Shown: positions 1 through 64,000 of the stretch, piece after piece
Numbering within the stretch: position 1 is the stretch's first letter
How the letters are laid out: each line of letters begins with the position of its first letter
Assembly (NCBI GenBank): GCA_007376445.1
Contig: VMGF01000001.1
Span: forward strand, 21,802 to 85,801
Reading direction: 5' to 3'
Length of the DNA stretch: 64,000 nt
Source: Parcubacteria group bacterium Gr01-1014_3
GTDB taxonomy: Bacteria > Patescibacteriota > Minisyncoccia > UBA6257 > WO2-44-18
Position numbers and translations under genes: made by a program
The notes under the pieces: model-generated
The model's database searches: none
The model's input: the letters and a program-made list of their open reading frames with translations, nothing else
Told to the model about the DNA's origin: nothing

Positions 1-102
1 CAAATGATCCACCTTCATCAAAACCACGCGGAACTTACGCAAAATCCTTTCGATCACGCTATTTATCGAAGCGTCGATCTTGGCGAGCGGTAACCGCGAC
101 AT
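1..102 (-). CDS. partial CDS (N-terminal part only; start ATG at 102, continues beyond window start), unknown product
   Basis: rc of 1-102 reads MSRLPLAKIDASINSVIERILRKFRVVLMKVDHL... open to window edge; below 60 aa so absent from ORF track; sits downstream of tsf on same strand. Confidence 0.25.
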   Translation of the reverse strand, partial: MSRLPLAKIDASINSVIERILRKFRVVLMKVDHL

Positions 103-237
103 CGCCTTTTCAAAAGGGTGAAGCGGCTTGTTTGGGATCTCTTCCTCCTTGATCCGGGGCAAAGCCCGCGCGAAAAGATAAAGCACCAAGCCTAAGCTAA
201 GAAAAACTATAGTTTGGAGTATAAATTGAAGCATAGA

Positions 238-310
238 CTAGTCTAAAGTCGAAAGTTCTTAAAGTCTTTAAAGCTTTATGGACTTTATAGACCTTATGGA
301 CTTTTAACTT
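238..310. repeat. AAAGTCCATAAAG/TATGGACTTTA repeat cluster
   Basis: ctaaagtcgaaagttcttaaagtctttaaagctttatggactttatagaccttatggactttt; related copies 23824-23866, 28112-28190, 48408-48444. Confidence 0.6.
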
Positions 311-317
311 ATTGTAA

Positions 318-761
318 TTATACCGCGTATCGGCAGAAGCGCTCAACCCGGATATTCTCTCCAACTTTGGAGATAACACCCTTGATCAGATTCTCAACGG
401 TCAAGCTCGGATCTTTGACATAGGTCTGCTGAAGAAGTTCGGCGGTATCTTTCGGATCCATGGCGGCAATATGCATCACCAAGTCATGCGCTAAGGCCCG
501 GAAAGGATCGGAGCGGACCACGAAATCGGTCTCGCAACGCAAATCCAACAACACGCCCACGCGGCCGTTATGAACATAGGTCTCGAGCAAACCGGCGCCA
601 GTCGCCCTGTCCGCCTTTTTCTCGGCGCGGATCAAACCACGCTCCTGAATAACTTTTTGCGCTAAATCAAAATCGCCTTTCGCTTCTTCCAGCGCTTTTT
701 TGCATTCCATTACACCAGCACCGGTAATCTCGCGAAGTTTTTGTACATCACCTGCCGTCAT
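318..761 (-). CDS. tsf: elongation factor Ts (short form)
   Basis: N-terminal UBA-like segment VQKLREITGAGVMECKKALEE, dimerisation-core motifs; immediately downstream of rpsB as in canonical rpsB-tsf operon. Confidence 0.85.
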   Translation of the reverse strand: MTAGDVQKLREITGAGVMECKKALEEAKGDFDLAQKVIQERGLIRAEKKADRATGAGLLETYVHNGRVGVLLDLRCETDFVVRSDPFRALAHDLVMHIAAMDPKDTAELLQQTYVKDPSLTVENLIKGVISKVGENIRVERFCRYAV

Positions 762-770
762 ATTCTTTAA

Positions 771-813
771 TTCGCAATATTAATGATTTTATTTGTATAT
801 TCGCGACTACTCC
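771..813 (-). promoter_or_regulatory. conserved 43-nt upstream motif, copy A (before tsf ATG)
   Basis: TTCGCAATATTAATgatTTTATTTGTATATTCGCGAcTACTCC; 9 nt from ATG. Confidence 0.6.
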
Positions 814-814
814 G

Positions 815-1612
815 CTATTTGGTCGCGGGCTTGCTCGTCGTGGCGACAACTACCTGCGCCAAGGCAACTATCCTTTCTTTCGCGCCCTCTTCAATTTTAA
901 CGCCTAATTGATTCAATAACCAAGACACGCTGGTCTTCGCGTTGCTGTTAGCCGGGATCGGATAAGCTATTTCTTCCGGATTACTATCGGTATTAATGAT
1001 GCCAACAACCGGGATATTCAGGCGCTGGGCTTCACGAAGAGCGATCTCATGCTCCACGGTATCGATGATCACCATCGCTTGAGGGAGAACACTCATGCTC
1101 TCAAGTCCACTGAAAAAACCGGACAAGCGCGCGATCTCCTTATCGAAATCTGACTGCTCTTTTTTGGTATACTTTTCCAGCTTTCCGGCCGCTTTGTCAG
1201 TCTTGAGGTTGATGTAGTACTGAATACGCTGATTGATGGTTTTAAAGTTGGTCAATGTTCCACCCAACCAACGCTTGATCACAAATAAAAGCCCATTCTT
1301 TTTCGCGAACTCTTCAACGACAACCTGAGAAGCCGGCATCGTGCCGATTACTAAAATACCGCCGCCCTTCTTGGCAACTTCTTTTAAAAATTCACCAGCC
1401 TTGATCAAGCAAGCCAAGGTTTTAGCCAGATCCAAAACCTCCATCCCGCTTCGGGTGGCATAGATCATAGACTTCATCCGGGGATGAGTCTTGGACTTTT
1501 TACGTCCATACAAAATACCGGCTTTCGCCATTTCTTCAATCGTGGCGCTCTCTGCCGGGCTCAACTCTTTTTCTTTTTGTTCTGCTTCCAGAACCTTTAC
1601 TTCATCAGACAT
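815..1612 (-). CDS. rpsB: 30S ribosomal protein S2
   Basis: MAKAGILYGRKKSKTHPRMKSMIY..., NIPVVGIINTDSNPEEIAYPIPANSNAKTS typical S2; start moved to ATG at 1612 (MSDEVK...). Confidence 0.9.
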   Translation of the reverse strand: MSDEVKVLEAEQKEKELSPAESATIEEMAKAGILYGRKKSKTHPRMKSMIYATRSGMEVLDLAKTLACLIKAGEFLKEVAKKGGGILVIGTMPASQVVVEEFAKKNGLLFVIKRWLGGTLTNFKTINQRIQYYINLKTDKAAGKLEKYTKKEQSDFDKEIARLSGFFSGLESMSVLPQAMVIIDTVEHEIALREAQRLNIPVVGIINTDSNPEEIAYPIPANSNAKTSVSWLLNQLGVKIEEGAKERIVALAQVVVATTSKPATK

Positions 1613-1656
1613 GTAAGAAAGAGTATATAAAAAAACCGCCAACTTGTAAACCCCCA

Positions 1657-2766
1657 CTATAACGTCCCTACCAGCGACAAGATCTGCTTCTTAAAATTAA
1701 CCTTGGAGAACTTCTTAGCCGCCATACTCACCGACTTCCGGTTAAATCGCATCTGCTCAAAACGCTGAACCGCCTCCATTAAACCCTCGGGGGTCTGCAC
1801 ATTGAATAAAGCTCCAGTTTTACCGTCTTGGACAATCTCAAGCGCCCCGCCCGCCGCGTAAGCGATCACCGGCGCTCCACAAGCCTGCGCCTCGGCCGCC
1901 ACCAGGCCAAAGTCCTCAACCTGAGGGAATATCAATGCTTTCGCGCCGCCATAAAGCTGGCGAAGTTCATCGTCGGTCTTAGAGGCCGGGATCAGTTCGA
2001 TATTTGAGGATTTTAAATTTTCAATTTTAAGTTTTAAATTTTCAGATTCCGGCCCGCTCCCCACGATCTTCAACGGAAAGCCTAATTTCGCGAACGCATC
2101 CACCACCAAATCAAAACGCTTGTAGTGAAGCAAGCGGCCTATAGCCAAATAGTAAGTATTATCTTTGTCGTAGCTTTTTGGGACATAATAAAACCGCTCA
2201 CTATCCACCGGCGGATAAACTACCTCCGAATCGCGGCCGTAATAATCTTTGACCTTACCGGCAATAAAGCTGGAATTAGATATTAAAATATTCGGCTTCT
2301 GTCCGGCCTCAAAATCCCAATTTTTTAGATAGTTTATAACTGGTTTTAGAAATGGCTTCCAAAATTGTAAATTGATAATTGAAAATTGAAAATTTAAATA
2401 GTCCGTCTCCCAGGCATAGCGGAGCGGTGTGTGTATATAAGAAATGTGCTTTGTTTTCGCGCCATGCTTTATCCCCTTCGCGTATCCGGCGGTATCCGAG
2501 ATGACGAGATCATACTCATCGCCCAGATCCAGCATCCCCGCCGCGATGGGCATCAGCGGAATGAACCAGCGGTGATTATCGCGGGCGAATTGGAAGTCTA
2601 AAACGCTGGTTTTTTTCACCCGATCGGTGAATTTACCGAAAGTTTTGGCCGGGTCGTGTAATAATGTATAGACAGGAGCCTCCGGGAACATCTCCATCAG
2701 CGTTTCCAGTACCCGTTCGGCGCCACCGTATTGATTTAAGTAATCGTGAACAAGAGCGATGCGCAT
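1657..2766 (-). CDS. glycosyltransferase family 1 (GT4-like)
   Basis: MRIALVHDYLNQYGGAERVLE N-terminus and C-terminal EDFGLVAAEAQACGAPVIAY motif of GT-B retaining GTs. Confidence 0.8.
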   Translation of the reverse strand: MRIALVHDYLNQYGGAERVLETLMEMFPEAPVYTLLHDPAKTFGKFTDRVKKTSVLDFQFARDNHRWFIPLMPIAAGMLDLGDEYDLVISDTAGYAKGIKHGAKTKHISYIHTPLRYAWETDYLNFQFSIINLQFWKPFLKPVINYLKNWDFEAGQKPNILISNSSFIAGKVKDYYGRDSEVVYPPVDSERFYYVPKSYDKDNTYYLAIGRLLHYKRFDLVVDAFAKLGFPLKIVGSGPESENLKLKIENLKSSNIELIPASKTDDELRQLYGGAKALIFPQVEDFGLVAAEAQACGAPVIAYAAGGALEIVQDGKTGALFNVQTPEGLMEAVQRFEQMRFNRKSVSMAAKKFSKVNFKKQILSLVGTL

Positions 2767-2829
2767 ATTGTAAAATATACCACACCGTCATCGTCATTGG
2801 TCATAGTTATGGTTTATAATTCTATTATC

Positions 2830-3432
2830 ATGCTTTACCGCATAGCAAAACGCACCATCGATATTCTGGGATCGCTTGTCGGCCTCGCCCTCCTGGCGCC
2901 TTTATATCCCTTGATCGCCGCCGGGATAAAACTGGAAACCCGCGGACCGGTTTTAGCTAAAATAGACCGAGTCAGCGCCGGTAAAAAATTTCAGGTTTAT
3001 AAATTCCGCTCGATGATCGATGGCGCGCATGCTCTCCGTCCCACTCTCAAAGAATTCAACGAGCGGAAGGACGGTCCGTTCTTCAAAATGTCCCGCGACC
3101 CACGAGTTACCTTAGTTGGCCGGCTGCTCCGCAAATTCCGGATAGATGAATTCCCTCAGCTGATCAATGTGTTAAAAGGCGAGATGTCTCTCGTCGGCCC
3201 GCGTCCTCATGAACCGGGAGAAGTTATTCATTACCCGCCTGAATACCGCCACCTGATGCTCGCCAAGGCTGGCGTCACCGGCCTCTCGCAAGTAAACGGC
3301 GCTTCGGCTTTGCCATTTTTAAAAGAACTGGAGCTGGATAGTCATTATGTAAAAAATCCGTCCCTTTGGAGGGATGCGAAAATCATCGGCAAAACTGCTT
3401 CGATTATATTTTTTGACCCGACAGCGGTTTAA
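2830..3432 (+). CDS. bacterial sugar transferase (polyprenyl-phosphate hexose-1-phosphate transferase, WbaP/WcaJ C-terminal type)
   Basis: hallmark EFPQLINVLKGEMSLVGPRPHEP motif, single N-terminal TM; divergent from glycosyltransferase gene; start set at ATG 2830 (MLYRIAKRTID). Confidence 0.8.
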   Translation: MLYRIAKRTIDILGSLVGLALLAPLYPLIAAGIKLETRGPVLAKIDRVSAGKKFQVYKFRSMIDGAHALRPTLKEFNERKDGPFFKMSRDPRVTLVGRLLRKFRIDEFPQLINVLKGEMSLVGPRPHEPGEVIHYPPEYRHLMLAKAGVTGLSQVNGASALPFLKELELDSHYVKNPSLWRDAKIIGKTASIIFFDPTAV

Positions 3433-3896
3433 ACCAAACTTCCGACTTCTTTTATTTCCATCTCGAGAATCTTATCGGCTTCGCCGAATAAAATTTTACC
3501 CTGAAATTTCTTTCCTGCTAAAAATAACGGGAACCAGTGAATGTCGTCGGGCCACATTTTGTCGTAAGGCATTTCATTTACGTGATACCATGCCGGTTTC
3601 ATCTCCTCGCTTTCGCTAGGCTGGCCAGCAAAATCTTCGGCGCGAAAAATATGAACTTCCAAAATCTCCGGATTTCCTTGAAACTCAAAATCCATCAAGC
3701 CAACTTTTTCCATTTTATTAACCGTGATCCCCGCTTCCTCAAGTAATTCTCGTTTAGCTCCATCTTCGATCGTTTCGCCAGCCTGAACCTTACCGCCAAA
3801 GCCGTTCCACCGGCCAGCGCCAAATCCCCGCTTCTTCATTCCAAGAAGTACTCGCGGATGCTGATGCACGACACAAAGAGTTAAAATTTTTCGCAT
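3429..3896 (-). CDS. NUDIX hydrolase (MutT-like)
   Basis: Nudix box GGKVQAGETIEDGAKRELLEEAGI. Confidence 0.8.
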   Translation of the reverse strand: MRKILTLCVVHQHPRVLLGMKKRGFGAGRWNGFGGKVQAGETIEDGAKRELLEEAGITVNKMEKVGLMDFEFQGNPEILEVHIFRAEDFAGQPSESEEMKPAWYHVNEMPYDKMWPDDIHWFPLFLAGKKFQGKILFGEADKILEMEIKEVGSLV

Positions 3897-3925
3897 AGTT
3901 TGTTTTTGGTCTGTATAATAAGTTT

Positions 3926-5011
3926 ATGTCTAAAATCCTGATTGTTGTCGATGCTCCCGGACCGGCTGAGTTTATTTTACCAGTCATACCTAGACTTACA
4001 ACTTATAACTTGAAACTTATAACTGTCGGCAACTCCCCCACTAAAATCCTAGCCGCGTATAAGCCACTGCGCATAGATAGCGAGGCCGAAGCCACGAAAA
4101 TTTACACCGAAATCAATCCTGACATTTTATTGGTCGCGATGAGTTCGCTAGTACTCGGCCCATATGTAAACCAAAAAATCACCGAACTCGCCCACGCTGA
4201 CAAAAAGAAAATAATCTGTTTCCAGGATTATTGGGCTAATCATCGGCACGCGATGAACTTCAAAATGCTGAATTTCTGGGATGTGGTTTTGGTGCCAGAT
4301 GAGCTCGCGAAAAATTATTTATTGGAAGATGGCTACTCCGGCCAAATCGTCATCACTGGCAATCCGGGCTTTGATCGCTTCCGCGATCTAGATGTCGCGG
4401 CGGAAAGAAAAAGGCTTCGCGCCAAGTTCGGGATTGCCGAGGGTTCATTCGTCATTCTCCACTCCGGCACCGGAACACCACAAAGCTACAAAGAAGACGA
4501 AATAACCTTTAATTTTCTCGCTAAGGCCGTCCGTGAACTTTCCGCAAACTTAAAACTTGAAACTAATAACTTAAAACTTATTTTTATCTCGCGCCCGCAC
4601 CCTCGCGATGAAGAGCCCGGTCGTTATCAAAGACTTGCGCCGGACTTGAACTTGTTGGATACCTCTACAATTCCACTAACCGAAGATATTCTGCCGATCG
4701 CGGATCTTTCGGTGGCGATGTACTCCACCAACCTGATCCATGCCTGCTATATGCGAATACCCGGCATCAGTATTCTTCTTCCGAATGCCGGATTAAAGAG
4801 GTTAGAAAAAACCTCGCTTCAAGATTTCCCACCGAATAATCTCGGCGCCACGATCGGGATTTACGAGGAATCCGTGCCAAAACTCAAAAATGAAATTGAA
4901 AAAATAATATCGGATTCAAGTTATCGGAATAAAATCATTGAAACGCAGAAAAAGTATTTTAAGCTTGAGGGTGAACTGGCTTCCGTTAAAGTCGCGGATG
5001 TGATAAGTTAG
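3926..5011 (+). CDS. hypothetical protein, possibly GT-B fold sugar-transferase-like (uncertain)
   Basis: long ORF with TGTATAAT extended -10 6 nt upstream of ATG (leaderless-type); two in-frame copies of the AT-rich repeat encode NLKLIT/ANLKLETNNLKLIF. Confidence 0.6.
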   Translation: MSKILIVVDAPGPAEFILPVIPRLTTYNLKLITVGNSPTKILAAYKPLRIDSEAEATKIYTEINPDILLVAMSSLVLGPYVNQKITELAHADKKKIICFQDYWANHRHAMNFKMLNFWDVVLVPDELAKNYLLEDGYSGQIVITGNPGFDRFRDLDVAAERKRLRAKFGIAEGSFVILHSGTGTPQSYKEDEITFNFLAKAVRELSANLKLETNNLKLIFISRPHPRDEEPGRYQRLAPDLNLLDTSTIPLTEDILPIADLSVAMYSTNLIHACYMRIPGISILLPNAGLKRLEKTSLQDFPPNNLGATIGIYEESVPKLKNEIEKIISDSSYRNKIIETQKKYFKLEGELASVKVADVIS

Positions 5012-5029
5012 TCTCGAAGGAGGTGGCTA

Positions 5030-5248
5030 ATGCCCCGACCTGAAGCTCCAAAGATTGTGATTGTTAACGGAGATGATTGGCATGGACTTTATGTGAACGG
5101 AAAGCTGTATTACGAAGGCCATGAGATTCCCACCGACATCATATTTAAGGCTCTGAAAGTCCCCTACAAGGCCATTGACTGTGATCTTCCTTGGTTAATT
5201 AAAAACGGAAGATTTCCGGCCGATCTCAAGCAGGTCAAGAAAGGATAG
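5030..5248 (+). CDS. hypothetical small protein
   Basis: GGAGGTG SD 6 nt upstream of ATG; tandem with next gene. Confidence 0.55.
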   Translation: MPRPEAPKIVIVNGDDWHGLYVNGKLYYEGHEIPTDIIFKALKVPYKAIDCDLPWLIKNGRFPADLKQVKKG

Positions 5249-5256
5249 GAGGATCA

Positions 5257-5445
5257 ATGGATCTCGCGCAATTCAAACTGGCCGTGCTGAGCCATAATGA
5301 ATTTACCGATGACCAAGTTGAAGAGATGCTCTATGAAGTAACCGTCAACGACGTCAACGATATCGTTGATCTAATCAATATTCTGAAGCGTAACCGCCCG
5401 AAACTCATTAAAAAGCTGAACGAGATGATTAAGAAAAATCAATAA
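5257..5445 (+). CDS. hypothetical small protein
   Basis: GGAGGA SD; followed by hairpin terminator 5443-5467. Confidence 0.5.
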   Translation: MDLAQFKLAVLSHNEFTDDQVEEMLYEVTVNDVNDIVDLINILKRNRPKLIKKLNEMIKKNQ

Positions 5446-5467
5446 CCGCTTAGGCGGTTATTTTTAT
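5443..5467 (+). terminator. rho-independent terminator
   Basis: aaccgcttaggcggtt + T-run. Confidence 0.6.
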
Positions 5468-5470
5468 AAT

Positions 5471-5499
5471 TTGACAAATTAAATTATTTATGCTAGAAT
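5471..5499 (+). promoter_or_regulatory. sigma70-type promoter TTGACA-N17-TAGAAT
   Basis: aatTTGACAaattaaattatttatgcTAGAATacc directly after upstream terminator. Confidence 0.6.
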
Positions 5500-5536
5500 A
5501 CCGATAGTTCAATTAACTCAATTTAGGAGACTGTGC

Positions 5537-5824
5537 ATGGATCTGAGCAAGGTCGTCGATTTCATCTACTGGCATGCCCTCTCGATGATAGAGCCGTGGG
5601 ATGACGCGGTTCTCAAGGCGATGACCGTGCCCGAGCTGACGGAAAAAGGATTTCAGGTCAGCTCATCCTTGGACCCGGAATGTCGTGTCGGAATGATCGA
5701 ATCTCGGGGCATGATCTTCGTTGCGGTTTCTGGTCCCATGTGTGGCTACTCGTCCATGGCCATTGACCAGAAAAAGGCGAAGGCTTTCTACGAAGAAGTC
5801 GTGGACGCCCTATTGGTCGCCTAG
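5537..5824 (+). CDS. hypothetical small protein (GC-richer than neighbours)
   Basis: own TTGACA-N17-TAGAAT promoter at 5471-5499, AGGAG SD. Confidence 0.55.
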   Translation: MDLSKVVDFIYWHALSMIEPWDDAVLKAMTVPELTEKGFQVSSSLDPECRVGMIESRGMIFVAVSGPMCGYSSMAIDQKKAKAFYEEVVDALLVA

Positions 5825-5878
5825 GAATCAAAGTGCTGAGCAACACTTAAAACTGCTCTTTTTTTATTCTTAAAATAT

Positions 5879-6082
5879 CTAAGATTTGCGGCGGCGGATA
5901 AACCAACGAACGATCTCCGCCAATATCGCTACCGGTAAACTTAATAGAAAAATATAACCAAGCACATTACTTAATTCCCGAAAATGGCCAAGAGTGATCA
6001 CATTTATCACGATCGAAAACACCCAGCCCATCGCGCTAAGCGCGAATACTATTATTCCGATGAAGATTGGGCGCTTTAACAT
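5879..6082 (-). CDS. small membrane protein, hypothetical
   Basis: two predicted TM helices, immediately upstream of radC-like gene. Confidence 0.4.
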   Translation of the reverse strand: MLKRPIFIGIIVFALSAMGWVFSIVINVITLGHFRELSNVLGYIFLLSLPVAILAEIVRWFIRRRKS

Positions 6083-6090
6083 TAAAGAGA

Positions 6091-6837
6091 TTACTCGTAC
6101 TTAGCCGGTACGCTGGCAAAACCGTTTTTCGTGATAATGATATGGTCGATCAGATGAATTCCTAAAATTTTTCCGGCCTCGATCAGCTGCTTGGTAATTT
6201 GAACATCGTCTTCGCTTGGCGTGGTGATACCTGAAGGATGATTGTGGGCTAAAATTACCGCGGAAGCGGAATATTCCAGCGCGGGTTTAAAAACTTCGCG
6301 CGGGTGGATAATGCTGGAGTTTAAACTTCCGATAGAAATAACCTCATCGCGCACTAGGTGGTGATGGCTATTTAGATATAAACCGCGCAGATGCTCCTTC
6401 GGCAATTCGCGCATATCTTTTAAATATTCATAAACTTGCTTGGCCGTGCGAATGAAATCCAACTGACCATCTTTATTGGTGTCTTTGAAAAACCGGCGGC
6501 CTAATTCAAAGCAGGCTACAACCTGACAAGCTTTGATCAAAGGAATCCTCAGCATTTTCTGAATCCTAGCCGGACTTTTCTGATCCACGATGGCGCTCTG
6601 GCCATATTCCCTCAAAAGCCGCTTCGACATCGCGAGCACGCCTTCTCTGGTGGTGCCGACATTAAGCACGACTGCCAAAAGTTCACTGACCGAGAGTTCG
6701 CCCGGACCATATTTCATCAATCTTTCTCGCGGCTTTTCTTCCGGTGGAAGATCGCGAATTCTTAAATCATAAGATTGTTCGAGATTATCCAGCACCAACT
6801 CCGTGTTCGCAATTTTATATATTGTATTTAATTTCAT
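6091..6837 (-). CDS. radC: RadC-like JAB-domain protein (UPF0758)
   Basis: JAMM motif ILAHNHPSGITTPSEDDVQITKQLIEAGKILGIHLIDHIIIT, N-terminal HhH-like segment. Confidence 0.8.
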   Translation of the reverse strand: MKLNTIYKIANTELVLDNLEQSYDLRIRDLPPEEKPRERLMKYGPGELSVSELLAVVLNVGTTREGVLAMSKRLLREYGQSAIVDQKSPARIQKMLRIPLIKACQVVACFELGRRFFKDTNKDGQLDFIRTAKQVYEYLKDMRELPKEHLRGLYLNSHHHLVRDEVISIGSLNSSIIHPREVFKPALEYSASAVILAHNHPSGITTPSEDDVQITKQLIEAGKILGIHLIDHIIITKNGFASVPAKYE

Positions 6838-6967
6838 CTTTTTATCTTAACATTTTTTAGCTTGTCCCATACATAACTAGCTTATGTGTGGGATTGACGC
6901 GTCCGCATAATTATACTAAATTTCTTCTAGTTCTTAAATAGTCACGGAACAATCAAGGAGGCGCAGA

Positions 6968-7198
6968 ATGTATTACATCATTGAATTTCACGCGGATGGC
7001 GGCCAGATGTGTATACCAGGCCGACGCGCATTCTCTGATCCTGAAGCGGCAAAGAAATTCGCGGAAAGAATGAGATCAGAACCTGATCATACCTGCGGAC
7101 TCGAATCCGTAAAAGAATTTGTCTCAGAAACCGATCTTGGAAACGAAGGCGAGATATATCCAATACTGGCTAACGCCGGACGCGAAAGGAGGGTTTAA
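6968..7198 (+). CDS. hypothetical small protein
   Basis: GGAGG SD; first of three tandem small ORFs. Confidence 0.5.
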   Translation: MYYIIEFHADGGQMCIPGRRAFSDPEAAKKFAERMRSEPDHTCGLESVKEFVSETDLGNEGEIYPILANAGRERRV

Positions 7199-7396
7199 AT
7201 GATTAAGGTATTCGTGGATGTTGATGGAACTATGCATTCCACTGAAGTCTCGGCTGACACGCATGAGTGGTTGCGGAATGGCGCGTATTTGAGAAATCGC
7301 CCGATTGGCCTCTATCTCGAAAGAGTTGTTCGTGAATACGGAGCTCTCACGGAAGAAAACATCCTGAAATTCATGGATGAAAAGTGGGTATTATGA
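7199..7396 (+). CDS. hypothetical small protein
   Basis: GGAGGG SD, start abuts previous stop. Confidence 0.5.
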   Translation: MIKVFVDVDGTMHSTEVSADTHEWLRNGAYLRNRPIGLYLERVVREYGALTEENILKFMDEKWVL

Positions 7397-7599
7397 AGCA
7401 GCTGCCAGAAGCCAAGATGGTTATGCATCATGATGATCCGCCCTGCAAAGCTCGTTTACATAATGGCGTTTGTCCTGAATGCGAATTCGTTCCGGATATG
7501 CAGAGCCTGCAATTGTGGCCATATTGCCCGTCGTGCGACGTGCCTCTCAAAAATCTGCAGTGCCCGAAATGCCAACAGACTTTCCAAGCCCCCAGCTAA
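7384..7599 (+). CDS. zinc-ribbon protein, hypothetical
   Basis: CPECEF...CPSCDV...CPKC three CxxC pairs; overlapping start; hairpin terminator follows. Confidence 0.5.
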   Translation: MGIMKQLPEAKMVMHHDDPPCKARLHNGVCPECEFVPDMQSLQLWPYCPSCDVPLKNLQCPKCQQTFQAPS

Positions 7600-7616
7600 T
7601 TAGCTGGGTTTTTTAT
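7590..7616. terminator. bidirectional hairpin terminator
   Basis: cccagctaattagctggg + tttttt. Confidence 0.6.
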
Positions 7617-8040
7617 TGCACGCCATAGATATAATCAATTTAGAATATTCAGAAATTTCAGGAAGATGATCTATGCTAAACCACTTTGCTTCTAAAATTT
7701 CCCGTGTATCAATATTTAATTCTTTATTTTGGGTTATTCCTGTAAAAACTATTACCGTATCTTTTTTGAATTCTTGATTAGAGGTATATTCTCCAATCTT
7801 TCTTAAATTTTCAACTGCGATTCCTACTTCTTCTAATAACTCCCTTTTTATCGCCTGATCGGGTGTTTCATTATTATTTATGCCACCGCCCGGAAACATC
7901 CACTGTTTATAACCACCATAGCTATTTTTGATCATCAAAACTTCTCCGTCATTTTCAACCACGCATTTTACGCCGAATGTTTTTGGCCTGAATATAAACC
8001 AATAAATTAATCCTAAAAAATGTTTAATCTTACTTACCAT
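7600..8040 (-). CDS. NUDIX hydrolase
   Basis: Nudix box [24 protein letters not shown]; start trimmed to MVSKIKHF to avoid overlap with secA stop. Confidence 0.75.
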
Positions 8041-10384
8041 GACACTTCTTATATTTCTTTCCGCTGCCGCAAGAGCAGGGCTCATTCCTACCAACCTTCG
8101 GTTGGTCACCATTGACCGATGACATATGACTGATGACGGAAGATGATGGCATGGTCATTTTGTCATTGTTATTGGTCATAGTCTGCAAACGCTCCGCGTT
8201 TGCGGCCATCCATTCCTCAAAATCCGCCAGCATCTGCCGATATAAGCGGAAGCCTTCGCTACGGTATTCAACCAGCGGATCGTGCTGGCCGTAGGCGCGC
8301 AAACGAACCGATTCCGTGAGCGCTTCCATATTTTCCAAATGCGTCATCCAGAACATGTCCAGCGCGCCCAAAATTTGCGGATGGCCCCCGCTGAATAAAA
8401 GTTCGTTGCGCTTTTTATAGATTGCTTGGCGCTGTTTATTCAAAACATCGTCATAATCCAATAAATGTTTGCGGGCATCGAAGTTCGCGCCCTCAACTCT
8501 CCCCTGCGCTTGCGCCACCACGCGCGAAACTACTTTCGATTCGATCGGCATATCATCCGGCACTTTCAACATCTGCATCATGCCTTTTAAACGATCGCCT
8601 CCGAAGATCCGCATCAGGTCATCCTCAACTGACAAAAAGAATTGCGAAGAACCCGGATCACCCTGACGGGCGCAGCGGCCACGGAGCTGGTTATCAATGC
8701 GGCGGGATTCGTGGCGTTCGGTGCCGATCACGTGCAAACCGCCCAGCTCCTTCACCTTTGTGGCATCCAGAATATCGGGTGGATTGCCGCCCAAAATAAT
8801 ATCCACGCCACGGCCGGCCATGTTGGTGGCTACAGTCACACCGCCCAGCTTTCCAGCCTGCGCGATGATCGCGCCTTCGCGTTCGTTGTTTTTGGCGTTC
8901 AACATCTCGTGCGGAATACCGCCATCCCGGAGCGCGCGGGAAAGTTCTTCATTTTTCTCAATGGAAACCGTGCCGATCAAAACCGGCTGGCCCTTTTTAT
9001 TGCGTTCTTTTACATCCGCCACGATCGCCGCGTATTTTCCAGCCATATTCTTAAATATCAGATCGGACTGATCTTTACGCACATTTTCCCGATTCGGCGG
9101 AATCGAAACCACCCCAAGTTTATAAACTTTATCGAACTCTTCGGCGGAGGTCTGCGCCGTACCAGTCATGCCGCCAAGTTTTTTATACAAACGGAAATAA
9201 TTTTGAATGGAGATCTGCGCGTAGGTTTTAGATTCATTCTGCACGCTCAAGCCCTCTTTAGCTTCGATGGCCTGATGTAAACCACCAGAATACCGGCGAC
9301 CAGGAAGCAAACGACCGGTGAACTGGTCAACGAGAATTATCTCACCTCCGCCCGTTCCGGCGGATTTTACAACATAATCCTTATCCAGTTTAAAAAGCGC
9401 CTTGGCTTTCAAACTTTCCTGAAGATAATGCGTCAGTCGCAAATTTTCCGGGCCATAAAGTTCTTTGATATTTAACTGCTTCTCAACTTTATCAATGCCG
9501 GCATCGGTCATCTCCACCGCCTTCAGTTTTTCGTCTTTGGTGTAATCAACTCCATCTTCGAGGCGCTCCACCAGCCGCGCGAAAGTTTTGTAATATTCGC
9601 TGGAAGCCGTATCCGGCGCGGAAATGATCAAAGGCGTGCGGGCCTCATCAATTAAAATACTGTCCACCTCGTCGATGATCGCGTAGTTGTGATCACGTTG
9701 AACTTTTTGCTCCAAGCGATAGATTAAATTATCGCGGAGATAATCAAAACCGAACTCGTGGTTAGTTCCATATGTAATATCCGCCCAGTAGGCATCGCGC
9801 CTGGAAACCGGGCGCAAGAATTCTTGCTGGACTAAAAAGGCGCCAGTCGTGTCCCGCTCGCGATCGATCAGGGCCTGATCATCCGCCGGTACGCGATAAG
9901 TTGGGTCGTACATCAGCGCACCGTCGTGGATCAAGCAAGCCACCTTCAAACCGAGCGCGTGATAGATCTGGCCCATCCAGACAGTGTCGCGTTTGGCGAG
10001 ATATTCGTTGACCGTCACCACGTGCACGCCATTTCCGGTAAGCGCGTTCAGATATACCGGCGCGGTAGCCGAAAGAGTCTTACCTTCACCGGTACCCATC
10101 TCGGCGATCTTGCCCTGATGTAGAGCCACACCGCCCATCAACTGAACATCGAAATGCCGTTGGCCAAGATTGCGTTTGGCAACTTCACGAACTAAGGCAA
10201 AAGCTCGCGGTAAGACCCGGTCCAAATCCGGCGAAACTTTTATTTCATCCCGAAGCCGCTCACTTTCCATCTTCAAACCGGCATCGCTTAAAACCTTAAT
10301 CTCACCCTCCAGGGCGTTTATCTCAACTACGGCTTTTCGTAGAGCCGCGTCCGACTTAAAAAGTTTTGAAAGCCATTTGAACAT
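8030..10384 (-). CDS. secA: preprotein translocase ATPase SecA
   Basis: DEAD motor motifs ([26 protein letters not shown]), C-terminal zinc-binding tail [15 protein letters not shown]. Confidence 0.95.
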
Positions 10385-10496
10385 GCCAGATTTGTATAAA
10401 TTTTTAGCTCAATTTGTAGCGACAAAATTTATCTACAAATTTGAGCACCCCGCCGTATGGCGTGGGTCATTAGCGTAGTATAGTCTAAAATACCGA

Positions 10497-10527
10497 TTTG
10501 ACAAAGTAGGCATTTTTATGCTATAAT
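10497..10527 (+). promoter_or_regulatory. promoter TTGACA-N19-TGCTATAAT (extended -10)
   Basis: gatTTGACAaagtaggcatttttaTGcTATAATcc. Confidence 0.55.
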
Positions 10528-10569
10528 CCAGCCAGTTACTTAAACGTGTTTCTTTTAAGGAGAATCGTG

Positions 10570-10908
10570 ATGGCTGACGAGGTCGAGATCTTCGAATACT
10601 TCAAGACTCCGTTGGGACGAAATCCGAAGTTGCCGCCATTCATCGTTGAGCAGAGCGACAGCCATTACCGGGTGACGGGCACCTTCAGAAGCGGAGTTGT
10701 CTCCCCGATGGCCGTGCCGCAGATGAACTTCCGTGGATCCAAGAGGTACGCCCCCTGGAGCCAGCGGTTGTCGAAAGAAGATGCCGTTCGTTGGACGGGG
10801 TATCTGAACAAGCTCCACGCCGATGGTCACATCGACTGGAGCGGCGGCACTCCGGCGATCATCCCGGCAATCGACAGGCTTCCCAAGGAAGCAACCAAGG
10901 CCAGCTAG
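10570..10908 (+). CDS. hypothetical protein (GC-rich stand-alone gene)
   Basis: own TTGACA/TGCTATAAT promoter and hairpin terminator; start chosen at MADEVEIF. Confidence 0.55.
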   Translation: MADEVEIFEYFKTPLGRNPKLPPFIVEQSDSHYRVTGTFRSGVVSPMAVPQMNFRGSKRYAPWSQRLSKEDAVRWTGYLNKLHADGHIDWSGGTPAIIPAIDRLPKEATKAS

Positions 10909-10922
10909 CAGTAGGCGGCAGT

Positions 10923-10964
10923 GATCCCCCTGAATCCAATGCGGTTCAGGGGGATTTTTTATTT
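10923..10964 (+). terminator. rho-independent terminator
   Basis: gatccccctgaatccaatgcggttcagggggat + tttttatttt. Confidence 0.7.
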
Positions 10965-10991
10965 TGACAAATTAAATTTATTTGGTATAAT
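10964..10991 (+). promoter_or_regulatory. promoter TTGACA-N16-TGGTATAAT
   Basis: terminator T-run runs into ttTTGACAaattaaatttattTGgTATAAT. Confidence 0.6.
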
Positions 10992-11069
10992 TATCCGGAT
11001 CTTTGAAAATGGTTCGGCCCGTTCGACGGACTCAGGGCAGGCAAGCTCACCACGAGCAACGGAGGAGAT

Positions 11070-11507
11070 ATGAGCAACGGAGCATTTATTTTTACACTAT
11101 TGATGATCCCGGGCTTATTCTTTCTGCCTATGATTTGGGATGTTTTAGTGTGGCTTTGTAAATGGATACGCCAACGAGAATTGCGCCGAGATCGAGAAAT
11201 ACAAGCGCAGATGGACGATGTGTATAGTAGAATTGTTGCCATACAAACTCCAAAAGACATTTGGTGCAATCCCCAACCGCCAGAACCTGAAATCCCGATG
11301 GAATTTTCTATCGCCGAAGCGGGCTTCAAGTGTCCGATCTGCAACCAAGAGGTTAGCAAAGATGCTGAGGTAGTCAGGTGTTCAAAGTGCCAAACACCGG
11401 CACATAAAGATTGCTTCGAGTTCAATGGTAAATGCGGAGTATTCGCGTGTAGCTGCGTGTCTTACACAAATACGATCTGCCGTATTTGCAAAGCGGTTTT
11501 GAGGTGA
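11070..11507 (+). CDS. membrane-anchored Cys-rich (zinc-finger-like) protein, hypothetical
   Basis: N-terminal TM, C-terminal CPICNQ...CSKCQTPAHKDC...CGVFACSC; own promoter and terminator. Confidence 0.55.
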   Translation: MSNGAFIFTLLMIPGLFFLPMIWDVLVWLCKWIRQRELRRDREIQAQMDDVYSRIVAIQTPKDIWCNPQPPEPEIPMEFSIAEAGFKCPICNQEVSKDAEVVRCSKCQTPAHKDCFEFNGKCGVFACSCVSYTNTICRICKAVLR

Positions 11508-11550
11508 GAGAACGGAAGAGTGTATTGTGAAGATAAGAATTGTGGAAATT

Positions 11551-11586
11551 AAAATCCCCATCGAGATGATGGGGATTTTTTTATTC
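11551..11586. terminator. hairpin terminator (shared by plus gene and hpf)
   Basis: aaatccccatcgagatgatggggattttttt. Confidence 0.65.
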
Positions 11587-11946
11587 TTTGCCTCTTAGTT
11601 TTCGCAGCTCTTTCTGCCCGCCGCTATCCTGCGGCCGCACTCGCCCCATATACTTTTTAATCTCCAGATCCATAGTCGCTTTAACTTCATCAATTCCAAC
11701 GCGCACATCCGAAACCTCCGTCTCGCCTCGCAATAATTTTCCTGGCATCTGTAAATTGCACTCAACATGATACACATCCCCTTTCTGGTGATGCTTGGTA
11801 GTCCTGGCAACTTCTACCCGGGCCTCGGCTACGCCTTTTTCAACTAACTTCGAAATATATTTTTCTAAGGCGCCTATCTTATCCTCAATATACTGATCGA
11901 GCGCCGGAGTGCTAGTGAAGTTGGTGTATTTGGTAATTATTTTCAT
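11581..11946 (-). CDS. hpf: ribosome hibernation promoting factor (RaiA/YfiA family)
   Basis: MKIITKYTNFTSTPALDQYIEDKIGALEKY...VYHVECNLQMPGKLL typical sigma-54 modulation/HPF fold. Confidence 0.8.
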   Translation of the reverse strand: MKIITKYTNFTSTPALDQYIEDKIGALEKYISKLVEKGVAEARVEVARTTKHHQKGDVYHVECNLQMPGKLLRGETEVSDVRVGIDEVKATMDLEIKKYMGRVRPQDSGGQKELRKLRGKE

Positions 11947-11993
11947 AGGGTTTTCTCTTTTATAACTTCCGATTTTGAATGTTGGTTTTATTA

Positions 11994-12036
11994 TTCGCAA
12001 TATTAAATCTCTGATTTGTATATTCGCGATTACTCC
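11994..12036 (-). promoter_or_regulatory. conserved 43-nt upstream motif, copy B (before hpf)
   Basis: TTCGCAATATTAAatctctgATTTGTATATTCGCGATTACTCC. Confidence 0.6.
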
Positions 12037-13007
12037 ACATATATCACTTCCTCCTCTAACTTTATGCCGTATTTCTTATCCACGCCAGACTTCACCAGTT
12101 TAATTAACTGCTTCACATCCTCCGCTTTGGCGCCGAGCGCGTTGACGATAAAGTTTGGATGCTTTGGCGAAATCATCGCGCCGCCGAAGCTGACTCCTTT
12201 CAATCCAGCCTGCGAAATAAGGTACGCCGTCGGCACGACCGGGAATGGGTCTTTTTTGATAACTTCCTTGAACTCTGAGTGGAGTTTTTTCGGGACCAGT
12301 CGCAAATCCACATTCTTAAAAATACTGCCGATATTCGGATACTCCAGCGGCTGGCGCGCTTTCCGGTAGGCGATCTTTTCCTCGATCGCCGCGCGGATGG
12401 CTTTCTTGTCGCCTTTTTTCATTTTGAAAACTGCTTCGATAATAATCTCCTTTGGCCCTAAGCCGACTTGCCCTGAGCTTGCCGAAGGGTCGTCGATCTT
12501 GAAAATGCTATTTCGATAACCAAATTTACATTCTGCATTATTGCGCTTCACTATCTTCGGGATCTTGGCAGAAATATCTAGGCTGACAACTTCATTTATA
12601 TTGTCTTTCGTTTCACCACCAAAAGCTCCGGCGTTACCGCGGATTGCGCCACCAACCGTCCCAGGCAGACCGCCAGCCCATTCGAATCCTGAAAGTGATT
12701 TAGTAATTGAGTAATTGAGTAATTCAGAAATCTGCACACCGGCTCCAACCCGGATCAGATTACCTTCCGCTTTTAATAAACCGATCTCCGGCTTTAAAAC
12801 CAGCCCGCCAAAACCCGCGTCGCTGATCAGAAGGTTGGTACCGCCGCCCAGCGTGAAGATCGGGAGTTTTTCCGCGCGCGCTTTTTCCACGGCGCAAACT
12901 ATGTCCTCAACAGTTTTCGCGGCAAAAAAATAGCGGGCAGCGCCGCCAATTTTGTAGTTGCTGTATTTGGCTAATTCGATTTTATTCTCAAACATGCATT
13001 TATTCAT
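12030..13007 (-). CDS. murB: UDP-N-acetylenolpyruvoylglucosamine reductase
   Basis: FAD-binding N-terminus KIGGAARYF...LGGGTNLL, C-terminal MurB domain; contains in-frame GC 20-mer encoding PSASSGQ. Confidence 0.85.
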   Translation of the reverse strand: MNKCMFENKIELAKYSNYKIGGAARYFFAAKTVEDIVCAVEKARAEKLPIFTLGGGTNLLISDAGFGGLVLKPEIGLLKAEGNLIRVGAGVQISELLNYSITKSLSGFEWAGGLPGTVGGAIRGNAGAFGGETKDNINEVVSLDISAKIPKIVKRNNAECKFGYRNSIFKIDDPSASSGQVGLGPKEIIIEAVFKMKKGDKKAIRAAIEEKIAYRKARQPLEYPNIGSIFKNVDLRLVPKKLHSEFKEVIKKDPFPVVPTAYLISQAGLKGVSFGGAMISPKHPNFIVNALGAKAEDVKQLIKLVKSGVDKKYGIKLEEEVIYVE

Positions 13008-13068
13008 CTATCACTCCTTTAATTTAAATCATCTTGGCTAATTTTCCAAATATTATATACTGAACTAA

Positions 13069-13165
13069 AGTCGGCCTTTTGAAGGGCTGTATGGACGCGC
13101 ACTCAATTAACACAAATTGTATTGGAGGTCACCACATACAGCCCTTTAAGGGGCTGACTTTTTTT
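13069..13165 (+). ncRNA. large hairpin element (25-bp arms, 40-nt loop) followed by T7 run; candidate small RNA or terminator-like structure
   Basis: AGTCGGCCTTTTGAAGGGCTGTATG ... CATACAGCCCTTTAAGGGGCTGACT tttttttaat; both flanking genes are on the minus strand. Confidence 0.35.
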
Positions 13166-13211
13166 AATAAAAAGGACCAGGTAATCCTGGCCGGTTTGAA
13201 TCATCTTAAGC

Positions 13212-13475
13212 TTACTTCACGCGAATGGTAGTTTTTTGTTTTTCGCCACAGACGATGCACGCGAGAAAGCTGATTACTCCTTTAACATAACCGAAACCGT
13301 GCATCACCTTTTCGCAATGCAGATGAGAATCGACTCTGCCATAGTAGTACAATTGATTGTCTGGGATTCCCTCTTTTGGATTCAAGATTTTTTCCAAAAT
13401 CTCAGAAGGAATTTCCTTCAAGTCCTTACCGCCACCGCAGTCACACTTTTCCTCGTCGCCTTCCTGATCAGCCAT
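13212..13475 (-). CDS. Cys-rich small protein, hypothetical
   Basis: GGAGG SD; preceded by conserved 60-nt double-hairpin leader and TTGACA-N17-TAATCT promoter. Confidence 0.55.
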   Translation of the reverse strand: MADQEGDEEKCDCGGGKDLKEIPSEILEKILNPKEGIPDNQLYYYGRVDSHLHCEKVMHGFGYVKGVISFLACIVCGEKQKTTIRVK

Positions 13476-13493
13476 CTATGTCCTCCTTCAAAG

Positions 13494-13552
13494 CCAGCGC
13501 ACATACTTTATGTACGCGGTCGAGCATATAAAAGGAATTTCTTATGTGCTCG
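13494..13552 (-). ncRNA. conserved 60-nt double-hairpin leader element, copy 1
   Basis: near-identical to 41551-41611; hairpins CGAGCACATAAGAA-TTCCTTTTATATGCTCG and GCGCACATAA-N-TTATGTGCGC when read on minus strand. Confidence 0.45.
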
Positions 13553-13563
13553 ATTCCGCCGAT

Positions 13564-13592
13564 AGATTAGCAATTTAGGATGGATTTGTCAA
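13564..13592 (-). promoter_or_regulatory. promoter TTGACA-N17-TAATCT (minus strand)
   Basis: rc: TTGACAaatccatcctaaattgcTAATCT; identical copy at 14003-14031. Confidence 0.6.
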
Positions 13593-13593
13593 A

Positions 13594-13620
13594 TAAAAAA
13601 ACCGCTATCCAGTAGCGGCT
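13594..13620 (-). terminator. rho-independent terminator
   Basis: rc aagccgctactggatagcgg + ttttttt. Confidence 0.6.
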
Positions 13621-13976
13621 TCGTAGAATTTCACGGTCATTTTGTATATTTTATTTTTAGATGCTTCCATCGTGTAACCAACTACGTAGTCAAAAAAATT
13701 CCTACGGTTAACACTTTGATCTAGCCCCCGCCAGCCCAGATAAATACAGTGAGCAAAATCTTGACCGCTAACCGTGATCAGAAGCTTGTTCTTCTCGACC
13801 TCTTTCTTAGTTAATTCGTAGATCTTTGTTTCGAGAATGTCCCGATCTTTTCCAGAGAACTTTTCGGTAACCTTAGATCCGAGCGGATGACTACCCTTCA
13901 CAATCAGCGTGATGCCTCTTAAAATTCGGTAATTTCTGCCATCCTGATCAGTCTGAATCGGAAAACTTTCGCTCAT
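13605..13976 (-). CDS. hypothetical protein
   Basis: GGAGG SD before MSESFPIQ; own promoter (14003-14031) and terminator (13594-13620). Confidence 0.55.
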   Translation of the reverse strand: MSESFPIQTDQDGRNYRILRGITLIVKGSHPLGSKVTEKFSGKDRDILETKIYELTKKEVEKNKLLITVSGQDFAHCIYLGWRGLDQSVNRRNFFDYVVGYTMEASKNKIYKMTVKFYEAATG

Positions 13977-14002
13977 CCAGCCTCCTTCAAAGTACCGCCG
14001 AT

Positions 14003-14031
14003 AGATTAGCAATTTAGGATGGATTTGTCAA
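14003..14031 (-). promoter_or_regulatory. promoter TTGACA-N17-TAATCT (minus strand), exact duplicate
   Basis: 46-nt identity with 13553-13600. Confidence 0.6.
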
Positions 14032-14032
14032 A

Positions 14033-14057
14033 TAAAAAACCGCCGTTATAACGGCGG
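14033..14057 (-). terminator. rho-independent terminator
   Basis: rc ccgccgttataacggcgg + tttttt. Confidence 0.6.
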
Positions 14058-14281
14058 TGCCTGGTTCGGATTTTTCACGAAATCAACGGAGGTTAGGCCT
14101 GTAGAAAGCTCTTTTTTAACATCGTAGTCAGTGCCTTCCCAGGCAACGAATACATCGCAAGCCGAGCCGATCGCCGTATCCCAGCACTTCGCTAGTAATG
14201 GAATCCGAGGATCATCAGGACCAATACCTCCCTGCTTTAAAAATTCCGCAAAGGTAACCGTGTCAGAATCGATCACGCCAA
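14046..14281 (-). CDS. hypothetical small protein (GTG start)
   Basis: GGAGG then GTG start (VIDSDTV); hairpin terminator 14033-14057. Confidence 0.45.
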
Positions 14282-14577
14282 ACCTCCATTCAAAAGACCG
14301 CCAGTAGACTATCAAGATTTCAACTTTTTGTCAATCTAGACCCCTCCCTTATCGCTCCAGCCAGAGGCGGACAAGTTCGCGCAAAAAGGAGGGGTGCTCG
14401 ATTTTGTAGATGTTCGGCCACCGCCATGGCGGGGCAGGCAAGCTCACATACAAAATCGGCAAACAAAAGACTCCCCGAAGGGAGTCTTTTGCCACAAATT
14501 GCTAGGGCATTTCTTAGATCGGCTTGCGCTGAACTAAGAACTACTCATCACTCAATCTACCTACAAGTATACACGAA

Positions 14578-14606
14578 TTGACTTAAAAAGTCAACGGCGC
14601 TACAAT
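14578..14606 (+). promoter_or_regulatory. promoter TTGACT-N17-TACAAT for rny, -35 embedded in perfect palindrome TTGACTTAAAAAGTCAA
   Basis: sequence 14578-14606. Confidence 0.5.
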
Positions 14607-14653
14607 GTGGGTAATGTCGCAAACATTATTAACTAAATTTTCGAAATTAACAT

Positions 14654-16147
14654 ATGACACCAATTTTTCTCCTCGGTGGAGGGGCGGTTTTGTTTTTAGG
14701 TATCGCGCTTGGGTACTTCGTTCGTCAGGTTCTATCAACTAAGCAGTCGAACTCGCTTGAGCAGAGGGCAAAGCAGATCATTCTTGATGCCCAGGATAAG
14801 GCAGTCAGCTTATTAAACGACGCCAAGAAGGAAGAGCGTGAAAGAAAACTCCAGGTTGATAAGACCGAGGAGCGTTTGTTTAAAAAGGAAGAAAACCTCG
14901 ACCGCCAATCAAAAGCGGTCATTGACCAGGAAAATAAATTCCGGGGCGAAGTCAGCAAGCTTGAAGAGTCTAAAAAAACCGTCGCCGAACTTCATCAAAA
15001 AGCCGTTTTGGATCTGGAAAAAGTGGCCGGTCTAACCGCCGAGGAAGCCAAGGCGAAGCTGATGAAAGCCGTGCAAGAAGATCACCGCGCCAGTCTTATT
15101 AAGACCATTCAGGCGATGGAACATGAGAAAAAAGAAGAAATCGAGAAGAAGAGTTTGGAGATCATTACTGGCGCGATCCAGCGTTATGCCCGTTCTCATG
15201 TAGCCGACCTGACCACTACCGTATTCACCCTGCCAAACGAGGAGATCAAGGGTAAGATCATCGGCCGCGAGGGCCGGAATATCCGCACCCTAGAGCGTTT
15301 AACCGGCGCGGAATTGATCCTCGATGAATCCCCGGAAAGCTTGGTAATCTCTTCCTTTGATCCCCTTCGCCGCGAAGTGGCCCGTCTGACCCTGGAAAAG
15401 CTCATTAAAGACGGCCGCATCCAACCAGCCAAGATCGAGGAAAAAGTGGAGGAAGCAAAAAACGAAATGAACCGCCGCATGACCGAAGTTGGCGAACAGG
15501 CTTGCATGGAAGTCGGCGTAATCGGTTTACCAAAAGAATTAGTTCAGCTCTTGGGCCGGCTCTTTTTCCGAACCAGCTACGGCCAGAATGTTTTGATCCA
15601 TTCAATTGAAATGGCGCATATTGCCGGTATTATCGCTGCCGAACTTGGCGCTAACGTGGAAACCGCCAAAGCCGGAGCGCTCTTGCATGACATCGGAAAA
15701 GCCATCAGTCATGAGGTTGAAGGCACGCACGTGAACCTCGGCCGGAAGATCTTGCAGAAATATAATATCGACGAAAAAATTGTCCTGGCTATGGAAGCTC
15801 ATCATGAAGAATATCCGTTCGCCACTCCGGAATCGTTTATCGTGGCGGCTTGCGATGTTATCTCCGCCGCCCGTCCAGGCGCCCGCCGCGACACCGCGGA
15901 AAACTACCTGAAGCGTCTCGAAGACCTGGAAAAGATCGCTTCCAGCTATGAAGGCGTCAAAACCGTTTATGCTCTTTCCGCCGGCCGCGAGATCCGTGTC
16001 TTCGTGGTACCGGAAAAGATCGACGACTTCGGCGCTTTGCAGATGGCTAAAGACATCGCCGGCAAGATCTCTTCCCAGATGAAATATCCTGGCGAGATCA
16101 AGGTGAATGTCATCCGCGAGACCCGGGCTGTTGAGTACGCCAAATAG
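14654..16147 (+). CDS. rny: ribonuclease Y
   Basis: N-terminal TM, coiled coil, KH domain, HD domain (LLHDIGKA...HH). Confidence 0.9.
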   Translation: MTPIFLLGGGAVLFLGIALGYFVRQVLSTKQSNSLEQRAKQIILDAQDKAVSLLNDAKKEERERKLQVDKTEERLFKKEENLDRQSKAVIDQENKFRGEVSKLEESKKTVAELHQKAVLDLEKVAGLTAEEAKAKLMKAVQEDHRASLIKTIQAMEHEKKEEIEKKSLEIITGAIQRYARSHVADLTTTVFTLPNEEIKGKIIGREGRNIRTLERLTGAELILDESPESLVISSFDPLRREVARLTLEKLIKDGRIQPAKIEEKVEEAKNEMNRRMTEVGEQACMEVGVIGLPKELVQLLGRLFFRTSYGQNVLIHSIEMAHIAGIIAAELGANVETAKAGALLHDIGKAISHEVEGTHVNLGRKILQKYNIDEKIVLAMEAHHEEYPFATPESFIVAACDVISAARPGARRDTAENYLKRLEDLEKIASSYEGVKTVYALSAGREIRVFVVPEKIDDFGALQMAKDIAGKISSQMKYPGEIKVNVIRETRAVEYAK

Positions 16148-16281
16148 TTTGGTATAATGATTTCACATTAAATAAAAAGGTCGCAACAAACAAAACACAA
16201 ATCCACAAATGCGCACTAATGCCACAAATATTCGTGTCATTCGTATAAAATTCGTGGATTGGTGTTATATAACGTAAACGC

Positions 16282-16557
16282 ATGAAGAAAGAAGGATTAG
16301 TCGAAGGAGTAATGAAGGTAGCTAAAATGGAAACGAAGAAGTCTGCTCAGATGGCGGTGGATGCCGTGTTTGAAACCATCACCAAGGCCTTGAGCCGTGG
16401 CGAAGAGGTTGGCGTAACCGGCTTTGGCACCTTTCGGGTGGTAAAGACCAAAGCGCGCATGGGTATCAATCCGAAGACCGGAGAGAAACTTCAAATCAAA
16501 GCTGGCATTAAGCCGAAGTTCAAGGCTGGCGCTACTTTGAAGGATGCTGTAAAATAA
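16282..16557 (+). CDS. hup: DNA-binding protein HU
   Basis: GFGTFRVVKTKARMGINPKTGEKLQIKAGIKPKFKAG arm motif. Confidence 0.85.
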   Translation: MKKEGLVEGVMKVAKMETKKSAQMAVDAVFETITKALSRGEEVGVTGFGTFRVVKTKARMGINPKTGEKLQIKAGIKPKFKAGATLKDAVK

Positions 16558-16582
16558 ATAGGCAGGTTAAGTAAACTGGCAA

Positions 16583-16620
16583 AAACAAAAACACCCCGCA
16601 TGGGGTGTTTTTGTTTTATT
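16583..16620. terminator. bidirectional terminator after hup
   Basis: aaaaacaccccgcatggggtgtttttgtttt. Confidence 0.7.
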
Positions 16621-17407
16621 TATTAATAGCCGCTCTTACTACCCCGCTGATCTCTAAAAAGTTCTTATAAGCCGATTTAACTTTGATTAGTGACGATGAA
16701 ACTATGGTTCGGATGGTCGGAGACTGGATAACCTGGGCCGGTTCCGGATCAGCTTGGGCCAGCAGAACCTCTTCGGCTAAAAGCTGTAGCCGGTCGGCGG
16801 ACTTCAACAGCTCGGCGGCATCGTTGAGCAGCGCGCGCACGCGGGCAATATTAAACTCCTTAACTTCCTGTAAATACTGCACATCGTCTTCAATTAGTCT
16901 GAGGCGATTGTTAGCGGTGTTTAAAATACTCCGGCCCTGGAATACGAGCAGAAATTCCACGATCTTTTCCATCTCCGGAGTAACTATAGAATCCCGCCAG
17001 TCCTTCAATTCGGCGGCCAACGCCTTGATAGAATCCACATCCTCCAACTCACCAAGCTTGCTTAAGACAGCGTTATAATGCTGAACAAAGCTCCGGAGTG
17101 AAGCTGCGTGGGCATCCCTCAACTCTTCGTATCCAGGCGCTAAACCACGCAGTAAGGTCAAGCGGCCGATAAATTCGTTAGTCCGAATAATAGAACTATC
17201 GATGATCTTTTGCAGAGCCTGCTTGTGCGCCAGCGGATCCTCGGCCTCCTTAGCCTTATTCACGCTATCAGTCGCATTTTGAATAGCCGACTTTAGGGCG
17301 TCGGTTTGGGCTTTAACCACGCCAGCCGGCAATAAAAAAAGGGTCGCAATTAACAGCGCCACCACCCAGAAAGTGCCGTTAGATTTTTGAGAAATAATTT
17401 GAGTCAT
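16616..17407 (-). CDS. secreted/membrane-anchored coiled-coil protein, hypothetical
   Basis: N-terminal hydrophobic segment then helical repeats; downstream of sigma/anti-sigma pair. Confidence 0.55.
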   Translation of the reverse strand: MTQIISQKSNGTFWVVALLIATLFLLPAGVVKAQTDALKSAIQNATDSVNKAKEAEDPLAHKQALQKIIDSSIIRTNEFIGRLTLLRGLAPGYEELRDAHAASLRSFVQHYNAVLSKLGELEDVDSIKALAAELKDWRDSIVTPEMEKIVEFLLVFQGRSILNTANNRLRLIEDDVQYLQEVKEFNIARVRALLNDAAELLKSADRLQLLAEEVLLAQADPEPAQVIQSPTIRTIVSSSLIKVKSAYKNFLEISGVVRAAINK

Positions 17408-17408
17408 T

Positions 17409-17795
17409 TTATAAAGTTAACTCGTCGAGCAACTTATCAATTTCAGCGCCAATGGCTTCATCGGACTCGAGATAATACTTAACTTCGCCAAGCTGGATCT
17501 GAAAATCCAGATTGCTAGCTTCACTGCGAAGTTTGGCTTCGTTGATCAAAGAAACCGCGCCAGGCGAAACTTTCTGAAGATTCAGATAAGAGAAGCCGCC
17601 GATAACCACGAAAAGCAAAAGGCTGGCCAGAGATAAGGCCATGCTCAACTTCAGACTGTCCAAAACTCCCCGGACTAGACCTGGAAACTGCTTCTGCGGA
17701 GCGGAGATGATTAAATTCTTGGAACGTTCAAGAAAGCCTTTTTCCGGCTGTAGAATCTTCAGTGATTTTAAAAGTTGTAAGATCTTTTCCTCCAT
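17409..17795 (-). CDS. putative anti-sigma factor (single TM)
   Basis: position immediately downstream of ECF sigma gene, central TM helix; inference from context only. Confidence 0.4.
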   Translation of the reverse strand: MEEKILQLLKSLKILQPEKGFLERSKNLIISAPQKQFPGLVRGVLDSLKLSMALSLASLLLFVVIGGFSYLNLQKVSPGAVSLINEAKLRSEASNLDFQIQLGEVKYYLESDEAIGAEIDKLLDELTL

Positions 17796-17804
17796 TTAAT
17801 TTAA

Positions 17805-17847
17805 TTCGCAATATTAATTCTTTTATTTGTACATTCGCGATTACTCC
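17805..17847 (-). promoter_or_regulatory. conserved 43-nt upstream motif, copy C (between ECF sigma and anti-sigma-like gene)
   Basis: TTCGCAATATTAATtcTTTTATTTGTAcATTCGCGATTACTCC; 9 nt from ATG 17795. Confidence 0.6.
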
Positions 17848-18401
17848 GATTCACCATCGGCGGACCGATCTCCCAGTTGTTCCCTGAGAGCATTGAGAGC
17901 GCGGTGCTGGATGAGCCTTACTGCCCCCTCACTTTTACCCAGCGTCGCGGCAATATCGCGATGCGGCAGGTCTTCGATGAATTTCATTATCAAAACGTCT
18001 TGCTGTTCAGGACCCAAGTTCCGCATAGCCTTCTGGATGACTTCCAGACTCAAGATTTTCTCCAGATTGTTTTCCGTCATGTCCACCAGCTTGACCGCGC
18101 TTTCATCCAACTCATCAACGTTGGCATGAAACTTTTTAGTCCGGTAGTGGTCAATGACCTTGTTTCGGGCGATCTGGTAAAGCCAGCTCGAGAATGGAAA
18201 GCCTTGCGACTTATATCCCCGAAGGTTCTGCCAGGCGCTTAAAAACACATCGTGGGTCAAATCTTCGGCCTCATACCGATTAGTGACCTTGAGAAGGATG
18301 AAGCGATAAATTTGAGGCGTGTAGTGGTCGTAAATTTGGCCAAAACACTCCTTTTCGCCCTTCTTAGCCCTATTAATTAATTTATCCTCACCTTCTAGCA
18401 T
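17841..18401 (-). CDS. RNA polymerase ECF-type sigma-70 family factor
   Basis: region 2 (FGQIYDHYTPQIYRFILLKV...DLTHDVFLSAWQNL) and region 4 HTH (DIAATLGKSEGAVRLIQHRALNALR). Confidence 0.85.
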   Translation of the reverse strand: MLEGEDKLINRAKKGEKECFGQIYDHYTPQIYRFILLKVTNRYEAEDLTHDVFLSAWQNLRGYKSQGFPFSSWLYQIARNKVIDHYRTKKFHANVDELDESAVKLVDMTENNLEKILSLEVIQKAMRNLGPEQQDVLIMKFIEDLPHRDIAATLGKSEGAVRLIQHRALNALREQLGDRSADGESE

Positions 18402-18463
18402 ATATAACGAATGAGCAGGGTATTTGTTCCCCGCCCTATACCATGATATAATACTATAAAGTT

Positions 18464-19231
18464 ATGCTTTTGCCTATCCTGATTGGAAGCTTTCTTGTCT
18501 CCTTAATCGCCTTCTCGGGCGTACTTTTTTTGGTTTTTAAGCCACAGCTGGTCCAAAAACTGGCCTTTTACCTGATTAGCTTCTCGGCCGGCACACTTCT
18601 AGCGGTTGTCTTCTTTGACCTGTTGCCGGAAGGTATTGAGTTGGCGGAAGAGATGTCCATAGAACCACATAGCGTAATGCTTTTTGGTCTGGTTGGTTTC
18701 TTAATTTTCTTTTTGATGGAAAGGCTGCTGATCTGGTATCACTGCCACGATCAGGACGTCTGCCAAGTTCACCGGTCCCAATCCACTCCCCTGATCCTGA
18801 TCGGCGACGCGGTACATAACGCTATCGATGGCGTGATCATCGCTCTCGCTTTCATCGCCGACTACAAACTGGGCATTCTTACCACGATTTCTGTGGCGCT
18901 CCATGAGATCCCTCAGGAGATCGGAGACTTCAGCGTGCTAATCCATAACGGCATGAGCCGAGGACGAGCGATCTTTTTTAATGTCATGGTCGCCTTCACC
19001 ACGGTGATCTCCGCGGTGTCATTCTATTACCTAGGCGATTTAGTTAATATCGAATCCTTCCTCCCGGCGGCCTTAGCGCTGGTAGCTGGCGGCTTCATCT
19101 ACATCGCTTCGGTGGATCTCATTCCGGAAATTCACCACGATACACGCCCACGAACCATGCTGATCACCACCATCCTCTTCGTCTTCGGTATTCTAGCGAT
19201 TTATTCAGCGGGTCAACTCTTGCCTCATTAG
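18464..19231 (+). CDS. zupT: ZIP family metal (zinc) transporter
   Basis: 8 TM; ZIP signature HEIPQEIGDFSVL and H-rich loop. Confidence 0.8.
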   Translation: MLLPILIGSFLVSLIAFSGVLFLVFKPQLVQKLAFYLISFSAGTLLAVVFFDLLPEGIELAEEMSIEPHSVMLFGLVGFLIFFLMERLLIWYHCHDQDVCQVHRSQSTPLILIGDAVHNAIDGVIIALAFIADYKLGILTTISVALHEIPQEIGDFSVLIHNGMSRGRAIFFNVMVAFTTVISAVSFYYLGDLVNIESFLPAALALVAGGFIYIASVDLIPEIHHDTRPRTMLITTILFVFGILAIYSAGQLLPH

Positions 19232-19236
19232 TAATT

Positions 19237-19275
19237 AAAAAGCCCCTTGTGGTTGTTACCACAAGGGGCTTTGAT
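19237..19275. terminator. bidirectional terminator after zupT
   Basis: aaaaagccccttgtggttgttaccacaaggggcttt. Confidence 0.7.
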
Positions 19276-19757
19276 TACTGGCCTCTCCAGAACCGCTTGG
19301 TCCAGGCCCAGAGCGCCTTCGCGATCTGGGCGATAGTTCGCATCTGCTGCTGTTCTCGCCACTGGGCCACGCCAACAAGATCCGCGACGATCCGTGGGCT
19401 GTTCTTGATCTGAACCGAGATCACTTCGGGGGTCATGAACTGTCGGCCACGAATTGTGAAAACCGGACGCATTCCGATGACCAGCAATCCCAGCTTGACC
19501 ATCGGACTTCCCCAGCTCGAACCGTAGAAAAGAGCCTCGGTCGGTTCGAGCTGAACGTCGCCGGTCACCCCCAGAACCACTCTCAGATTCTGCGGATCCA
19601 CCATCGTGAGATAAATGGTCATGTTGCCCTGAGTCCGGATCGTCAGCATTTGATCCGCCTGAAGCTCTTCGAGACGAACACTCGGTAGATCCTGGGATTC
19701 GTCGATGAGCTGGGCCAAAACCGGATCCCAACCTTCACGTCCCGTGTTTTCTTTCAT
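19275..19757 (-). CDS. hypothetical protein (GC-rich)
   Basis: GGAGGAG SD before ATG 19757; tandem with next. Confidence 0.5.
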   Translation of the reverse strand: MKENTGREGWDPVLAQLIDESQDLPSVRLEELQADQMLTIRTQGNMTIYLTMVDPQNLRVVLGVTGDVQLEPTEALFYGSSWGSPMVKLGLLVIGMRPVFTIRGRQFMTPEVISVQIKNSPRIVADLVGVAQWREQQQMRTIAQIAKALWAWTKRFWRGQ

Positions 19758-19759
19758 GG

Positions 19760-20035
19760 CTACTCCTCCATCTTGATCCGAAACTCGGTCACGCGCTCGA
19801 CCTCTTTGGGGATCAGCTCCTTCGCTAGGATTCTGCCAACCTCCGGCAAGTTCTCAAGCCGATCCCAGTCCATGATGCACAGCTGCCTGGCGTCCTCGAT
19901 GTTGCCGATGATGACCAGACCCGCGATCACAGTGATCGCGTCCAATTTCTGGTCATCCTTCAGCCTGTCGTACGCCTCTCGTAGACGCAGAGAAAAACTT
20001 TCTCTGTGCTTTTCGCTGGCCAAATAGTGAAGCAT
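19760..20035 (-). CDS. hypothetical protein (GC-rich)
   Basis: GGAGG SD before ATG 20035. Confidence 0.5.
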   Translation of the reverse strand: MLHYLASEKHRESFSLRLREAYDRLKDDQKLDAITVIAGLVIIGNIEDARQLCIMDWDRLENLPEVGRILAKELIPKEVERVTEFRIKMEE

Positions 20036-20158
20036 ATGGTCGCCTCCTTAATGTTCTGGGTTGGATTATATCACTAAATAGCCTGAAAGTCAATAGTTGT
20101 CGAGAGTCGAAATTTAAGCTAAAATAAGCCTGTTCCTTGAATAAAAAGGAGGTGTCGC

Positions 20159-20500
20159 TTGAATGCTGTCTATATCGCGCTTGAAGCCTTGCGTTTCTCC
20201 AAGAAGGCTGGACATGGTGTCTGCCCGCGCCGGGTCGAGGAGCTCCGGATCGAAATCGAGAACGGAGCCGAAATCCATCCGATCCGGGTGAACGCTCTCG
20301 GCGACGGCACCTACACGATCAAGGACGGTCGCCATCGCGTGAAGGCGCACATCCTCGCCGGTTTCTCGGAGATTCTGGCAGTCATCGAGAATACAGCTAG
20401 CCGAATTAAACGTTTACTAAGAAAGGTTTTTGGTTTCCTCAGCCGCTCGAAAGAGCGGTTTTTTATTGTCGCTACTATCACATGTGATAGTACTATCTAG
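20159..20500 (+). CDS. ParB/sulfiredoxin-like nuclease-domain small protein (TTG start)
   Basis: IKDGRHRVKAHILAG matches ParB N-terminal DGxHR signature; GGAGG SD 6 nt before TTG; 3' end overlaps hairpin terminator and palindrome cluster. Confidence 0.5.
   Translation: MNAVYIALEALRFSKKAGHGVCPRRVEELRIEIENGAEIHPIRVNALGDGTYTIKDGRHRVKAHILAGFSEILAVIENTASRIKRLLRKVFGFLSRSKERFFIVATITCDSTI
20441..20466 (+). terminator. rho-independent terminator at 3' end of ParB-like gene
   Basis: ccgctcgaaagagcgg + ttttttatt. Confidence 0.55.
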
Positions 20501-20532
20501 CTGGATAGTACCGCTTTCCTATTGGAAAGCGG
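20475..20532. promoter_or_regulatory. palindromic operator cluster P1
   Basis: CTATCACATGTGATAG, CTATCTAGCTGGATAG, CCGCTTTCCTATTGGAAAGCGG. Confidence 0.5.
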
Positions 20533-20587
20533 TTGCGGGCGAGCTTGTTGTCTTGTAATATATGGTCGTACTTTGAAAGGATAATAA

Positions 20588-20995
20588 ATGGCTGAATGGA
20601 GCGATCGCTCGATCCTTCGGGCGCTTCCCAATCCCAGTACCGCGGGTTATGAGATTAAGATCAAGAATCCGGAGCTCACCTTCTTAGGAGTTAAGAACCA
20701 GCCGGATTTCGCTAATGTTTTTCTGACCGTTTATCCCGACAAACACATCATCGAGCTTAGGTCGCTGAAGTTGTATTTCCAGCAATTCCGCGACAAGGTG
20801 GTGTCCTACGAACGCTTAGTCAATGTCATCTATGATGATCTCGTGGAAGTTTATAAACCAACGCGCTTAAGGATCGTGATGGTTCTCCGACCCCGAGGCG
20901 GAATCAGCTCACGCCTTACGATAGATTCGGATTGGTCGGCGAGAGGAGGCAAGGAACAATTTAAAGACTGGGTCGGCCAGGCCGATGAATGGTAA
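20588..20995 (+). CDS. queF: NADPH-dependent 7-cyano-7-deazaguanine reductase (unimodular type)
   Basis: QueF motif ELRSLKLYFQQFRD (E-x-K-S-L-K-L-Y), size about 135 aa. Confidence 0.7.
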   Translation: MAEWSDRSILRALPNPSTAGYEIKIKNPELTFLGVKNQPDFANVFLTVYPDKHIIELRSLKLYFQQFRDKVVSYERLVNVIYDDLVEVYKPTRLRIVMVLRPRGGISSRLTIDSDWSARGGKEQFKDWVGQADEW

Positions 20996-21027
20996 TTCAA
21001 AGACTCCTCGCGCTAAGCGGGGATTTT

Positions 21028-21345
21028 TTATTTCAAAATCACGATTGCCGCGATTAAAACCAGAAACATCGCCAGCCCGCCTATAGTGATGAAAAGCATA
21101 GCTAACGCCTCCTTTTTAAGGCCAGCCAGATACAGCTGGAGCGGCTTGCCCAAAACTAAAAATCCAGTTATCGATGCCGAGATGACGAATGCGAGAAGAA
21201 AGAGCGTAGGCGCTAAAAAAGTGTCCGGCTCCTTATTGTCAAAAATCGTCTTGGCATTAAACATCAACCAAGCCAGGCCCGACACATACGCCACTACCCC
21301 CACCGCGTCCAACAAACCCCGCAAAACATATTTTTTTAAATTCAT
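21028..21345 (-). CDS. small membrane protein, hypothetical
   Basis: 3 TM; start trimmed to MNLKKYV (ATG 21345) so as not to overlap tRNA. Confidence 0.45.
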   Translation of the reverse strand: MNLKKYVLRGLLDAVGVVAYVSGLAWLMFNAKTIFDNKEPDTFLAPTLFLLAFVISASITGFLVLGKPLQLYLAGLKKEALAMLFITIGGLAMFLVLIAAIVILK

Positions 21346-21390
21346 ATATATTACTAACCCGAGGTTTCGGATAATTTGTTTCGATATTCG

Positions 21391-21461
21391 TGGACCTGAG
21401 GAGAATCGAACTCCTGCCTCGGCAATGCGAATGCCGCGTAATACCACTTTACTACAGGCCC
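21391..21461 (-). tRNA. tRNA-Ala (anticodon CGC)
   Basis: rc folds as cloverleaf: acceptor GGGCCTG/CAGGTCC with G3:U70 Ala identity pair, anticodon loop TTCGCAT, T-arm AGGAG-TTCGATT-CTCCT; CCA not encoded; TTGAAT-N17-TAAAAT promoter upstream. Confidence 0.8.
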
Positions 21462-21471
21462 TAATTTCCCA

Positions 21472-21500
21472 ATTTTAACGCGTAAAATGGATAAATTCAA
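21472..21500 (-). promoter_or_regulatory. tRNA-Ala promoter TTGAAT-N17-TAAAAT
   Basis: rc of 21472-21500; -10 ends about 10 nt before tRNA 5' end. Confidence 0.5.
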
Positions 21501-21520
21501 GAACAGTGTCGAATCTTTAT

Positions 21521-21549
21521 TTGACAAAATCGAGTTTTTCATTTATTCT
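21521..21549 (+). promoter_or_regulatory. promoter TTGACA-N17-TATTCT, divergent from tRNA promoter
   Basis: ttatTTGACAaaatcgagtttttcattTATTCT. Confidence 0.5.
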
Positions 21550-21587
21550 ATTCTCGTTACTTTGACAACTTTTTTTGGAGGTATCTG

Positions 21588-22610
21588 ATGCACAAAGGCA
21601 CAGTGCTAAAAGCGAGGTCGCTTAATAAAAAGGGATTTGGGGAAATTCGTCTATGTACGGGCGAAAAGATCACGGTTAAGAAAGGCGAGAAAAAATTAAT
21701 TTTTTCTTACCACGACAGCTGTGTTGAAGTACCAATCATAAGCCCTCTTTCTAAAACACCGTATACCTACATTACTGCTACAGATTTACCAAATACCATT
21801 GTGGTTTATTATCGCTCATCCTGGAAGGGATTTGGGAATTTACCATGCGCTGCCGGAGTAATTCTTGTTAATGGATCGAAGTTACAGGCCTTGCCTGGTG
21901 TTCGCTCGGAAAGTTTTGTTTGGCCTGATCCAGGCACTTCAAGGCTGGTTATCAGTCGAGTAGAAAAATCGCCATTTGATTCACCGTGCTCGGCATTGCT
22001 AGATACCGAACAACTTCCGCAAAATAATATCGAATCTCTCTATCACTTCCCTGCTCGTGAACCGATAATCGTAGAATCAATAGCGCTAACTAGTTTTGCC
22101 GGGGAGGTTCACTCTTCAGATAATCCAGGAACCGGTGGATCGGGTGGTTCCGTTTCTCATCTGTATCCATGGATTAGCCCTGATGGCAAAAGGCATGGTT
22201 GGGCTTTCGCTTTTCAGGATTGGCATGTCATTGGCAAGAAACGGCCAGCTGGCATCACGCAAAAAACCGGAGAAACGAGCTTTCTTCGCTATGACGGGCA
22301 TCAATTTATTCACAAAGAAACGACCGATGTTCCCCGTTGGCTAGCAGACCGACATATATTTTATGACGGCATTGATTGGGACCAGCCGGAATACTTTGAT
22401 ATTTCACTTGGTGGTGAACAGGCGAATTTCTCAAGACTCAATAAATGGCGGTCTGGGATTTTCCAATTCAATGAGGTCAATTTAGCATTAGCTGCATATC
22501 ATTCTCGCAAAAAATATCTTAAAGATAATAAAATTATACCGCGTTGCGAATGCTGGGAAAAAGCTGATTGGCCCAAACAACGACGAGTTTGTGTTGGTGT
22601 AACTATATAA
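21588..22610 (+). CDS. hypothetical protein
   Basis: TTGACA-N17-TATTCT promoter 21521-21549, GGAGG SD, hairpin terminator 22617-22644; no recognisable domain. Confidence 0.6.
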   Translation: MHKGTVLKARSLNKKGFGEIRLCTGEKITVKKGEKKLIFSYHDSCVEVPIISPLSKTPYTYITATDLPNTIVVYYRSSWKGFGNLPCAAGVILVNGSKLQALPGVRSESFVWPDPGTSRLVISRVEKSPFDSPCSALLDTEQLPQNNIESLYHFPAREPIIVESIALTSFAGEVHSSDNPGTGGSGGSVSHLYPWISPDGKRHGWAFAFQDWHVIGKKRPAGITQKTGETSFLRYDGHQFIHKETTDVPRWLADRHIFYDGIDWDQPEYFDISLGGEQANFSRLNKWRSGIFQFNEVNLALAAYHSRKKYLKDNKIIPRCECWEKADWPKQRRVCVGVTI

Positions 22611-22616
22611 AAACGT

Positions 22617-22644
22617 AAAACCGGCTTGTAGCCGGTTTTTTTTA
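22617..22644. terminator. bidirectional terminator
   Basis: aaaaccggcttgtagccggtttttttt. Confidence 0.7.
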
Positions 22645-22671
22645 ATTCCTTGTAAATTATGAACCTCTTGT

Positions 22672-23688
22672 CTACTTCGTGTAATAAATGAACTCCAATA
22701 TAATAAGCGCAAACCAACCGGCTTGCAAGATGAAGAACAGGACGATCTGAACCAGTTCCAGGAAGTGAGTTCGGGAAACGCTGAAGTTTTCCGAGATGAT
22801 GTGGTAGATATCTTCGAGTGATCCAAGCTTGGTTTCGATGGTTTTCCGCCATTCCTCCATCTTGAATTTTTTTGATACTAGGTCATACAAACGAGCCGAG
22901 AACCAGTCACCGATCAGCTTAATATCCCGGTCGATCGCCTCAAAGTCCGCGATAGCTTTTGATCGCACCTCGATCACTTCCTTAAAAGCGCGAGCAAGCT
23001 CTTTGCGGTTAGCCAGCAAGCGGGTATCCGGTTTCTGAGCAAACTGCGTCACTTTTCGCAAACGGTCGTCCAATTCAAAATCCAAAGCCCGGTATCTCAG
23101 GAGCTGAAGATTCGCGGTCTGGAAAAGATCGATGATCTCGTCTACATCGCCCTTAGTATCAAAAACGAAGGCGCCATCCCAGTCGACGATCACCAGGTCG
23201 TCTTTGGCGTACTTGATCTGCCTGGAAAGCGTGTATTCAATTTCGTTGTCATCCAGCGGCTCTTTTTCGGATTTCAGGAAAGCCGCGATCTCGTTTTTCT
23301 TATTGAAAAACTGATCCGGGTCGCCCTTGTATCCAGAAACCAAAGCCACGGAATATTCTTCGCTTAAGTGTTGTTTGGCGCCGCGTTTTTGGGAAATTTT
23401 ATGGCAAGTGTCGATAAGAGCCTCGCGCAAAGCGAAGGTTTCCGGGGAAAAAATATCGTCCACCACCACCGTGGCTTCAACCACCATGTTGCCAGGCGGA
23501 TAGCTGCGGATCAGGAACTTCACTTTCCTGCCATCCACGGTAATCTGCTCCTCGCCCATGGCGAACTGCTTGGGGATAGTTTCCTCATAATACTGCGGGG
23601 CGCTTTCCAGTGGCTTAGCCGACAATTCAGCCCCTTTTTTGACCTTAGGGGTCTCGGAAACGACGAATGAGATGAGTTTGAACTCCAT
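22672..23688 (-). CDS. hypothetical protein with C-terminal TM helices (DUF155/RMD1-like, uncertain)
   Basis: long soluble domain plus C-terminal hydrophobic pair; 115-nt leader with long-range inverted repeat. Confidence 0.55.
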   Translation of the reverse strand: MEFKLISFVVSETPKVKKGAELSAKPLESAPQYYEETIPKQFAMGEEQITVDGRKVKFLIRSYPPGNMVVEATVVVDDIFSPETFALREALIDTCHKISQKRGAKQHLSEEYSVALVSGYKGDPDQFFNKKNEIAAFLKSEKEPLDDNEIEYTLSRQIKYAKDDLVIVDWDGAFVFDTKGDVDEIIDLFQTANLQLLRYRALDFELDDRLRKVTQFAQKPDTRLLANRKELARAFKEVIEVRSKAIADFEAIDRDIKLIGDWFSARLYDLVSKKFKMEEWRKTIETKLGSLEDIYHIISENFSVSRTHFLELVQIVLFFILQAGWFALIILEFIYYTK

Positions 23689-23958
23689 CCCGTTAGAAGC
23701 AGGTCGTCGAAGACGACCGCGGATTTGCCGTCCGACAACGGTTCAGTAAAAGCTTTAATTTATTGTTTAAGCTGTGTGTCATAGATTAGTTGCTTCTAAC
23801 GGGATCTATGTTTTTATCATAGCACTTTATGGACTTTAGAGACTTTAAGGACTTTCGGCTTATAAAGTTATCCACATAAGCCAAAATAGGCCAGAATTTC
23901 AATGGTATAATTAAAAACATAGTGAAAGGTCGGCTTTAAACATAAACAAACAATACTT

Positions 23959-24645
23959 ATGCTTATTGAAAGCTGGGTAAACGTATTAAGAGCTTCTTTG
24001 CAAAACCTCTGGCTCACTGTAGCCGGTTTTTTGCCGTCCCTAATGGGCGCCATCCTGGTCTTCATCGTCGGCTTAATTGTCGCCGCTGTCTTGGACCGGG
24101 TAGTTGAGAGACTTATTTACTACCTTAAAGTTGACGCGGTTCTCCGCAAACTTGGAGTAGAACAATACCTGCACCGCGCGAATTTGACCCTTGATTCGGG
24201 CCATTTCGTCGGTAAGATCGTTTACTGGTTCTTTGTATTGGCTTTCTTGCTTGCCGCATCCGACATTTTGGGATTTTTCACCCTTTCCGGATTCATTCGC
24301 GACGTACTTAGCTACGTCCCGGATATCTTGGTGGCGATTATGATCCTCTTGTCGGCGCTGATGATCGCGACTTTCTTGCGACGATTGGTAATGGCGAGCG
24401 TGATGAGCGCGCAAATCCACGGCGCCAAGGGGCTAGCAATGGTTACTTGGTGGGTGGTTATGATTTTCGGCCTTTTGACTGCTTTAGTGCAATTGGGAGT
24501 CGCCGTTAACATTATCAATACCGTTATCACCGGATTGATCGCTATGATGGCCATCGCTGGCGGTCTGGCGTTCGGTTTGGGAGGTAAAGAGTACGCGTCA
24601 AAGCTCTTGCAAAGAGTCGAAGACGAGATCGAACACAAGAGGTAA
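23959..24645 (+). CDS. integral membrane protein, hypothetical
   Basis: about 6 TM helices; bidirectional terminator 24663-24703. Confidence 0.6.
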   Translation: MLIESWVNVLRASLQNLWLTVAGFLPSLMGAILVFIVGLIVAAVLDRVVERLIYYLKVDAVLRKLGVEQYLHRANLTLDSGHFVGKIVYWFFVLAFLLAASDILGFFTLSGFIRDVLSYVPDILVAIMILLSALMIATFLRRLVMASVMSAQIHGAKGLAMVTWWVVMIFGLLTALVQLGVAVNIINTVITGLIAMMAIAGGLAFGLGGKEYASKLLQRVEDEIEHKR

Positions 24646-24662
24646 ACCTCTTAGTTCATCAA

Positions 24663-24703
24663 AACAAAAACCTCCGCAAACTGGCGCGGAGGTTTTTGTT
24701 TTG
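24663..24703. terminator. bidirectional terminator between membrane protein gene and ftsZ
   Basis: aaaaacctccgcaaactggcgcggaggtttttgtttt. Confidence 0.7.
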
Positions 24704-24706
24704 GGT

Positions 24707-25921
24707 CTATCTTTTTTTTCTTAAGAATGTCGGAATGTCCCAGATATCAGATTTTTCCTTTTTTTCTTCTTTGGCTTTATCTTTAGACTTATCTTTGCCG
24801 AAATCCAATAATTCGTCTTTAGTGGAAGCCAAAACTACTTTTTCTTTGCCGTTAGCCGGAGGAAACGTCGAGTCTTTTTTATCGGTAAAAGGAGTAATTC
24901 TTGGTGTAAATAAGCCAGAGCCCGTCTCTTCAATGCCTTTCAGGGTCGTACTTCCATTGAAGCCAGTAGCGATCAAAATAACCTTGATCTGACCCTTCTT
25001 GAGTTTACGGTCATGATAAGCGCCAAAGATGATCTTTGCCGAAGTATCGATAGACTCCCCGATGACCTTGGCAATGTCGTGAATTTCGTTCATTTTAAGG
25101 TCCTTTCCACCGGAGACGGCAAAGAGCACACCCTTAGCGCCATCGATGGCAATTTCGAGTAATGGTGAATTAATAGCCTGATCCACCGCGCTCATGGCGC
25201 GATCACTGCCACCACTCAAACCGATACCCACGAGAGCCGGGCCGGCTTCTTTCATAATGGCTTTCACATCGGCGAAGTCCACGTTGATGATGCCCGGCAT
25301 CGCGATCAACTCGGAAATACCCTGCACGCTGTAGCGAAGCACGTCATCAATATATTCAAACGCCTTGATGATCGGAGTATCTTTTTGGATCACGCTAAAA
25401 ATCCGGTCATTCGGAATAACGATCAGGGTATCCACTTTTTCTTTTATTTTTAATAAAGCTTCCGCGGCAATTTTTGAACGCTGAACGCCTTCGAAAGCGA
25501 ACGGTTTAGTGACAATAGCGATCGTAAGCGCGCCGGATTCTTTAGCTACTTCGGCAACCACGGCAGACGCGCCGGAACCGGTGCCGCCACCCAAACCGGC
25601 AGTAATAAAGACCAAGTCAGCGCCCTTCAAGGCTTCGGCGATCTCCGAGCGATTCTCTTCAGCCGCCTGACGGCCTAATTCCGGATTCATACCAGTGCCA
25701 AGACCGCGGGTTAAGTTCTTACCGATATAAATGCGTGATTTAGCGTTGCAGTAATCCAAATCCTGCGCGTCGGTGTTGATAGCGATGTAATCGAGACCCT
25801 TGATCGTCAAGCTGTCTCTCATGCGAGAAATGGCATTACCGCCACCGCCGCCCACGCCGACGACTTTGATCTTGGCGCTATAATCGCTTAATTTTTTTTG
25901 TGGTTTATTATTGCCTGCCAT
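24707..25921 (-). CDS. ftsZ: cell division GTPase FtsZ
   Basis: tubulin signature GGGTGSG, NTDAQ, C-terminal disordered basic tail. Confidence 0.95.
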   Translation of the reverse strand: MAGNNKPQKKLSDYSAKIKVVGVGGGGGNAISRMRDSLTIKGLDYIAINTDAQDLDYCNAKSRIYIGKNLTRGLGTGMNPELGRQAAEENRSEIAEALKGADLVFITAGLGGGTGSGASAVVAEVAKESGALTIAIVTKPFAFEGVQRSKIAAEALLKIKEKVDTLIVIPNDRIFSVIQKDTPIIKAFEYIDDVLRYSVQGISELIAMPGIINVDFADVKAIMKEAGPALVGIGLSGGSDRAMSAVDQAINSPLLEIAIDGAKGVLFAVSGGKDLKMNEIHDIAKVIGESIDTSAKIIFGAYHDRKLKKGQIKVILIATGFNGSTTLKGIEETGSGLFTPRITPFTDKKDSTFPPANGKEKVVLASTKDELLDFGKDKSKDKAKEEKKEKSDIWDIPTFLRKKR

Positions 25922-25936
25922 GTTCTTAAAATAAAC

Positions 25937-27166
25937 TTAAGGTATAAACACTTTAAAAATCTTCTTCAGCCAGTCGAACTTCATGCCGCCGCTGGAATCC
26001 TCGCCGGTCATTTTGTCTTTTCCCCAAAGCACGAGGCCGAAAGCGCAGGCCATCTCCGGATCTTCCGATCGGGAAATTAATTCCGCGTTTTGAACTTCGA
26101 ACTCGGAGGTATTAGGGAAACCGACCTGCACACTCAAGCGCAGTTCCTGTTTCGCTAAGTCTACGATGCCGGGGAGCTTCGAACCGCCACCAAGCAGGAT
26201 CGCTCCTGCCGGAAGACGGGCTGATTTGCCAATGTGTTTCAATTCATTATTAACGAATTCCATTATTTCCGCAAATCGGGCCTCCAATATCTCGGAAATG
26301 AACCTCCGAGTCACCGCGTTCTTTGCCACCGGGTCATATTTTGTGAGATCCACCTGCTCCCTGGCCGGCACATCTTTGGCGGTCGCGGAACCGAGCGTGA
26401 GCTTGATATTCTCCGCGGCTGGGATCGAAGTCTTTAAGCCGATCGCGAGGTCGTTGGTGGCATGGCCGGAACCAACCGGCGAGACCGCGGTATGTAAAAG
26501 TTTATTTTCTTCGTAGATACTGACACCTGTTTTTCCAAAACCGATATCGATGGTTACCACGCCTAGATCCCGCTGATTACGCGAAAGCACCGAGCGGCTG
26601 ACCGCCAACGGATTGAATATCAAGCTGGAGATACTACCGCCCGCGCCTTCCACGCAACGCATTAAGTTTTTAATGCCGGGAGCGAGCGCGTCGATGATCA
26701 AACTGCTGACCTCCAAGCGGCTGCCGATCATACCCAGCGGATCAGCGACGTCCACAATATCATCCACCACGAAAGCGCGGGTGACGGAGTGCACAATCAT
26801 CCGGTTGGCGGGAAGTTTGATGGCTTGCGAGGCATCTATCGCGCGATCGATGTCGTCTTTATGGATTTCCGAATCAGCGCGGGAAACGGCAACGATGCCC
26901 TTGGATAACTGTGAACGAAAATCCGTGCTGGCCACGCCAAGATAAATGTTTTTGTGAGCGCTCTTGGAAACTTGTTTCACTTCGGCAAACACCTGATTCA
27001 AAGCGCGCGTGGCTTCCGCCATATCTTCAACCACGCCACGCCGAAGACCGGCCGAAGGCATCTTCAGAATTTTCAAAAGAGATAACTGACCGTTTTTTTT
27101 GAGTTCGGCAACCACCGCCTTGATGCTGTGGGAGCCAACATCTAAACCAAGGATATGATTCTGCAT
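25937..27166 (-). CDS. ftsA: cell division protein FtsA
   Basis: actin-fold motifs ILGLDVGSHSIKAVV..., adjacent upstream of ftsZ. Confidence 0.9.
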   Translation of the reverse strand: MQNHILGLDVGSHSIKAVVAELKKNGQLSLLKILKMPSAGLRRGVVEDMAEATRALNQVFAEVKQVSKSAHKNIYLGVASTDFRSQLSKGIVAVSRADSEIHKDDIDRAIDASQAIKLPANRMIVHSVTRAFVVDDIVDVADPLGMIGSRLEVSSLIIDALAPGIKNLMRCVEGAGGSISSLIFNPLAVSRSVLSRNQRDLGVVTIDIGFGKTGVSIYEENKLLHTAVSPVGSGHATNDLAIGLKTSIPAAENIKLTLGSATAKDVPAREQVDLTKYDPVAKNAVTRRFISEILEARFAEIMEFVNNELKHIGKSARLPAGAILLGGGSKLPGIVDLAKQELRLSVQVGFPNTSEFEVQNAELISRSEDPEMACAFGLVLWGKDKMTGEDSSGGMKFDWLKKIFKVFIP

Positions 27167-27182
27167 CTATGTGTAAGAAAAA

Positions 27183-27650
27183 TTACTTCTGGATTCGCGC
27201 CAGCCGTGAAAGAATCTTTGCTTCTTCTTTCTCCATATTTATTCTATCATTTTTTTTATCGTGTAAATAGCCTAATAAATGCAAGAAGCCGTGGATCAGC
27301 AGGTACTGGAATGCCGTCGTAAAACTTAGGCATTTTTCCCGTTTAATTTGAGCCTGAAGACCAGGCAAATTGACCATATTCTCGAGATCACGCTCGATGA
27401 AGCTGGGATTAATATAAATCTCGCCTAATGGCGTAGCTTTGGACTTTCCGATCAGCGGAAAACCGGTCGGCGCTGGATATGACCAGACATTTTTCTTCAG
27501 GATCCTATCCGGCACCAAAACAATTTCTACCTGACCATTTTTCACTTTCTTATTGGAATTAAAAAAACGCGCCAAACCGGTGGCCGTTTTTTTAACCAGA
27601 CTGCGGAGTCTGGATGCCTTCGGATCTAATATCTCGACAACGACTTTCAT
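27183..27650 (-). CDS. ybeY: rRNA maturation endoribonuclease YbeY
   Basis: HGFLHLLGYLHD metal-binding H3xH5xH motif. Confidence 0.85.
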   Translation of the reverse strand: MKVVVEILDPKASRLRSLVKKTATGLARFFNSNKKVKNGQVEIVLVPDRILKKNVWSYPAPTGFPLIGKSKATPLGEIYINPSFIERDLENMVNLPGLQAQIKREKCLSFTTAFQYLLIHGFLHLLGYLHDKKNDRINMEKEEAKILSRLARIQK

Positions 27651-27653
27651 CCC

Positions 27654-28103
27654 CTACTTCATCAATTCTTTTACGACCTCACCGATTATCGCGCCGTCCG
27701 CTTTTCCTTTCAGCTCTTTCATCACTTCACGCATAACCAAACCAAAATCCTTCCCCGCGTTTTTCGCGATCAGGTCTTTTACAATCGGAACAATTTCTTC
27801 TTTGCCCATCTGCTTCGGTAAATATTTTTGCAAGACTTCCAACTCGGCTTTTTCTTTCGCCGCCAGATCCGCCCGGCCACCGGCTTCAAAACTCAGAGCA
27901 GATTCCTTGCGCTTTTTTGCCTCGCTCATCAGAACTTCGGTAACAACTTCATCGGTCATCGTAAAATCAGGCTTCTTAGCCTTGAGATCGATTTCTTTAT
28001 TCCTTAAAGCAGAAATAATCATCCGGATAACGCCAAGAACATCCGCGTTACCGGCTTTCATCGCGGCTTTCATATCTTCCATCAACTGATCTTTTAGTGC
28101 CAT
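27654..28103 (-). CDS. GatB/YqeY domain protein
   Basis: MALKDQLMEDMKAAMKAGN...LQKYLP typical YqeY. Confidence 0.8.
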   Translation of the reverse strand: MALKDQLMEDMKAAMKAGNADVLGVIRMIISALRNKEIDLKAKKPDFTMTDEVVTEVLMSEAKKRKESALSFEAGGRADLAAKEKAELEVLQKYLPKQMGKEEIVPIVKDLIAKNAGKDFGLVMREVMKELKGKADGAIIGEVVKELMK

Positions 28104-28111
28104 GTAATTAG

Positions 28112-28190
28112 TTTATAAAGTTAAAAGTCGAAAGTCCATAAAGCGAGATGCCTTACGGACTTTATAGACTTTACGAACTTGCGACTTAGA
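28112..28190. repeat. AAAGTCCATAAAG repeat cluster (spacer yqeY / rpsU)
   Basis: aaagtcgaaagtccataaagcgagatgccttacggactttatagactttacgaacttgcgactt. Confidence 0.6.
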
Positions 28191-28401
28191 GTGTTCCCAT
28201 CTTTCGAGCTCGCTCGACTTCTTTCTTTTTAACTTCGCGATGGATCGCGGAAACACGCCGCTTGTTGCGGTTAATCGTTCTTCCGGAAAATCGGCGCTTT
28301 TTTGCTTCGCGCAAAACTCCGCTTTGCTGCATTTTCTTGGTAAAGCGGAACATCAAAGCTCCGATGGATTCGCCGTCTTTTTTGCGTACTTCAATAGACA
28401 T
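28186..28401 (-). CDS. rpsU: 30S ribosomal protein S21
   Basis: basic 71 aa protein, RKMQQSGVLREAKKRRF...KRR pattern. Confidence 0.85.
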   Translation of the reverse strand: MSIEVRKKDGESIGALMFRFTKKMQQSGVLREAKKRRFSGRTINRNKRRVSAIHREVKKKEVERARKMGTL

Positions 28402-28464
28402 AGTGGTTATACTACATCAAAATGAATTCATTGGCAATAGCCGAACTCGGAATCCGAACACAAA

Positions 28465-28600
28465 TGTTAATTTCCAATTTTAAATTTTTAATTTTAAATT
28501 AAATCAAAATGAGAAAATGTTAAAAAATTTATTCATTAATTCATTCAATTAAAACTTAAAATTTATAATTTAAAATTATTCCATTTTAGCTTAGAATTTG
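28465..28600. repeat. AT-rich AATTTTAAATT repeat island (operon spacer rpsU / HIT)
   Basis: tandem degenerate units ttccaattttaaatttttaattttaaatt...; same family at 28931-29026, 30340-30456, 38170-38265, 50692-50806, 51670-51755, 37255-37300. Confidence 0.7.
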
Positions 28601-28605
28601 TGTAT

Positions 28606-28929
28606 TTAAGGTTGTGGCCAGCCACCCAAAAGATGCAGATGTAAGTGGTCGATTACCTGACCACCCTCCCGTCCTACATTAAAAACGAGCTTATAACCCT
28701 TTAAATCGAACTTTGCCGCCAGATCTTTCGCCGCGTAGATCAGACCGGCCAAGAGCTCCTTATGATTGCCCTCCAGGTGAGCGATAGATTGAATGTGCTC
28801 TTTTGGGATAACTAGATAATGAACCGGTGCGGATGGCCGGATGTCTTTAAAAGCCATTAAACTCTCGGTCTCCATTGCCAGTTCAGCGGGAATTTCTTTT
28901 TTCGCAATTTTACAGAAGACACAGTCCAT
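28606..28929 (-). CDS. HIT family (histidine triad) hydrolase
   Basis: GGQVIDHLHLHLLGG HIT motif. Confidence 0.85.
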   Translation of the reverse strand: MDCVFCKIAKKEIPAELAMETESLMAFKDIRPSAPVHYLVIPKEHIQSIAHLEGNHKELLAGLIYAAKDLAAKFDLKGYKLVFNVGREGGQVIDHLHLHLLGGWPQP

Positions 28930-28930
28930 G

Positions 28931-29026
28931 AAAATTTTAAATTTCCAATTTTAAATTTTAATTTAATTTTTTAATTTATGAATTTTATAATTCATTTAAA
29001 ATTAAAAATTTAGAATTTAAAATTAC
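28931..29026. repeat. AT-rich AATTTTAAATT repeat island (spacer HIT / hisS)
   Basis: aaattttaaatttccaattttaaattttaatttaatttttt... Confidence 0.7.
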
Positions 29027-30319
29027 TTAGTGCATCTTCCGTTTAATGGCCGCGACTATTTTCTTAAGTGGCACGGTCTCTTGGGCGCCAGTTTTCATAT
29101 CGCGAATAATGATGGACTGCTCAAACGCTTCTTTCTGACCAAAGATCAGCGAAAGCGGCGCCTCGAACTTATTGGCCGTGCGAAGTTGCGCGTTCAAAGA
29201 ATCCTTGCCGAGCTGTTCCATGACATCAATCCCCGCTTCCCTTAATTCTTCGATCAAAACTAAACTTCGTTTTTTAGCGGTGTCCCCGATGTGAATTAAA
29301 AAGATCTTCGGACGAACACGATTACCCAGCGAAATCTCTTTCGTCTTCATCACCTCGATAATCCGTTCAAGACCCATGGCCCCACCGACACCCGGCGACT
29401 GCCGTCCTCCCATTAACTCAATAAGATAGTCATAACGTCCGCCGGCGCCAAGCGCGAAATCAAATCCCTCGGCAAAGATCTCAAAAACCGTTTTGGTGTA
29501 ATAATCGAAGCCGCGCACCAGAAGTGGATTGAGCATATATGGTAATTTCAACTCTTCCAGATACTCCAAAACTTTCTTGAAGTGCTTACGGCAATCACTG
29601 CAAAGATTATCGATAGTCTGCGGCGCTTCTTTTTTCAGCTCAACACATCCCGAAACCTTGCAATCCAAAAGCCGCATCGGATTGGTGTGAATGCGCCGCT
29701 TGCAGTCACCGCACAAAGATTTTTCTTTATTCTTATAATATTCCAGTAAATTTTTCCGGTAGATCGGGCGGCATTTGTTGCAACCAATACTGTTGATCTG
29801 TAAATTGATATTCTTGATCTTTAAATCATCCAGCGTGCGGTAGCAGGCCAGCATAGTCTGTACATCATAGACCGGATCGTTGTCAGAGCTGATTATCTCA
29901 AAGCCCGCCTGGTGAAACTGCCTGGTACGCCCAGCTTGCGGTTGCTCGTAGCGGAACATCGGACCTTCATACCAAAGCTTTAGTGGCTGACCAAGATGGC
30001 TCAGACCATGCTCGATGTACGATCGGACTATAGAAGCTGTTCCTTCAGGGCGAAGCACTACTTCATCCCCGCCCTTGGTTTTGAATGAAAACATCTGCTT
30101 TTCTACCACATCGGAAGTATCGCCCAGCGGCCGTTTAAATAATTCCAATTTTTCCATAACCGGAGTTTCGATCTTTAAAAAATTATAAAAGCCGGCGATT
30201 TCTTTGACGGCTTTCCGGATTCGGTCCCACCATGGCTGATCAGCCGGCAAAATATCGTTCATCCCTTTCAGGCTGGAGACCGGCTGTCTCTTCACTTTTT
30301 TCTGATCCTTTTTGGACAT
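29027..30319 (-). CDS. hisS: histidyl-tRNA synthetase
   Basis: LKGMNDILP N-terminus, class II motifs, RPEGTASIVR, anticodon-binding C-term; insertion domain unusually Cys-rich (4 CxxC-like pairs). Confidence 0.85.
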   Translation of the reverse strand: MSKKDQKKVKRQPVSSLKGMNDILPADQPWWDRIRKAVKEIAGFYNFLKIETPVMEKLELFKRPLGDTSDVVEKQMFSFKTKGGDEVVLRPEGTASIVRSYIEHGLSHLGQPLKLWYEGPMFRYEQPQAGRTRQFHQAGFEIISSDNDPVYDVQTMLACYRTLDDLKIKNINLQINSIGCNKCRPIYRKNLLEYYKNKEKSLCGDCKRRIHTNPMRLLDCKVSGCVELKKEAPQTIDNLCSDCRKHFKKVLEYLEELKLPYMLNPLLVRGFDYYTKTVFEIFAEGFDFALGAGGRYDYLIELMGGRQSPGVGGAMGLERIIEVMKTKEISLGNRVRPKIFLIHIGDTAKKRSLVLIEELREAGIDVMEQLGKDSLNAQLRTANKFEAPLSLIFGQKEAFEQSIIIRDMKTGAQETVPLKKIVAAIKRKMH

Positions 30320-30339
30320 ACAACTTTACTATTCTGATA

Positions 30340-30456
30340 GATTAAGAATTTATAAGCAAGTTTTTTGGAATTTTAAATTATAAATTTTTAATTTTAAATG
30401 AATTTTAAATTTTGAAATTAGTAATTAATTTAAAATTTATAATTTAAACTTTAAAA
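30340..30456. repeat. AT-rich repeat island (spacer hisS / lepB)
   Basis: ggaattttaaattataaatttttaattttaaatgaattttaaattttgaaatt... Confidence 0.7.
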
Positions 30457-31011
30457 TTATTCAACGCCTGGTCGGGAAATAATGCCAAGCTCTTTAACCG
30501 GTAAGAGGCGGGCCCTGACAATACCAACGATATATCTCCTCTCCAGCGGTCCCCAACTTCTTGAATCCAGGCTGTTCAAACGATTATCCCCCATCACGAA
30601 ATACTGATCCGGCCCGAGCACCGCTTCCACGCCACCGGTCGTAAAAGTATTCTCCGGAAGATATTTTTCGTTGAGGAAAATCTCCACGCCTTTGTTGAAA
30701 ACTTTAACTTCATTTTTTCTGACGGTTACTTTATCTCCCGGAATGCCGATAATTCTTTTAATAAAAAAAGTTTTAGGATCTTTAGGATACCGGTGCACGA
30801 TCACGTCGCCGCGCTCCGGCTCACCGAATCGATAAGTCAGTTCATCTACTATTAAATAATTGCCGTCGTAAAAGTTCGGCTCCATACTGGCGCCGCTCAC
30901 TAAAAATGGCTGGGCGATGAACTGGCGAATCAAAAACACCACGGCCGCCGAAACGATGACCACCTCCAGCACTTCCCAGACAGAAGATAAGAATTTCTTG
31001 AAGCCAACCAT
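30457..31011 (-). CDS. lepB: signal peptidase I
   Basis: GASMEPNF (Ser box), RIIGIPGDKV, YFVMGDNRLNSLDSR boxes. Confidence 0.85.
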   Translation of the reverse strand: MVGFKKFLSSVWEVLEVVIVSAAVVFLIRQFIAQPFLVSGASMEPNFYDGNYLIVDELTYRFGEPERGDVIVHRYPKDPKTFFIKRIIGIPGDKVTVRKNEVKVFNKGVEIFLNEKYLPENTFTTGGVEAVLGPDQYFVMGDNRLNSLDSRSWGPLERRYIVGIVRARLLPVKELGIISRPGVE

Positions 31012-31023
31012 TATATGGATATT

Positions 31024-31374
31024 TTACAATAAAATGAGCGTAAAAACTACTCCGCCGAAGGTGTCCAAAACTAGATCCAGTATGGTGTCAGGCAAAGTGA
31101 TCGTGCCCATCTTAAAGACTTTTTTGCGTAAACTCGGAACATTCCAAGCGATCCATTCCCAGATTTCCCACAAGAGACCTATCGCGAAAGTCGCCGCCAC
31201 GATCTCCCTTGGCTCTGAGAAAAAATTGCTGAAAAACATCGCCACGAAGAATCCTGCCGTGAAATGAGCGGCTTCAAATAACCAATAAACTTTCTCGTAG
31301 GGATACTTGGTACTGCCTATGGCGTAGGCAATGAAATAGACTGCCACGAGAGCGATAATGGAAATTACCAGCAT
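31024..31374 (-). CDS. small membrane protein (VanZ-like, uncertain)
   Basis: 4 TM, aromatic-rich. Confidence 0.45.
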   Translation of the reverse strand: MLVISIIALVAVYFIAYAIGSTKYPYEKVYWLFEAAHFTAGFFVAMFFSNFFSEPREIVAATFAIGLLWEIWEWIAWNVPSLRKKVFKMGTITLPDTILDLVLDTFGGVVFTLILL

Positions 31375-31390
31375 ATGCTAAAATAATACC

Positions 31391-31891
31391 ATGAATTCTG
31401 ACATCAAATTAATCATTGGCCTCGGGAATCCTGGAAGGAAATATGAAAACACCTACCACAGCGTTGGTTTTCTTTTTGTTGACTACTTGAAAGAAAACCA
31501 ACAAATTTTCAATTTTAAATTTTCAATTTTAAAATCTACCGAGTATATGAATAAGTCCGGAAAATTCGTCGCCGAAGCAGTAAAAAAAGAAGGTATTGAA
31601 TCGGAGGAATTATTGGTCGCTCACGACGACAGCGACTTAGAACTTGGAACTTATAAACTTCAGATAGGGCGTGGCGCGGGCGGTCATCATGGAGTGGAAA
31701 GCATTCAGCAACACCTTAAGACCAACGAATTTTGGCGATTGCGTATCGGCATCCGACCCTCGCCCTCCGAAGCTTCAACGAAGGATGGGCGCCACCTAAA
31801 AGCCGGGGAATTTGTGCTGAAAAAAATCTCTCCCGTAAATAAAAAAATCCTCGAAAAAGTTTTCGAGAAAATTGCGGAAGAATTGAAATAA
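31391..31891 (+). CDS. pth: peptidyl-tRNA hydrolase
   Basis: IIGLGNPGRKYENTYHSVGF, HDDSDLELGTYKLQIGRGAGGHHGVESI; segment QQIFNFKFSIL is encoded by the AT-rich repeat. Confidence 0.85.
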   Translation: MNSDIKLIIGLGNPGRKYENTYHSVGFLFVDYLKENQQIFNFKFSILKSTEYMNKSGKFVAEAVKKEGIESEELLVAHDDSDLELGTYKLQIGRGAGGHHGVESIQQHLKTNEFWRLRIGIRPSPSEASTKDGRHLKAGEFVLKKISPVNKKILEKVFEKIAEELK

Positions 31892-31920
31892 AAAAACCGG
31901 CTTAATGCCGGTTAAGAAAA
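31890..31920 (-). terminator. terminator of minus-strand gene 31921-32277
   Basis: rc ttaaccggcattaagccggttttttt. Confidence 0.55.
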
Positions 31921-32277
31921 TTAGATTCCGTGGTGGTCCAAAACGATGTGCGGGCCAACCGGTTTTACGGTTACCTTGGCGTTATTGAGAAGCGTCAGCC
32001 CCTCGCTCGGCGGAACCTTAGGCCATTTCTTGGCGAAGCGCTTGAGAAACAACGCGTCCGCGAGCTCCCGAGTCTCCTCGATGATCACCACCGGACCATG
32101 GCCGTCCTTGGGAACTTTCTGCTCATAAATAAAGACTTTGAGCCTGAGGATCATAACAGCAGCGCGAAGGAGAGTAGTCGAACGTTGCGCTCTCTTGTTT
32201 TCTTTGTCCACCCAATTAAGAAAAGACTTAGCCCTTTCAAGCTCTTCAAGCGTCATCTTTTTTAGTGGATCGCCCAC
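31921..32277 (-). CDS. hypothetical protein
   Basis: ORF with hairpin terminator 31890-31920 directly after stop. Confidence 0.5.
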   Translation of the reverse strand: MGDPLKKMTLEELERAKSFLNWVDKENKRAQRSTTLLRAAVMILRLKVFIYEQKVPKDGHGPVVIIEETRELADALFLKRFAKKWPKVPPSEGLTLLNNAKVTVKPVGPHIVLDHHGI

Positions 32278-32323
32278 AAAACCTCCTATAAATGATCTGG
32301 CCAGATTGTACGATAATTTTTCC

Positions 32324-33808
32324 TTATTGTCCAGTTACTTTAAAGCTCAAAGAAAAACTGAATCCTATGTCAGAATTCGGCTGAATATCGGAAAGCGGCA
32401 GGGCAACTTCGGAAAAGGCAGTGTCTTTGGAAAGCGCGTCTTTAAAGGCCACGATATTTTTTTCACTAGCCGCCTGCCCGTCGAATTTAGCGGTATCATT
32501 GGTCAGATTCAATTTTTCTATCGTAATACCATTGGCACGGGTTAAGCTCCGAATCTTATTGATCACCGGAGAAACCGGCCCCGCTTCACTTTCCGCCAAC
32601 GACACCAAGTTAACTAAGTTATTAAAACTCTCCGCCTCGGATCGTAGCCGCGAAATTTCTTCAATAGAAACTAGCGCGCTGCCGGTCAACGCCTGATCCG
32701 CCGTGCGCGCCTGAATGATAAAAGCGATATCGGTCGCGCCAAATGAAAGAGATAAAAATGCCAGAACACTCGCGAAAACCTTCCGCCAGCTTCTGATGAA
32801 GTTGATCCAGGTATGAATATAATAATTATTTCCAGTCTTTTTGGGATTCAAAGAAATCCCCTCGTCTTTATTGGGCGCAATATTTCCCCGCAAAGCCGCG
32901 CCAACGGACTGATACCATTTCGGCGAAAGATATGGAAAATCGTTAATTAGAATACTCTGCATCGGAATGCCTAGACCCAAAAGAAGATCAGTCAGCTTCT
33001 CGCTCGCGAATTCGCTGATCAGGATCAGCGCGGCCGGATTGCGCCCAAGGCTAGCTCCGCTTTCGGCGAAAAATGTGGAAATTTCTTTGAGTAAGCTGTC
33101 ATTCACCGCTTTTTCCATCAAAGTCTTACCGCCGACTTCCTGATAGATCCTCAGCCAGGAAAAATATTTCTGGCCGAAGAGATTGCCATCTCGTGTCAAA
33201 AGCATATCCAAGCCGTCATTCTTAACTAGAGCGATCGCGTACGCCTCGCCGGGCAGAAAACCGCCGCCATAATTACCCAAGAATCTGGAAATTGAAAGCC
33301 CGGCGAACTCTACCGCGCGGACGGTGAATCCGGCTTTATCCGCCACGTTCGCGAAGGAATCAATGATCTCTTTTCGCGCGTAAACGCCCAAAAAATCCAA
33401 GCGATGCTGGTCATCCGCTTTATCCAATATCTGATAATCGTGATAAGCCACGTCTATCGGCATTGGAGCGGCCATGTGCAAATTCAGCTTCGCCACCTCG
33501 TCCGGCTTGGATTTTTGCGTAACCGGTACGGCAAAATTCTTTGTCTGGATATAGTTCTGCGGAATCGTAAGAACGACATGCGAATCCCGATCGAAGTCCG
33601 GAATAAACGCCTGAAGTTTTTTCAAAGCGGCAATCAGCTGGTCCGGCTCTGCCACCGCTCCGCCAACCACCGTGCCAGGCAGAAGCGGCACCGCTTCATT
33701 GACCAGATAACTGCCAGACAGCTTGGAATACCGGATTTCATCTTCGGCGATCTCCAATCCCCCGGTCTCCGGAAACGGAGCAAAAAGTTTTTTTAAAATA
33801 CGTAGCAT
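32324..33808 (-). CDS. type IV pilus assembly protein, PilM-like N-terminal region fused to TM-containing C-terminal (PilN/O-like) region (tentative)
   Basis: actin-like ATPase-fold segments, central TM helix, genomic context next to prepilin gene; start at ATG 33808 with 43-nt upstream motif. Confidence 0.45.
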   Translation of the reverse strand: MLRILKKLFAPFPETGGLEIAEDEIRYSKLSGSYLVNEAVPLLPGTVVGGAVAEPDQLIAALKKLQAFIPDFDRDSHVVLTIPQNYIQTKNFAVPVTQKSKPDEVAKLNLHMAAPMPIDVAYHDYQILDKADDQHRLDFLGVYARKEIIDSFANVADKAGFTVRAVEFAGLSISRFLGNYGGGFLPGEAYAIALVKNDGLDMLLTRDGNLFGQKYFSWLRIYQEVGGKTLMEKAVNDSLLKEISTFFAESGASLGRNPAALILISEFASEKLTDLLLGLGIPMQSILINDFPYLSPKWYQSVGAALRGNIAPNKDEGISLNPKKTGNNYYIHTWINFIRSWRKVFASVLAFLSLSFGATDIAFIIQARTADQALTGSALVSIEEISRLRSEAESFNNLVNLVSLAESEAGPVSPVINKIRSLTRANGITIEKLNLTNDTAKFDGQAASEKNIVAFKDALSKDTAFSEVALPLSDIQPNSDIGFSFSLSFKVTGQ

Positions 33809-33819
33809 CCCGTTTTTTA

Positions 33820-33860
33820 TTCGCAATATTAATCTTTTATTTGTATATTAGCGATTACTT
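33820..33860 (-). promoter_or_regulatory. conserved 43-nt upstream motif, copy D (before pilM-like gene)
   Basis: TTCGCAATATTAATcTTTTATTTGTATATTaGCGATTACTt; 11 nt from ATG 33808. Confidence 0.55.
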
Positions 33861-34420
33861 TAAAGGTTCTTCGCGCTGGTATTACCAACTTCGTAAACAC
33901 TTTCATTGTCCCCGCCGTCAACGAACTCCACGTCATCGTCGCCATCTTTTTGATAGCGGGCACTTTCCATCTTGGCGTTGAATTCAAAAGAAAGATTGGT
34001 GGTGTTGCACCGGTAAGTATAAGCGTGCTCTGGGCTGTTGATCGGATCAACTGGCAATTCGGTGATCGGCGCGCCGCCGGGAATGTTGGTTAAGTTGATC
34101 GGCAGCCAACCGGTACCATCAACCATCACGCTGGTGCTGTTGAATTGACTGGGAGATCCGGAAAAATTCTCCACCGCGCCTTCCACTGAAGCCCAGAAAT
34201 TATCTTTGCAAATCCCCGCGCCATCGAGGTCCGGTTTTTTTAAAACGGCCAGATAAAGTGAAACCGCTTTTTTTAAAGTAGTCAGATCAGCGACTCTTTG
34301 GGCATCACGGGATTCCCGGAAGCGTTCTGCCGGATTTAACACGGCTAAAACCACCAGCGTAATGACCGCTAATATACCCACAACTACGCCAAACTCAACA
34401 AGCGTGAATCCGCGTCTCAT
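33860..34420 (-). CDS. type IV pilin / pseudopilin with prepilin-type N-terminal methylation motif
   Basis: MRRGFTLVEFGVVVGILAVITLVVL class III signal peptide. Confidence 0.7.
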   Translation of the reverse strand: MRRGFTLVEFGVVVGILAVITLVVLAVLNPAERFRESRDAQRVADLTTLKKAVSLYLAVLKKPDLDGAGICKDNFWASVEGAVENFSGSPSQFNSTSVMVDGTGWLPINLTNIPGGAPITELPVDPINSPEHAYTYRCNTTNLSFEFNAKMESARYQKDGDDDVEFVDGGDNESVYEVGNTSAKNL

Positions 34421-34748
34421 ATATTCAGTATAACAAAAAGCGCCCGGATTAACCGAGGCGCCTTTTGTAAGATCAAGAGTCCAAAACTTTGTAGTTGCCC
34501 CATAATCCGCTGAATTTCTTCAGCTGATAATCGAGACTTAAGGCTCCTCGACTAAAACCTTTTGCCTTATTTGCATAAGGCTACCGACTAACTTACTAAC
34601 AAACCGAAGTTTGAAAGTTTTAATTTAAATGATCCACGCACAGCTTCCGCTACGCGTGCCTTGTTACGACTTAGCCCCTGTTACCGATCCTACCTTGATC
34701 CACCGAAGTGAACTTCAGGTATTACCAGCTTCCTTGACTTGACGGGCG

Positions 34749-35595
34749 AATATTTTCTCTAAAACTAGAGAATTGATGTTCCCACCGCACGGACGGTTTT
34801 CCCGTATACGGCGAGCTCAATGCATTTTTTGCTTTAGCTTATAAAGATCACGCAAACCGCTAGGAATAAGGTGTTCGCCTTTGCGGATCCTACGCATAAT
34901 CTCACAGAAAATTTGGAAATCGTACCTCTTTGAAGGAAATCGTAATCGATTTTCTTTGAAAAACGGTATAATTATTTCTGCCAAATCTGTTCTGTTAGCT
35001 ACTTCGAAACGATAGCAATGCTGATGATTTTCGCGATTGTCTTTTTGAAAGTAGACATTCCCGCATTTAAAGTATTCCTTTAAAGCATCCAGTATTACCT
35101 TATCCTTTTCGATAAGCTTTACGTAAAATCTAGGCTCTATCTTTACTCTTCTAGTTGTTCTGTTGATTTGATCAGGATTACGAACATAAGCAGTAAAACT
35201 GCCTTCGCCATCCACCAAACCAACGATGTAATCTTTAGTTAACATTGAGTGAGTGCCTTCATCCCGCTAATCGAGACTACTATGACTCAGCTGACTTCTG
35301 ACGCTGCGTCAGTTTTATGATACCTCGATATTGCTATCGAGAACAGCATCAGATCTCCACAGGTCACGTAAAATTCTCTTCTTAGCATCCTAGACAAGCC
35401 GTAGATAAAGTCTTCCCCGCCCTCACCACCCACTGGCAGGTCGACTGGCTTTGTTAATGTCTGGCTGTTATTTGCTTTCAGATCCTCCACCGAACACCTC
35501 GCGATGCTCGGCTATCTTTTAGCTACGTTCCGATGACGGACATCGGAAGAATGGATTTTAACCATTTAGAAAATTACGCTGCTGCGCGCTTTTAT
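34749..35595 (-). mobile_element. self-splicing-type intron (847 bp) in 16S rRNA near the helix-44 base (E. coli position about 1400), carrying a LAGLIDADG homing endonuclease ORF
   Basis: conserved CCTGTACTCAC | ... | CGCCCGTCA junction is split by non-rRNA sequence containing ORF 34817-35245. Confidence 0.7.
34817..35245 (-). CDS. LAGLIDADG homing endonuclease (intron-encoded)
   Basis: YIVGLVDGEGSF dodecapeptide motif, size 142 aa, located inside 16S intron. Confidence 0.8.
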   Translation of the reverse strand: MLTKDYIVGLVDGEGSFTAYVRNPDQINRTTRRVKIEPRFYVKLIEKDKVILDALKEYFKCGNVYFQKDNRENHQHCYRFEVANRTDLAEIIIPFFKENRLRFPSKRYDFQIFCEIMRRIRKGEHLIPSGLRDLYKLKQKMH

Positions 35596-35912
35596 TGTGA
35601 GTACAGGACTCGAGAACGTATTCACCGTGGTATAGCTGACCCACGATTACTAGCGATTCCAGCTTCATGAGGGCGAGTTGCAGCCCTCAATCTGAACTGA
35701 GGCCATTTTTGATGGGATTAGCTCCGCCTTGCGGCTTGGCAACCCTTTGTAATGGCCATTGTAGCACGAGTGTGGCCCAGGGCATCAGAGGGCCATGCGG
35801 ATTTGACGTCATCCCCGCCTTCCTCCGTGTTAAACACGGCAGTCTCCCGCGACATATAAAACGCAGGATAGGGGTTGCGCTCGTTAACCCACTTAAGGGA
35901 ACGCTTCAAAGT

Positions 35913-35944
<32 letters not shown>

Positions 35945-36067
35945 TCACGTCCTTGAGAGACGACGCACCTTTCGGCGCGTCTTCGTGACCATTTCAAGCC
36001 CTGGTAAGGTTCTTCGTTTATTGTCGAATTAAACCTCATGCTCCACCGCTTGTGCGAGTCCCCGTCT

Positions 36068-36099
<32 letters not shown>

Positions 36100-36609
36100 T
36101 CCCAGGCGGTCAACTTAACGCGTTAGCTACGCCACTCCGAGGGTCGATACTCGAAACAGCAAGTTGACATAGTTTAGGGCGTGGACTACAAGGGTATCTA
36201 ATCCTTTTTGCTCCCCACGCTTTCGTGCAATGAGAGTCAGGAGTGCTCCAGTTAAATGCCTTCGCCTTTGGTATTCCTCACAATATCAACGGATTTCACC
36301 CCTACACCGTGAGTTCTATTAACCTCTAGCACCCTCTAGTCAGGCCGTATCTTCTGCGAGCTTCCCGTTGAGCGGGAAGATTTTACAAAAGACGCACCCG
36401 ACCTCCTGCGCACGCTTTACGCCCAATAAATCCGGATAACGCTCGTGGCCTTCGTATTACCGCGGCTGCTGGCACGAAGTTTGCAGCCACTTATTCCATG
36501 GGTACAATCAATAACTTTTTCCCCATTAAAAGCAGTTTACGATCCGAAGACCTTCATCCTGCACGCGGCGTCGCTCGATCAGACTTTCGTCCATTGTCGA
36601 ATATTCTCG

Positions 36610-36652
<43 letters not shown>

Positions 36653-37419
36653 CGTTGGGGATCAGCCTCTCAGCCCCCCTACCGGTCATAGCCTTGGTGA
36701 GCCATTACCTCACCAACTAGCTGATCGGACCTAGGCCGCTCCCGAAGTGACTTGCGTCTTTCGTCTTTCGACAATATCGGACATTAGTCTATCTTTCGAT
36801 AGATTATTTCCGTCTTCGGGGTGCGTACCAAGGTGTTACTAACCCGTTCGCCACTATACTTTTATCTCTCTTGACTTGATATAATCTCATCTTAATTAAC
36901 AAAAGTACCGTTCGACTTGCATGCCTTATCCACGCCGCCAGCGTTCATCCTGGACCAGGATCAAATCCTCAAAAAAAATTACCGAACATTGAATTTATTT
37001 TAGTAAATTCACCATTCGCTAACTGTTGGGACAACTACAAAATTCTTGACTAAATTTTGACTCGATCTTGATTTTTAATTCTTGGTTGTGTATACAACAC
37101 ACTGCAATTTTCGAAGTTCAGTCGGCTGCGCTTTTTTAATAACGCATCCGGCCCGCTCTCCCTGAATCCCAGAGGGAACCGGCCGGATGAATTAAAACCT
37201 TTATTCACTTGTCGCCTATCTGTGAAAAGAAGTATATATGAAAGCGCTGTTTCGTGTCAACTGTCACAAAACAGCGAATTTTCAATTCTCAATTTTGCAA
37301 TTTTTGTCCCTTCGGGACATCTCCTGTAGGAAGACAATTAATTTACAATGAATTAATGTCCAAACAGTTTGATAATTTTATTTTAAGCATTGAATGAAAA
37401 TTGGTATTTGGAAATTGAA

Positions 37420-37458
37420 AAATTAAGCCCCGCTTTGCCTTAAGGCAAAGCGGGGCTG
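37420..37458 (-). terminator. terminator after lipoprotein gene
   Basis: agccccgctttgccttaaggcaaagcggggct, T-rich tract on minus strand. Confidence 0.65.
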
Positions 37459-37462
37459 GAAA

Positions 37463-38086
37463 TTACTCCTTCTTGTTCATGTCCCGGATCTTCTCCGCGA
37501 GGTCCTTCACGGTGTCAGCCACTCCGGCGAACTTCTCGAAGAGCTCCAAAAGACCCTGGGCAAAGGCGCCTTCGGACTGCTTGGAGTCGATCTTCACATA
37601 CTCATAATCGCAGTACACGAGCATGTCGTTCTTGAACATGAACAGGATCAAGAGGTCGTCGCCGTTTTGCGCTGTCTCCTTCGTGCTGAAGTAGAAGCGA
37701 TCTACGTATGTGTTCACGTCCTTGTAGGGAATGAAGATCGCGTGATACTGGTTCATGTCCCGGAGCAGGGCATCCACCTTGCTCTTGTCTTCCTCGCCCG
37801 TCTTGGTCACCTCGGCCAGCGCGCCCTGGAAAACGCCTTCTCCAAAGATCCTCCGGAAAGCCGTCCGCCCGGACAAACGCCGCACGTTCGCTGACTTGAA
37901 GTTCCAACCCGCCGACTCGAGATCCTTCGTCGCGACGCTGCCCTTGGGCTTCTTTTCGATCTCCTCGTAGGCCTTGGAGATCTTCTCGAGATCATTCTCG
38001 AAAAGACCGGTCTTCACCACGTCCGTCTTCGTGATCGTGCACCCGATTCCTAGCGGAATTAACATCGCGAAAACCAGTAGCCTCAT
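37463..38086 (-). CDS. lipoprotein, hypothetical (GC-rich gene)
   Basis: signal peptide with lipobox LGIGC; strong hairpin terminator after stop; many spurious overlapping ORFs reflect high GC. Confidence 0.55.
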   Translation of the reverse strand: MRLLVFAMLIPLGIGCTITKTDVVKTGLFENDLEKISKAYEEIEKKPKGSVATKDLESAGWNFKSANVRRLSGRTAFRRIFGEGVFQGALAEVTKTGEEDKSKVDALLRDMNQYHAIFIPYKDVNTYVDRFYFSTKETAQNGDDLLILFMFKNDMLVYCDYEYVKIDSKQSEGAFAQGLLELFEKFAGVADTVKDLAEKIRDMNKKE

Positions 38087-38169
38087 ACGTTTCTCCTATT
38101 ATTTCGTGACAGGAACAGTCAAAGAACTTGACTTACATACTACTCTATTTCAAAGTATTTGTCAAATGG

Positions 38170-38265
38170 GAAATTTTAAGTTTTAAATTATAAATTTTAA
38201 TTTAATTATTTAATTTCAAAATTTAAAATTAATTTATAATTAAAAATTTAGAATTTAAAATTATC
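38170..38265. repeat. AT-rich repeat island (upstream of lipoprotein gene / rpmE)
   Basis: gaaattttaagttttaaattataaattttaatttaatt... Confidence 0.65.
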
Positions 38266-38429
38266 AAATACCTCTTGCTTTTTCGTAATTTCTCGTATAT
38301 AATGTGTATTAAGTTTATGAAGCAAGACATTCACCTCCCGATTTCTTAATTCTTAAAATTAAGAAATCGAGGATCCTCGATTTTGTAGACAAATCAAAGA
38401 TTTGTACAAAATCGGGACAAAATACCTTT

Positions 38430-38696
38430 ATGAAACAAGATATACATCCAAAATACTATCCGGACGCGAAGGTAAAATGCGTCTGCGGCAATTCTTTCAC
38501 GGTTGGTTCCACCAAGCCGGAAATTAACGTTGAAATTTGCTACAACTGCCACCCGTTTTATACCGGCAAAGAAAACCTTATCGATACCGCCGGTAAAGTT
38601 GAGCGCTTCCGCGCCCGCCGCGCGAAGGCCGCCGAAGCCCCGAAGGTAACCAAGAAACCGAGAGCAAAGAAACAGGCAAAAAATAAGATAAAATAG
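38430..38696 (+). CDS. rpmE: 50S ribosomal protein L31
   Basis: [10 protein letters not shown]...CxCG...[11 protein letters not shown] zinc-ribbon L31 signature. Confidence 0.9.
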
Positions 38697-38726
38697 CTCC
38701 GGACAACCACTTTTCGGAAACAGAAT

Positions 38727-38753
38727 AAAACGGCTCCTGCGGCCGTTTTTTCT
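38727..38753 (+). terminator. terminator after rpmE
   Basis: aaaacggctcctgcggccgtttttt. Confidence 0.65.
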
Positions 38754-38883
38754 TCGCCCTCAGCACGCCGCTCCGACTTATGTCGGAGACCGATTTTAGG
38801 AAGACTAGCCGGCGTGCCTCCGGGATGTTCCGAAAAATTAGTTGTCCTCCGCCCTGTTATTTGGTAAATTGATAGCGTTAAAT

Positions 38884-39618
38884 ATGGAAAAAACTTTCGA
38901 CAAAATCTATCTCGAAGTAAGGGCCGGAACCGGTGGCGATGAAGCTTCGATCTTCGCCGGTGATCTGGTCCATATGTATCAAAAATATGCCGTCAAACAA
39001 GGCTGGCGTTTTAGTATTTCCGATTCCTCCCCTGGCACGATCGGCGGCTACAAGACTTTCATCGGCCGCGTGGATGGCAAGGGTTGCTATGAAGCTTATA
39101 AAAATGAATCCGGCACCCATCGCGTTCAGCGAGTCCCTGCCACGGAAAAGTCCGGTCGGGTACACACTTCCACCGCCACGGTAGCGATTCTCCCGGTCGT
39201 CGAACCAAAAGAAGTTAATTTAAATCCGAGCGATCTCGAGGTTACCTTTTCCCGCGCCGGTGGCCCGGGCGGTCAGAACGTGAACAAGATCGAATCCGCA
39301 GTCCGTATTTTACATAAACCAAGCGGAATCGTGGTTTCTTGCCGTGAAGAACGAGATCAGCGCTCCAACCGCGAACGCGCTATGGAAATGCTTTTGGCTA
39401 AACTCTATGAAATGCAACGCGCCAAAGAATTTGGCGACGTCACCGAAGCCCGCCGCGCTCAAGTTGGCACCGCCGACCGCTCTGAAAAGATCCGCACCTA
39501 CAACTTCCCAGATGATCGCATCACCGACCATCGCTTTGGCGTTAAAATCCACAACGTGGAAGAAGTTTTGAATGGCAACTTTGACGCAATTCTTAAAAAG
39601 ATAAATAAGCAGCCATAA
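38884..39618 (+). CDS. prfA: peptide chain release factor 1, lacking N-terminal domain 1
   Basis: GGQ motif (AGGPGGQNVNK), RF1 codon-recognition tripeptide PAT in RVQRVPATEKSGRVHTS; protein begins at position equivalent to E. coli RF1 residue about 110. Confidence 0.8.
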   Translation: MEKTFDKIYLEVRAGTGGDEASIFAGDLVHMYQKYAVKQGWRFSISDSSPGTIGGYKTFIGRVDGKGCYEAYKNESGTHRVQRVPATEKSGRVHTSTATVAILPVVEPKEVNLNPSDLEVTFSRAGGPGGQNVNKIESAVRILHKPSGIVVSCREERDQRSNRERAMEMLLAKLYEMQRAKEFGDVTEARRAQVGTADRSEKIRTYNFPDDRITDHRFGVKIHNVEEVLNGNFDAILKKINKQP

Positions 39619-39624
39619 AGTTTA

Positions 39625-39690
39625 CCCTGAGCCCGCCGAAGGGTCATTGCGAGCCAACATTCCAACATTCTTGAGAATGTTGGAATGTTG
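39625..39690. repeat. compound repeat after prfA: GC 20-mer CCCTGAGCCCGCCGAAGGGT followed by perfect 36-bp palindrome
   Basis: CAACATTCCAACATTC-TTGA-GAATGTTGGAATGTTG at 39655-39690; 20-mer also at 12471-12490, 54811-54830, variant 58633-58653. Confidence 0.6.
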
Positions 39691-39751
39691 TGCGTGGCAA
39701 TCTTACATTTTTGCAAATAAAAAAACCCGAATCTTATGATTAGGGTTTTTG

Positions 39752-39994
39752 TTAGTGAGGTTTACCGCAATTCTCGCATTTTGGAATAAATACGGATTTT
39801 GATTTTGAGATCTTTTTTTCTTTTAGTGTAACCAATCCGTCTCCAATCAATCCCCAAATAATACTTCTCACATTATAAGACTCAAATCTGTTCTGTATCC
39901 GATCAACCAATTCTTGAGCATCTTTTGATCTTTCAGCGCTTTGAAGTTCCGTAAGAATCGTACAAATAACTTGGCAAAGCTTAGTCGGCCTCAT
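39752..39994 (-). CDS. hypothetical small protein (C-terminal CxxC)
   Basis: ORF in island; CENCGKPH tail. Confidence 0.4.
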   Translation of the reverse strand: MRPTKLCQVICTILTELQSAERSKDAQELVDRIQNRFESYNVRSIIWGLIGDGLVTLKEKKISKSKSVFIPKCENCGKPH

Positions 39995-40233
39995 CGCGCG
40001 CCTCCTTTTCTGCTCATACCGAGGTGCTTTCTCAAAACATCGCGCAGTTGTACTTGCTGTTCTTTCGTGAGCCGCAATGAGCCATCACCAGGCAAAATCG
40101 TGAAAACATACCGATCCTTATTCGGAAGCAGGTCAGAAATGGAAAACCCATATTTCTTGAGATCACGATTGATCGCCCGCTCCTTCTTCTTCAGCTGTTT
40201 CCTCAACTCTTTCGTAATCAGAACAATACCCAT
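39991..40233 (-). CDS. hypothetical small basic protein
   Basis: GGAGG SD before ATG 40233. Confidence 0.45.
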   Translation of the reverse strand: MGIVLITKELRKQLKKKERAINRDLKKYGFSISDLLPNKDRYVFTILPGDGSLRLTKEQQVQLRDVLRKHLGMSRKGGAR

Positions 40234-40290
40234 ATTCTTTCCTCCATTCAACGAACCGCCTACAAAGTAACAGTTTCAACACAAAATCAC

Positions 40291-40362
40291 AAGTACTATC
40301 ACGCGTGATAGTGCCCACCGCTTTCCCCATAGGAAAGTACTTTCCTATGGGGAAAGCGGTGG
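40291..40362. promoter_or_regulatory. palindromic operator cluster P2
   Basis: CTATCACGCGTGATAG plus 45-nt palindrome CACCGCTTTCCCCATAGGAAAGTACTTTCCTATGGGGAAAGCGGTG. Confidence 0.5.
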
Positions 40363-40403
40363 TGATAAAAATCGGCAAATAAAAAACGACGATCTTATCG
40401 TCG

Positions 40404-40655
40404 TTATCTCGATATCTCTTCGTAAGCTTTACGCAATGCCACTACTCCTGGGCATTTCTTGGTCGGGCACTTTATATTCCAGACTGACACCTTGCACTCA
40501 TCGTCAGCACGCGGGCCATACTCTATGATTTGTCCGGACTTAACCATTTTTTCGTCCGCTTTATCAAGAATAAAGTAACAGCCACAATCATGACATTTGA
40601 GCTTTTTCCCAATCCAAGATGGCGATCTTACTTTACCCTTCTTAATAATACGCAT
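40404..40655 (-). CDS. zinc-ribbon small protein
   Basis: CHDCGC...CPTKKCPG; start set at MRIIKK downstream of palindromic operator cluster. Confidence 0.45.
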   Translation of the reverse strand: MRIIKKGKVRSPSWIGKKLKCHDCGCYFILDKADEKMVKSGQIIEYGPRADDECKVSVWNIKCPTKKCPGVVALRKAYEEISR

Positions 40656-40708
40656 CTGAAATCCTTTCAAGGTACGACCACACTCTACAATAAAAAGGCT
40701 TATTTCGC

Positions 40709-40789
40709 AAGTACTATCACGCGTGATAGTACTATCCCATGTGATAGTGGCGAATATTCCATTATCCAGCCATGGCTGGATAATGGAAT
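40709..40789. promoter_or_regulatory. palindromic operator cluster P3
   Basis: CTATCACGCGTGATAG, CTATCCCATGTGATAG, TTCCATTATCCAGCCATGGCTGGATAATGGAA. Confidence 0.5.
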
Positions 40790-40801
40790 AAAACAAGCGA
40801 C

Positions 40802-41047
40802 CTATTTGGTCGCTTGGCGTAGTTGCTTGATCAGAGTATCGAACACCGCTTTCCGCATAAAATAATGAGGAGCGTGACTGCCACTCTTCCAGCGATCAAC
40901 GGTTGGCAGAGAACAACCAAATTCGCGAGCTATATCTCTTTGGGTTAAAAATCCATTATCAATAGTCATCGCGATAATCTCCTGAAAATCTTTATCGCTT
41001 TTGGTTGAGGCATTCTCGATCTTGGCGATTAGTTCTTCTCTGGTCAC
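40802..41047 (-). CDS. helix-turn-helix DNA-binding protein
   Basis: LTQRDIAREFGCSLPTVDRWKSG HTH. Confidence 0.55.
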   Translation of the reverse strand: MTREELIAKIENASTKSDKDFQEIIAMTIDNGFLTQRDIAREFGCSLPTVDRWKSGSHAPHYFMRKAVFDTLIKQLRQATK

Positions 41048-41322
41048 TTTTTACCTCGCTTCTTTTCCTGGCAGCACGGAAACTCCTTGCAATGAATATG
41101 AATTGGATTCCCACAGCCAGGACAATGAAGATAGTGTCCGTATGGGGCTCCGCCATAGCGTCCAATCGGATCGGCGATGGTTAACTTCAGCTGACATTCG
41201 CACAGGAGGCACACGACTTTATCGCCTTCCCAGCAACAGCAGGTTGTTTTGTTTTTCTTCTGACGAATCTTCTTTTCCGCTTCTTCGATAATCAGCGGCC
41301 TTCCGACTTTTAGAATCTTCAT
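41044..41322 (-). CDS. Cys-rich small protein (about 15 Cys in 92 aa)
   Basis: AGGAGG SD before ATG 41322; CCCWEGDKVVCLLCEC...CPGCGNPIHIHCKEFPCC. Confidence 0.45.
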   Translation of the reverse strand: MKILKVGRPLIIEEAEKKIRQKKNKTTCCCWEGDKVVCLLCECQLKLTIADPIGRYGGAPYGHYLHCPGCGNPIHIHCKEFPCCQEKKRGKK

Positions 41323-41332
41323 TTGACCTCCT

Positions 41333-41533
41333 TTAGGCAACCCCGAACTCGATTCGATGGCTACATGCTTTGCAGTTGAAGACGTACTTTCTTTTACTGC
41401 CGAGCCATCTTGCGCCCTTACGAACATCGTCTCCAGCTTTCAAGACATGGATTGTTTTACAGTCCTGTCTATCGCACTGAACCTGTAATCCAACCCACGG
41501 CTTCGGACTCTCATTCTTCGCATCCAGTGGCAT
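41333..41533 (-). CDS. zinc-ribbon small protein
   Basis: GGGAGG SD; CDRQDC...CKAC; preceded by conserved 60-nt double-hairpin leader. Confidence 0.5.
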   Translation of the reverse strand: MPLDAKNESPKPWVGLQVQCDRQDCKTIHVLKAGDDVRKGARWLGSKRKYVFNCKACSHRIEFGVA

Positions 41534-41550
41534 AACGCCTCCCTTTCAAA

Positions 41551-41611
41551 CCAGCGCACATAACAATTTATGTGCGCGGCCGAGCATATAAAAGGAATTC
41601 TTATGTGCTCG
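41551..41611 (-). ncRNA. conserved 60-nt double-hairpin leader element, copy 2
   Basis: see copy 1; directly upstream of GGGAGG SD of zinc-ribbon gene 41333-41533. Confidence 0.45.
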
Positions 41612-41648
41612 GGTACCGCCAGAATAGTACAACAAAACTAACTATGCC

Positions 41649-41755
41649 GCAACTGCTTTCCTATAGGAAAGCAGTTGCTATCCAGCTGGATAGCACTATC
41701 GCGCGTGATAGCATCTTCGCTTTCCTGAGGGAAAGTACTTTCCCTCAGGAAAGCG
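41649..41755. promoter_or_regulatory. palindromic operator cluster P4
   Basis: GCAACTGCTTTCCTATAGGAAAGCAGTTGC, CTATCCAGCTGGATAG, CTATCGCGCGTGATAG, CGCTTTCCTGAGGGAAAGTACTTTCCCTCAGGAAAGCG. Confidence 0.5.
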
Positions 41756-41841
41756 AAGAGCCGTGAATAAAAAAATCCCACACATAAATTATGTATGGGA
41801 CACCGGCGCAAGCTTGCCCGCCTAGGGTGGGTTAATGCGCC

Positions 41842-42153
41842 TTATCGAGCCGATCCTTTCAACTTAGAGACTGTCGGCCTCTCGTAGGATTCGGTCAGAA
41901 CGCCGAGATCCCACTTGAAGCCGAGGGCCGTCGCAAGCCGGACCATCATCTTGATGGTGATTGGAAACTCGCCATCCAGCAGTTGGGAAAGATATTCAGA
42001 TGGAATACCAACCCGCTTCGCCAACTCATCCTTGGAAATACCCCGGGCGTCGATCGCGTCATAAACCTTACTCGAGATAGCCACATGAAGTCGACTGGCC
42101 TCGCCCTGAACCTCGCGCTCAATATTCTTCCGCTTTTTCAAGATCTCATTCAT
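41842..42153 (-). CDS. XRE-family HTH transcriptional regulator
   Basis: ISKDELAKRVGIPSEYLSQLLDGE HTH_3 pattern. Confidence 0.7.
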   Translation of the reverse strand: MNEILKKRKNIEREVQGEASRLHVAISSKVYDAIDARGISKDELAKRVGIPSEYLSQLLDGEFPITIKMMVRLATALGFKWDLGVLTESYERPTVSKLKGSAR

Positions 42154-42359
42154 TTGCCCACCTCCTTACGACGCACATGCGTGCTTCGGCCACAGCTCGG
42201 ACACTGCGCCGGATTCCGGCGGAAGATCCTGGTCGTTTCAAGTCCCTCCTGTTCAATCGTAACCGATTCAACGCGCTCAACCTTGAAACTCCGTCCGCAG
42301 TTTTGGCAGTCATATTCCTCTTCGTTCTTCGGTGCCGGCTCAAGCGGTGGAAGGGTCAT
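42150..42359 (-). CDS. zinc-ribbon small protein
   Basis: CQNCG...CPSCG; translationally coupled to XRE gene. Confidence 0.5.
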   Translation of the reverse strand: MTLPPLEPAPKNEEEYDCQNCGRSFKVERVESVTIEQEGLETTRIFRRNPAQCPSCGRSTHVRRKEVGK

Positions 42360-42418
42360 TAGCTGAACTCCTTAAAGTGCTAGCCAGATAGTACAATAAA
42401 AGATTGTACTTGGCAAGC

Positions 42419-42588
42419 TTACCCACGCACTAATTTTGCTTATTCAATATTTAAATTTTCTATCTTTAAGTCTTATCTAAATCAAAACAGCGATACGCTA
42501 GGGATCACGGCTATTCGCCGCCCGCGTATCGCTGTTCATATATCTGCAAAATTAGTGCGGGGTTATCGTTTTGTTGCTAAAATTTCGG
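42419..42588. mobile_element. MITE-like 170-bp element with 17-bp terminal inverted repeats, copy 1
   Basis: TIR CCCACGCACTAATTTTGC ... GCAAAATTAGTGCGGGG; internal palindrome ACAGCGATACGC...GCGTATCGCTGT; about 90% identical to 52441-52611. Confidence 0.55.
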
Positions 42589-42754
42589 TCGAAACCAACT
42601 CCTTCGTCGGAACGTCTCGGAGGCGGTTTTGCTTGGTTCAAAAACCGCCGAGAGAGAAGAAAAGTTTGCCGCTGGAGCAAACTTATTCTGGTTCCGAAAA
42701 GGAGTTGGTTGAGGGTACCGAAATTTTAGACAAAACTGATAAAAAATGGCCCGC

Positions 42755-43294
42755 TTACGCAGGACCATTATCTTCTCCCGAACTCTTATCCTCTTCACTT
42801 TCGTCTTCTGTTTCAACTTCCCGTCGCCAGCCATCATCTCCGCTATAAATCCATTTTCCAAAATCAATCACATTCACGACGGTGTGGGATTTATCTAAGA
42901 TAACCACGCGATGTCCCAGCTTCAACTGATCGATACACATCCTAAAAACGTCCAAAGCCTCGTATAAAAGATCGGCTCGCTCAAGGCGGCACTCCTTTTC
43001 TAGCTGATTCAATTCGGCATCAACCTTTTCATCCATCGAAAAAACAAAGAAAATCCGGCGAGATCCATCTGGCAGCTGACCACAGATTAGAGTCTCGCAT
43101 CGCCAACAATACTGCACTGGAAATCCTTCTTGGTTAATTCCAATCCGGATCTGGGTATTGCAAAGATCACAGGTCAACCAGATATCGACGTATACATTGG
43201 CGTCAGGGTCGAACTCCTTCCATGACACCGTCTTGCCTCTATCTCGCAGGCTGAGTTTTCTCGCGGCGCGGCGCGCTCTGAGCCATTCTAACAT
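42755..43294 (-). CDS. hypothetical protein with CxxC...CxxC and acidic tail
   Basis: ORF, GC-rich, CDLCNTQ...CWRCETLIC. Confidence 0.5.
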   Translation of the reverse strand: MLEWLRARRAARKLSLRDRGKTVSWKEFDPDANVYVDIWLTCDLCNTQIRIGINQEGFPVQYCWRCETLICGQLPDGSRRIFFVFSMDEKVDAELNQLEKECRLERADLLYEALDVFRMCIDQLKLGHRVVILDKSHTVVNVIDFGKWIYSGDDGWRREVETEDESEEDKSSGEDNGPA

Positions 43295-43519
43295 ATGATT
43301 TCTCCTGAGGGTTTGTGAGGTTTAAAAGTACGCCAAAATAATACAAAAGAAAACGCGTTAACACAACCCCTCCTTTATTCCGCCGAGGGCTGACAAAAAG
43401 GAAGAGCGCTCGACTTACTTTCAATGATAGTGATTAAAGAAAAGAGGTGTATTGACGCGTCAGCACAGGAAATAAAAAACCCTCCGACCTAAGCCGGAGG
43501 GCAACTTAATTCTATAGCC

Positions 43520-44011
43520 CTAATGCCTTTCGAGATGCCAAGCCTTGATACATTCCCAAATCTTCCCCGTGTCTATCCACTCGCAGGCCAGCTTGAGGGT
43601 CTCCGGAGCAATCGCTTCTGCAAGTTCCTTTGGTGTCTCTAGCGGACGCGGGTGAGCACCACAACCTGTCGAGATCCACCAAACGGATTTATTATCGAAT
43701 CCAAGACCTCGAAATGGCTTCCCGAAAACATGACCGTTAAAAAAATAAACGCCGCCTAGATATCCTCGATTTCCCAATTGAATTAGCTTTTTCCCGGTTT
43801 CGGTTTTTCTGAAACCATCCACCCACTCAAAAATCCTCTTGGCATGTTCCAAGCCGTTTTTAAGACCCTCTTCCTGACGCTTGAGCTCGTCTTGTTTCGC
43901 TTTATTTCTTTTTGCTCTCTCGCTTGCCTCTTCACGATTCATTCCTGCTAACTTCTCATCGATCAGCTTCTTCATTTCATCCGGCACAAAATCATCTTTC
44001 TCGATACTCAC
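43520..44011 (-). CDS. hypothetical protein (GTG start after AGGAGG)
   Basis: charged coiled-coil N-terminus; no known domain recognised. Confidence 0.5.
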   Translation of the reverse strand: MSIEKDDFVPDEMKKLIDEKLAGMNREEASERAKRNKAKQDELKRQEEGLKNGLEHAKRIFEWVDGFRKTETGKKLIQLGNRGYLGGVYFFNGHVFGKPFRGLGFDNKSVWWISTGCGAHPRPLETPKELAEAIAPETLKLACEWIDTGKIWECIKAWHLERH

Positions 44012-44065
44012 CCTGCCTCCTTTCAATGTGCGAATATACAACACTATATCACAATACTTTGTTTT

Positions 44066-45385
44066 CTAAGAACTGATATCGTTGATGTCGTTTTGGAATT
44101 GCTGGGCGCGGATCACTACCCGTTCGCCATAACCCCAAAGATGCCGGCGCCAATTTCCGCCAGCGTAATATTTCGCCGCCGCGCAACGCTCCACGTCTAA
44201 CTTCTTACTATAAATAGCGTCACATCCCCTAGAGGCATCCTTCAAATATAAAGCCGTCGCCACGAAAGCGTCACCGTTATTCCACGGTGAAGCCGGGCTG
44301 TGTCCGGTAATATCGGCGACTTTGTCCTTGTAAAGATTCCAGGTGGACGGGATAAACTGCGCCGGTCCCATCGCGCCGCCATAAGCCCCATCTGCATTCG
44401 CGCAGGAAACGGTGATCGTATCAGGATTTATGCCCAGCGCGGCAACCAGAGCAAGAAAGGAAGGAATGTCGCGAGTCGGATGCATCGCGGTTTTGTATCC
44501 GCATTTTCCGACATTCTGGCCCAGCGCCGATTCACGATCCAGCACGGCCAGGATCATCGCCGCCCGGATGCCAGTAGCCTGTTCGGCGAACTTGGCGAAG
44601 TCATAAGCTTTTTCGAAAGTCAGCGAACCGCCGCCGAGGAGTTCGAACAAACGGCTGCGGATCTGCGCCGCGGTTTTCTTGGTCTGCTTCACAATGTCCT
44701 GATATTTCGATTCCTGGCCCTTAGTTACCGCGAGGATCGTGGCTTTTTCCTGCTTAGTGCCTTGCAGTGTTTTTTGTTGGGCGTCGTGAGCGGCCTTGAG
44801 ACGCGCGGCATCACTCCGCTTTTCCGCGAGATCCTCTTTTTCTACTATCAATCGCCCGCGAAGATTCGTAACAGTATCCACCGTCAGAGCCAAATTACCC
44901 TGGATCGAAAGACTGTTATTTACGTTATTAAAAAAATCAGAGATGCGCGGATTTTTCAAAAGTACCTCCACCAAACCGGCCCGGTCCTTTTCGTACATAT
45001 CCCTGAGCAGCCGGTAGAGCGCGGTTTTGTTGAGTTCAAGTTTATCTTCAGTAACTTTGATCTGCGATTTATTTTCGACAATCTCTTTATCCAGCCTAGC
45101 CAAGGAAAGACCGATGGCCTTTATCTGTAAATTCAGTTTGTTGATGCGCGCGTTCAACCCACTAATTTCTCCCTGTAAACTTTTCCCTTGTTTCTGATAA
45201 AGCTCGATAGTGGCTTGATCTTTCGCAATTTGCGCCTCCAATTCAGCCAGTTGTTGTTCCAAAGCCGCCCGCTCCTCCTGGCTGGTAGCGGCCAGCGAAA
45301 ATAGGCTAGGCGTGAGACCAGCTAAGAAAATAGCTATTAAAAAACCTGCCAGATACTTTGTCATCCTTATTACTATTATAACCAA
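44066..45385 (-). CDS. lytic murein transglycosylase (MltB/SLT_2-like catalytic domain) with N-terminal TM and long coiled coil
   Basis: GAMGPAQFIPSTW motif characteristic of MltB-family lytic transglycosylases. Confidence 0.7.
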   Translation of the reverse strand: MVIIVIRMTKYLAGFLIAIFLAGLTPSLFSLAATSQEERAALEQQLAELEAQIAKDQATIELYQKQGKSLQGEISGLNARINKLNLQIKAIGLSLARLDKEIVENKSQIKVTEDKLELNKTALYRLLRDMYEKDRAGLVEVLLKNPRISDFFNNVNNSLSIQGNLALTVDTVTNLRGRLIVEKEDLAEKRSDAARLKAAHDAQQKTLQGTKQEKATILAVTKGQESKYQDIVKQTKKTAAQIRSRLFELLGGGSLTFEKAYDFAKFAEQATGIRAAMILAVLDRESALGQNVGKCGYKTAMHPTRDIPSFLALVAALGINPDTITVSCANADGAYGGAMGPAQFIPSTWNLYKDKVADITGHSPASPWNNGDAFVATALYLKDASRGCDAIYSKKLDVERCAAAKYYAGGNWRRHLWGYGERVVIRAQQFQNDINDISS

Positions 45386-45412
45386 AAAGCCCCCAAATGG
45401 GGGCTTTTTGTC
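45384..45412 (-). terminator. terminator after rplY
   Basis: aaaaagcccccaaatgggggcttttt. Confidence 0.65.
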
Positions 45413-46102
45413 TTATTTAGTCTTAGAAGCAGCTTCCGGAGCCTTAGCTACATCAGTGGCGGCTTTGACTGCGTCACGCTCGGCTTTCTTCTCTTCTGTC
45501 TCTACTTTAATGTCCTCGATCTTCACCTCGGCGGCCAATTTAGCCTCTTCCTCTTCGGTCATCGGAGCGGTTACGGTGGCGACTACGGTATCATCATTTA
45601 CCAATAGTTTTACGCCGGTTGGAATATTTAAATCTTTTACATAAACGCTCTCGCCGATCTTAGTGATCTTAGAAAGATCAACTTTAATGTTTTGCGGCAT
45701 TTCGGCCGGCAAGGCTTCTACTTCAACTTCTTGCATCGGTTTCACCAAAATACCCTTTTCACCGGTCACCGCCACGGATTCACCCACGAATTCAAATGGA
45801 ACTTTAACTTTAATCTTCTCATCAAGACGAACCTGATAAAAGTCCACGGTATTGATGGCATCGCTGACCGGATCCAATTCTACGTTTGAAATCATGGCTG
45901 GGCGCTTGTCCTTTCCCAGAACCACGTTGATCATGGAACTTTCGCCGGCCTGCTTTAAAACTTTCCGGAGATCCTTAAGAGCCACGACTAAGTGGAGGTT
46001 CTCGATGCCTTTTCCATAAAGCTCAGCCGGGATCATGCCCGCCTGACGCAAAGTCTTAACGGCTTTGCCGAATTTTTCTCTTGTTTGAACTTGTAGATCC
46101 AT
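45413..46102 (-). CDS. rplY: 50S ribosomal protein L25 / general stress protein Ctc
   Basis: REKFGKAVKTLRQAGMIPAELYGKG N-terminus, beta-barrel domain and acidic/Lys-rich C-terminal extension. Confidence 0.85.
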   Translation of the reverse strand: MDLQVQTREKFGKAVKTLRQAGMIPAELYGKGIENLHLVVALKDLRKVLKQAGESSMINVVLGKDKRPAMISNVELDPVSDAINTVDFYQVRLDEKIKVKVPFEFVGESVAVTGEKGILVKPMQEVEVEALPAEMPQNIKVDLSKITKIGESVYVKDLNIPTGVKLLVNDDTVVATVTAPMTEEEEAKLAAEVKIEDIKVETEEKKAERDAVKAATDVAKAPEAASKTK

Positions 46103-46174
46103 TGCTTGTACTCCGCCAATATAGCTAATCTAGCACCAATATACGAATTAGCATATTCGCGCTTGATTCGTATA

Positions 46175-47044
46175 TTAGTGAAGTTTATTGAACAGTTTCA
46201 ACCTATTGTAGACTACTTTCTTCATCTCATCAAGTGCCGGGCCCATTAGTTTGTAAGGAGCGATCTCCTCGGGTTTTTCTTTGAGGCTCTTCTCCATTCC
46301 TTCACGCCACGCGGCGCGAAGCTCGGTGCTGATATGAATTATCCGCACACCGGCATCGATGGCCAGTAAAAAGTCGGCGTCGGTATTGCCGGAGCCGCCA
46401 TGAAGCACCAATGGCACTTTTGCGGCCATTCGGACGGCCCGAGTGCGATCAATATCTAGCGCCGGTTCCGGAGCATTAGCAAACATGCCATGAATATTCC
46501 CCACGGCCGGGGCTAAAAGATCTATGCTGGTTTCTTCCGCGAACTTTGCCGCCTCTTCGGGTGTGGTCAGATCTTCAGGTTTAATAGCGGCTCCTTTGGG
46601 AATTTCTTTTCTGATAGTAGAGCCACTGCCGATATAACCCAGCTCTCCCTCCACCACGATCTCCTCGGATCTGGATCGGACATACTCCACTACCTCTTTC
46701 GTTTGCCGGAGGTTTTCTTCCATTGGCAGCTTCCCACCGTCAAAAAGCACGGCATCATAACCCGCTTCCACCGCTTCTTTGATTTTATCCAAAGAATGCG
46801 TATGGTCAGCGTTCAAAAAGATTTCCTGATCGTGTTCTTCGCGTAAAGTTTTCACCAGCGCGGCGGCTTCACGTGTATCAATGAATTCCCTCTCGCCTTC
46901 CGAGGTGCCGATAATCACTGGAACCATCAGTTCCCGAGCCACTTCAGCGATCGCATTGAGCATTCCGAGTTCAGAAATATTAAAGTGGCCGATAGCGATA
47001 TTCTTGCGGTCAGCATCTTCTAAAACTTCTCGTAAATTCCTCAT
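46175..47044 (-). CDS. fba: class II fructose-bisphosphate aldolase
   Basis: AIGHFNI, NADHTHS, LVLHGGSG metal-binding motifs. Confidence 0.85.
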   Translation of the reverse strand: MRNLREVLEDADRKNIAIGHFNISELGMLNAIAEVARELMVPVIIGTSEGEREFIDTREAAALVKTLREEHDQEIFLNADHTHSLDKIKEAVEAGYDAVLFDGGKLPMEENLRQTKEVVEYVRSRSEEIVVEGELGYIGSGSTIRKEIPKGAAIKPEDLTTPEEAAKFAEETSIDLLAPAVGNIHGMFANAPEPALDIDRTRAVRMAAKVPLVLHGGSGNTDADFLLAIDAGVRIIHISTELRAAWREGMEKSLKEKPEEIAPYKLMGPALDEMKKVVYNRLKLFNKLH

Positions 47045-47135
47045 GATTACTATTCTAACCCTAAGAGCGACTAGCGACTAGGGCTTAGCGACTAGAATTT
47101 CCTAATGGCTAGTGGCTAATCGCTAACTAACTATT

Positions 47136-48401
47136 TTAAACTTCAAACCATCCTTTGAAAATATTCGCCTTACTCCGTTTCTCCAGCTCTTCCACGTTAA
47201 AATAATTTGAGAATATTTTATTCCAAAGCGCTTCCTGCTGATGATAGAGATATTTATTTTTATATTTACGCATCACCAATGCCATCACGGTATCCACGAT
47301 ATTAAAGCTCACCAGCACCTCCACGCCCGTATCGGTCTTAAAGAAATCGCCGACCGTGCCCAGACTTTCCCAAAAATCCAAACCATTCTTGAATTCCGGC
47401 ATTTTTCCCGGTATGCCGGTCAGCTCTATCTCTGCTTTTTTCCAATGCAATGCTTCCGGGTTCACGCGCGGCTCAAACAACCGCCAATCATTCTCGTCAT
47501 CCTTTGATAAATACCGCTGTACCACTAAAAATCTCGGCCTCCTGAACTCCTGCATCATCTCCGGCAAACGATGCTCTGTCACATCACCCCGCAAAAGTGA
47601 GATTAACTTTTTAGCGAACTCATGGCCATTGCCCATTTTTTGGATTATCCCGGAATAAAACTGCACCTCGTTTAAATAGTGAAGCAATAAGCAAACTAGG
47701 CGCAAAGTTTCTCCGGAGATACCCAAAAAGATTGGAATCACGAATATCACGCCCATCTCTTTGAGGTGGCTGACGTTGTGGTACTTCTTCGCCACGAACT
47801 TCTCGGCGGCTTTGGCCCACTTCGGGCTCAGCGCCTTTAAAACTATTTCACGTTCTTCGAAATCCTCAAGGCGCAAAGATTCGTATTGCTTGAAAAAAAC
47901 TTTATTCAACCAGTCAGCCTCTTCCAGAAAACGAAGCGCGCAAAAAATCTCCAACAGGTCCTCTTTTTGCAGCATCTCATCCACGTATTGATACCCTAGC
48001 GCTTTTAAAATATTTTTTGGCGGTTCGGCGATCAATAACTGCCTGGCTTTTTCATGCTTAAGAAAAAAGCCTTTCTGGCTAGGATGAATTTTTTTTAACA
48101 TATCCACGACTTTACCCGCGTCTTTTACGTGGTCGAAGCCTGTCATTTCAAGCGCTTTAAATAAATTAAGGTCATCCGCCTCAACTTTGCTGATCAAGGC
48201 ATCGAAAAGCTCCTGGGCTGGAACGCTGCGGCTAAGCCCTAGCGTATCGAGGCGCGCGGTCACTATCGCCTCGTTTTCTTCGGCGATCTTTTTGATGACA
48301 TTAATTTTCCCGGTGGCTCTTTCCATTTCGGCGTCAAATTCCGCGAAAACATGCTTATCCATGCGCAACATCCGCGCGATCTTGTCGTGATGAGGGGTCA
48401 T
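47136..48401 (-). CDS. conserved hypothetical protein (421 aa) embedded in sugar-phosphate operon
   Basis: long clean ORF between pfkB-family kinase and fba; no motif recognised. Confidence 0.6.
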   Translation of the reverse strand: MTPHHDKIARMLRMDKHVFAEFDAEMERATGKINVIKKIAEENEAIVTARLDTLGLSRSVPAQELFDALISKVEADDLNLFKALEMTGFDHVKDAGKVVDMLKKIHPSQKGFFLKHEKARQLLIAEPPKNILKALGYQYVDEMLQKEDLLEIFCALRFLEEADWLNKVFFKQYESLRLEDFEEREIVLKALSPKWAKAAEKFVAKKYHNVSHLKEMGVIFVIPIFLGISGETLRLVCLLLHYLNEVQFYSGIIQKMGNGHEFAKKLISLLRGDVTEHRLPEMMQEFRRPRFLVVQRYLSKDDENDWRLFEPRVNPEALHWKKAEIELTGIPGKMPEFKNGLDFWESLGTVGDFFKTDTGVEVLVSFNIVDTVMALVMRKYKNKYLYHQQEALWNKIFSNYFNVEELEKRSKANIFKGWFEV

Positions 48402-48407
48402 ATGGTG

Positions 48408-48444
48408 AGTCTAAAGTTGAAAGTCCTTAAAGTCCATAAAGTAA
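48408..48444. repeat. AAAGTCCATAAAG repeat cluster (spacer pfkB / hyp)
   Basis: tctaaagttgaaagtccttaaagtccataaagtaatt. Confidence 0.6.
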
Positions 48445-49452
48445 TTATGTTAAGCTTTCAATCTTGATTTCTAAATCTTTCCAGCGAGGATCTTTGTCGA
48501 ACTCTTCACGGGTTAAAATACCATCAGTCGCGCCGATGTGCTCGACTACCGAAGTAGAGTTAGCCGCGGCGAATCGAATCGCCTTTTTGATTAAATCAGC
48601 GTCACCGTAATTCCTGAACCTTGCCAGCATCGCCGTAAACCCGCTGCCAAAAGCGTCTCCCGCGCCGGTACGATCCACAATCTCCTTTTCCCGATAAATC
48701 CCGGAACGATAAATGCGTTTACCGTCGGAAACTATGGCGCCGTTCGGCCCATCAGTAATAGCCACGATTCCAGGCATCCGCTTATCCAATTCTTTAAAGA
48801 CTTCTTTTTCTTTTTTATAGGGCATTTTTAATAGATCGGCCGCTTCGCCGGTGTTCAAGACCAGAAACTCAATATCTTTTAACGAATCCAATATCTCATT
48901 CGGCCAATGTTTGATGTGATGACCGCTAGGGTTAAAAGCGACTTTGATTTTATTTTTTTTGGCGAATTGAATAAGCGACGGATACATCGCGTCCGACTCG
49001 CCAGCCAAAGAAATATACCACCATCGGGCTTTGAGTTTTTCGAGATCAAGGTCGCGGATCGAAAGCGTGTCTGAAGCGCCGTGATAACTCAAAATAGTCC
49101 GTTCGCCGTTTCTTAATAGCAAAGCCGAATAAGCGGTTGGCTTTTCATTGGAAATCACTGACAAGCTCGTACTCACTCCCTCCTTTTTTAACTGCTCAAG
49201 AATCTCCGCGCCGGGAAGATCATTACCAACTTTGGCCAAGCAGGCAGTTTTAAAACCATGCCGCGCGAAAGTCACGCTGGCATTAGCGGAATTGCCACCG
49301 ATCTTAAAATAAGCCTCATCCACACCCAACTTCTCGCCCAATGGCAAAACAATCGCCTTTTTAAGAGGCGCGGCGGGCCAGTTAGTAAGCGGATAGTTAG
49401 CTTTCAGGAAATTATCCCTGGTCGCGGAACCGATTGCTACGACATCGTACAT
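48445..49452 (-). CDS. PfkB-family carbohydrate kinase (ribokinase/phosphofructokinase-like)
   Basis: GGNSANASV (motif 1) and TGAGDAFGSGF (motif 2, anion hole). Confidence 0.8.
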   Translation of the reverse strand: MYDVVAIGSATRDNFLKANYPLTNWPAAPLKKAIVLPLGEKLGVDEAYFKIGGNSANASVTFARHGFKTACLAKVGNDLPGAEILEQLKKEGVSTSLSVISNEKPTAYSALLLRNGERTILSYHGASDTLSIRDLDLEKLKARWWYISLAGESDAMYPSLIQFAKKNKIKVAFNPSGHHIKHWPNEILDSLKDIEFLVLNTGEAADLLKMPYKKEKEVFKELDKRMPGIVAITDGPNGAIVSDGKRIYRSGIYREKEIVDRTGAGDAFGSGFTAMLARFRNYGDADLIKKAIRFAAANSTSVVEHIGATDGILTREEFDKDPRWKDLEIKIESLT

Positions 49453-49656
49453 AATCTTAATTTTAGCATAAAAATAAAAAGCCGCCCCGAGCAGGCGGCT
49501 AAAGATCCAAATGAGTGTAAAGTCCGTAGACCATAGCGATCGCGATACAAATTATCGAAAGGGCGCAAATGACTGCCGCGCCGATCATCAAAACGGCTTT
49601 CCATGGGAAATTTTTCACTCGTCACCTCGATGTACTAGTTAAATTTTAACCGATGC

Positions 49657-50688
49657 CTATTTTCTTTTCAATACTTTTTTCACCGCGCCAACGATATCTT
49701 TCACTCCCATTCCATACTTTTCAATAAGTTCCAGCGGAGCGCCGGATTCGCCAAAGACATTTTGAAGACCGATGAACTCCATCGGTACCGGACACTTTTT
49801 TGCTAAAAACTCCGCGACAGCTCCGCCAAGACCGCCAGAAACCTGATGCTCCTCCACCGTGACCACTGCTCCAGCTTTTTGCGCTACTTCCAAAATCGTG
49901 TGTTCATCGAGCGGTTTTACCGTGTGGCTATTTATCACCGTCACGTTTATTTTTTCTTTTTCCAGTTCTTTGGCGGCAAGCAGAGCGTTGTGAAGTAAAA
50001 GCCCGCAACCAATGATCACCACATCCGGCTTGCCAACTTGTCCTGAGCCCGCCTGCCCCGCCGTGGCGGTGGCCGAAGGATTCCACATTATCTCCGCTTT
50101 TCCAGGAGTAAACGGCGTGTCTTCCGTGGTCATCACCGGAGATTTCTCGCGCGCGAAACGGATATAAGTCGGGCCCCAGAGTTTGGCCGCGGCGATGGTG
50201 GCCTTTTTAGCTTCGATCGCGTCGCAGGGTACAAACACTTTCATATTCGCCAGCACGCGCATTGTGGCGATATCCTCTACTGCCTGATGCGTGGCCCCAT
50301 CTGGCCCCACCGAAATGCCGGCGTGATGCCCGGCGATCTTCACGTTGGAATCGTTGTAGGAAATCGTAGTTCGGATCTGCTCCCAGTTTCGGCCAGGAGA
50401 GAAGGCGGCGTAAGAAGAAATAAAAGGAATCTTTCCGGAAACTCCCAGTCCCGCCGCGATGGCCGCCATATTTTGCTCCGCCACGCCAAGCTCAAAAAAT
50501 CGTTCAGGATATTTTTTCGCGAAAGCTTCAGATCGGGTAGACTCGCTCAAATCCGCGCAAAGCACCACCACATTCGGGTCGGCCTCGCCGGCGATCAAAA
50601 GCCCATCGCCGTAACCATTACGAATAGGCTTTTGATCTACGTCCTTATCAAAAACTTTCGGATTTAGTTTTAGTTCTGGGTTTAACAT
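49657..50688 (-). CDS. tkt: transketolase, C-terminal (pyrimidine-binding) subunit
   Basis: FELGVAEQNM, GATHQAVEDIA; split-gene arrangement with N-terminal subunit upstream. Confidence 0.85.
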   Translation of the reverse strand: MLNPELKLNPKVFDKDVDQKPIRNGYGDGLLIAGEADPNVVVLCADLSESTRSEAFAKKYPERFFELGVAEQNMAAIAAGLGVSGKIPFISSYAAFSPGRNWEQIRTTISYNDSNVKIAGHHAGISVGPDGATHQAVEDIATMRVLANMKVFVPCDAIEAKKATIAAAKLWGPTYIRFAREKSPVMTTEDTPFTPGKAEIMWNPSATATAGQAGSGQVGKPDVVIIGCGLLLHNALLAAKELEKEKINVTVINSHTVKPLDEHTILEVAQKAGAVVTVEEHQVSGGLGGAVAEFLAKKCPVPMEFIGLQNVFGESGAPLELIEKYGMGVKDIVGAVKKVLKRK

Positions 50689-50691
50689 GGA

Positions 50692-50806
50692 ATAATTTTA
50701 AATTATAAATTTTAAGTTTTAATTGAATGAATCAATGAACAAATTTTTAAACATTTTATCATTTTGATTTAATTTAAAATTAAAAATTTAAAATTGAAAA
50801 TTAGCG
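50692..50806. repeat. AT-rich repeat island (spacer between split tkt genes)
   Basis: aataattttaaattataaattttaagttttaattgaatg...aaaattaaaaatttaaaattgaaaatt. Confidence 0.7.
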
Positions 50807-51682
50807 CTACTCGTGTTCTGATTTTATTTTCCCTTTTAGCGTCCTTAATTCTGCCAGCGCTTTATTGGCTTCTTCTTTATTCGGCGGTTTGCCGTGCCAG
50901 TTGTAATCATTTTCCATGAAGCTCACTCCCTTCCCCGGAATCGTGTGCGCGATGATCACAGTCGGTTTTTCATAAATCGCCTGCGCTTCAGTGATCGCGT
51001 CCACGAACTGCTCGATATTATGGCCATCAACTTCCAGCACGTGCCAGCCGAAAGATTCATATTTAGATCGGAATGGCTCAAGCGGCATGATATTTTCCGT
51101 AAAGCCATCGATCTGAATATTGTTACGATCCACCACCATCGTGAGATTGCTCAACCGATTTTTTCCGGCAAACATCGCCGCTTCCCAGGTGTTGCCGCAA
51201 TCATGCTCTCCGTCAGAAGTAAGCGCGTAAACCCGGTATTTCTTTTTATCCATTCGCGCCGCGAGCGCCATACCCACTGCTTGTGAAAGTCCGGAGCCAA
51301 GCGGGCCGGAAGTAGTTTCCATACCCGGAAGAGAAGTCCTATGCGGATGCCCCTGAAGCCGGGAATTTATTTTGCGGAGAGTTTTTAATTCGGAAATCGG
51401 AAAATATCCCGCGTGCGCCATGGTTACATACCGCACCGGGCAAATATGACCGTTGGAAAGAACTAGCCGATCTCGCTCCGGCCAATCCGGCCGTTTCGGA
51501 TCATGATTCAAAATATGAAAATAAAAAGCGGTGAAGATATCAGTCATGCCGAGCGGACCGGCTGAATGACCGGAACCGGCCTGAACCAGCGTCTCAATAA
51601 TATCCTCACGGATCTCAGTCGCCTTTTCCTCGAGGAATTTTAATTTTTTATCGTGCAGAGCGGGGAGCATTATAATTTTCAA
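50807..51682 (-). CDS. tkt: transketolase, N-terminal (TPP-binding) subunit
   Basis: GHSAGPLGMTDI, SDGEHDCGNTWEA TPP motifs. Confidence 0.85.
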   Translation of the reverse strand: MKIIMLPALHDKKLKFLEEKATEIREDIIETLVQAGSGHSAGPLGMTDIFTAFYFHILNHDPKRPDWPERDRLVLSNGHICPVRYVTMAHAGYFPISELKTLRKINSRLQGHPHRTSLPGMETTSGPLGSGLSQAVGMALAARMDKKKYRVYALTSDGEHDCGNTWEAAMFAGKNRLSNLTMVVDRNNIQIDGFTENIMPLEPFRSKYESFGWHVLEVDGHNIEQFVDAITEAQAIYEKPTVIIAHTIPGKGVSFMENDYNWHGKPPNKEEANKALAELRTLKGKIKSEHE

Positions 51683-51755
51683 TTTTTAAACTGTTTGTGA
51701 ATTGGGTCATTGTAAATTGATTGAAAATTGCAAAATTGTTAATTGGAAATTTATA
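51670..51755. repeat. AT-rich repeat island (spacer rpe / tktN)
   Basis: ttataattttcaatttttaaactg...gaaaattgcaaaattgttaattggaaatttataat. Confidence 0.6.
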
Positions 51756-52422
51756 ATCTGGAAAGTTCTTCAAACGCCGCTTTCGGGTCAGTGCTACTGA
51801 ATATGTAAGACGCCGAGATTAGTATGTCCGCCCCGGCTTCTCGAGCTAATTGGGCGGTTTCTTGGTTAATACCGCCATCTACTTCAATTATAGCATCCGG
51901 CGCGTTGACTCTAAGGAACTTAATCTTCCCCAGGATCTTTGGATCAAAGGACTGGCCAGCCCAGCCCGGCGGGACGGCCAATAATTGAAGGTATTTAAAG
52001 TCGTCTTTGTGAGCTAAAAGCCGCTCCACATCCGTACCCGGATTGATCGCAAGCATCGCTTCCACTCCATATTTTTTACATTTTTCCAGAAGATAGACAG
52101 AATCCGTCATCGCTTCCAGGTGAAAGATCACCCGCTGAATTTTTCCGGTCCTTAACCAGCTATCAATCACCGCTTCGGGACTGGAAACCATCAGGTGTAA
52201 TTCAACTTTGACCGATGACAAATGACCGATGACATTAACCAGCTCAGCAGGGCTTCCCCAAGTCGTGTTGGGTGAAAAAATCCCGTCTACTATATCCAAG
52301 TGCGCCCACCCATCCTTCGCCAAGGCTTCGGAGGGCAAGTTCGCAAATATATTTTGAACGATTTTAAACTGGCGAGCGGCCTCTTCCGCATTCTGAACAT
52401 TAATCGCGGGAATAACTTGCAT
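51751..52422 (-). CDS. rpe: ribulose-phosphate 3-epimerase
   Basis: HLDIVDGIF, VDGGIN TIM-barrel motifs. Confidence 0.9.
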   Translation of the reverse strand: MQVIPAINVQNAEEAARQFKIVQNIFANLPSEALAKDGWAHLDIVDGIFSPNTTWGSPAELVNVIGHLSSVKVELHLMVSSPEAVIDSWLRTGKIQRVIFHLEAMTDSVYLLEKCKKYGVEAMLAINPGTDVERLLAHKDDFKYLQLLAVPPGWAGQSFDPKILGKIKFLRVNAPDAIIEVDGGINQETAQLAREAGADILISASYIFSSTDPKAAFEELSRL

Positions 52423-52440
52423 GGCTTAAGTATAACAAAA

Positions 52441-52611
52441 TTACCCACGCACTAATTTTGCCTTTTCAATATTTAAATTTTTCTATCTTTAAGTCTTTTT
52501 TAAATTAAAACAGCGATACGCTGGGGATCACGGCTATTCGCCGCCCGCGTATCGCTATTTATATATCTGCAAAATTAGTGCGGGGTTATCGTTTTGTTCC
52601 TAAAATTTCGG
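52441..52611. mobile_element. MITE-like 170-bp element, copy 2 (upstream of rpe)
   Basis: same TIRs and internal palindrome as copy 1. Confidence 0.55.
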
Positions 52612-52652
52612 CTCCTTCGGCAAGCTCAGGATTGAAATTTTAGACAAAGCCG

Positions 52653-52678
52653 ATAAAAAAGACCCCTTATTGGGGTCT
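52653..52678 (-). terminator. terminator after NUDIX gene
   Basis: rc agaccccaataaggggtc + ttttttatc. Confidence 0.6.
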
Positions 52679-53195
52679 AAAGTATTCCCTTCTGCTTCAT
52701 GTGCCAAAGAATCGATCGCCAGGCTGGTTCGAGATCAAAGCCAAGCGCCACGTCTGGATCAGCCCAGGTCAGCGACCCGTGCTTCGTCGGCTCCATGATC
52801 GCGCCAAGTTCCCGGTCGATTTCAATCAGCATGATGTACCAGTGGTGATTCTTGGCCTTACGGCAAGGATTCGAGGCCCAGAGCTCAAGTACGATAGAAG
52901 CACTCTTCAGCGCCTTATTGATCCCCGTCTCTTCCTCAAGCTCACGCAGCCCAGCGTAGAATGGATGCTCATCCTTCTCGATGTGGCCAGCCGGGCAAGC
53001 ATAGCCAAGACCGGGATCGAACTCACAATTGGACGAATCTTTTCCGCCGTAGATGCCCTTCAGGCGATCCAGTAGCAAAATCTTGCCAGTTGGAGCACGG
53101 ACTACCATCCCAACACTCGCGCATTCGGCATCAAACGGGCCAATCTCACGAATCGTAATCGGATACTCGCAACGCGGGATTCTGGGAATTTCCAC
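52677..53195 (-). CDS. NUDIX hydrolase
   Basis: Nudix box AGHIEKDEHPFYAGLRELEEETGI. Confidence 0.7.
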   Translation of the reverse strand: MEIPRIPRCEYPITIREIGPFDAECASVGMVVRAPTGKILLLDRLKGIYGGKDSSNCEFDPGLGYACPAGHIEKDEHPFYAGLRELEEETGINKALKSASIVLELWASNPCRKAKNHHWYIMLIEIDRELGAIMEPTKHGSLTWADPDVALGFDLEPAWRSILWHMKQKGIL

Positions 53196-53515
53196 TAGTT
53201 GCCTCCTTTCAGGCGTTGCAGGTTCAATGAAACATTTTTACCGCTGTGTTTCCGTAAAGCTTCCGCGAACTTTTTCACCAGCTCGACGGCCGCTTTCTCA
53301 CGTTCTTCCGTAATCATCAAGATTTGCGGCTGCCAATGTGGTTCAAGCGAAAATCCATCGATCAAGATAACGTCCATGGTGAAGCAGGGATCGTCTTTGC
53401 CTGCGGGCAAAACTTCAATGACTTTCCCTTCTCTGACCCAGTCATTAAATTCAAAACCGGATTTTCTAGCCGCGTACAAAACATAATTGTACGCCTCCAT
53501 AGGATGCATGCCCAT
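53195..53515 (-). CDS. hypothetical protein
   Basis: ORF between rpiB and NUDIX; start set at MGMHPMEAY. Confidence 0.45.
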   Translation of the reverse strand: MGMHPMEAYNYVLYAARKSGFEFNDWVREGKVIEVLPAGKDDPCFTMDVILIDGFSLEPHWQPQILMITEEREKAAVELVKKFAEALRKHSGKNVSLNLQRLKGGN

Positions 53516-53556
53516 CTCTAGCTCCTCAAAAAACTGACTAAATAGTACTATAAATT

Positions 53557-53991
53557 TTAAAACTTGGCAAGGCGACGAACATGACGCTCCTCGCCAGTAA
53601 ATGGCGTGCCTAGCCAAAGATCGATAGCTTTCAGCGCTTCATCTTCCGCCACAAACCTCGCACCGATTGCAAGCAAATTGGAATTATTGTGTTCACGCGA
53701 CAATCGAACAATCTCTGTGTTACCTCCATAATAAACCGCCGCGCGAACATTCTTTTGACGATTAGCCACCATCGCCTCCCCTTGTCCGGAGCCCCCAATG
53801 AAGATCGCCCGATTTTCCGGATTCTCTGAAAGCGCTTTTGCCGCCGGGATCATAAAGTCCGGATAGTCATCTAGCTCGCTGTATTCCGAAGCGCCAAAAT
53901 CCTGAACCTCGTGGCCCTTCTCCTGCAAAAACTTTTTAACTTTTTCTTTTAGTTCAAAACCCGCGTGATCCGCGGCGAGATAAATTTTCAT
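53557..53991 (-). CDS. rpiB: ribose-5-phosphate isomerase B
   Basis: MKIYLAADHAGFELK, GGSGQGEAMVANR RpiB/LacAB signature. Confidence 0.85.
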   Translation of the reverse strand: MKIYLAADHAGFELKEKVKKFLQEKGHEVQDFGASEYSELDDYPDFMIPAAKALSENPENRAIFIGGSGQGEAMVANRQKNVRAAVYYGGNTEIVRLSREHNNSNLLAIGARFVAEDEALKAIDLWLGTPFTGEERHVRRLAKF

Positions 53992-53994
53992 AAT

Positions 53995-55044
53995 TTAAAG
54001 ATACTCAGCGGCTTTTTCTACGTGTTGCATCAGTGTAGCCACATACCCGAACTCGTTGTCATACCAGGACAAAACTTTTACTAAATCCCCATCCACGACC
54101 CTGGTGTAGGTCAGATCCACCACCGCGCCGTAAGGTTCACCGATCACATCCGAAGACACGATCTGATCCTCGGCAATTTTCAAAATATTTTTCCACTGGG
54201 CGGATTTTGCGGCTTTGCGGAAAATTTCATTTACTTCCTCTACCGTAGTTTTACGGGAAGCCACGAAAGTAATGTCGGCGAGCGAACCAGCTACGATCGG
54301 CACGCGATAAGCCAAGCCATCAAACTTGCCTTCCAGCTCTGGAATTGGCCGGGTCACGGAAATCGCCGCGCCCGTGAATGACGGAGAGATATTCACCGCC
54401 GCCGCTCGGCCACGCCGGTAATCTTTGCCTTTAGTTGGACCGTCCACCAAATTCTGCGTGGCGGTGTAGCCGTGAACTGTCGCGAGCATCGCTTTTTTAA
54501 CTCCAGGATTCTCCGACATGATCGCGATCACCGGATGAGTAGCGTTGGTAGTACAGGAACCGTTAGAAGTGATCTTGCAGAATTTAAAAGCCTCTTCATT
54601 AATTCCCATCAACACGGTCTTGGCATCATCGCGCTCCGCGTCTTTAGCTGGCGCGGTGATCACCACTCGCCTGGCTCCCGCGGTTAAATGACCTGAGGCC
54701 AATCCGAAAGATTCAAAAGCCCCGGTGGATTCCACGACAATGTCTATCTTTAAGTCTCTCCAGGGAAGCATATTTAATTCTTTTTCCTGGATCACTTTAA
54801 TTTTTCTTTGCCCTGAGCTCGCCGAAGGGTTGCCCACAACTAAATAACCCTCTTCTCCATGGCGTTCTACCTTCACCTCTTGATCATAAGTGCGATAAAC
54901 TGAGTCGTATTTTAATAAGTAAGCTAAATTATCAATGTCACCGAGGTCATTTATAGCCACAATTTCAAAGCCTTTCTTGCCGAACATCTGGCGGAAAAAT
55001 AGCCTACCAATCCGCCCAAAGCCGTTAATTGCGATGCGTGTCAT
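53995..55044 (-). CDS. gap: glyceraldehyde-3-phosphate dehydrogenase
   Basis: INGFGRIGR, SNGSCTTN active-site Cys; contains in-frame GC 20-mer encoding PSASSGQ. Confidence 0.9.
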   Translation of the reverse strand: MTRIAINGFGRIGRLFFRQMFGKKGFEIVAINDLGDIDNLAYLLKYDSVYRTYDQEVKVERHGEEGYLVVGNPSASSGQRKIKVIQEKELNMLPWRDLKIDIVVESTGAFESFGLASGHLTAGARRVVITAPAKDAERDDAKTVLMGINEEAFKFCKITSNGSCTTNATHPVIAIMSENPGVKKAMLATVHGYTATQNLVDGPTKGKDYRRGRAAAVNISPSFTGAAISVTRPIPELEGKFDGLAYRVPIVAGSLADITFVASRKTTVEEVNEIFRKAAKSAQWKNILKIAEDQIVSSDVIGEPYGAVVDLTYTRVVDGDLVKVLSWYDNEFGYVATLMQHVEKAAEYL

Positions 55045-55062
55045 TGTTATTTTAATTATACA

Positions 55063-55452
55063 TTATATGTTCAACAAACGGAGGCCGGTCCCTTTATCCA
55101 ATTTCCTAGATAATCCGGCTTCTGGGAGAATCGTAAGCTCTAAAGTACCGCCAACCGTGGCGCTCAAGAGATGGCCGCCAAAGGCCTGGAAATTCTTTTT
55201 ACCCAGCACGGCATGAATATGCATAAAATCTTTTCCTTCAGCTTGCGCTAGATTGCCAACTAGACTCGGCACTTCAAATGGCCCGTCAAATTTCTTTTCG
55301 TTATACTTCCTGGTCTTAAGATCATAAAAAGCCAGCTCGGCTTTCAAGAATCCACCAAGCCCAAAAAATGAAGCGCTTTTAATTTTGTGTTTTTGGAAAT
55401 ACCGCTTAAGCGCGGGAATAAAATCCTCTCCCTTTTTGAAAACAATCATCAT
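55063..55452 (-). CDS. PPC-domain (DUF296) protein
   Basis: size and beta-rich pattern consistent with DUF296; weak. Confidence 0.45.
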   Translation of the reverse strand: MMIVFKKGEDFIPALKRYFQKHKIKSASFFGLGGFLKAELAFYDLKTRKYNEKKFDGPFEVPSLVGNLAQAEGKDFMHIHAVLGKKNFQAFGGHLLSATVGGTLELTILPEAGLSRKLDKGTGLRLLNI

Positions 55453-55517
55453 TACTCTAGTTTACCAAGAGATAAGCCTCATCACCAACTTTTAGGTTAA
55501 GGATATTGGTCGACTAA

Positions 55518-56930
55518 TCAGTATACCCTTACCAAAACTCCAAGAGAGCCATGATAAATAACTTCTGATTTATCAATTTTAAATGCCTTAAAAATCGGCG
55601 CCGGAATCAAAATAAAAGATGGCCGTTGAATCTTGGTATCATTTTCAAAATTCCATATTTCTCTGCCGCCACTATAATAAACAAGCGTGTCGCGGTAGGG
55701 CCAAGCATATGCATAGACAGGCATCGCTTCTCCCGTAATCTTTTTTCCAATGACCCGCTCCTCCTCCGCGAGAAAATACTTACTTATAACGCCTTTCGGA
55801 TAAATTACTTTATCAAAATATATTGGGAAAAATATTTGCACCGAAGTCAGAACAAGTGCGATCAAGGATAACCCCACAACCCCTAGGCCAAAACCCGGGC
55901 TACCTAGCCTAGATTTTATGCGATCAAGACTGATGGCTATAAAAATTGAGGCAAGCGGATAAATCGGAACTAGGTAATAAACTAGCTTGGTTTTCGAGAG
56001 TGAGAATAATATAAAAACGAAAGCCGCGCTTAAAAATATGGCTACCTCGGGTCGTGATCTAGTAATATTTTTCCTATCAAAAATTGCCATATATACTGCT
56101 AATAATATAAGAACTAGAAACCATGGTTCGCTCTGATAGAATAGATTTTTAAAATAAAACCAAACCCCTGGATCATTTCCCAGGATAGCCTCCGTAAACC
56201 TATTTAAAATATGATAACCAAAATAATTATTCCAAAACGCGAAACCAAACTTAACCGACTGATAGATATGCCATGGTAATATAAGCACTATGGCTATAAT
56301 TCCGGATAGCCAAAAATATTTATTTTTCACACACGCCCAATCCTTATTTAAAGCACAAAATATTAAAATTATTGGTATGGCCAAAAATCCGATAACGCTT
56401 TTAAACAAAACTCCGGTCGCGACACCAACGCCAACGCCTAAAAACCATTTGGGATTACCGCGAGCCTGCAAAAAGGAAAATATGCCAAACAAGATCGACG
56501 CAACGACAGGAACGTCCATGCGCACCTGACGGCTGGCGTCCAAAAAGGCGCCGGTTGTTAATAAAATCACCGCCGCTAACAATGCAGCTTTTTTACTATT
56601 CGATAAACGAAGGGTGATGAGATAGGTTAAATAAATTGCCAAGATCGCCAATAGCGCTGTCGGCAATCTCATAGCAAATTCATTTTCGCCGAATATAGCG
56701 ACACTGCCGGCCATCAGCCAAAAATATAGAGGCGGCTTTTCAAACCAACTCTGGCCAAGCCGTGTAAAATTCAAAAAATCCCCTCGCTGCCAACTTTCAT
56801 GAAAAACCTGCGCATAGTGCGCCTCGTCAGAATCAATCAATGGGCCACTGCCCAGACTGATTAATACAAAGACTAATGCGAAAATAATAAGTATCGCTAA
56901 AGAATATTTGCGTAAAAACTCAGATGGCAT
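55518..56930 (-). CDS. ArnT/PMT-family (GT39/GT83-like) membrane glycosyltransferase
   Basis: N-terminal DEAHYAQVFHESWQRGDFLNFTRLGQSWFEKPPLYFWLMA motif, more than 10 TM. Confidence 0.75.
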   Translation of the reverse strand: MPSEFLRKYSLAILIIFALVFVLISLGSGPLIDSDEAHYAQVFHESWQRGDFLNFTRLGQSWFEKPPLYFWLMAGSVAIFGENEFAMRLPTALLAILAIYLTYLITLRLSNSKKAALLAAVILLTTGAFLDASRQVRMDVPVVASILFGIFSFLQARGNPKWFLGVGVGVATGVLFKSVIGFLAIPIILIFCALNKDWACVKNKYFWLSGIIAIVLILPWHIYQSVKFGFAFWNNYFGYHILNRFTEAILGNDPGVWFYFKNLFYQSEPWFLVLILLAVYMAIFDRKNITRSRPEVAIFLSAAFVFILFSLSKTKLVYYLVPIYPLASIFIAISLDRIKSRLGSPGFGLGVVGLSLIALVLTSVQIFFPIYFDKVIYPKGVISKYFLAEEERVIGKKITGEAMPVYAYAWPYRDTLVYYSGGREIWNFENDTKIQRPSFILIPAPIFKAFKIDKSEVIYHGSLGVLVRVY

Positions 56931-57853
56931 TACTTAACAATTCTCACCAAATCTTCGCCCCGAATTGCATTATTAGAATTTGTTTTGCCTTTTAGGACCC
57001 CAACAGTATCGCCAACCTGGAAGCCAGCTCTGGCAGTATAAAAGTGGCAAATCAAATCCAACCTGTTATCCATATTAACGTCTTCCGAGCCACTACACTT
57101 TTTCAAGCTAAGCTCATTGCCAATCTTCCCAAACGTTAAGGAAGATATGTCTACACTGCCTGGAGCATCAAAGTCTTGACTAGACAAAATCGCGACCGGG
57201 ATATTTCCGTTGCTTCCGGTATTAACCGAGTTTGGATAGCTTCCGGGCTTTATATCAATAGCTACATTTAAAACAGTTGAACCAAGGAGTCTAAAAGTGA
57301 GATCATTGCCGGGGAAGTAATCCCAACCATAACTACGCCGCAACATCAAACGGCCGGCTGGATAGGCATCTATAGAGTCGCTGGCTCTTATGTCAAAAAC
57401 ACCGCCCTGAACATTGGGAACTTCTATGACAAGCGCATAGGGTTGGTTCGCTCTCAACTGCAATGGAGACGCGGAAGTTTCTACAACTGTCGGGAAATTA
57501 TCCAAATCACCAGGTTCGGTTGTTGGATAACTACCAATTAAAACGGCCGCTGGGTCGTCAGGAAATGCAGACATTGATGGTAATTCGTAAAAATCAATTC
57601 TCGCGGGACCTCCATTGATACGCGCTGGCATCTGAACTTCCGTTAATGACCCAGCGACCGCCAAAATAAAGTTTTGTGCAAAGGCATCATTACTTCGCGG
57701 AGCTGGATGATTAGGGTATATCGAATATGTCCTTGTGCTAATAAGCTGCTCAAACAATACATCCTGTTGCTGCTGGGCGGACGCCATTCCTGCCAAAAAC
57801 GTTATAGCGACAAGCGCTAAGCCTTGTGCCGTTAATATTATGTGTTTTTTCAT
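56930..57853 (-). CDS. secreted protein, hypothetical
   Basis: signal peptide ending AGMASAQQ; start overlaps upstream stop. Confidence 0.55.
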   Translation of the reverse strand: MKKHIILTAQGLALVAITFLAGMASAQQQQDVLFEQLISTRTYSIYPNHPAPRSNDAFAQNFILAVAGSLTEVQMPARINGGPARIDFYELPSMSAFPDDPAAVLIGSYPTTEPGDLDNFPTVVETSASPLQLRANQPYALVIEVPNVQGGVFDIRASDSIDAYPAGRLMLRRSYGWDYFPGNDLTFRLLGSTVLNVAIDIKPGSYPNSVNTGSNGNIPVAILSSQDFDAPGSVDISSLTFGKIGNELSLKKCSGSEDVNMDNRLDLICHFYTARAGFQVGDTVGVLKGKTNSNNAIRGEDLVRIVK

Positions 57854-57889
57854 TATTTGATTATACCAAAATTAATCTTATTAAGTGGC

Positions 57890-58357
57890 CTAGTTTACCA
57901 AGAGATAGACTTCATCACCAGCTTTAATATTGGATATCTTCGCCATGCCAGCGTTGATCTCAAGAACATTATCAATCGGCTCGGGCGGGAAATAGGCCCT
58001 GGGATCGGAAGAACTATCCGGTGGAGCGTCGCGTTCTATGCCGACCACTCGTCCATCCGTAATCCAAATAAAGTCTAAAGGGAACTCCATCCCCCGCATC
58101 CAGAAGCTGTGAAAGCCCTGGTCTTCAAACACAAAAAGCATTCCCTCGTCGCTTCCCAGCTCTTTCCGGCCCGACAGACCTTGGGCGCGGGAACGCTGAT
58201 CATCCACGATCTGTACCCGGAATTTCGCTGGGCCGATACCAAGAATTCCAATCCGCGGCTCTGGCTTTAAAAATCCGCCAGCGATCGTCAGCGTGGCGAT
58301 CAAAGCAACCAGAGTGATCACGAAAGCGAGACCTGAATATTTAAAAAGTTTGGGCAT
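57890..58357 (-). CDS. DUF192-family protein
   Basis: N-terminal TM, PLDFIWITDGRVVG motif. Confidence 0.6.
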   Translation of the reverse strand: MPKLFKYSGLAFVITLVALIATLTIAGGFLKPEPRIGILGIGPAKFRVQIVDDQRSRAQGLSGRKELGSDEGMLFVFEDQGFHSFWMRGMEFPLDFIWITDGRVVGIERDAPPDSSSDPRAYFPPEPIDNVLEINAGMAKISNIKAGDEVYLLVN

Positions 58358-58840
58358 TTATTTATGTATTAATCTAAAAACGACAATACCAAAAGCCACG
58401 GCGACATTCAGCGATTCTTTTTTTCCATGCATCGGAATTTCCAAGATTTTATCGGCTTTTTTGAGAATTGCTGGCGATAAACCTCGCACCTCGTTGCCTA
58501 CGACGAGGGCAATTTTCAATTTTAAATTATCAATTTTCAATTTATGATACGGAATAGATTTTTTGGACTGTTCGATCGCGAAAATTTTATATCCCTCTTT
58601 TTTTAATCTATCAATCAGCCTTGAAGTTCCTTGCGCTGAGCGCGCCGAAGCGTCCCACGGCACGCTCTTTTCTCCGCCGAGCGCCACCTTGGTCAACTGC
58701 GGGCGCGGACGGCCAAAAATATCCACCGGCTCAGGCGTGATTCCGCCAAGATAGACTTTTTCTATCCCCGCGGCATCAGCCGTGCGGAAGATTGAGCCGA
58801 CATTATGCAGGCTGCGGATGTTATGAAGAATTGCGATCAT
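58358..58840 (-). CDS. SpoU/TrmH-family RNA 2'-O-methyltransferase
   Basis: LVVGNEVRGLS, NVAVAFGIVVFRL SPOUT motifs; start set at ATG 58840 (MIAILHNIRS) after upstream terminator; contains GC 20-mer variant and AT-rich repeat in frame. Confidence 0.75.
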   Translation of the reverse strand: MIAILHNIRSLHNVGSIFRTADAAGIEKVYLGGITPEPVDIFGRPRPQLTKVALGGEKSVPWDASARSAQGTSRLIDRLKKEGYKIFAIEQSKKSIPYHKLKIDNLKLKIALVVGNEVRGLSPAILKKADKILEIPMHGKKESLNVAVAFGIVVFRLIHK

Positions 58841-58901
58841 CTTATTAATTGTAGCAATAAAAGACCCCGTCCTTTCCTTAGAAAGAGCGGGGTTAACTAT
58901 T

Positions 58902-59174
58902 TTAGCCGCCGGTGAACCGCGTGTTCTCGTAACGAATGACATAGCGCATCTTAGTGCTGGGTGGCATCGCCACGTCAACCTTGGTCGGAGATGTAATACT
59001 GAACTTCCGATGTCTCCGCGCGATCATGCGGGCTGTTTTAGTGTTCAGTGGAATATCATAACCATTGGTTACATTCCGCAAACCAACCAGCTTGTCATCT
59101 TCAAAGGTCGCGAGATACTCGATCCATATTCCTAGCCGCGAATGCTTTCGCCAAAGCTTCCACTCTATTTGCAT
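58902..59174 (-). CDS. hypothetical small protein
   Basis: ORF followed by hairpin terminator 58855-58895. Confidence 0.45.
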   Translation of the reverse strand: MQIEWKLWRKHSRLGIWIEYLATFEDDKLVGLRNVTNGYDIPLNTKTARMIARRHRKFSITSPTKVDVAMPPSTKMRYVIRYENTRFTGG

Positions 59175-59267
59175 GTGCCACCTCGGGAAAATGTAAGGAA
59201 ACTATATCAGTATATTGAGATTGCGTCAACAATGTAAAACCCCCACTTTTTAAGTGGGGGTCCTTGC

Positions 59268-59600
59268 TTACTTCAGATTCCGTTTCACGAGTATATCGAT
59301 CTGTTCCTCGCTCAAGTCATCCGCGCCGTGTTTTTGAACAGCTTCCAGCGAATTCTGGAAATCATCGATCTCATGAGTATCCTTCTGATACTTCCGGTCT
59401 CGATACTTGGAAACCGCGAGATTGAATAAGGATACCGACAGAAACCCAGCGGCTAGAAATCCGGCCAGATACATGAAAACCATAATGCCATGGAAGGACA
59501 TCAGGAAAATGGCCATTCCGACCGAACCGGCCAGGAAAGTCCACGGAGCGATCGCGTCCGCGTGCTTGTCCAGCACTAGACTGATCATTCTCTTGATCAT
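59268..59600 (-). CDS. small membrane protein, hypothetical
   Basis: 2 TM; terminator after stop. Confidence 0.5.
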   Translation of the reverse strand: MIKRMISLVLDKHADAIAPWTFLAGSVGMAIFLMSFHGIMVFMYLAGFLAAGFLSVSLFNLAVSKYRDRKYQKDTHEIDDFQNSLEAVQKHGADDLSEEQIDILVKRNLK

Positions 59601-59641
59601 GACTACCTCCGAGTTATGTGTTCAGAACTGACAGTATTATA

Positions 59642-59890
59642 TCAATAAACTCGGTTTTTGTCCACACAGGAACACGCCCCACCGCGATAAGTCATCACCG
59701 TCGCCTGCTCCATGTATTCCGGATTCTTTTTCTTGAATCCTGCCACACAGATAAGCTGATCGCGACCCGTATCACCAGCGCAACAAAAAACTTTCCGGGA
59801 AGTCTCGCCCACGAACACCAACTCATCTTCCTTAAACTTCCGATGGCAAAACTCGCATTCCAGCGCCGCGCCCATGTAAAAGTTCTTCAC
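59642..59890 (-). CDS. Cys-rich small protein
   Basis: GGAGG SD; CEFCHRKF...CCAGDT...CSC. Confidence 0.5.
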   Translation of the reverse strand: MKNFYMGAALECEFCHRKFKEDELVFVGETSRKVFCCAGDTGRDQLICVAGFKKKNPEYMEQATVMTYRGGACSCVDKNRVY

Positions 59891-59968
59891 TTAGCACCTC
59901 CTTAAGTTCTGGTTAGACTGTAAATAAAAATGACCCCTTCGTAAAGGGGTCATCTGAACCTTTTGGGT

Positions 59969-60253
59969 TCAGTTCCGATTGAACCAGTCCGGCGACTCGT
60001 GGGCCAGATCGGCGTCGACCTTGGACTTGAACGCCCGCGCTCGCCGATTGCGGGCAGCCGCATACCGGGATCGGATCACGCGGATCGTGATGCCGATATG
60101 CGCCGCGCCGATCAATATCAGGGTCACGGCGCCTCCGAAGAACAACGGCCAGAGGTCCTGCAGCTTCAGGACCTCCACCGCGAAGACGACCGATCCGCTG
60201 AACACCAGCGCGAACATCGCGAGAACGAAGATCTCGATCCGGTTCATAGTCAA
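59969..60253 (-). CDS. small membrane protein, hypothetical (GC-rich)
   Basis: 2 TM; terminator 59927-59953; overlapping plus-strand ORFs judged spurious. Confidence 0.5.
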   Translation of the reverse strand: MTMNRIEIFVLAMFALVFSGSVVFAVEVLKLQDLWPLFFGGAVTLILIGAAHIGITIRVIRSRYAAARNRRARAFKSKVDADLAHESPDWFNRN

Positions 60254-60330
60254 TCCTTTCTTAAATGTCCTGTTAGCATTATACCAAAATATAGCCTATT
60301 TGTCAAGCCCTCTCAATTTCCCCTATTTAC

Positions 60331-60948
60331 CTACTCAATCGTCACCTTTTGCATCACCACTGGCTGAACCGGGCGGTCGCCGGAGCCGGTCTGTACCTTG
60401 CCGATCTTATCTACCACCTCCTGGCCCTCGATCACCTTGCCGAAGATCGTGTAATTATACGGGAGCGGATAATCCGCTAACATCACGAAGAACTGACTGC
60501 CGTTGGTGTTGGGACCGGAGTTCGCCATCGCCACGATACCCTTTTTATATCCTTGCTTCGCCAGCGCCTGGGAGTTCAATTCATCCTCGAATTTATAACC
60601 CGGACCGCCAGTGCCGGTGCCATTCGGATCTCCGCCCTGGATCATAAAACCGCCGATGATCCTGTGAAAGATCAAGCCGTCATAAAAGTTATTCAAAGCC
60701 AGCTTTTTGAAGTTCTCGCTGGTCTTCGGCGCCTCGGCTCCGTAAAACTGGAATTTGAAAGTTCCGTAATTCGTCTCTACTACCGCCACCTTTCCTTCCG
60801 CTACTTTTTTATTGATTTCTTCTTGTGTCATGGTTGGTTGATTATTATTTTCCGCCGACTGCGGATTGGTATTATTGTCGTTCAATATAAACATCGCCCC
60901 GATTCCGATAATGCCTAACACTAAAACCGCTCCTAAAATTTTATACAT
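60331..60948 (-). CDS. peptidyl-prolyl cis-trans isomerase, cyclophilin type, membrane-anchored/secreted
   Basis: HRIIGGFMIQGGDP, GPGYKFEDE cyclophilin motifs; N-terminal TM. Confidence 0.85.
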   Translation of the reverse strand: MYKILGAVLVLGIIGIGAMFILNDNNTNPQSAENNNQPTMTQEEINKKVAEGKVAVVETNYGTFKFQFYGAEAPKTSENFKKLALNNFYDGLIFHRIIGGFMIQGGDPNGTGTGGPGYKFEDELNSQALAKQGYKKGIVAMANSGPNTNGSQFFVMLADYPLPYNYTIFGKVIEGQEVVDKIGKVQTGSGDRPVQPVVMQKVTIE

Positions 60949-61026
60949 ATGAAAGATTCTACCACTGGTTGACCGGAAATTCAAAATCTGCGAAGATGAC
61001 TCTGTTCTTTTATAGGAGGCGGCGAA

Positions 61027-61457
61027 TGAGTAATCGACTGAACATTTGGTTGGGCGGAGGAAGCGTTAATTATCCGAAATCCGCGCATCCGTGGGTCAAG
61101 AATTGGCGCGCGACCTTTCGACGGTTCGTCAGAGAAAAGGGCCTGGATGTCAGCGAGGTTTTGGTGAAAGATTCCGCGGCATATTCCTTTGATACGCATC
61201 CGCTGGCCATGCAAGACTGTCATGTCGTCGTCGTGAATCTTCGCAAACTGCCAAAGTCAGAGGCCTACAAGACGATGCTTGAACTCGGCTGCGCCTACGG
61301 ACTTCTCAAGATGATCCTGGTCATTACCGACAAACAGACCCTAGAAAAATACTACCCGACCGTTAAGCTATTGAAGGCTCTCGTTGCCGAAGACATGGAC
61401 TCAGCCTTGAAATACATATTAGCCATGCCCGACTTGGTCTTCGCCAGAAAATCCTAA
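61027..61457 (+). CDS. hypothetical protein
   Basis: AGGAGG SD before ATG 61027, hairpin terminator 61458-61481. Confidence 0.55.
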
Positions 61458-61481
61458 CTGCCCATAATGGGCAGTTTTTTA
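61458..61481. terminator. bidirectional terminator
   Basis: ctgcccataatgggcag + ttttttattt. Confidence 0.65.
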
Positions 61482-63968
61482 TTTGAAATAATGCCTAGTT
61501 TTGTCGGTGGCTAACAACCGAAGACCGTAGTTGTTGGGTTCATAACCAGGCTGATAGGCGTAATAAGCGAAAGTAAGATAGTCAGTTCCCGCGACCGGAG
61601 CAGTAATGAAATTCTCCGGCACTACCTTGAAGCTATGCAATCCTGGACCGACATTCGCCCAGTTCATTCCATAAGACGCGTGATTCCCGGCCATTCCATT
61701 ACAAGCCCCAGAATTATCCGGCAAAATTAAAGACGCGCCCTTAGTTATTGAGCCGCGACAGTTATCATATTCTATTTTTAATCCATTAGGCGCGTGCAAG
61801 CCCCATGTGCGGTATGGAACTTCGGTGCCGGTAAGGTCTAACCAAAAAATATCATCCGTAACCGGCGCTTCCTGGTTGTAATAAATAATCACCGCGTGCC
61901 AGTTGTTCGGCGCGATCTGGCCAGAGGTTATACTTGGCAGTTGTTTCAAGATAAATGGGTACGCGTCCCAGGTCAGATTAAGTAAATACGGCGAACCGGT
62001 CGCGGTGGCATCTTGGAAAAAATCTACGGCGCTAAAAAATCCGCCTGGATTTTTATTTGCCTGCGTTGTTGGTGAAATTAAGCCATCTTTATCTTTAGTA
62101 ATAATTTCAAAAGAATAATCCCGGCCAAGCTCAGCGATAATTCTCTTATACTGCCCCACCGAAGTGGTGGCAAGAGGCGTTGAACTGCCCGACAATATTT
62201 CTGCTAACGAATAAGTTAAATCGGGCAAGACATCCCAGTTTAAAATCAGCTCCATAGCCTGGGAGCTGAAGGTAGCATTGAAGTTGTTAACCGCGGCGGG
62301 CGCGGATCTCGGCTCCGGTAAACTGGTTTTATTTTGAGGTGCTGGCAGATCACGAACTTCCCAATCGGCTTGTGGTGAGCTTGCCGAACCATCCGTATCG
62401 CATCCGTTTCCTAAGAATTCGCCGCTACCGCTAGCGGTAACACAATCGTTCTGCCAAGCCTTCCTTTCCAGGCTGTAACCCGGAGAAAAACCGGTCAGCG
62501 CGCTAGTATCATAGTGAGCTGCGTCCACTCCGCTCGGGCTGGAAGTTGAAATATAATCAGTTGAATTAACCAGATAAATTGTTGCCGAAGTGTTGCTCAA
62601 GCTTCCGCTCGACCACAAGAGATCGCCAGCGCTATTCCCTCCCAACCAGATCAGGAAAAAACTTTTGGCCGCGACTGAATTTCCGGCTTCAAAGTTCTTC
62701 TTAGTTAAACTACCGGTTGAAGAAAGGTGTTGAATTGACCAGCTCGATAAATCCACGGCCTGATCGGTCGGGTTATATAGTTCGATCCATTCCTGATTTG
62801 TGTCCGCGCCTACAGCATCAAATAGAATTTCGCTGATAACTAAATGGCTGGCTTGCCCCGCCGTGACGATGGCCGGTTGTTGGGTTTGAGGGGGCTGTGG
62901 TTCGTTGTTTGTCGTTGGTTGTGAAGTTACTTGCGGTGCTGGCGGTGGCGTACTCGTGGTACTTGCGCCTGTCGGATTAAATGGCATCGTCCCAGCGCTG
63001 TTTTGAGCTTTAGGCGTACCATAAATGCCGTTCGTGGCGTTACCATCATAATTCCGCCAGGATAAATCCGCCTGGCGCTCCATCGTGCGCTTGCTGGAAT
63101 TATCCCCAGCTGACCAATCTGGCGCAGCCATTGCCTCATCAGCCAAATCACAATTTGAATTAAATAGCCTTAAGCCCTCACCGACATTGGATAGCGCGCC
63201 GGTATACTTTTGGTCCATGGTAACTCCTGGCACAGAATTATCATCAGTTCTTTCTAATAAATAAAATCCGCCGGGAACAAGTTTCCCGGTTAGTTTGGCC
63301 TTGATGTCATCGCCCATATCCAAAACCTGCCAACCGGAAAGATCAATTTCTTGGCCGGAGATATTTTTCAGCTCAATCCACTCGTCGCTGGTGCTGTTCA
63401 CCGAGCCCATCCAGGCAACCTCATTGATAACTAACTTTTTGTCATTCTGAGGAAGTTTGACGACCGAAGAATCTCCAAAAGAACACAGGTTAAGCGCGAC
63501 TATCTCTACCGGTATCGGCTCTATGATTTTTGGTGTTGGGACGATTTTTGGTTCAGTCGCCTGGACCACTGGCTCGATGACGTTGACCACGCTTGCGACG
63601 GGTTTTGGCGGTGCTGTGGGCGCAGGCTTGCCCACCGTAGCTTTAGCGGAGGTGGGCACCGGAACCTCCGGCACATTAGTCGTGGTATGAATCTCTGCTA
63701 GTACATCATATGGGCTCGTCGACTCCGCTCCACCAAAAATCTGATTAAAACCATCAACTAAAGTTCCCAGAAACGGCCGCCTCTGCTTTTCCAGCGTTAA
63801 CGCCTTTTTAGCCTTTTCGGCTTCTTGGAAAAATAAATTTATCGCGCCAGCCACATGCTGGGCGGCTTTGGTCGAGAGACGGAACCAGTAGTCTTGTAAT
63901 ACTGATTTTTCCTTTGCGTCATCTAATATCAGACTCTCCGATTTCCACAAGTTTTCACCGTCATCCAA
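61479..63968 (-). CDS. large lamin-tail-domain (LTD) containing protein with Pro/Thr-rich linkers
   Basis: two LTD-like segments (NEVAWMGSVNSTSDEWIELKNISGQEIDLSGWQV; NQEWIELYNPTDQAVDLSSWSI). Confidence 0.7.
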   Translation of the reverse strand: MDDGENLWKSESLILDDAKEKSVLQDYWFRLSTKAAQHVAGAINLFFQEAEKAKKALTLEKQRRPFLGTLVDGFNQIFGGAESTSPYDVLAEIHTTTNVPEVPVPTSAKATVGKPAPTAPPKPVASVVNVIEPVVQATEPKIVPTPKIIEPIPVEIVALNLCSFGDSSVVKLPQNDKKLVINEVAWMGSVNSTSDEWIELKNISGQEIDLSGWQVLDMGDDIKAKLTGKLVPGGFYLLERTDDNSVPGVTMDQKYTGALSNVGEGLRLFNSNCDLADEAMAAPDWSAGDNSSKRTMERQADLSWRNYDGNATNGIYGTPKAQNSAGTMPFNPTGASTTSTPPPAPQVTSQPTTNNEPQPPQTQQPAIVTAGQASHLVISEILFDAVGADTNQEWIELYNPTDQAVDLSSWSIQHLSSTGSLTKKNFEAGNSVAAKSFFLIWLGGNSAGDLLWSSGSLSNTSATIYLVNSTDYISTSSPSGVDAAHYDTSALTGFSPGYSLERKAWQNDCVTASGSGEFLGNGCDTDGSASSPQADWEVRDLPAPQNKTSLPEPRSAPAAVNNFNATFSSQAMELILNWDVLPDLTYSLAEILSGSSTPLATTSVGQYKRIIAELGRDYSFEIITKDKDGLISPTTQANKNPGGFFSAVDFFQDATATGSPYLLNLTWDAYPFILKQLPSITSGQIAPNNWHAVIIYYNQEAPVTDDIFWLDLTGTEVPYRTWGLHAPNGLKIEYDNCRGSITKGASLILPDNSGACNGMAGNHASYGMNWANVGPGLHSFKVVPENFITAPVAGTDYLTFAYYAYQPGYEPNNYGLRLLATDKTRHYFK

Positions 63969-64000
63969 AGAAATAGCAACTCGATAATCTCCGAATTCCT

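Follow-up and report, generated by a model that had tools for sequence, protein, structure and literature searches.

In the 64-kb window (the whole stretch of DNA that was analysed, 64,000 nucleotides), the minus strand carries the 16S rRNA gene, which is split by an 848-nt insert at 34749..35596. This insert is very probably a small class-C-type group II intron, its reverse transcriptase lost or never present, whose domain 4 loop holds the gene for a single-domain LAGLIDADG homing endonuclease (LHE). An intron in the 16S decoding centre with this arrangement is far beyond chance, and the arrangement is repeated in 13 other loci.

The gene and the insert boundaries were located with covariance models and by reading the junctions. 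Rfam SSU_rRNA_bacteria matched 35550..36976(-) at 1319.5 bits, and a scan of 34560-34760 recovered the separated 3' exon at 34622..34748(-), which corresponds to SSU model positions ~1400-1533 (73.6 bits). No further large insertions in the 16S gene were seen in the alignment to the SSU model. The 64-kb window showed no other 16S gene. On the minus strand, and with a slash marking each junction, the sequence runs ...CCUGUACUCAC / AAUAAAAGCG ... AAAAUAUU / CGCCCGUCAAG, or in a longer reading ...GAGUCCUGUACUCAC / AAUAAAAGCGCGCAGC ... UAGAGAAAAUAUU / CGCCCGUCAAGUCAAGG.... The insertion site, placed from the universal 1392-1406 block, is taken by us to be C1399/C1400 in E. coli numbering, within the single-stranded decoding-centre strand. 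This placement agrees with the 'position 1400' label used for related insertions (PMC11270868).

Exon 1 ends with GUACUCAC and exon 2 starts with CGCCCGUCA; the predicted ligation product is ...GUACUCAC-CGCCCGUCA..., or in longer form GUACUCAC-CGCCCGUC. At least 120 metagenome contigs contain the predicted ligated sequence TGTACTCACCGCCCGTCAAG without interruption, and because intact copies exist, the mature rRNA can be taken as colinear with other 16S rRNAs. Given this colinearity the insert boundaries are unambiguous, because the two junctions share no bases. The intron-less target sequence is TGTACTCAC/CGCCCGTCAAG, in extended form ACGTTCTCGAGTCCTGTACTCACCGCCCGTCAAGTCAAGG. Moving the splice boundaries to obtain a canonical GUGYG start was considered and ruled out, since the ligated sequence is fixed by the intron-less alleles and no bases are common to the two junctions. 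A first-pass annotation of this DNA had described a LAGLIDADG-bearing insert at the CUCAC/CGCCCGUCA junction of the 16S gene, and direct reading of the junctions bore this out. Its start at 34749 was also right, while its end (35595, 847 bp) fell one base short of the correct 35596 and 848 nt.

The same insertion was sought elsewhere. Thirteen homologous introns were collected, four from a protein scan of species-representative genomes and nine from contigs encoding close homologues of the endonuclease. All 13 lie inside a 16S gene at the identical junction, with the common pattern GUACUCAC / AAUAAA.GCG ... AUA(A/U/C)U / CGCCCGUCA; the exceptions are a leader AAAAUCUGCG in locus L004 and a U at position 1400 in locus L010. 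The features of the gene and the intron, in the order in which they would be transcribed, are as follows:

35597..36976, minus strand: 16S rRNA exon 1, the 5' 1380 nt, ending at C1399 (Rfam SSU_rRNA_bacteria match and junction reading)
34749..35596, minus strand: complete intron, 848 nt, made up of ~419 nt of ribozyme and a 429-nt ORF (same boundaries in the 13 homologous loci)
35587..35596, minus strand: 5' leader, 10 nt, AAUAAAAGCG, with an invariant GCG, in place of the 5-nt GUGYG (alignment of 11 sequences)
35358..35586, minus strand: predicted domain 1 (D1), with stems I(i) and I(ii), hairpins IA and IB, the IC arm with a GCGA tetraloop, and the ID arm (RNAalifold and pair counts)
35415..35440, minus strand: predicted EBS1 hairpin at the tip of the ID arm, with a 13-nt loop ending GGUGAG (direct reading; the stem covaries in 6/6 pairs)
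35297..35353, minus strand: domain 2 (D2), base UCUGA x UCAGA and a distal hairpin (RF01998 match and covariation count)
35250..35296, minus strand: J2/3 and domain 3 (D3), AGUCAGC UGAGU CAUAGUA ... GAAGG C ACUCA (RF01998 alignment and D3 stem covariation)
34816..35249, minus strand: domain 4 (D4), basal stem CUCAAUG x CAUUGAG (direct reading)
34817..35245, minus strand: LHE ORF, 142 aa, single-domain LAGLIDADG_1, motif IVGLVDGEG, predicted catalytic Glu14 (Pfam, PDB, AlphaFold2 and homologues)
34782..34814, minus strand: domain 5 (D5), with a 9-bp lower helix, an invariant CGC triad, a CC bulge (2 nt), a 4-bp upper helix and a GAAA(A) loop (partial RF00029 match, 20.5 bits)
34749..34772, minus strand: domain 6 (D6), hairpin UUCUCUA GUUU UAGAGAA (34755-34772) followed by the 6-nt tail AAUAUU (sequences of the 13 introns)
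34622..34748, minus strand: 16S rRNA exon 2, starting at C1400, with helices 44 and 45 and the 3' tail (Rfam SSU match)

The class of the ribozyme was addressed with Rfam models. A group I intron would be the obvious carrier of a LAGLIDADG gene: group I is the usual home of such genes and the most frequent class among CPR rRNA introns, with group I models matching 35% of the 16S and 45% of the 23S insertions (PMC11270868). The first-pass annotation had likewise proposed a check against group I models, but when this was run with Rfam over 34400-37200 no group I family matched even at E <= 10. The matches obtained were to group II models instead. Group-II-D1D4-1 (RF01998) matched 35254..35345 with 37.9 bits (gathering score 35), and Intron_gpII (RF00029) aligned to 34776..34816 as domain 5 at 20.5 bits, which is below its gathering score of 40. 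With these matches and the covariation-backed six-domain group II fold described below, a group I intron retains almost no credence, and the ribozyme is group II and class-C-like.

For the fold of D1 and D2, RNAalifold was applied to an alignment of the intron 5' halves of 11 sequences. The initial fold had compensatory changes in 57 of 84 pairs. Two of its helices (exon UACU with AGUA in D3, and AGC with GCU at the leader) were removed, being invariant and in conflict with group II architecture. In the pruned fold 93.0% of the cells were paired, as against 35-43% when the partners were slid by 1-3 columns, and both-sided changes were present in 57 of 77 pairs, as against 15-24 in the slid controls; none of 500 shuffles matched the observed values. 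In D5 all cells (100%) were paired and five pairs covaried; its U-CGC / G-U-G-G base is invariant and has a G.U wobble at the triad G. The basal stem of D3 (UGNNN x NNNCA) covaries among the loci, and direct reading of the 13 introns showed covariation at four of the five innermost pairs that their D6 hairpins have in common. All six domains D1-D6 are present, D3, D4 and D6 having been read from the sequences. J2/3-D3 carries a conserved AGAAGUCAGC...CAUAGUA...GAAGG. The ORF starts (AUG) and stops (UGA) within the D4 basal stem, so that it fills the D4 loop exactly. Besides the LHE the insert holds a 67-aa ORF without a family, and among these two ORFs there is no reverse transcriptase. The 67-aa ORF (35287-35490) was set aside as spurious: it has no family match and sits within covarying D1 helices.

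Several traits place the ribozyme near class C (IIC), namely the invariant CGC triad, the 419-nt length of the ribozyme (848 - 429) and the single IC arm; no second exon-binding loop (EBS2) was found in the predicted fold. The small size (~420 nt), the CGC triad of D5, the lack of EBS2 and the short IBS1 are shared with introns of the Oceanobacillus iheyensis type, whose J2/3-D3 segment is presumably similar as well (AGAAGUCAGC..CAUAGUA..GAAGG). Canonical IIC introns differ in starting with GUGYG, in encoding a class C RT/maturase and in retrohoming after terminator or attC stem-loops, whereas the intron described here has no class C RT/maturase ORF and occupies a site in an rRNA gene instead of a terminator or attC hairpin.

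The intron termini depart from the group II consensus (5' GUGYG, 3' AY). The 5' end is AAUAAAAGCG, in which G-Y-G alone is recognisable, after the leader; the intron opens with A where G is expected, and of GUGYG only GCG is left. At the 3' end the intron finishes with UU here and with AU in 7 of 12 distinct relatives, and the penultimate base is U (AAUAUU) in this clade, as against the usual A of 3' AY. Across the homologous introns D6 is a hairpin of 5-7 bp followed by a 6-nt 3' tail. A conserved bulged branch adenosine, which group II introns have in D6 at 7-8 nt from the 3' splice site, is absent from the 13 introns, where A or G follows the stem. Two ways of extending the pairing at the termini were dropped. 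A D6 extension between the linker AUC and the tail GAU showed no covariation, the tail base being A or G while the C is fixed, and a leader-tail pairing of AAUA with UAUU works only in the clade of the window's intron. The same 5'-linker deviation from GUGYG has been described for accepted group II-LHE families (PMC13190283).

The exon-binding loop provides a further link between the fold and the site. The EBS1 bases GUGAG (35426-35422) are the exact complement of the end of exon 1, CUCAC (1395-1399; 35601-35597), which is the proposed IBS1. The preceding (Y)G in the loop complements the first bases of exon 2, C1400 (and G1401), so that one loop could hold both exons. The loop motif GGUGAG occurs in 10 of the 11 aligned sequences, the remaining one (L010) having AGUGAG, and GUGAG is common to all 11.

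The unusual termini bear on whether the exons are joined at all. Under one alternative the insert does not splice with ligation, and is either a disruption that has turned the gene into a pseudogene or a segment of the RNase III-type intervening sequence (IVS) kind, removed by host RNases to leave a fragmented 16S rRNA. The non-canonical 5' end and the missing branch adenosine are in keeping with this, and IVS removal without ligation is known for bacterial 23S rRNA (cited in PMC11270868). A dead insert, however, would not be expected to keep its catalytic core (D5 triad, bulge, tetraloop, J2/3 and EBS1-IBS1) with many compensatory changes over 16S lineages that are 80-99% identical. Against a pseudogene stand the good conservation of both exons and the fact that no second 16S gene was seen in the window, and a fragmented rRNA would require a break between C1399 and C1400 of the decoding-centre strand, which is unlikely to be tolerated. 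We therefore regard loss of ligation as very unlikely and proceed with a splicing group II intron.

The steps that this reading predicts are as follows. The intron would be transcribed as part of the pre-16S RNA. The D1 loop GGUGAG would pair with CUCAC and the first exon 2 base(s), setting the junction at the catalytic centre formed by D5 and J2/3. The 5' junction would then be cleaved, perhaps (the balance here is roughly even) by hydrolysis in preference to branching, because a 10-nt leader replaces GUGYG and D6 is without a bulged branch adenosine. The same association has been made for group II-LHE introns in general, although one such fungal intron still yields lariats (PMC13190283). Ligation of the exons would restore the decoding-centre strand ...GUACUCAC-CGCCCGUCA.... 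At the DNA level the LHE, presumably as a homodimer, would cut intron-less 16S alleles around the site, and repair from an intron-bearing copy would spread the element. Such spread would be DNA-level homing and not retrohoming, as the intron encodes no reverse transcriptase. Empty target sites with identical flanks are plentiful in metagenomes. Splicing, its chemistry, the activity and specificity of the endonuclease and present-day mobility are all predicted here from sequence.

The endonuclease itself is well conserved. The 142-aa ORF is intact and contains IVGLVDGEGSF; the first-pass annotation had given an intact 142-aa ORF with the motif YIVGLVDGEGSF, and it was found at 34817..35245(-). 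Pfam LAGLIDADG_1 matched residues 7-117 with E = 2.5e-16. In the PDB, sequence matches were to each half of I-OnuI-family enzymes, with a best E of 8.5e-26 (whole protein aligned), and to the single-domain proteins I-TnaI (5gkk, 4.9e-13) and 3e54 (6.1e-09). An AlphaFold2 model built with 30 homologues (mean pLDDT 94, pTM 0.87) has the order helix-strand-strand-helix-strand-strand-helix followed by C-terminal helices. In Foldseek this model gave TMq 0.80-0.85 to I-OnuI-type halves, and TMq 0.80 and TMt 0.77 to I-TnaI, in agreement with the single LAGLIDADG motif that had been noted earlier. Among the 30 homologues 41 columns are invariant, the motif residues D12-G13-E14-G15 among them. When the ORF was compared with its two closest relatives by the Nei-Gojobori method, dN/dS came to ~0.06-0.09 (0.027/0.48 and 0.10/1.09), which means that the ORF is under strong purifying selection.

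More than 1200 homologues of the LHE were found at E <= 1e-10; few of them have a source name, and those that do are from Parcubacteria or Patescibacteria. The assignment of the host to the CPR, which had been made from the sequence at the outset, was confirmed by the LHE and the neighbouring L31 protein, which are identical to entries TSC89583.1 and TSC89585.1 of Parcubacteria group bacterium Gr01-1014_3. The former entry is annotated as 'Uncharacterized protein'.

A single LAGLIDADG domain implies a homodimeric enzyme. Because the protein consists of one such domain, the active form of the predicted LHE is expected to be a homodimer. Dimerisation has been shown for one CPR enzyme, I-ShaI, which comes from a 23S group I intron. 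A pseudo-palindromic LHE site was looked for around the junction, but at most 5 of 11 positions were symmetric at any centre, and no cleavage centre is proposed. This degree of symmetry is low for the target of a homodimeric enzyme.

The weakly palindromic target is one of several observations that would suit a different role for the protein, in which the intron is immobile and vertically inherited and the LAGLIDADG protein is kept mainly as a maturase and not as a nuclease. The strong purifying selection on the ORF could be read in the same way, as could the rough agreement between LHE identity and 16S identity, and maturases are indeed known among the LAGLIDADG proteins of group I introns, I-AniI for example. 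We know of no group II LHE for which a maturase role has been shown. Against this role, the predicted catalytic Glu and its neighbours are invariant in the 30 homologues, and alleles with and without the intron coexist across the clade. In addition, the rns-952 intron splices as a lariat without its LHE (cited in PMC13190283). On this evidence a maturase in an immobile intron is unlikely, and if it were right the identification of the intron would be unchanged. We therefore keep to a homing endonuclease, and the distribution of the element bears on how active it now is. No close intron-less relative (>=97% 16S identity) was found, the best being 85-86.5% identical. In locus L005, from a metagenome assembly, the 16S is 99.1% and the LHE 94% identical to those of the window, and among the loci LHE identity roughly tracks 16S identity. 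As no recent gain or loss is documented in these comparisons, the element may now be transmitted mostly by vertical inheritance.

Group II introns with LAGLIDADG ORFs are said to be known from fungal and green-algal mitochondria, at rns-788, rns-952, rnl-2059 and other sites, from the work of Toor & Zimmerly in 2002 and Mullineux et al. in 2010. The window's intron resembles them in combining a ribozyme with a DNA endonuclease that replaces the RT, in residing in an rRNA gene, and in having a 5' linker and a degenerate D6, as many of them do. It differs in that theirs are organellar introns with IIB1, IIB2 or IIA1 backbones and mostly double-motif LHEs, the ORF lying sometimes in D3 or D1. The CPR 23S group I introns, such as that of I-ShaI, share the host group, the endonuclease superfamily and the expectation of a homodimer, but differ in ribozyme class and splicing chemistry.

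The closest precedent by host and site is the set of insertions called 16IS9. Tsurumaki et al. (2024, J Bacteriol) reported 53 group II-like insertions in CPR rRNA genes, all at 16S position 1400; LHEs, mostly LAGLIDADG_1, were present in 39 of the 53 and an RT in none, and DNA-based homing was proposed (PMC11270868). The CPR/Parcubacteria host, position 1400, the Rfam group II match, the single-domain LAGLIDADG_1 protein and the lack of an RT are shared, and all these features fit. That study differs from the present analysis in giving no secondary structure, boundaries or EBS/IBS analysis, and the enzyme characterised there was I-ShaI, whose gene lies in a group I intron of 23S and not at position 1400. 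Gr01-1014_3 is absent from a supplementary file of the paper (PMC11270868). As the combination of group II and LAGLIDADG at 16S position 1400 in CPR was already reported in 2024, the window's intron is a clean but ordinary example, and current understanding is unchanged by it.

The closest precedent in structure is rns-1396, a bacterial IIC-LHE family from Thiomargarita and its relatives, with a few CPR members (Liu et al. 2026; PMC13190283). All members have a 5' terminal linker, a single-motif LHE in DIV and no EBS2, and the seed sequence starts AAAUAAAUGCGCCUGGCAG (PMC13190283). The site of the family is GUACA/CACCGC (1396/1397) and its EBS1 loop is UGUGUAC (supplementary tables of PMC13190283). 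The window's intron is colinear with the seed FR690945, with the same helices and 51-55% identity over the 5' ~320 nt. The Thiomargarita introns of rns-1396 type reportedly go back to Salman et al. in 2012. Further features in common are a leader of 10-11 nt ending GCG, the single-motif LHE in DIV, the lack of EBS2 and an EBS1 complementary to the ligated junction. The differences concern the site and the loop that reads it: the rns-1396 site is 3 nt upstream (GUACA/CACCGC, as against GUACUCAC/CGCCCG here), rns-1396 hosts have A1396 whereas the host of the window's intron has U1396, and the EBS1 loop has 7 nt (UGUGUAC) in rns-1396 but 13 nt ending GGUGAG here. Families are defined by insertion site in PMC13190283, and by that definition an intron 3 nt downstream is not a member of rns-1396. 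Judged by its alignment and fold, the window's intron is a sister lineage of rns-1396 with the same design.

In 13 of 13 loci the unusual U1396 was found together with the 1399/1400 insertion and the ...GGUGAG loop. This suggests, tentatively and at somewhat less than even confidence, a separate and very abundant Parcubacteria IIC-LHE lineage that has been re-registered 3 nt downstream of the rns-1396 site. Re-registration, if true, would be a natural case in which a group II intron mobilised by an endonuclease has shifted its target site, and it would need a joint change of the exon-binding loop and of the register of endonuclease cleavage. A possible trigger for the shift is an escape mutation of the host, A1396U, which would have broken the old IBS1 pairing. 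Among the features reported here, only one had no description that we could find in the literature: the 3-nt re-registration together with a matching EBS1 loop and host base.

The intron is of interest as a well-preserved group II ribozyme that appears to have exchanged retromobility for DNA homing, in a highly conserved strand of the ribosome. The family of more than 1200 homologues could yield compact (142-aa) homodimeric meganuclease scaffolds, and also small ORF-independent class-C ribozymes for splicing work. A practical consequence concerns 16S surveys, since standard tools mis-call the gene. The first-pass annotation had warned that 16S callers may mis-size it, and the Rfam call at 35550..36976 does so, entering the intron by 47 nt, ending inside it and losing exon 2 (127 nt). 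An amplicon that spans position 1400 would be 848 bp larger, and U1396 is also a mismatch for 1392R/1406R-type primers.

The automatic Rfam SSU call (35550-36976) did not describe the 16S gene correctly at its 3′ side. The call overran 47 nt into the intron, with the model end given as position 1533, and the real exon 2 (127 nt) was missing from it. The Rfam call went wrong in the same way at two of the 13 homologous loci, L001-L013, in which relatives carry the intron at the same 16S junction (L001 and L003). The window 16S has one intron only, and its alignment to the bacterial SSU model showed several deletions, as well as a 32-nt expansion at about 36860-36900 (the helix 6 region), where the model has 3 nt. 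Two positions in the 3′ part of the gene are considered below:

34622-34640, minus strand: 16S 3′ tail, reading GGAUCAUUUAAAUU
35600, minus strand: U1396 (GUACUCAC), at the otherwise near-universal A1396

The E. coli 16S ends in GGAUCACCUCCUUA. The window counterpart is GGAUCAUUUAAAUU instead, and the 3′ end read at 34622-34640 therefore lacks the anti-Shine-Dalgarno sequence. Likewise, CCUCC was found in none of 12 relatives' 16S tails within the 190 nt compared, a comparison that leaves out L012, where the sequence ends before the tail, and in which L004 and L010 have further insertions in this region. Loss of the anti-Shine-Dalgarno sequence is already known in a Parcubacteria subgroup (PMC9297842). 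In the window, Shine-Dalgarno-like motifs preceded only 7 of 45 long ORFs, compared with a frequency of 10% in random 17-mers. TATAAT-like boxes lay 5-12 nt upstream of about 10 starts among the 40 listed for the window, an arrangement that suggests leaderless mRNAs.

U at 1396 is common to the window and all 13 intron-bearing relatives, and at least 120 metagenome contigs that lack the intron have it too. U1396 is predicted to pair with the A of the intron EBS1 (GUGAG). A mismatch to 1392R/1406R-type primers is expected from this substitution.

The intron itself varied among the relatives. In L005 (1830-1942), from a relative with 99.1% 16S identity to the window organism, and in L013 (2927-3056), a two-hairpin insertion of 45-63 nt interrupts the basal part of domain 5, where it separates the G paired to the triad C from the U paired to the triad G. 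This insertion would make the catalytic helix a junction. Larger additions were seen in otherwise homologous introns, with about 200 nt extra in D3 of L002 (45-1107) and about 265 nt extra in D1 of the L006/L007 intron (L006:1884-2996); these may be nested elements. At L010 (position 2999), a U directly follows the intron (...GAUACU|UGCCCGUCA) in place of the universally conserved C1400. This U may reflect an error in sequencing or genuine variation.

More ORF-bearing insertions were found in the 16S genes of L008, L009, L010 and L012. LAGLIDADG_2 ORFs lay on the upstream side of the 1400 site, L008 had a 23S_rRNA_IVP ORF, and in L010 another ORF-bearing insertion was located near the 16S 3′ end. 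The L004 contig (DATJQC010000094.1) is labelled 'Candidatus Nanoarchaeia archaeon'. Its 16S matches the bacterial SSU model and its intron is of the same Parcubacteria type as at the other loci; the contig is probably a mis-binned CPR contig.

An Rfam scan of the window found no 23S or 5S rRNA gene either in the 34 kb that precede the 16S gene or in the 27 kb that follow it, and the rRNA genes are therefore unlinked. Type IV pilus-type genes (N_methyl pilins and a T2SSE ATPase) follow the 16S in the window, L006/L007, L008, L011 and L012. The genes after the 16S in L008 and L010-L013 also include one for a response regulator.

Perfect palindromes were found elsewhere in the window:

within 40287-40362 and 40705-40748: two copies, 420 bp apart, of the 18-bp perfect palindrome ACTATCACGCGTGATAGT
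40315-40362: 48-bp perfect palindrome

A third copy of ACTATCACGCGTGATAGT is degenerate. All these copies and the 48-bp palindrome are located among small ORFs, and they resemble operator or recombination sites.

Follow-up and report, generated by a model that had tools for sequence, protein, structure and literature searches.

A ten-gene islet of small helix-turn-helix and zinc-ribbon genes with shared predicted operators at a convergent core-gene junction of a Parcubacteria genome

The Ogr and Delta proteins of P2 and P4 are 72-aa zinc-finger activators that act at dyads near −55, while lambda cI/cro is a divergent switch. The locus described here, in a 64,000-nt stretch (the window) of the groundwater genome of Gr01-1014_3 (NCBI name), a Parcubacteria/Harrisonbacteria-like CPR bacterium, differs from the latter in that its predicted promoters are all unidirectional, with operators upstream of −35. 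The locus is probably a flexible accessory islet of mobile-element-type small genes at a hotspot, neither a prophage nor part of the core, which would make it a neat instance of an already familiar type of islet rather than a new system.

Extent and gene content of the islet

The first-pass annotation of the window recorded eleven consecutive minus-strand genes between the RF1 gene prfA (38842–39618, plus strand) and rplY (45413–46102, minus strand); these ORFs were confirmed, but the extent of 5.6 kb and eleven genes given to the island was too large (Table 1). The eleventh ORF (439 aa) does encode an MltB-like transglycosylase with a coiled coil, at its N terminus, but it adjoins rplY in 77 of 80 related genomes (32–67% identity). 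As this gene is core, the islet consists only of g1–g10 (about 39.72–44.06 kb, about 4.45 kb) at the tail-to-tail junction of the convergent core genes SLT_2 and prfA. Its composition is host-like, with a GC content of 0.456 (compared to 0.465 ± 0.015) and typical tetranucleotide content. A search for att-like direct repeats at the borders found none of at least 8–9 nt, and no integrase, recombinase or structural genes were found within 10 kb on either side; the first-pass annotation had likewise seen none in the window.

Table 1 Features of the islet, its flank and the unlinked operator array.
Feature	Position	Strand	Description	Basis
Second operator array and QueF-like gene	20474–20995	+	135-aa gene at 20588–20995	Motif searches, self-comparison
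g1	39752–39994	−	80 aa, basic (pI 9.2), helical, winged-helix-like	ORF; weak Pfam hint (Stork_head, E = 0.047)
g2	39991–40233	−	80 aa from ATG with GGAGG; pI 10.6; no known domain	ORF
g2 promoter region	40264–40362	−		By eye; missed by consensus scan
Terminator, 3' of g3	40385–40405	−	Intrinsic	Terminator scan
g3	40404–40655	−	83-aa small zinc-ribbon protein, monocistronic	ORF, family membership
g3 promoter region	40682–40790	−		Hexamers by eye, palindrome analysis
Terminator, 3' of g4	40794–40816	−	Intrinsic	Terminator scan
g4	40802–41047	−	81-aa HTH protein, DUF3853/HTH_28-like	ORF, domain match
g5	41044–41322	−	92 aa, 11 Cys, g3-type zinc-ribbon family	ORF, family membership
g6	41333–41533	−	66 aa, g3-type zinc-ribbon family	ORF, family membership
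Double-hairpin 5' leader, g6 operon	41534–41625	−		MFE −34.5 kcal/mol, z = −3.5
g6 promoter region	41624–41759	−		Hexamers by eye, palindrome analysis
Terminator, 3' of g7	41775–41801	−	Intrinsic	Terminator scan
g7	41842–42153	−	103-aa XRE-family HTH protein	ORF, domain match
g8	42150–42359	−	69-aa CxxC...CxxC zinc ribbon, distant g3-family member	ORF, family comparison
g8-g7 promoter	42388–42416	−	TTGCCA-17-TACTAT	Sole island promoter recovered by consensus scan
MITE-like insertion	42418–42735		Between g9 terminator and g8 promoter	Repeat copy, inverted repeats, L087 comparison
g9	42755–43294	−	179 aa, monocistronic	ORF; RHH_3, E = 0.006
g9 promoter	43338–43366	−	Hand-called	By eye
Terminator, 3' of g10	43479–43502	−	Intrinsic	Terminator scan
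g10	43520–44011	−	163 aa from GTG with GGAGG	ORF
SLT_2 lytic transglycosylase	44066–45364	−	MltB-like, with coiled coil; outside islet	SLT_2, E = 1.6e-10

Judged from their sequences, most islet products are small, basic proteins that bind DNA or zinc (pI 8.4–10.6 for 8 of 10). The two HTH proteins reported earlier both score above model cut-offs, g4 against DUF3853 (27.9 bits, cut-off 22.1; also HTH_28 and HTH_23) and g7 against HTH_3 (33.2 bits, cut-off 23). Two products are candidate operator-binding regulators, namely g4, the last gene of the g6-g5-g4 operon, whose GTG start overlaps the g5 stop, and g1, the last gene of the g2-g1 operon, which is preceded at 7 nt by AAGGAGG, has a start overlapping the g2 stop and encodes Cys7, Cys11 and a C-terminal CxxC; the g7 start likewise overlaps the g8 stop (ATGA). 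The g9 product runs from an N-terminal helix through a CxxC...CxxC zinc ribbon and a ribbon-helix-helix-like segment to an acidic tail. The extremely fast-evolving g10, a long coiled-coil helix with a small C-terminal domain, had no homologue in a word-indexed search of 5.8 billion proteins, and g4, g9 and g10 had no relatives in viral collections including IMG/VR. Structure prediction, suggested earlier for the small proteins, was run, but the models were poor (pLDDT 58 and 69, the latter for g10) and gave no fold matches. The islet genes carry strong ribosome-binding sites that are wanting in most host core genes: a Shine-Dalgarno 5-mer lies 4–17 nt upstream in 10 of 10 small ORFs (background 3.3% per random position), whereas among 50 long ORFs of the window only 16 have one, even under a generous test that allowed any candidate start. 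This signal, and homologues in other genomes for g2, g3, g7, g8 and g9, support the coding status of the small ORFs.

The four zinc-ribbon or Cys-rich proteins of 66–92 aa were also correctly recognised. Three of them (g3, g5 and g6) belong to one undescribed zinc-ribbon family with the signature MKIxKxG...W-G-K..CxxCxC.F.L..D...CPxC, to which g8 is distantly related. This family has 662 cluster representatives (E ≤ 1e-3), almost all of 60–100 aa and aligned from residue 1, is basic (median pI 9.0) and is covered by no Pfam model. It also occurs in phages, with 19 of 34 members matching phrog_2834 and one member flanked on a phage contig by the terminase gene and the portal gene; the INPHARED phage collection gave no match. 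Other members sit among consecutive small ORFs that have no Pfam match, in stretches bordered by housekeeping genes on CPR-like chromosomes, and the family is found alone or without an HTH partner in other genomes.

Promoters and predicted operators

The ten genes appear to fall into about six transcription units that are each self-contained (g10; g9; g8-g7; g6-g5-g4; g3; g2-g1), all with a predicted TTGnnn-17-TAnnnT promoter and most with a putative intrinsic terminator at the end. Promoter hexamers were called by eye for five of the six promoters, and a consensus scan of the region found promoter-like sites no more often than expected (7 vs 7.7), while terminator-like sites numbered 20 vs 6.3 expected. 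The intergenic regions are packed with palindromes, as first described: of the 14 perfect palindromes in the window whose arms reach at least 8 nt, 7 fall within 6.8% of the window's length, clustered in three promoter regions, and shuffles gave 1.15 per window.

Two classes of predicted operator were distinguished. Class A (ACTATC-N6-GATAGT) has seven sites, including CTATCACGCGTGATAG at 40296 and 40714 and variants at 40732, 41696 and 20475 (5 vs 0.19 expected), class B (GCTTTCC-N4/5-GGAAAGC) has six sites (vs 0.03 expected), and a relaxed TATC-N6-8-GATA motif has 11 matches (vs 2.6 expected). The likeness to lambda operators drawn from these palindromes does not hold, as the conserved part of class A is the outer half-site ACTATC, whereas the inner six bases that create the resemblance vary across the seven sites (ACGCGT, CCATGT, CAGCTG, GCGCGT, ACATGT, TAGCTG). 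A scan of related loci totalling 1.27 Mb recovered neither motif, and conservation therefore lends no support to the operators.

Upstream of g2, the −10 TACTTT (40264–40269) and −35 TTGTGA (40287–40292), with a 17-nt spacer, are followed by an A operator, ACTATCACGCGTGATAGT (40295–40312), and then by two B sites that together form a perfect palindrome of 48 bp (40315–40362). The g3 promoter has the same spacing between TAGAGT (40682–40687) and TTGCGA (40705–40710), beyond which lie two abutting A operators (40713–40730, 40731–40748) and a 36-bp perfect palindrome (40755–40790). For g6, again with 17 nt between TACTAT (41624–41629) and TTGCGG (41647–41652), a B site (41649–41678) overlaps the −35, with A-type sites at 41677–41694 and 41695–41712 and, further upstream, a pair of B sites forming a 46-bp palindrome (41714–41759). 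The g8-g7 promoter has a private palindrome, AGTACAAT-N5-ATTGTACT (42390–42410), spanning the spacer and the −10.

A similar array precedes the unlinked QueF-like gene in the order A (20474–20491), A' (20492–20509) and B (20510–20533), followed by −35 TTGCGG (20533–20538), a 17-nt spacer and −10 TAATAT (20556–20561), and this promoter region is homologous to that of g6 (87% identical over 54 nt). Large phage contigs carry genes with 59–66% identity to the QueF-like gene. The A and B operators would be common to three islet units and this unlinked phage-type gene. Since the zinc-ribbon family matches phrog_2834 and this putatively co-regulated gene is of phage type, the phage link of the islet is real but indirect. 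A ZIP zinc transporter gene (18464–19231) lies about 1.2 kb from this second array.

The A and B sites abut the hand-called −35 elements of the g2, g3 and g6 promoters. The predicted operators measure 16–18 bp and end 2 nt upstream of a weak −35 or overlap it, and in each of the four operator-bearing promoters (g2, g3, g6 and QueF-like) the centre of the proximal site falls at about −46.5, a placement that fits activation as well as repression.

Turnover at the junction and origin of the islet

Junction statistics were drawn from the 35 relatives, among 80 related genomes examined, in which prfA-rpmE is convergent to SLT_2. The SLT_2/prfA junction has a median length of about 155 bp in relatives and 4454 bp here; it measures ≤100 bp in 16 of 35 and >500 bp, with other genes as cargo, in 10 of 35. 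The junction is a recurrent hotspot and the block is variably present and not core, as the first-pass annotation implied, whereas the SLT_2 gene beside it is core and syntenic. Islet cargo is also replaced, and diverges, at a much higher rate than the flanking genes. In a close relative (L083) with core proteins 85–95% identical, g9 is only 70% identical and the protein in the g10 position is almost unrecognisable, with no BLAST similarity to g10 and a collinear global alignment at z = 9.6. Another genome (L087) retains g9-g8-g7 at 71–84% identity (81% for g8, 84% for g7) next to a different upstream gene, L083, L006 and L087 all have a g9 homologue at this locus, and at the same hotspot in L004 a g2 homologue (36% identical) precedes a g3-type zinc-ribbon gene.

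The original proposal of a decayed prophage or integrated-plasmid immunity region is not shown and appears unlikely. On this reading a temperate element would have lost its integrase, replication and structural genes and left former repressors (the HTH proteins) and former immunity operators (the palindromes). Matches of g4 and g7 to phage transcriptional-regulator PHROGs would fit it, as would the zinc-ribbon family member inside a phage packaging module, the phage relatives of the QueF-like gene, the ribosome-binding sites atypical for the host and the variable presence of the block. However, integrase, recombinase and structural genes are absent from the 10 kb on either side and att-like repeats from the borders, composition is typical, none of g4, g9 and g10 has a relative in viral collections, INPHARED gave no match to a family member, and all genes are co-oriented with no divergent repressor/cro arrangement. 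Inheritance of g9-g8-g7 at one chromosomal site across several species further suggests that the block has resided there for a long time and is not a recent prophage.

The same inheritance, together with host-typical GC and tetranucleotide content, the shared operators at an unlinked chromosomal gene and the placement of family members elsewhere between housekeeping genes, could also suggest a lineage-specific host regulon, in which regulators and small zinc proteins native to the clade would evolve fast at a convergent junction that is permissive, rather than being imported. Such a regulon might answer a physiological signal, and the numerous CxxC proteins and the nearby ZIP transporter would point to zinc as one example. 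This reading is distinctly unlikely: the block is missing from most relatives at this junction, its divergence is extreme compared with the flanks, the zinc-ribbon family and QueF-like gene have phage links, and, on inspection only, neither a Zur- or Fur-like protein nor a metal-box was recognised.

Under the preferred reading of an accessory islet, the most likely mechanism would be auto- and cross-regulation by its own dimeric regulators through A and B operators stacked directly upstream of −35 in the g2, g3, g6 and QueF-like promoters, because both operator-bearing operons with more than one gene, g6-g5-g4 and g2-g1, have a predicted DNA-binding protein as their last product (HTH for g4, winged-helix-like for g1). 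The XRE protein g7 and the RHH-like g9 may regulate themselves via private palindromes in their own promoters. More speculatively, the small basic zinc-ribbon proteins would be the payload, kept under tight feedback control and acting as nucleic-acid- or protein-binding modulators of mobile-element origin. As g4, g9 and g10 lack viral relatives, such an origin is not demonstrated for most of the genes.

In a variant of this mechanism, which we consider quite improbable, it is the zinc-ribbon proteins, and not the HTH proteins, that would bind the dyads and activate transcription in the manner of Ogr and Delta, making the islet a small activator cascade. The position of the sites in 4 of 4 promoters, the basic character of the family and a weak Ogr_Delta match of g8 (E = 0.0095) are in line with it, but that match scores 16.3 bits against a cut-off of 26.3, no other family member matches the model, and the family occurs elsewhere without similar operator arrays. 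A toxin-antitoxin or anti-phage defence module, with the zinc ribbon of g8 and the XRE HTH of g7 as the two parts of a split MqsA-like antitoxin, other zinc-ribbon/HTH pairs as analogues and neighbouring small proteins as toxins or effectors, is very improbable. In its favour, concatenated g8+g7 matches two models over both the ribbon and the HTH, namely the MqsA family TIGR03830 (E = 4e-4) and aMBF1 (E = 2e-3), g7 matches HigA-type antitoxin and PADLOC HTH models, and genes are translationally coupled in pairs. Against it, the concatenate scores 20.2 bits, far below the curated cut-off of 61.8, searches detected neither a PADLOC effector nor any toxin-like protein, whether of the MqsR, RelE or another type, and the family occurs in other genomes alone or without an HTH partner. 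PADLOC returned only generic HTH matches, which leave the defence module first suggested without support.

Repeat elements within the islet

The single MITE-like copy and the single double-hairpin leader previously noted in the islet were both confirmed. The MITE-like core (42419–42588) has 20-nt terminal inverted repeats and a 94% identical copy at 52441–52611, and the g9-g8 spacer of L087 lacks a 319-bp segment exactly at the insertion. The g6 leader places two stable hairpins directly upstream of the ribosome-binding site, and a copy at about 13476–13565 (z = −3.1; 46 nt at 93% identity) stands upstream of an 87-aa Cys-rich gene at 13212–13475.

A variable islet at the SLT_2/prfA junction

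Eleven co-oriented minus-strand ORFs occupy 39.7–45.4 kb, flanked by prfA and rplY. To set them in context, 80 related loci around rplY were fetched and all proteins of the window were mapped onto them; the host is a CPR bacterium whose nearest species-level relatives by L25 are Harrisonbacteria-like MAGs. A first-pass annotation had treated all eleven ORFs as one island of about 5.6 kb. All eleven are present, but the 439-aa ORF, whose product is an SLT_2 transglycosylase carrying a coiled coil at its N-terminus, lies next to rplY in 77 of the 80 related loci and is therefore a core gene rather than cargo, which reduces the island to the ten small genes g1–g10. The prfA–rpmE pair lies after SLT_2 and convergent to it in 35 genomes. 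The median gap between SLT_2 and prfA is about 155 bp, with 16 genomes not exceeding 100 bp, compared with 4454 bp in Gr01-1014_3. Ten other genomes carry 0.56–3.8 kb at this junction with differing contents, namely a GIY-YIG-like ORF (L022), a pilin-like protein (L045), homologous 466–474-aa proteins (L009 and L034), runs of small Pfam-less ORFs (L007/L085, L008 and L034) and genes related to those of the islet (g2-like and g3-like in L004, g3-like in L007/L085, a g7-like XRE gene in L034 and a g9-like gene in L006). The variable presence expected of such an island is thus borne out, and the variable gap and differing cargo identify the junction as a recurrent hotspot, with g1–g10 as the islet proper. 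The cargoes of L007 and L008 also have in common a pair formed by a 66-aa protein and a 170-aa double-zinc-ribbon protein.

Flexible genomic islets, in which accessory genes gather between conserved core-gene pairs, are found in many bacterial pangenomes. Like these, the Gr01-1014_3 islet combines conserved core flanks with presence/absence and cargo polymorphism among relatives, the site being empty in many of them and the cargo differing by genome, and its genes are short, poorly annotated and fast-evolving. It differs from known hotspot islets in having no mobility genes, tRNA/att site or compositional signal, in residing in a reduced CPR genome, and in a cargo made up almost entirely of small DNA-binding and zinc-ribbon proteins joined by shared predicted operators. 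What was first annotated does exist, on a smaller scale and as something less unusual than was supposed: small genes for regulators and zinc-ribbon proteins, forming a hotspot islet whose predicted operator circuit has two classes of site and is private to the Gr01-1014_3 genome.

The genes of the islet change faster than their surroundings. In the close relative L083, identities are 91% for pfkB, 85% for hyp421, 85% for fba, 94% for L25 and 95% for SLT_2, but only 70% for g9. A 166-aa protein at the g10 position of L083 has no BLAST similarity to g10; its collinear global alignment with g10 scores far above shuffles (z = 9.6, a score that coiled-coil composition may inflate) and points to a hyper-diverged positional orthologue. 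In L087, from another metagenome, g9, g8 and g7 are contiguous (71%, 81% and 84% identity) and a different gene lies upstream. Homologues of g9 number six, all in close relatives, and a metagenome scan with the g9 alignment added two short contigs only, while a word-index search of 5.8 billion proteins with g10 found g10 itself alone. The locus is thus a concrete recombination hotspot in one clade, where small accessory genes turn over much faster than the core.

Three further observations concern the flanks. Just 3' of prfA lies a 36-bp copy of a 30–42-bp perfect palindrome with the core ATTCYAACRTTCT..AGAAYGTTRGAAT, conserved in three species; the L034 copy is part of the hotspot cargo, and the one in L060 follows a gene resembling tRNA synthetases. 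The palindrome may represent a REP-like element or the binding site of a transcription factor; as a marker of the islet edge it was rejected because the L060 copy sits between unrelated genes. Release factor 1 is short (244–258 aa, compared with about 360 aa for canonical RF1), and as the matches in relatives span the same length, this truncation seems clade-typical. Among the core proteins of the clade is an uncharacterised one of 421 aa, without a Pfam match, whose gene lies between pfkB and fba and is conserved at this position in 28 of the 80 relatives compared.

Coordinates of features in the window (or, where a locus number is given, in that related locus), with putative promoter elements
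Feature	Position	-35	-10
87-aa Cys-rich ORF	13212-13475
135-aa ORF	13605-14012
87-aa ORF with leader, and duplicated promoter region	13212-13600, 13990-14045
ZIP-family zinc transporter	18464-19231
QueF-like gene (region)	20159-20995	20533-20538	20556-20561
A-A'-B operator array	20474-20533
LAGLIDADG endonuclease ORF	34817-35245
Group II intron D1-D4 match	35254-35345
16S rRNA gene	35550-36976
prfA (+)	38842-39618
36-bp palindrome	39655-39690
g1-g10 (-)	~39.72-44.06 kb
g2		40287-40292	40264-40269
g3		40705-40710	40682-40687
g6		41647-41652	41624-41629
g8		42411-42416	42388-42393
g9		43361-43366	43338-43343
Class A sites	40295, 40713, 40731, 41677, 41695, 20474, 20492
MITE-like segment, g9-g8 spacer	42418-42735
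rplY (-)	45413-46102
421-aa protein gene	47136-48401
MITE-like core, second copy	52441-52611
MITE-like element, second copy	52441-52660
L009, 466-474-aa protein	12529-13953
L034, 466-474-aa protein	12932-14332
L034, similar palindrome	15001-15042
L060, similar palindrome	14148-14173

Islet genes and the zinc-ribbon family

The ten small ORFs are real genes, as had been supposed. A Shine-Dalgarno 5-mer stands at the proper distance before all ten, compared with 16 of 50 long ORFs of the window even if every candidate start within the first 80 codons is considered, several of the genes are translationally coupled by ATGA or GTGA overlaps, and g2, g3, g7, g8 and g9 have homologues in other genomes. 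An extended TTGAAAGGR motif is also common to several of them (7 in the window against 2.4 expected). The products are basic in 8 of 10 cases (pI 8.4–10.6). The initial description of two HTH proteins accompanied by zinc-ribbon or Cys-rich proteins agrees with the database matches: g4 (81 aa) exceeds the Pfam threshold for DUF3853 and also matches HTH_28/HTH_23, g7 (103 aa) belongs clearly to the XRE/HTH_3 type, phage transcriptional-regulator PHROGs are matched by g4 and g7 alike, and g3, g5, g6 and g8 are CxxC...CxxC proteins of 66–92 aa. In the 179-aa g9, a zinc ribbon and an acidic tail accompany a weak match to ribbon-helix-helix proteins (RHH_3, E = 0.006), and g1, g2 and g10 have no domain matches in Pfam, PHROG, PADLOC or NCBIfam. 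PDB sequence searches with g4, g7 and the zinc-ribbon family profile returned nothing or generic zinc fingers only.

The proteins g3, g5 and g6 align with proteins of L004 and L007 on a common signature, M-K-I-x-K-x-G ... W-x-G-x-K-x-x-C-x-x-C-x-C-x-F-x-L ... D ... C-P-x-C, and g8 is a distant member of the same family. Searched with a profile of the family, 1.84 billion cluster representatives yielded 662 matches at E ≤ 1e-3, of which 25 reach E ≤ 1e-10; almost all are of 60–100 aa and align from residue 1, and no Pfam model or solved structure covers the members. Of 34 members, 19 match the phage protein family phrog_2834 (best E = 1.9e-6), g3 itself has no PHROG match reaching E = 0.01, and tblastn of one member against the INPHARED phages found no match. 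The CxxC...CxxC fold signature is shared with phrog_2834 and with generic small zinc-ribbon proteins, whereas the MKIxKxG...W-G-K signature at the N-terminus sets this family apart. One member is flanked by the terminase and portal genes on a phage contig; five others examined lie between housekeeping genes of CPR-like chromosomes, two of them among five to seven consecutive small ORFs without Pfam matches. This defines a widespread small zinc-ribbon family, which also occurs in phages and is covered by no curated database. A systematic partnership with HTH genes was rejected, as the pairing is inconsistent and was not seen in other genomes.

Evidence for a mobile or defensive origin was sought in several ways. 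Neither integrase, recombinase nor structural genes occur among the called genes within 10 kb on either side (precomputed Pfam matches), and no islet protein matches an integrase or recombinase in Pfam, PHROG or NCBIfam. Att-like direct repeats, for which a search had been suggested, did not appear: the borders have no 8–9-mers in common except the A-rich tails of terminators. A compositional island was rejected, since GC content (0.456 against 0.465 ± 0.015 for same-size windows) and tetranucleotide usage (distance exceeded by 17 of 120 windows) are host-typical. In scans of IMG/VR viral contigs, g4, g9 and g10 had no relatives, and g7 was matched through its generic HTH core only; among the cargo, the zinc-ribbon family alone has a phage link. 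These results argue against the decayed prophage put forward in the first-pass annotation; the strong ribosome-binding sites of all ten genes are the one standout 'foreign' trait. The defence module proposed as its alternative fares no better, as PADLOC reported no defence system and no system-specific effector among the islet proteins, the only matches being of g4 and g7 to HTH accessory models (PDC-M64B/C, RmrA, control protein). The islet carries hints of phage ancestry, with no evidence for a prophage remnant or a defence system.

Two known arrangements bear comparison with parts of the islet. The coupled g8–g7 pair keeps the domain order of MqsA and archaeal MBF1, in which a zinc ribbon is fused to an XRE HTH, but splits it over two genes, and the concatenated proteins score far below the family cut-offs (MqsA family TIGR03830, E = 4e-4, 20.2 bits against 61.8; aMBF1, E = 2e-3). 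On sequence grounds we see here an architectural resemblance only, and no islet protein matches toxin families, including MqsR/RelE-like ones, in Pfam, NCBIfam or PADLOC. The second arrangement is that of anti-CRISPR/anti-defence operons in which an Aca-type HTH protein acts as autorepressor. The islet resembles these acr–aca operons in its short predicted operons of tiny unannotated genes with a small HTH gene last, its strong ribosome-binding sites and its inverted repeats at putative promoters; it differs from them in the position of the repeats (5' of the -35, not across the promoter core), in its chromosomal setting without a mobile-element backbone, and in proteins without similarity to any curated family, no defence system being seen nearby.

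Candidate operators and a predicted circuit

Perfect palindromes with arms of at least 8 nt are as dense in the islet as first described, with 7 of the window's 14 falling there (1.15 per window expected from shuffles). Two classes of candidate operator were distinguished. Class A is an 18-bp dyad, ACTATC-N6-GATAGT, present in seven copies, and class B, GCTTTCC-N4/5-GGAAAGC, is present in six (0.03 expected), four of which form abutting pairs that make up 46- and 48-bp perfect palindromes. The 13 predicted sites are distributed over four promoters, those of g2, g3, g6 and a QueF-like gene elsewhere in the window. Neither motif occurs in 1.27 Mb of related loci, so both are private to the Gr01-1014_3 genome, and a search of IMG/VR for the tandem-operator DNA pattern gave one chance-like match in an unrelated context. 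With 12 occurrences in the window where 13.7 are expected, ACGCGT was not retained as a special site.

These sites had been likened to the lambda OR/OL operators. Tandem 17–18-bp palindromic sites beside promoters of small HTH-encoding operons are indeed a point in common, as are the letters TATCAC in some copies. The likeness goes little further: across the seven class A sites only ACTATC/GATAGT is constant, in place of TATCACCGC-like conservation, and because the inner hexamer varies among copies, the lambda-recalling TATCACGC is not the conserved part. In addition, there is no divergent repressor/cro pair; the genes share one strand, and the sites precede single unidirectional promoters instead of separating divergent cI and cro. 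A second operator class is present, and g4 and g7 fall below cI/Cro cut-offs (Phage_CI_repr E = 0.016, 16 against 22 bits).

Promoters of the form TTGnnn-17-TAnnnT were placed by reading the sequence. A consensus promoter scan recovered that of g8 only, with no overall excess of promoter-like sites, and the placements are therefore inferred. Given these hand-placed promoters, the centre of the proximal operator falls at about -46.5 in all four operator-bearing promoters; the proximal site is of class A at g2 and g3 and of class B at g6 and the QueF-like gene, with more sites stacked upstream. A stretch of 54 nt with the arrangement A-A'-B-(-35) is 87% identical between the g6 and QueF-like promoter regions, and the g8–g7 unit has a private dyad, AGTACAAT-N5-ATTGTACT, over the spacer and -10. 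Terminator-like hairpins (20 against 6.3 expected) are located after g10, g7, g4 and g3 and, together with the promoter placements, suggest about six units: g10; g9; g8–g7; g6–g5–g4; g3; and g2–g1. The last gene of each multi-gene operator-bearing operon (g4 and g1) would then encode a DNA-binding protein.

In the simplest model, two dimeric regulators would recognise class A and class B, and the same two would auto- and cross-regulate the QueF-like gene together with three islet units; sites upstream of the -35 are compatible with either activation or repression. Alternatively, the basic zinc-ribbon proteins rather than the HTH proteins may bind the dyads in an Ogr/Delta-like manner, to which the sole pointer is a Pfam match of g8 to Ogr_Delta (PF04606); this match is below threshold (16.3 against 26.3 bits), and no other zinc-ribbon family member matched.

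The locus offers an unusually legible predicted cis-regulatory circuit, which could be examined in vitro even without a culture of the organism. Reduced CPR/Patescibacteria genomes are regarded as poor in regulatory capacity and in recognisable mobile elements; the islet leaves current ideas standing. As an example it is useful and clearly bounded, and it supplies regulator–operator pairs that can be tested. Nothing specific to it turned up in literature searches. A bolder reading, which we consider improbable, is that of a self-contained conflict module, in which the MKIxKxG/CxxC family would act as effectors or Ogr-like regulators in phage–host or host–symbiont conflict, under a two-operator, multi-regulator feedback circuit that would also command a Cys-less phage-type QueF-like protein and might thereby be tied to 7-deazaguanine metabolism; such a module, if real, would be of a kind not yet described.

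Embedded repeats and other loci of the window

The g9–g8 spacer contains a 319-bp segment that is absent from the orthologous spacer of L087. 'MITE-like', the term first applied to it, is a fair description, given the 20-nt terminal inverted repeats (90% complementarity) of its 172-bp core, a second copy of this core with 94% identity and the insertion polymorphism relative to L087; two copies are known in the 64 kb, and no target-site duplication is visible at the junctions set by the L087 alignment. The second copy, in the spacer between NUDIX and ribulose-phosphate 3-epimerase genes, is without a 128-bp internal piece present in the islet copy. The double-hairpin leader also reported stands up, as the leader of g6 folds into a stable pair of hairpins (z = -3.5) and is duplicated 5' of an unrelated 87-aa Cys-rich gene. 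The promoter region of this 87-aa ORF (TTGACA-17-TAATCT and flanks, about 50 nt) has in turn a near-exact duplicate upstream of the adjacent 135-aa ORF.

The QueF-like protein, whose promoter bears the A-A'-B array of the islet, has 135 aa (PF14489, E = 3e-20) and is without the catalytic Cys of preQ0 reductases, reading FLGVKNQPDFA where B. subtilis QueF has SLCPKTGQPDFA. It is 59–66% identical to the products of genes in large AT-rich IMG/VR phage contigs that carry the same substitution; its gene is preceded by a mini ParB_N-like ORF (E = 1e-3), with a tRNA-Ala about 400 bp away. About 1.2 kb from this second operator array lies the gene for a ZIP-family zinc transporter, in a genome region and beside a regulon rich in CxxC zinc-ribbon proteins. 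Elsewhere in the window, the 16S rRNA gene is followed by a group II intron match and a LAGLIDADG endonuclease ORF, intron/endonuclease insertions in rRNA loci being common in CPR bacteria.

Follow-up and report, generated by a model that had tools for sequence, protein, structure and literature searches.

Bacteria of the CPR/Patescibacteria have tiny genomes and few regulators, and to our knowledge almost nothing is known of how transcription is controlled in them. The genome of an uncultured groundwater bacterium of this group raises the question of what rows of mirror-symmetric words are doing at four gene-start regions, one ahead of queF and three in a hypervariable island of small genes beside prfA. 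The stretch analysed here, called the window throughout, comprises 64,000 nucleotides. A first-pass annotation had pointed to four intergenic stretches built from three palindromic words and had read them as the operators of a CI/Cro-type switch; all four stretches are indeed in place.

The three words, which had been described as separate motifs, are better seen as variants of a single 16-bp template. The window consensus is YR-CTWTC-N6-GAWAG-YR, and the recurrent words are a (CTATCAC..GTGATAG), b (CTATCC-N4-GGATAG) and c (CTTTCC-N4-GGAAAG). Thirteen sites of this one dyad form, (YR)CTWTC-N6-GAWAG(YR), lie at the four loci of the 64-kb window, eleven of them perfect CTWTC-N6-GAWAG matches and two of them 17-bp variants of c (40321-40337 and 40340-40356), and none was found in the rest of the window or in ~15 kb of extra flank (~79 kb read). 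Such an arrangement is far beyond chance, with seven occurrences of CTATC-N6-GATAG in the window against 0.02 expected and GCTTTCC-N(2-8)-GGAAAG at four loci (counted as eight strand matches) against 0.04 expected. Moreover, perfect palindromes with zero spacer reach 24-48 bp in the window, while the longest among 50 Markov shuffles has 20 bp. The perfection earlier attributed to the palindromes holds for the long ones but not for the sites that begin at 20493 (CTATCTAGCTGGATAG), 40732 (CTATCCCATGTGATAG), 41696 (CTATCGCGCGTGATAG) and 20514 (CTTTCCTATTGGAAAG). The features of the four clusters, P0, P1, P2 and P4, and of the genes for candidate regulators are given below.

20441-20460, plus strand: intrinsic terminator of the upstream ParB_N-like ORF, adjoining P0 (terminator scan; 8-bp stem, then TTTTTTATT)
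20475-20490, no strand: P0 site a, CTATCACATGTGATAG, within a 20-bp perfect palindrome (20473-20492)
20493-20508, no strand: P0 site b, CTATCTAGCTGGATAG, imperfect, starting 18 bp past site a
20514-20529, no strand: P0 site c, CTTTCCTATTGGAAAG, promoter-proximal, with dyad arms reaching ACCG/CGGT across 20510-20533
20533-20587, plus strand: putative queF promoter and leader, from aligned cassettes and conserved spacing; -35 TTGCGG (20533-20538), 17-bp spacer, -10 TAATAT (20556-20561), leader GGTCGTACTTTGAAAGGA (20564-20581), queF start codon at 20588
40385-40405, minus strand: intrinsic terminator of the gene for an 83-aa zinc-ribbon protein, adjoining P1
40315-40362, no strand: P1 distal pair, two 17-bp c sites as mirror images in a 48-bp perfect palindrome, centre AGTACT
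40296-40311, no strand: P1 proximal site a, CTATCACGCGTGATAG
40234-40292, minus strand: putative P1 promoter, by alignment, and leader GGCGGTTCGTTGAATGGAGGA; -35 TTGTGA (40292-40287), -10 TACTTT (40269-40264); genes behind it at 39991-40233 and 39752-39994
40794-40816, minus strand: intrinsic terminator of the HTH81 gene, adjoining P2
40755-40790, no strand: P2 distal 36-bp perfect palindrome, TATTCCATTATCCAGCCATGGCTGGATAATGGAATA, with b-like arms TTATCCAG/CTGGATAA separated by 6 additional bp
40714-40747, no strand: P2 tandem sites 18 bp apart, the proximal a (40714-40729) within a 24-bp perfect palindrome (40710-40733), and a' (40732-40747), CTATCCCATGTGATAG
40656-40710, minus strand: putative P2 promoter, by alignment, and leader GGTCGTACCTTGAAAGGA (40679-40662); -35 TTGCGA (40710-40705), -10 TAGAGT (40687-40682); zinc-ribbon gene behind it at 40404-40655
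41775-41801, minus strand: intrinsic terminator of the Zn69-XRE103 operon, adjoining P4
41714-41759, no strand: P4 distal pair of c sites (41720-41735 and 41738-41753) as mirror images in a 46-bp perfect palindrome, centre AGTACT
41656-41711, no strand: P4 proximal triplet, a-b-c towards the promoter; a 41696-41711, b 41678-41693 in a 20-bp perfect palindrome (41676-41695), c 41656-41671 in a 30-bp perfect palindrome (41649-41678)
41534-41652, minus strand: putative P4 promoter; -35 TTGCGG (41652-41647), -10 TACTAT (41629-41624), then a leader of ~85 nt with two hairpins; genes behind it at 41333-41533, 41044-41325 and 40802-41047 (HTH81)
41842-42359, minus strand: Zn69-XRE103 operon (Zn69 42150-42359, XRE103 41842-42153), candidate regulators; putative promoter with -35 TTGCCA (42416-42411) and -10 TACTAT (42393-42388)
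40802-41047, minus strand: HTH81, a DUF3853-type HTH protein and candidate regulator, probably transcribed from the P4 array
39752-39994, minus strand: wHTH80, an 80-aa orphan and candidate regulator, probably transcribed from the P1 array

Each cluster is ordered in the same way along the direction of transcription, namely the terminator of the upstream gene, two to five sites and a weak sigma-70-type promoter. At every cluster in the window the nearest site ends 3 bp before the -35 hexamer, with its centre 11.5 bp upstream of the hexamer, or at about -46.5 on the putative promoters, and more sites follow, mostly at 18-bp steps. The rule, which may be written as site end + 3 nt + TTGNNN-16/17-TAnnnT, holds for all eight site-bearing promoters, four in the window, one in the related island L125 and three in the related island L130, and NNN-TTG would stand by chance at each of the four clusters in the window with a probability of ~6e-8. 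The -10 and the start site are free of sites throughout, and none of the clusters has a pair of divergent promoters. Further, the -35 hexamers of site-bearing promoters match the consensus at three or four of six positions, compared with five or six for the site-free promoters of the XRE operon. Site-bearing promoters agree with the consensus at only 7-8 of 12 positions, which is under the threshold of the promoter scan, and these putative promoters were placed by alignment. The palindromic flank GCAACTG/CAGTTGC extends into the -35, and the leader motif is confined in the 64 kb to P0, P1 and P2.

The two related islands follow the same placement rule while the words are exchanged at an orthologous promoter, that of a lipoprotein gene, where L125 has sites of the a/b type and L130 has c-c sites. 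The same 21-nt leader as at P1 is found before unrelated genes in both islands, and, overall, gene content between the arrays varies among close relatives, whereas the modules of array, promoter and leader are conserved and mosaic. P0 and P4 are paralogous arrays which have the a-b-c order and the -35 TTGCGG in common; between them no difference is found in 30 arm positions, compared with 9 in the 28 positions of centres and linkers (p = 6e-4), which points firmly to selection on the arms. The array, its promoter and the conserved leader of ~20 nt would together make up a cassette of ~150 bp that is duplicated and recombined, and in the one at queF an a-b-c operator of the P4 type would be joined to a leader of the P2 type. 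The array is missing upstream of queF at three orthologous loci of 77-82% identity, and the link to queF therefore appears to be a recent cassette capture and not a conserved regulon. The link between queF and the island that had been proposed does have support in their common vocabulary. A preQ1 riboswitch was not detected before queF in a whole-window Rfam scan at the gathering threshold, which returned only a fragment of a group II intron, one tRNA and the 16S rRNA; in the region of the island clusters (39500-44200), no Rfam family matched significantly.

With moderate confidence, we read the palindromes as operator arrays on portable promoter cassettes that probably depend on an activator. 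The arrays would be 16-bp dyad-symmetric protein-binding sites filling the gap between an upstream terminator and a weak promoter, and they would be occupied by a single dimeric regulator, or by a small number of related regulators, which would thereby co-regulate four units, queF and three transcription units of the island. The operator reading of the first-pass annotation thus survives in the intergenic and promoter-proximal position of the sites and in their anatomy, which is that of operator regions where a DNA-binding dimer has several sites; its CI/Cro layout does not. As for the sign of regulation, a regulator at the -46.5 site that touches RNA polymerase and so activates seems more likely than a repressor, because the sites avoid the -10 and the start and the -35 hexamers are weak.

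The perfect palindromes of 30-48 bp could be understood as mirror-image pairs of sites, or as sites whose symmetry has spread into their flanks. They may have originated at the level of DNA, by the perfecting of imperfect palindromes through template switching between the arms, or through a tetramer that binds the pair. Symmetry in the 48- and 46-bp palindromes is perfect even in the non-conserved centres and flanks; being in excess of what a protein dimer requires, it hints at a structural or mutational cause. The 18-bp phase, for its part, would set adjacent dimers on different faces of the helix, unusual for simple cooperative binding, and this is a point against the array reading.

Three proteins encoded in the island are candidates for the binder. 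XRE103 carries Pfam HTH_3 (33 bits) and HTH_37 on a generic XRE fold, and its model matches ClgR, HipB, HigA, C.AhdI and the 434 repressor. HTH81 scores 27.9 bits against the cutoff of 22.1 for Pfam DUF3853 and matches PHROG transcriptional regulators, and its paralogues in L130 sit behind a c-site promoter. The AlphaFold2 model of wHTH80 (pLDDT 69) has a winged-helix-like topology, H-H-H-beta-beta, weakly like the winged helices of DtxR/MntR; with no homologues in 1.8 billion representative proteins it is an orphan and was for this reason rejected as a general binder. A PDB sequence search with the three proteins gave no match, and PADLOC and PHROGs returned generic HTH matches on the island and no defence or phage annotation. 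All proteins of the island are narrow-lineage, and none of the candidates combines conservation and linkage.

It is unlikely that XRE103, alone or with Zn69, binds all the words and governs the island and queF by a CI/Cro-like switch. XRE103 is a genuine Cro/CI-type HTH protein by its domain and model matches, each of the three related islands with sites has the Zn69-XRE operon, the near-consensus and site-free promoter of this operon is what a constitutive master regulator would have, and the TATCAC/GTGATA arms of word a are also those of the lambda operator consensus. However, an autoregulatory site is lacking in three genomes, as no vocabulary site lies at the operon's own promoter in the window, L125 or L130, and only adjacency ties the XRE gene, named earlier as the obvious candidate for the binder, to the sites: P4 comes after the XRE103 terminator and goes with the following operon, in L130 no sites stand at the corresponding place after the XRE gene, and L125 is without such a place because the XRE gene runs directly into the HTH gene. 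The switch itself is contradicted by the layout, in which every site is upstream of a -35, none is on a -10 or start and divergent promoters are absent. Moreover, only four clusters out of 5.8 billion proteins make up the XRE103 family, whereas the words turn up again on L134, an unrelated contig on whose 6-8 kb no XRE103 homologue lies. It is possible, if doubtful, that the binder is instead an unlinked and more widely conserved regulator of the HxlR/DUF24 (MarR-like) winged-helix type, whose style of operator has spread onto the island and queF. A scan of genome collections with the tandem pattern gave matches dominated, among those listed, by Bacteroidota HxlR loci, whose grammar is the same: a b word of the form (T/G)(A/C)CTATCC-N4-GGATAG(T/C)(A/G), an 18-bp phase, YR linkers, GGAAAG variants and mirror pairs. 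Among the matches listed, 19 of 85 pairs in the Bacteroidota arrays are perfect mirrors against 1.6 expected, and an HxlR-like gene lies within 300 bp of 104 of the 119 Bacteroidota tandem-pattern loci; further, the words, and not the island proteins, are common to distant CPR lineages. HypR, a DUF24 protein of B. subtilis, activates from a GTATCAAAATTGATAC box (TATCA-N4-TGATA) upstream of the activated hypO promoter (PMC3351151), and this placement parallels the order of site and promoter here. Against such a binder, phmmer with two HxlR queries found no homologue in the window at E up to 10, the gene tables of the flanks (L126, L128) list no HxlR-type Pfam family (~79 kb covered in all), and no HxlR gene lies near the three CPR loci (L018, L047, L065) among the listed matches of that scan. 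The a word departs from the Bacteroidota consensus at position 6 and the c word at position 3, and the likeness may have arisen by convergence, the dyad geometry being a common one. A TrpR/YerC-like homologue, sought with the gene that adjoins a b-b pair in the Harrisonbacteria locus L065, is likewise absent from the window and its flanks.

The words on L134 bear on how far the vocabulary reaches. This unrelated CPR contig of 35% GC (L134/L136) was retrieved by the c-c pattern only and yet carries a and c words together, including an identical 18-mer, ACTATCACGCGTGATAGT; no protein common to it and the window was found. There the words lie ~120-150 bp from likely promoters, one c word even within the mnmA coding sequence, and the -35 rule is therefore not universal. 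It seems improbable that the words form a CPR-wide vocabulary, in which a conserved CPR regulator would act on portable cassettes of terminator, operator, promoter and leader that wire fast-changing accessory islands of toxin-antitoxin-like, zinc-ribbon and HTH genes and may take over housekeeping genes, queF among them, and in which the 46-48-bp mirror pairs would act as cruciform or tetramer switches instead of simple operators. Very improbable is the view that protein sites are not involved at all and that the palindromes are cruciforms, hairpins or read-through RNA hairpins serving as insulators or back-up terminators between packed units. Several are perfect over 30-48 bp, non-conserved centres and flanks included, they fold as single strands at -14 to -27 kcal/mol (z-scores -6 to -14), they invariably come after a terminator, and several short contigs of related samples stop near them. 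Structure alone, however, gives no reason for constant arms of 5-6 bp amid a drifting remainder and leaves the fixed 3-bp offset to the -35 unexplained; the imperfect 16-bp words fold weakly (-4 to -7 kcal/mol) yet interchange with the long ones, and the long hairpins are without a U-tract or an Rfam match. Less probable still is a role in recombination: the words would be its sites, or else the termini of a small promoter-bearing mobile element, and would bring about both the reshuffling of island cassettes and the insertion before queF. While the mosaic modules, the lineage-specific array at queF and a ParB_N-like ORF that reads through its own terminator and ends inside site a would suit this explanation, neither the island nor its immediate surroundings contain an integrase, recombinase or transposase (and none is suggested by PADLOC or PHROGs), 5-6 bp is little for the arms of a recombinase core site, target-site duplications were not observed, and homologous recombination between repeated promoter modules of ~100 bp suffices for the mosaicism.

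Comparison with known systems sharpens the reading of the palindromes as operator arrays on promoter cassettes. Like the lambdoid CI/Cro regions (OR1-3, OL1-3), the window has several adjacent dyad sites and an XRE-type HTH gene by one cluster, and a site near the -35 could activate as lambda CI does at OR2. However, the sites are of 16 bp in an 18-bp phase, compared with 17 bp and 23-24 bp in lambdoid phages, where they overlap the -35/-10 of divergent promoters and autoregulate the repressor gene; here all lie upstream of one co-directional -35, the XRE gene is free of them and there is no phage context. Viral contigs gave 0 matches to the tandem a/b, c-c and a+CTATC patterns and to the exact 18-mer, and blastn of P4 against phage and plasmid collections gave none. 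The C-proteins of restriction-modification systems (C.Esp1396I, C.AhdI) are small XRE-fold dimers, the latter among the fold matches of XRE103, and they activate through contact with RNA polymerase; their two dimer sites form one near-perfect palindrome of ~35 bp by the -35, comparable with the pairs in the window, whose arrays are longer (up to five sites) and serve several unrelated small genes. A restriction-modification controller operator was nevertheless rejected, as the C-box GACT-N3-AGTC is not in the sequence and the island has no restriction or methylase genes or domains. HxlR/DUF24 operators agree with the sites in the 16-bp dyad with TATC(A/C)-N4-(T/G)GATA arms, the 18-bp tandem phase and the YR linkers, Bacteroidota arrays also in frequent mirror pairs giving ~34-bp perfect palindromes, and HypR in the position upstream of the promoter, which is associated there with activation. 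They differ in that Bacteroidota arrays occupy the divergent gap between regulator and target (hxlR-like/azoR-like) and adjoin an HxlR-family gene, whereas the window arrays abut the -35 of co-directional genes and have no such gene within ~79 kb. As to the targets, which for HxlR/DUF24 operators are redox or electrophile-detoxifying NAD(P)H oxidoreductases, the queF product is an NADPH-dependent reductase (Pfam QueF), and the genes behind the island arrays encode small proteins of the zinc-ribbon or HTH kind.

Mobile promoters and REP/MITE elements, too, are palindromic intergenic modules of ~150 bp before unrelated genes with mosaic copies, but here the ~79 kb contain only four copies, each pointing the same way as the gene behind it and apparently with arms under selection, and neither terminal inverted repeats nor duplicated targets were identified around them. 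A dispersed repeat of this type, which had been named at the outset as the observation that would overturn the operator reading, was rejected, as only four promoter-proximal clusters occur in the ~79 kb read, each at a constant offset from a -35. Also rejected were an integron attC array, as there is no integrase, each cassette has its own promoter-like element and the palindromes are perfect, and a parS/ParB centromere, as the 113-aa ORF upstream of P0 matches ParB_N only and has no HTH, and all clusters but P0 lie 20 kb away from it. The label of a ParB-like gene is itself weak, at 19.6 bits against the Pfam cutoff of 26.3 for ParB_N.

What emerges is a proposed cis-regulatory code that is clear and has a strict placement rule. 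It covers between four and eight target promoters, three proteins of the island are candidates for its binder, and the HxlR-type grammar gives a lead to the outside; the regulon of an uncultured lineage is thereby made directly testable. It also allows promoter-operator cassettes to be seen as copied between unrelated genes, here onto queF, and poses a general question that takes in the HxlR arrays of Bacteroidota, namely why paired operators often turn into perfect long palindromes.

The palindrome clusters are real and well structured, and on balance we read them as putative operator arrays carried on portable promoter cassettes, probably activator-dependent. Re-reading the sequence recovered all four palindromic stretches as the first-pass annotation had described them; its term 'perfect' suits many of the words, but not those at 20493, 20514, 40732 and 41696, which are imperfect. 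Three recurrent words align as variants of a single 16-bp template, CTWTC-N6-GAWAG, with pyrimidine-purine dinucleotides on both flanks:

Word a: CTATCAC(G/A)(C/T)GTGATAG
Word b: CTATCCAGCTGGATAG
Word c: CTTTCC-N4-GGAAAG

The pattern CTATC-N6-GATAG occurs 7 times in 64 kb (0.02 expected) and GCTTTCC-N(2-8)-GGAAAG at four places (0.04 expected). The relaxed template finds 11 perfect sites, which two 17-bp c variants bring to 13, all inside the four clusters; none lies outside them in the window or in roughly 15 kb of further flanking sequence from the same contig, and a dispersed repeat is thus rejected for the sequence available. Perfect zero-spacer palindromes in the window reach 48, 46, 36, 30 and 24 bp, against a longest of 20 bp in 50 Markov shuffles. 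A phage or plasmid origin of the arrays and a known RNA element were also rejected.

All four clusters share one layout: followed along transcription, an intrinsic terminator closing the preceding gene gives way to the sites, and these to a putative sigma-70-like promoter of the form TTGNNN-17-TAnnnT.

P0, before queF: terminator 20441-20460, plus strand; predicted promoter TTGCGG/TAATAT
P1: terminator 40405-40385, minus strand; predicted promoter TTGTGA/TACTTT
P2: terminator 40816-40794, minus strand; predicted promoter TTGCGA/TAGAGT
P4: terminator 41801-41775, minus strand; predicted promoter TTGCGG/TACTAT

With 7-8 of 12 consensus matches these promoters fall under the promoter-scan threshold, and they were inferred from the conserved alignment. 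In all four clusters exactly 3 nt separate the promoter-proximal site from the -35 hexamer, regardless of whether the word is c (P0 and P4) or a (P1 and P2), while distal sites follow in 18-bp steps and, at P0 and P4, also in steps of 21-24 bp. A leader of about 20 nt 3' of the -10 element reads GGTCGTACYTTGAAAGGA at P0 and P2 and GGCGGTTCGTTGAATGGAGGA at P1, and its motif GT[AT]C.TT[GT]AA[AT]GGA occurs in the 64 kb only at these three clusters. Upstream of the Zn66 gene, the P4 transcript is predicted to carry a leader of about 85 nt (41534-41617, minus) that would form the hairpins CCGAGCACATAAGAATTCCTTTTATATGCTCGG and GCGCACATAAATTGTTATGTGCGC; no Rfam family matches.

Clusters P1, P2 and P4 belong to an island at 39.7-44 kb that adjoins prfA and encodes small proteins on the minus strand: four zinc ribbons (Zn69, Zn66, Zn93 and an 83-aa protein), an XRE HTH protein (XRE103, 103 aa), a DUF3853-type HTH protein (HTH81, 81 aa), an orphan that is winged-helix-like by structure model (wHTH80, 80 aa), and further proteins of 179, 174 and 80 aa without family. 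PADLOC and PHROGs returned generic HTH matches only. Among 5.8 billion proteins the HTH81 family forms 2 clusters and the XRE103 family 4, and contigs of their members led to L125 and L130, related islands of 2.1 and 5.2 kb, of which L130 also adjoins prfA. Their arrays obey the same 3-nt rule, which thus holds for 8/8 site-bearing promoters across the three islands and P0:

[CTATTCCATTTAATAG]gt[CTATTCCATGGGATAG]caC-TTGAAG
[CTATTACATGTAATAG]tg[CTATCCCATAGGATAG]caC-TTGAAG
[CTTTCCTACAGGAAAG]caC-TTGAAG
[CTTTCCCACAGGAAAG]cg[CTTTCCTGTAGGAAAG]cgC-TTGAAG

Since the orthologous lipoprotein promoter bears words of a/b type in L125 and of c-c type in L130, the words appear interchangeable in function, and since unrelated genes of different genomes follow one and the same promoter-leader module, the module appears portable. 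Arrays also seem to be gained and lost quickly, because sites are missing behind the XRE gene in L130 (the P4 position) and behind the HTH gene in L125 (the P2 position).

We conclude that the queF array itself is a recent cassette capture. P0 and proximal P4 are paralogous, with a common a-b-c order and a common TTGCGG, and the queF cassette is mosaic, its operator being of P4 type and its leader of P2 type. An upstream ParB_N-like ORF (20159-20500; below the Pfam cutoff) continues past its own terminator hairpin to a stop codon within site a, which suggests that the cassette replaced the ORF's original 3' end. QueF orthologues with 77-82% identity (L141, L142, L143/L144) have neither upstream palindromes nor a ParB_N-like neighbour. 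The proposal that one regulator controls distant loci including queF may well hold in this strain, but not as a conserved regulon. Between P0 and P4 the 5-bp arms differ at 0/30 positions and the centres plus linkers at 9/28 (Fisher p = 6e-4). Invariant arms with drifting centres are what arm recognition by a protein predicts, a pattern that pure hairpin constraint would not yield; as judged from this comparison, selection would act on site sequence and not on structure alone.

A metagenome scan for the c-c pair gave 7 loci, one of them the Hainich relative. The overlapping contigs L134 and L136 belong to another CPR-like genome (35% GC), which carries mnmA, tyrS, rpsL, rpsG and HicAB-type pairs, and they contain a triple c array, another c word, the variant CACTATGACGCGTCATAGTG and the window's exact 18-mer ACTATCACGCGTGATAGT. 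The a and c words, present on L136 as well, lie on L134 at:

689-708
928-945
1805-1849
3755-3774

Those on L134 adjoin HicAB-type toxin-antitoxin pairs. The c pattern alone was queried, so finding an a word there as well speaks independently for a and c as parts of one system. On these contigs too, the sites come after terminators and before small operons. They stand, however, about 120-150 bp from likely promoters, and the mnmA coding sequence of L134 contains one of the c words (TGCTTTCCTTAAGGAAAGCA, 20 bp and perfect); the -35 rule therefore appears specific to the window's lineage. No protein, island proteins included, is common to these contigs and the window or its flanks.

A genome scan for the tandem CTATC-N6-GATAG-N2-CTATC-N6-GATAG matched at least 119 loci, mostly in Bacteroidota. 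Among the matches listed, the Bacteroidota arrays (for example L025 6682-6715 and L075 1438-1471) comprise 2-4 copies of (T/G)(A/C)CTATCC-N4-GGATAG(T/C)(A/G) in 18-bp phase with YR linkers (CG, TG, CA, TA); on one side lies the gene of an HxlR/DUF24-family regulator, on the other an azoreductase-like or DoxX-like gene. An HxlR-like ORF lies within 300 bp in 104/119 loci listed, and 19/85 distinct pairs listed are perfect mirror pairs whose centres are asymmetric, where 1.6 would be expected; the window's 46-48-bp pairs are built in the same way. HypR, a characterised DUF24 regulator that activates hypO, has its binding sequence GTATCAAAATTGATAC at -53 to -95 (PMC3351151). The site grammar of HxlR-type arrays equals that of the window, but this is resemblance, not membership: the window has no HxlR homologue, the flank gene tables hold no HxlR-type Pfam family, and the three CPR loci of the scan have no HxlR gene nearby. 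Those loci carry b-b sites (L065 3373-3406, L018 3265-3298, L047 2826-2859): two CPR genomes have a perfect b-b mirror pair upstream of argS; that of L065 comes just after the 3' end of a TrpR/YerC-like gene, and that of the Saccharibacteria MAG is near the ends of two short contigs where smpB sequence is duplicated, as if the assembly had broken at the palindrome.

The first-pass annotation likened the sites to CI/Cro-type operators, with the XRE protein as candidate binder. This is only partly borne out, as the XRE103 model has a generic Cro/CI fold (pLDDT 62; matches to ClgR, HipB, HigA, C.AhdI and 434 repressor) and the Zn69-XRE103 operon is present in 3/3 islands; against it, the operon's own promoter has no sites, and the words recur on an unrelated contig lacking the island proteins. 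The operon's -35 is near consensus (TTGCCA in the window, TTGACA in L125, TTGCAA in L130), whereas site-bearing promoters have TTGCGG, TTGTGA, TTGCGA or TTGAAG, a contrast that fits a constitutive regulator operon feeding activator-dependent promoters but does not single out XRE103 over Zn69, HTH81 (behind P4) or wHTH80 (behind P1). Words shared with an unrelated CPR contig favour a conserved, unlinked factor. By rough estimate, such a regulator, HxlR-like or other, is a serious possibility at somewhat below an even chance; XRE103 is unlikely, HTH81 slightly more so, a zinc-ribbon protein and no protein at all are both improbable, and wHTH80 is very improbable.

The long palindromes at 40315-40362 and 41714-41759 are mirror pairs of c sites. 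Others are single sites whose symmetry reaches non-conserved flanks and even the -35 (GCAACTG...CAGTTGC at 41649-41678; TTCAAGTG...CACTTGAA in L130), beyond what a protein dimer requires. Template switching, a known route of mutation by which imperfect palindromes are corrected, might have produced them, as might a tetramer whose dyad falls on the linker or the formation of cruciforms. Single-strand folding energies of -14 to -27 kcal/mol allow cruciforms without proving them. Regulation in this lineage is, to our knowledge, essentially uncharted; the arrays offer a cis-code there that can be tested, and they raise the general question of mirror-paired operators.

Several further features were noted. 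The Zn69 and XRE103 genes (41842-42359), which match HTH_37, overlap by 4 nt (ATGA), as do the two genes behind P1 (39991-40233 and 39752-39994); such overlaps are frequent in toxin-antitoxin pairs, and together Zn69 and XRE103 resemble a split MqsA-type protein (zinc ribbon plus XRE domain). A 36-bp palindrome at 39655-39690, outside the vocabulary, is built of doubled CAACATTC units (CAACATTCCAACATTCT-CA-AGAATGTTGGAATGTTG) and lies at the edge of the island, with the last island terminator on one side and the prfA 3' end on the other; it might serve as a bidirectional terminator or mark a junction of the island. The 32-bp perfect palindrome AGCCCCGCTTTGCCTTAAGGCAAAGCGGGGCT (37426-37457), unrelated to the words and just 3' of a minus-strand gene (37463-38086), is probably a terminator. 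Finally, 34817-36976 holds a 16S rRNA gene (35550-36976, minus), after which come a D1-D4 fragment of a group II intron (35254-35345) and a LAGLIDADG ORF (34817-35245).
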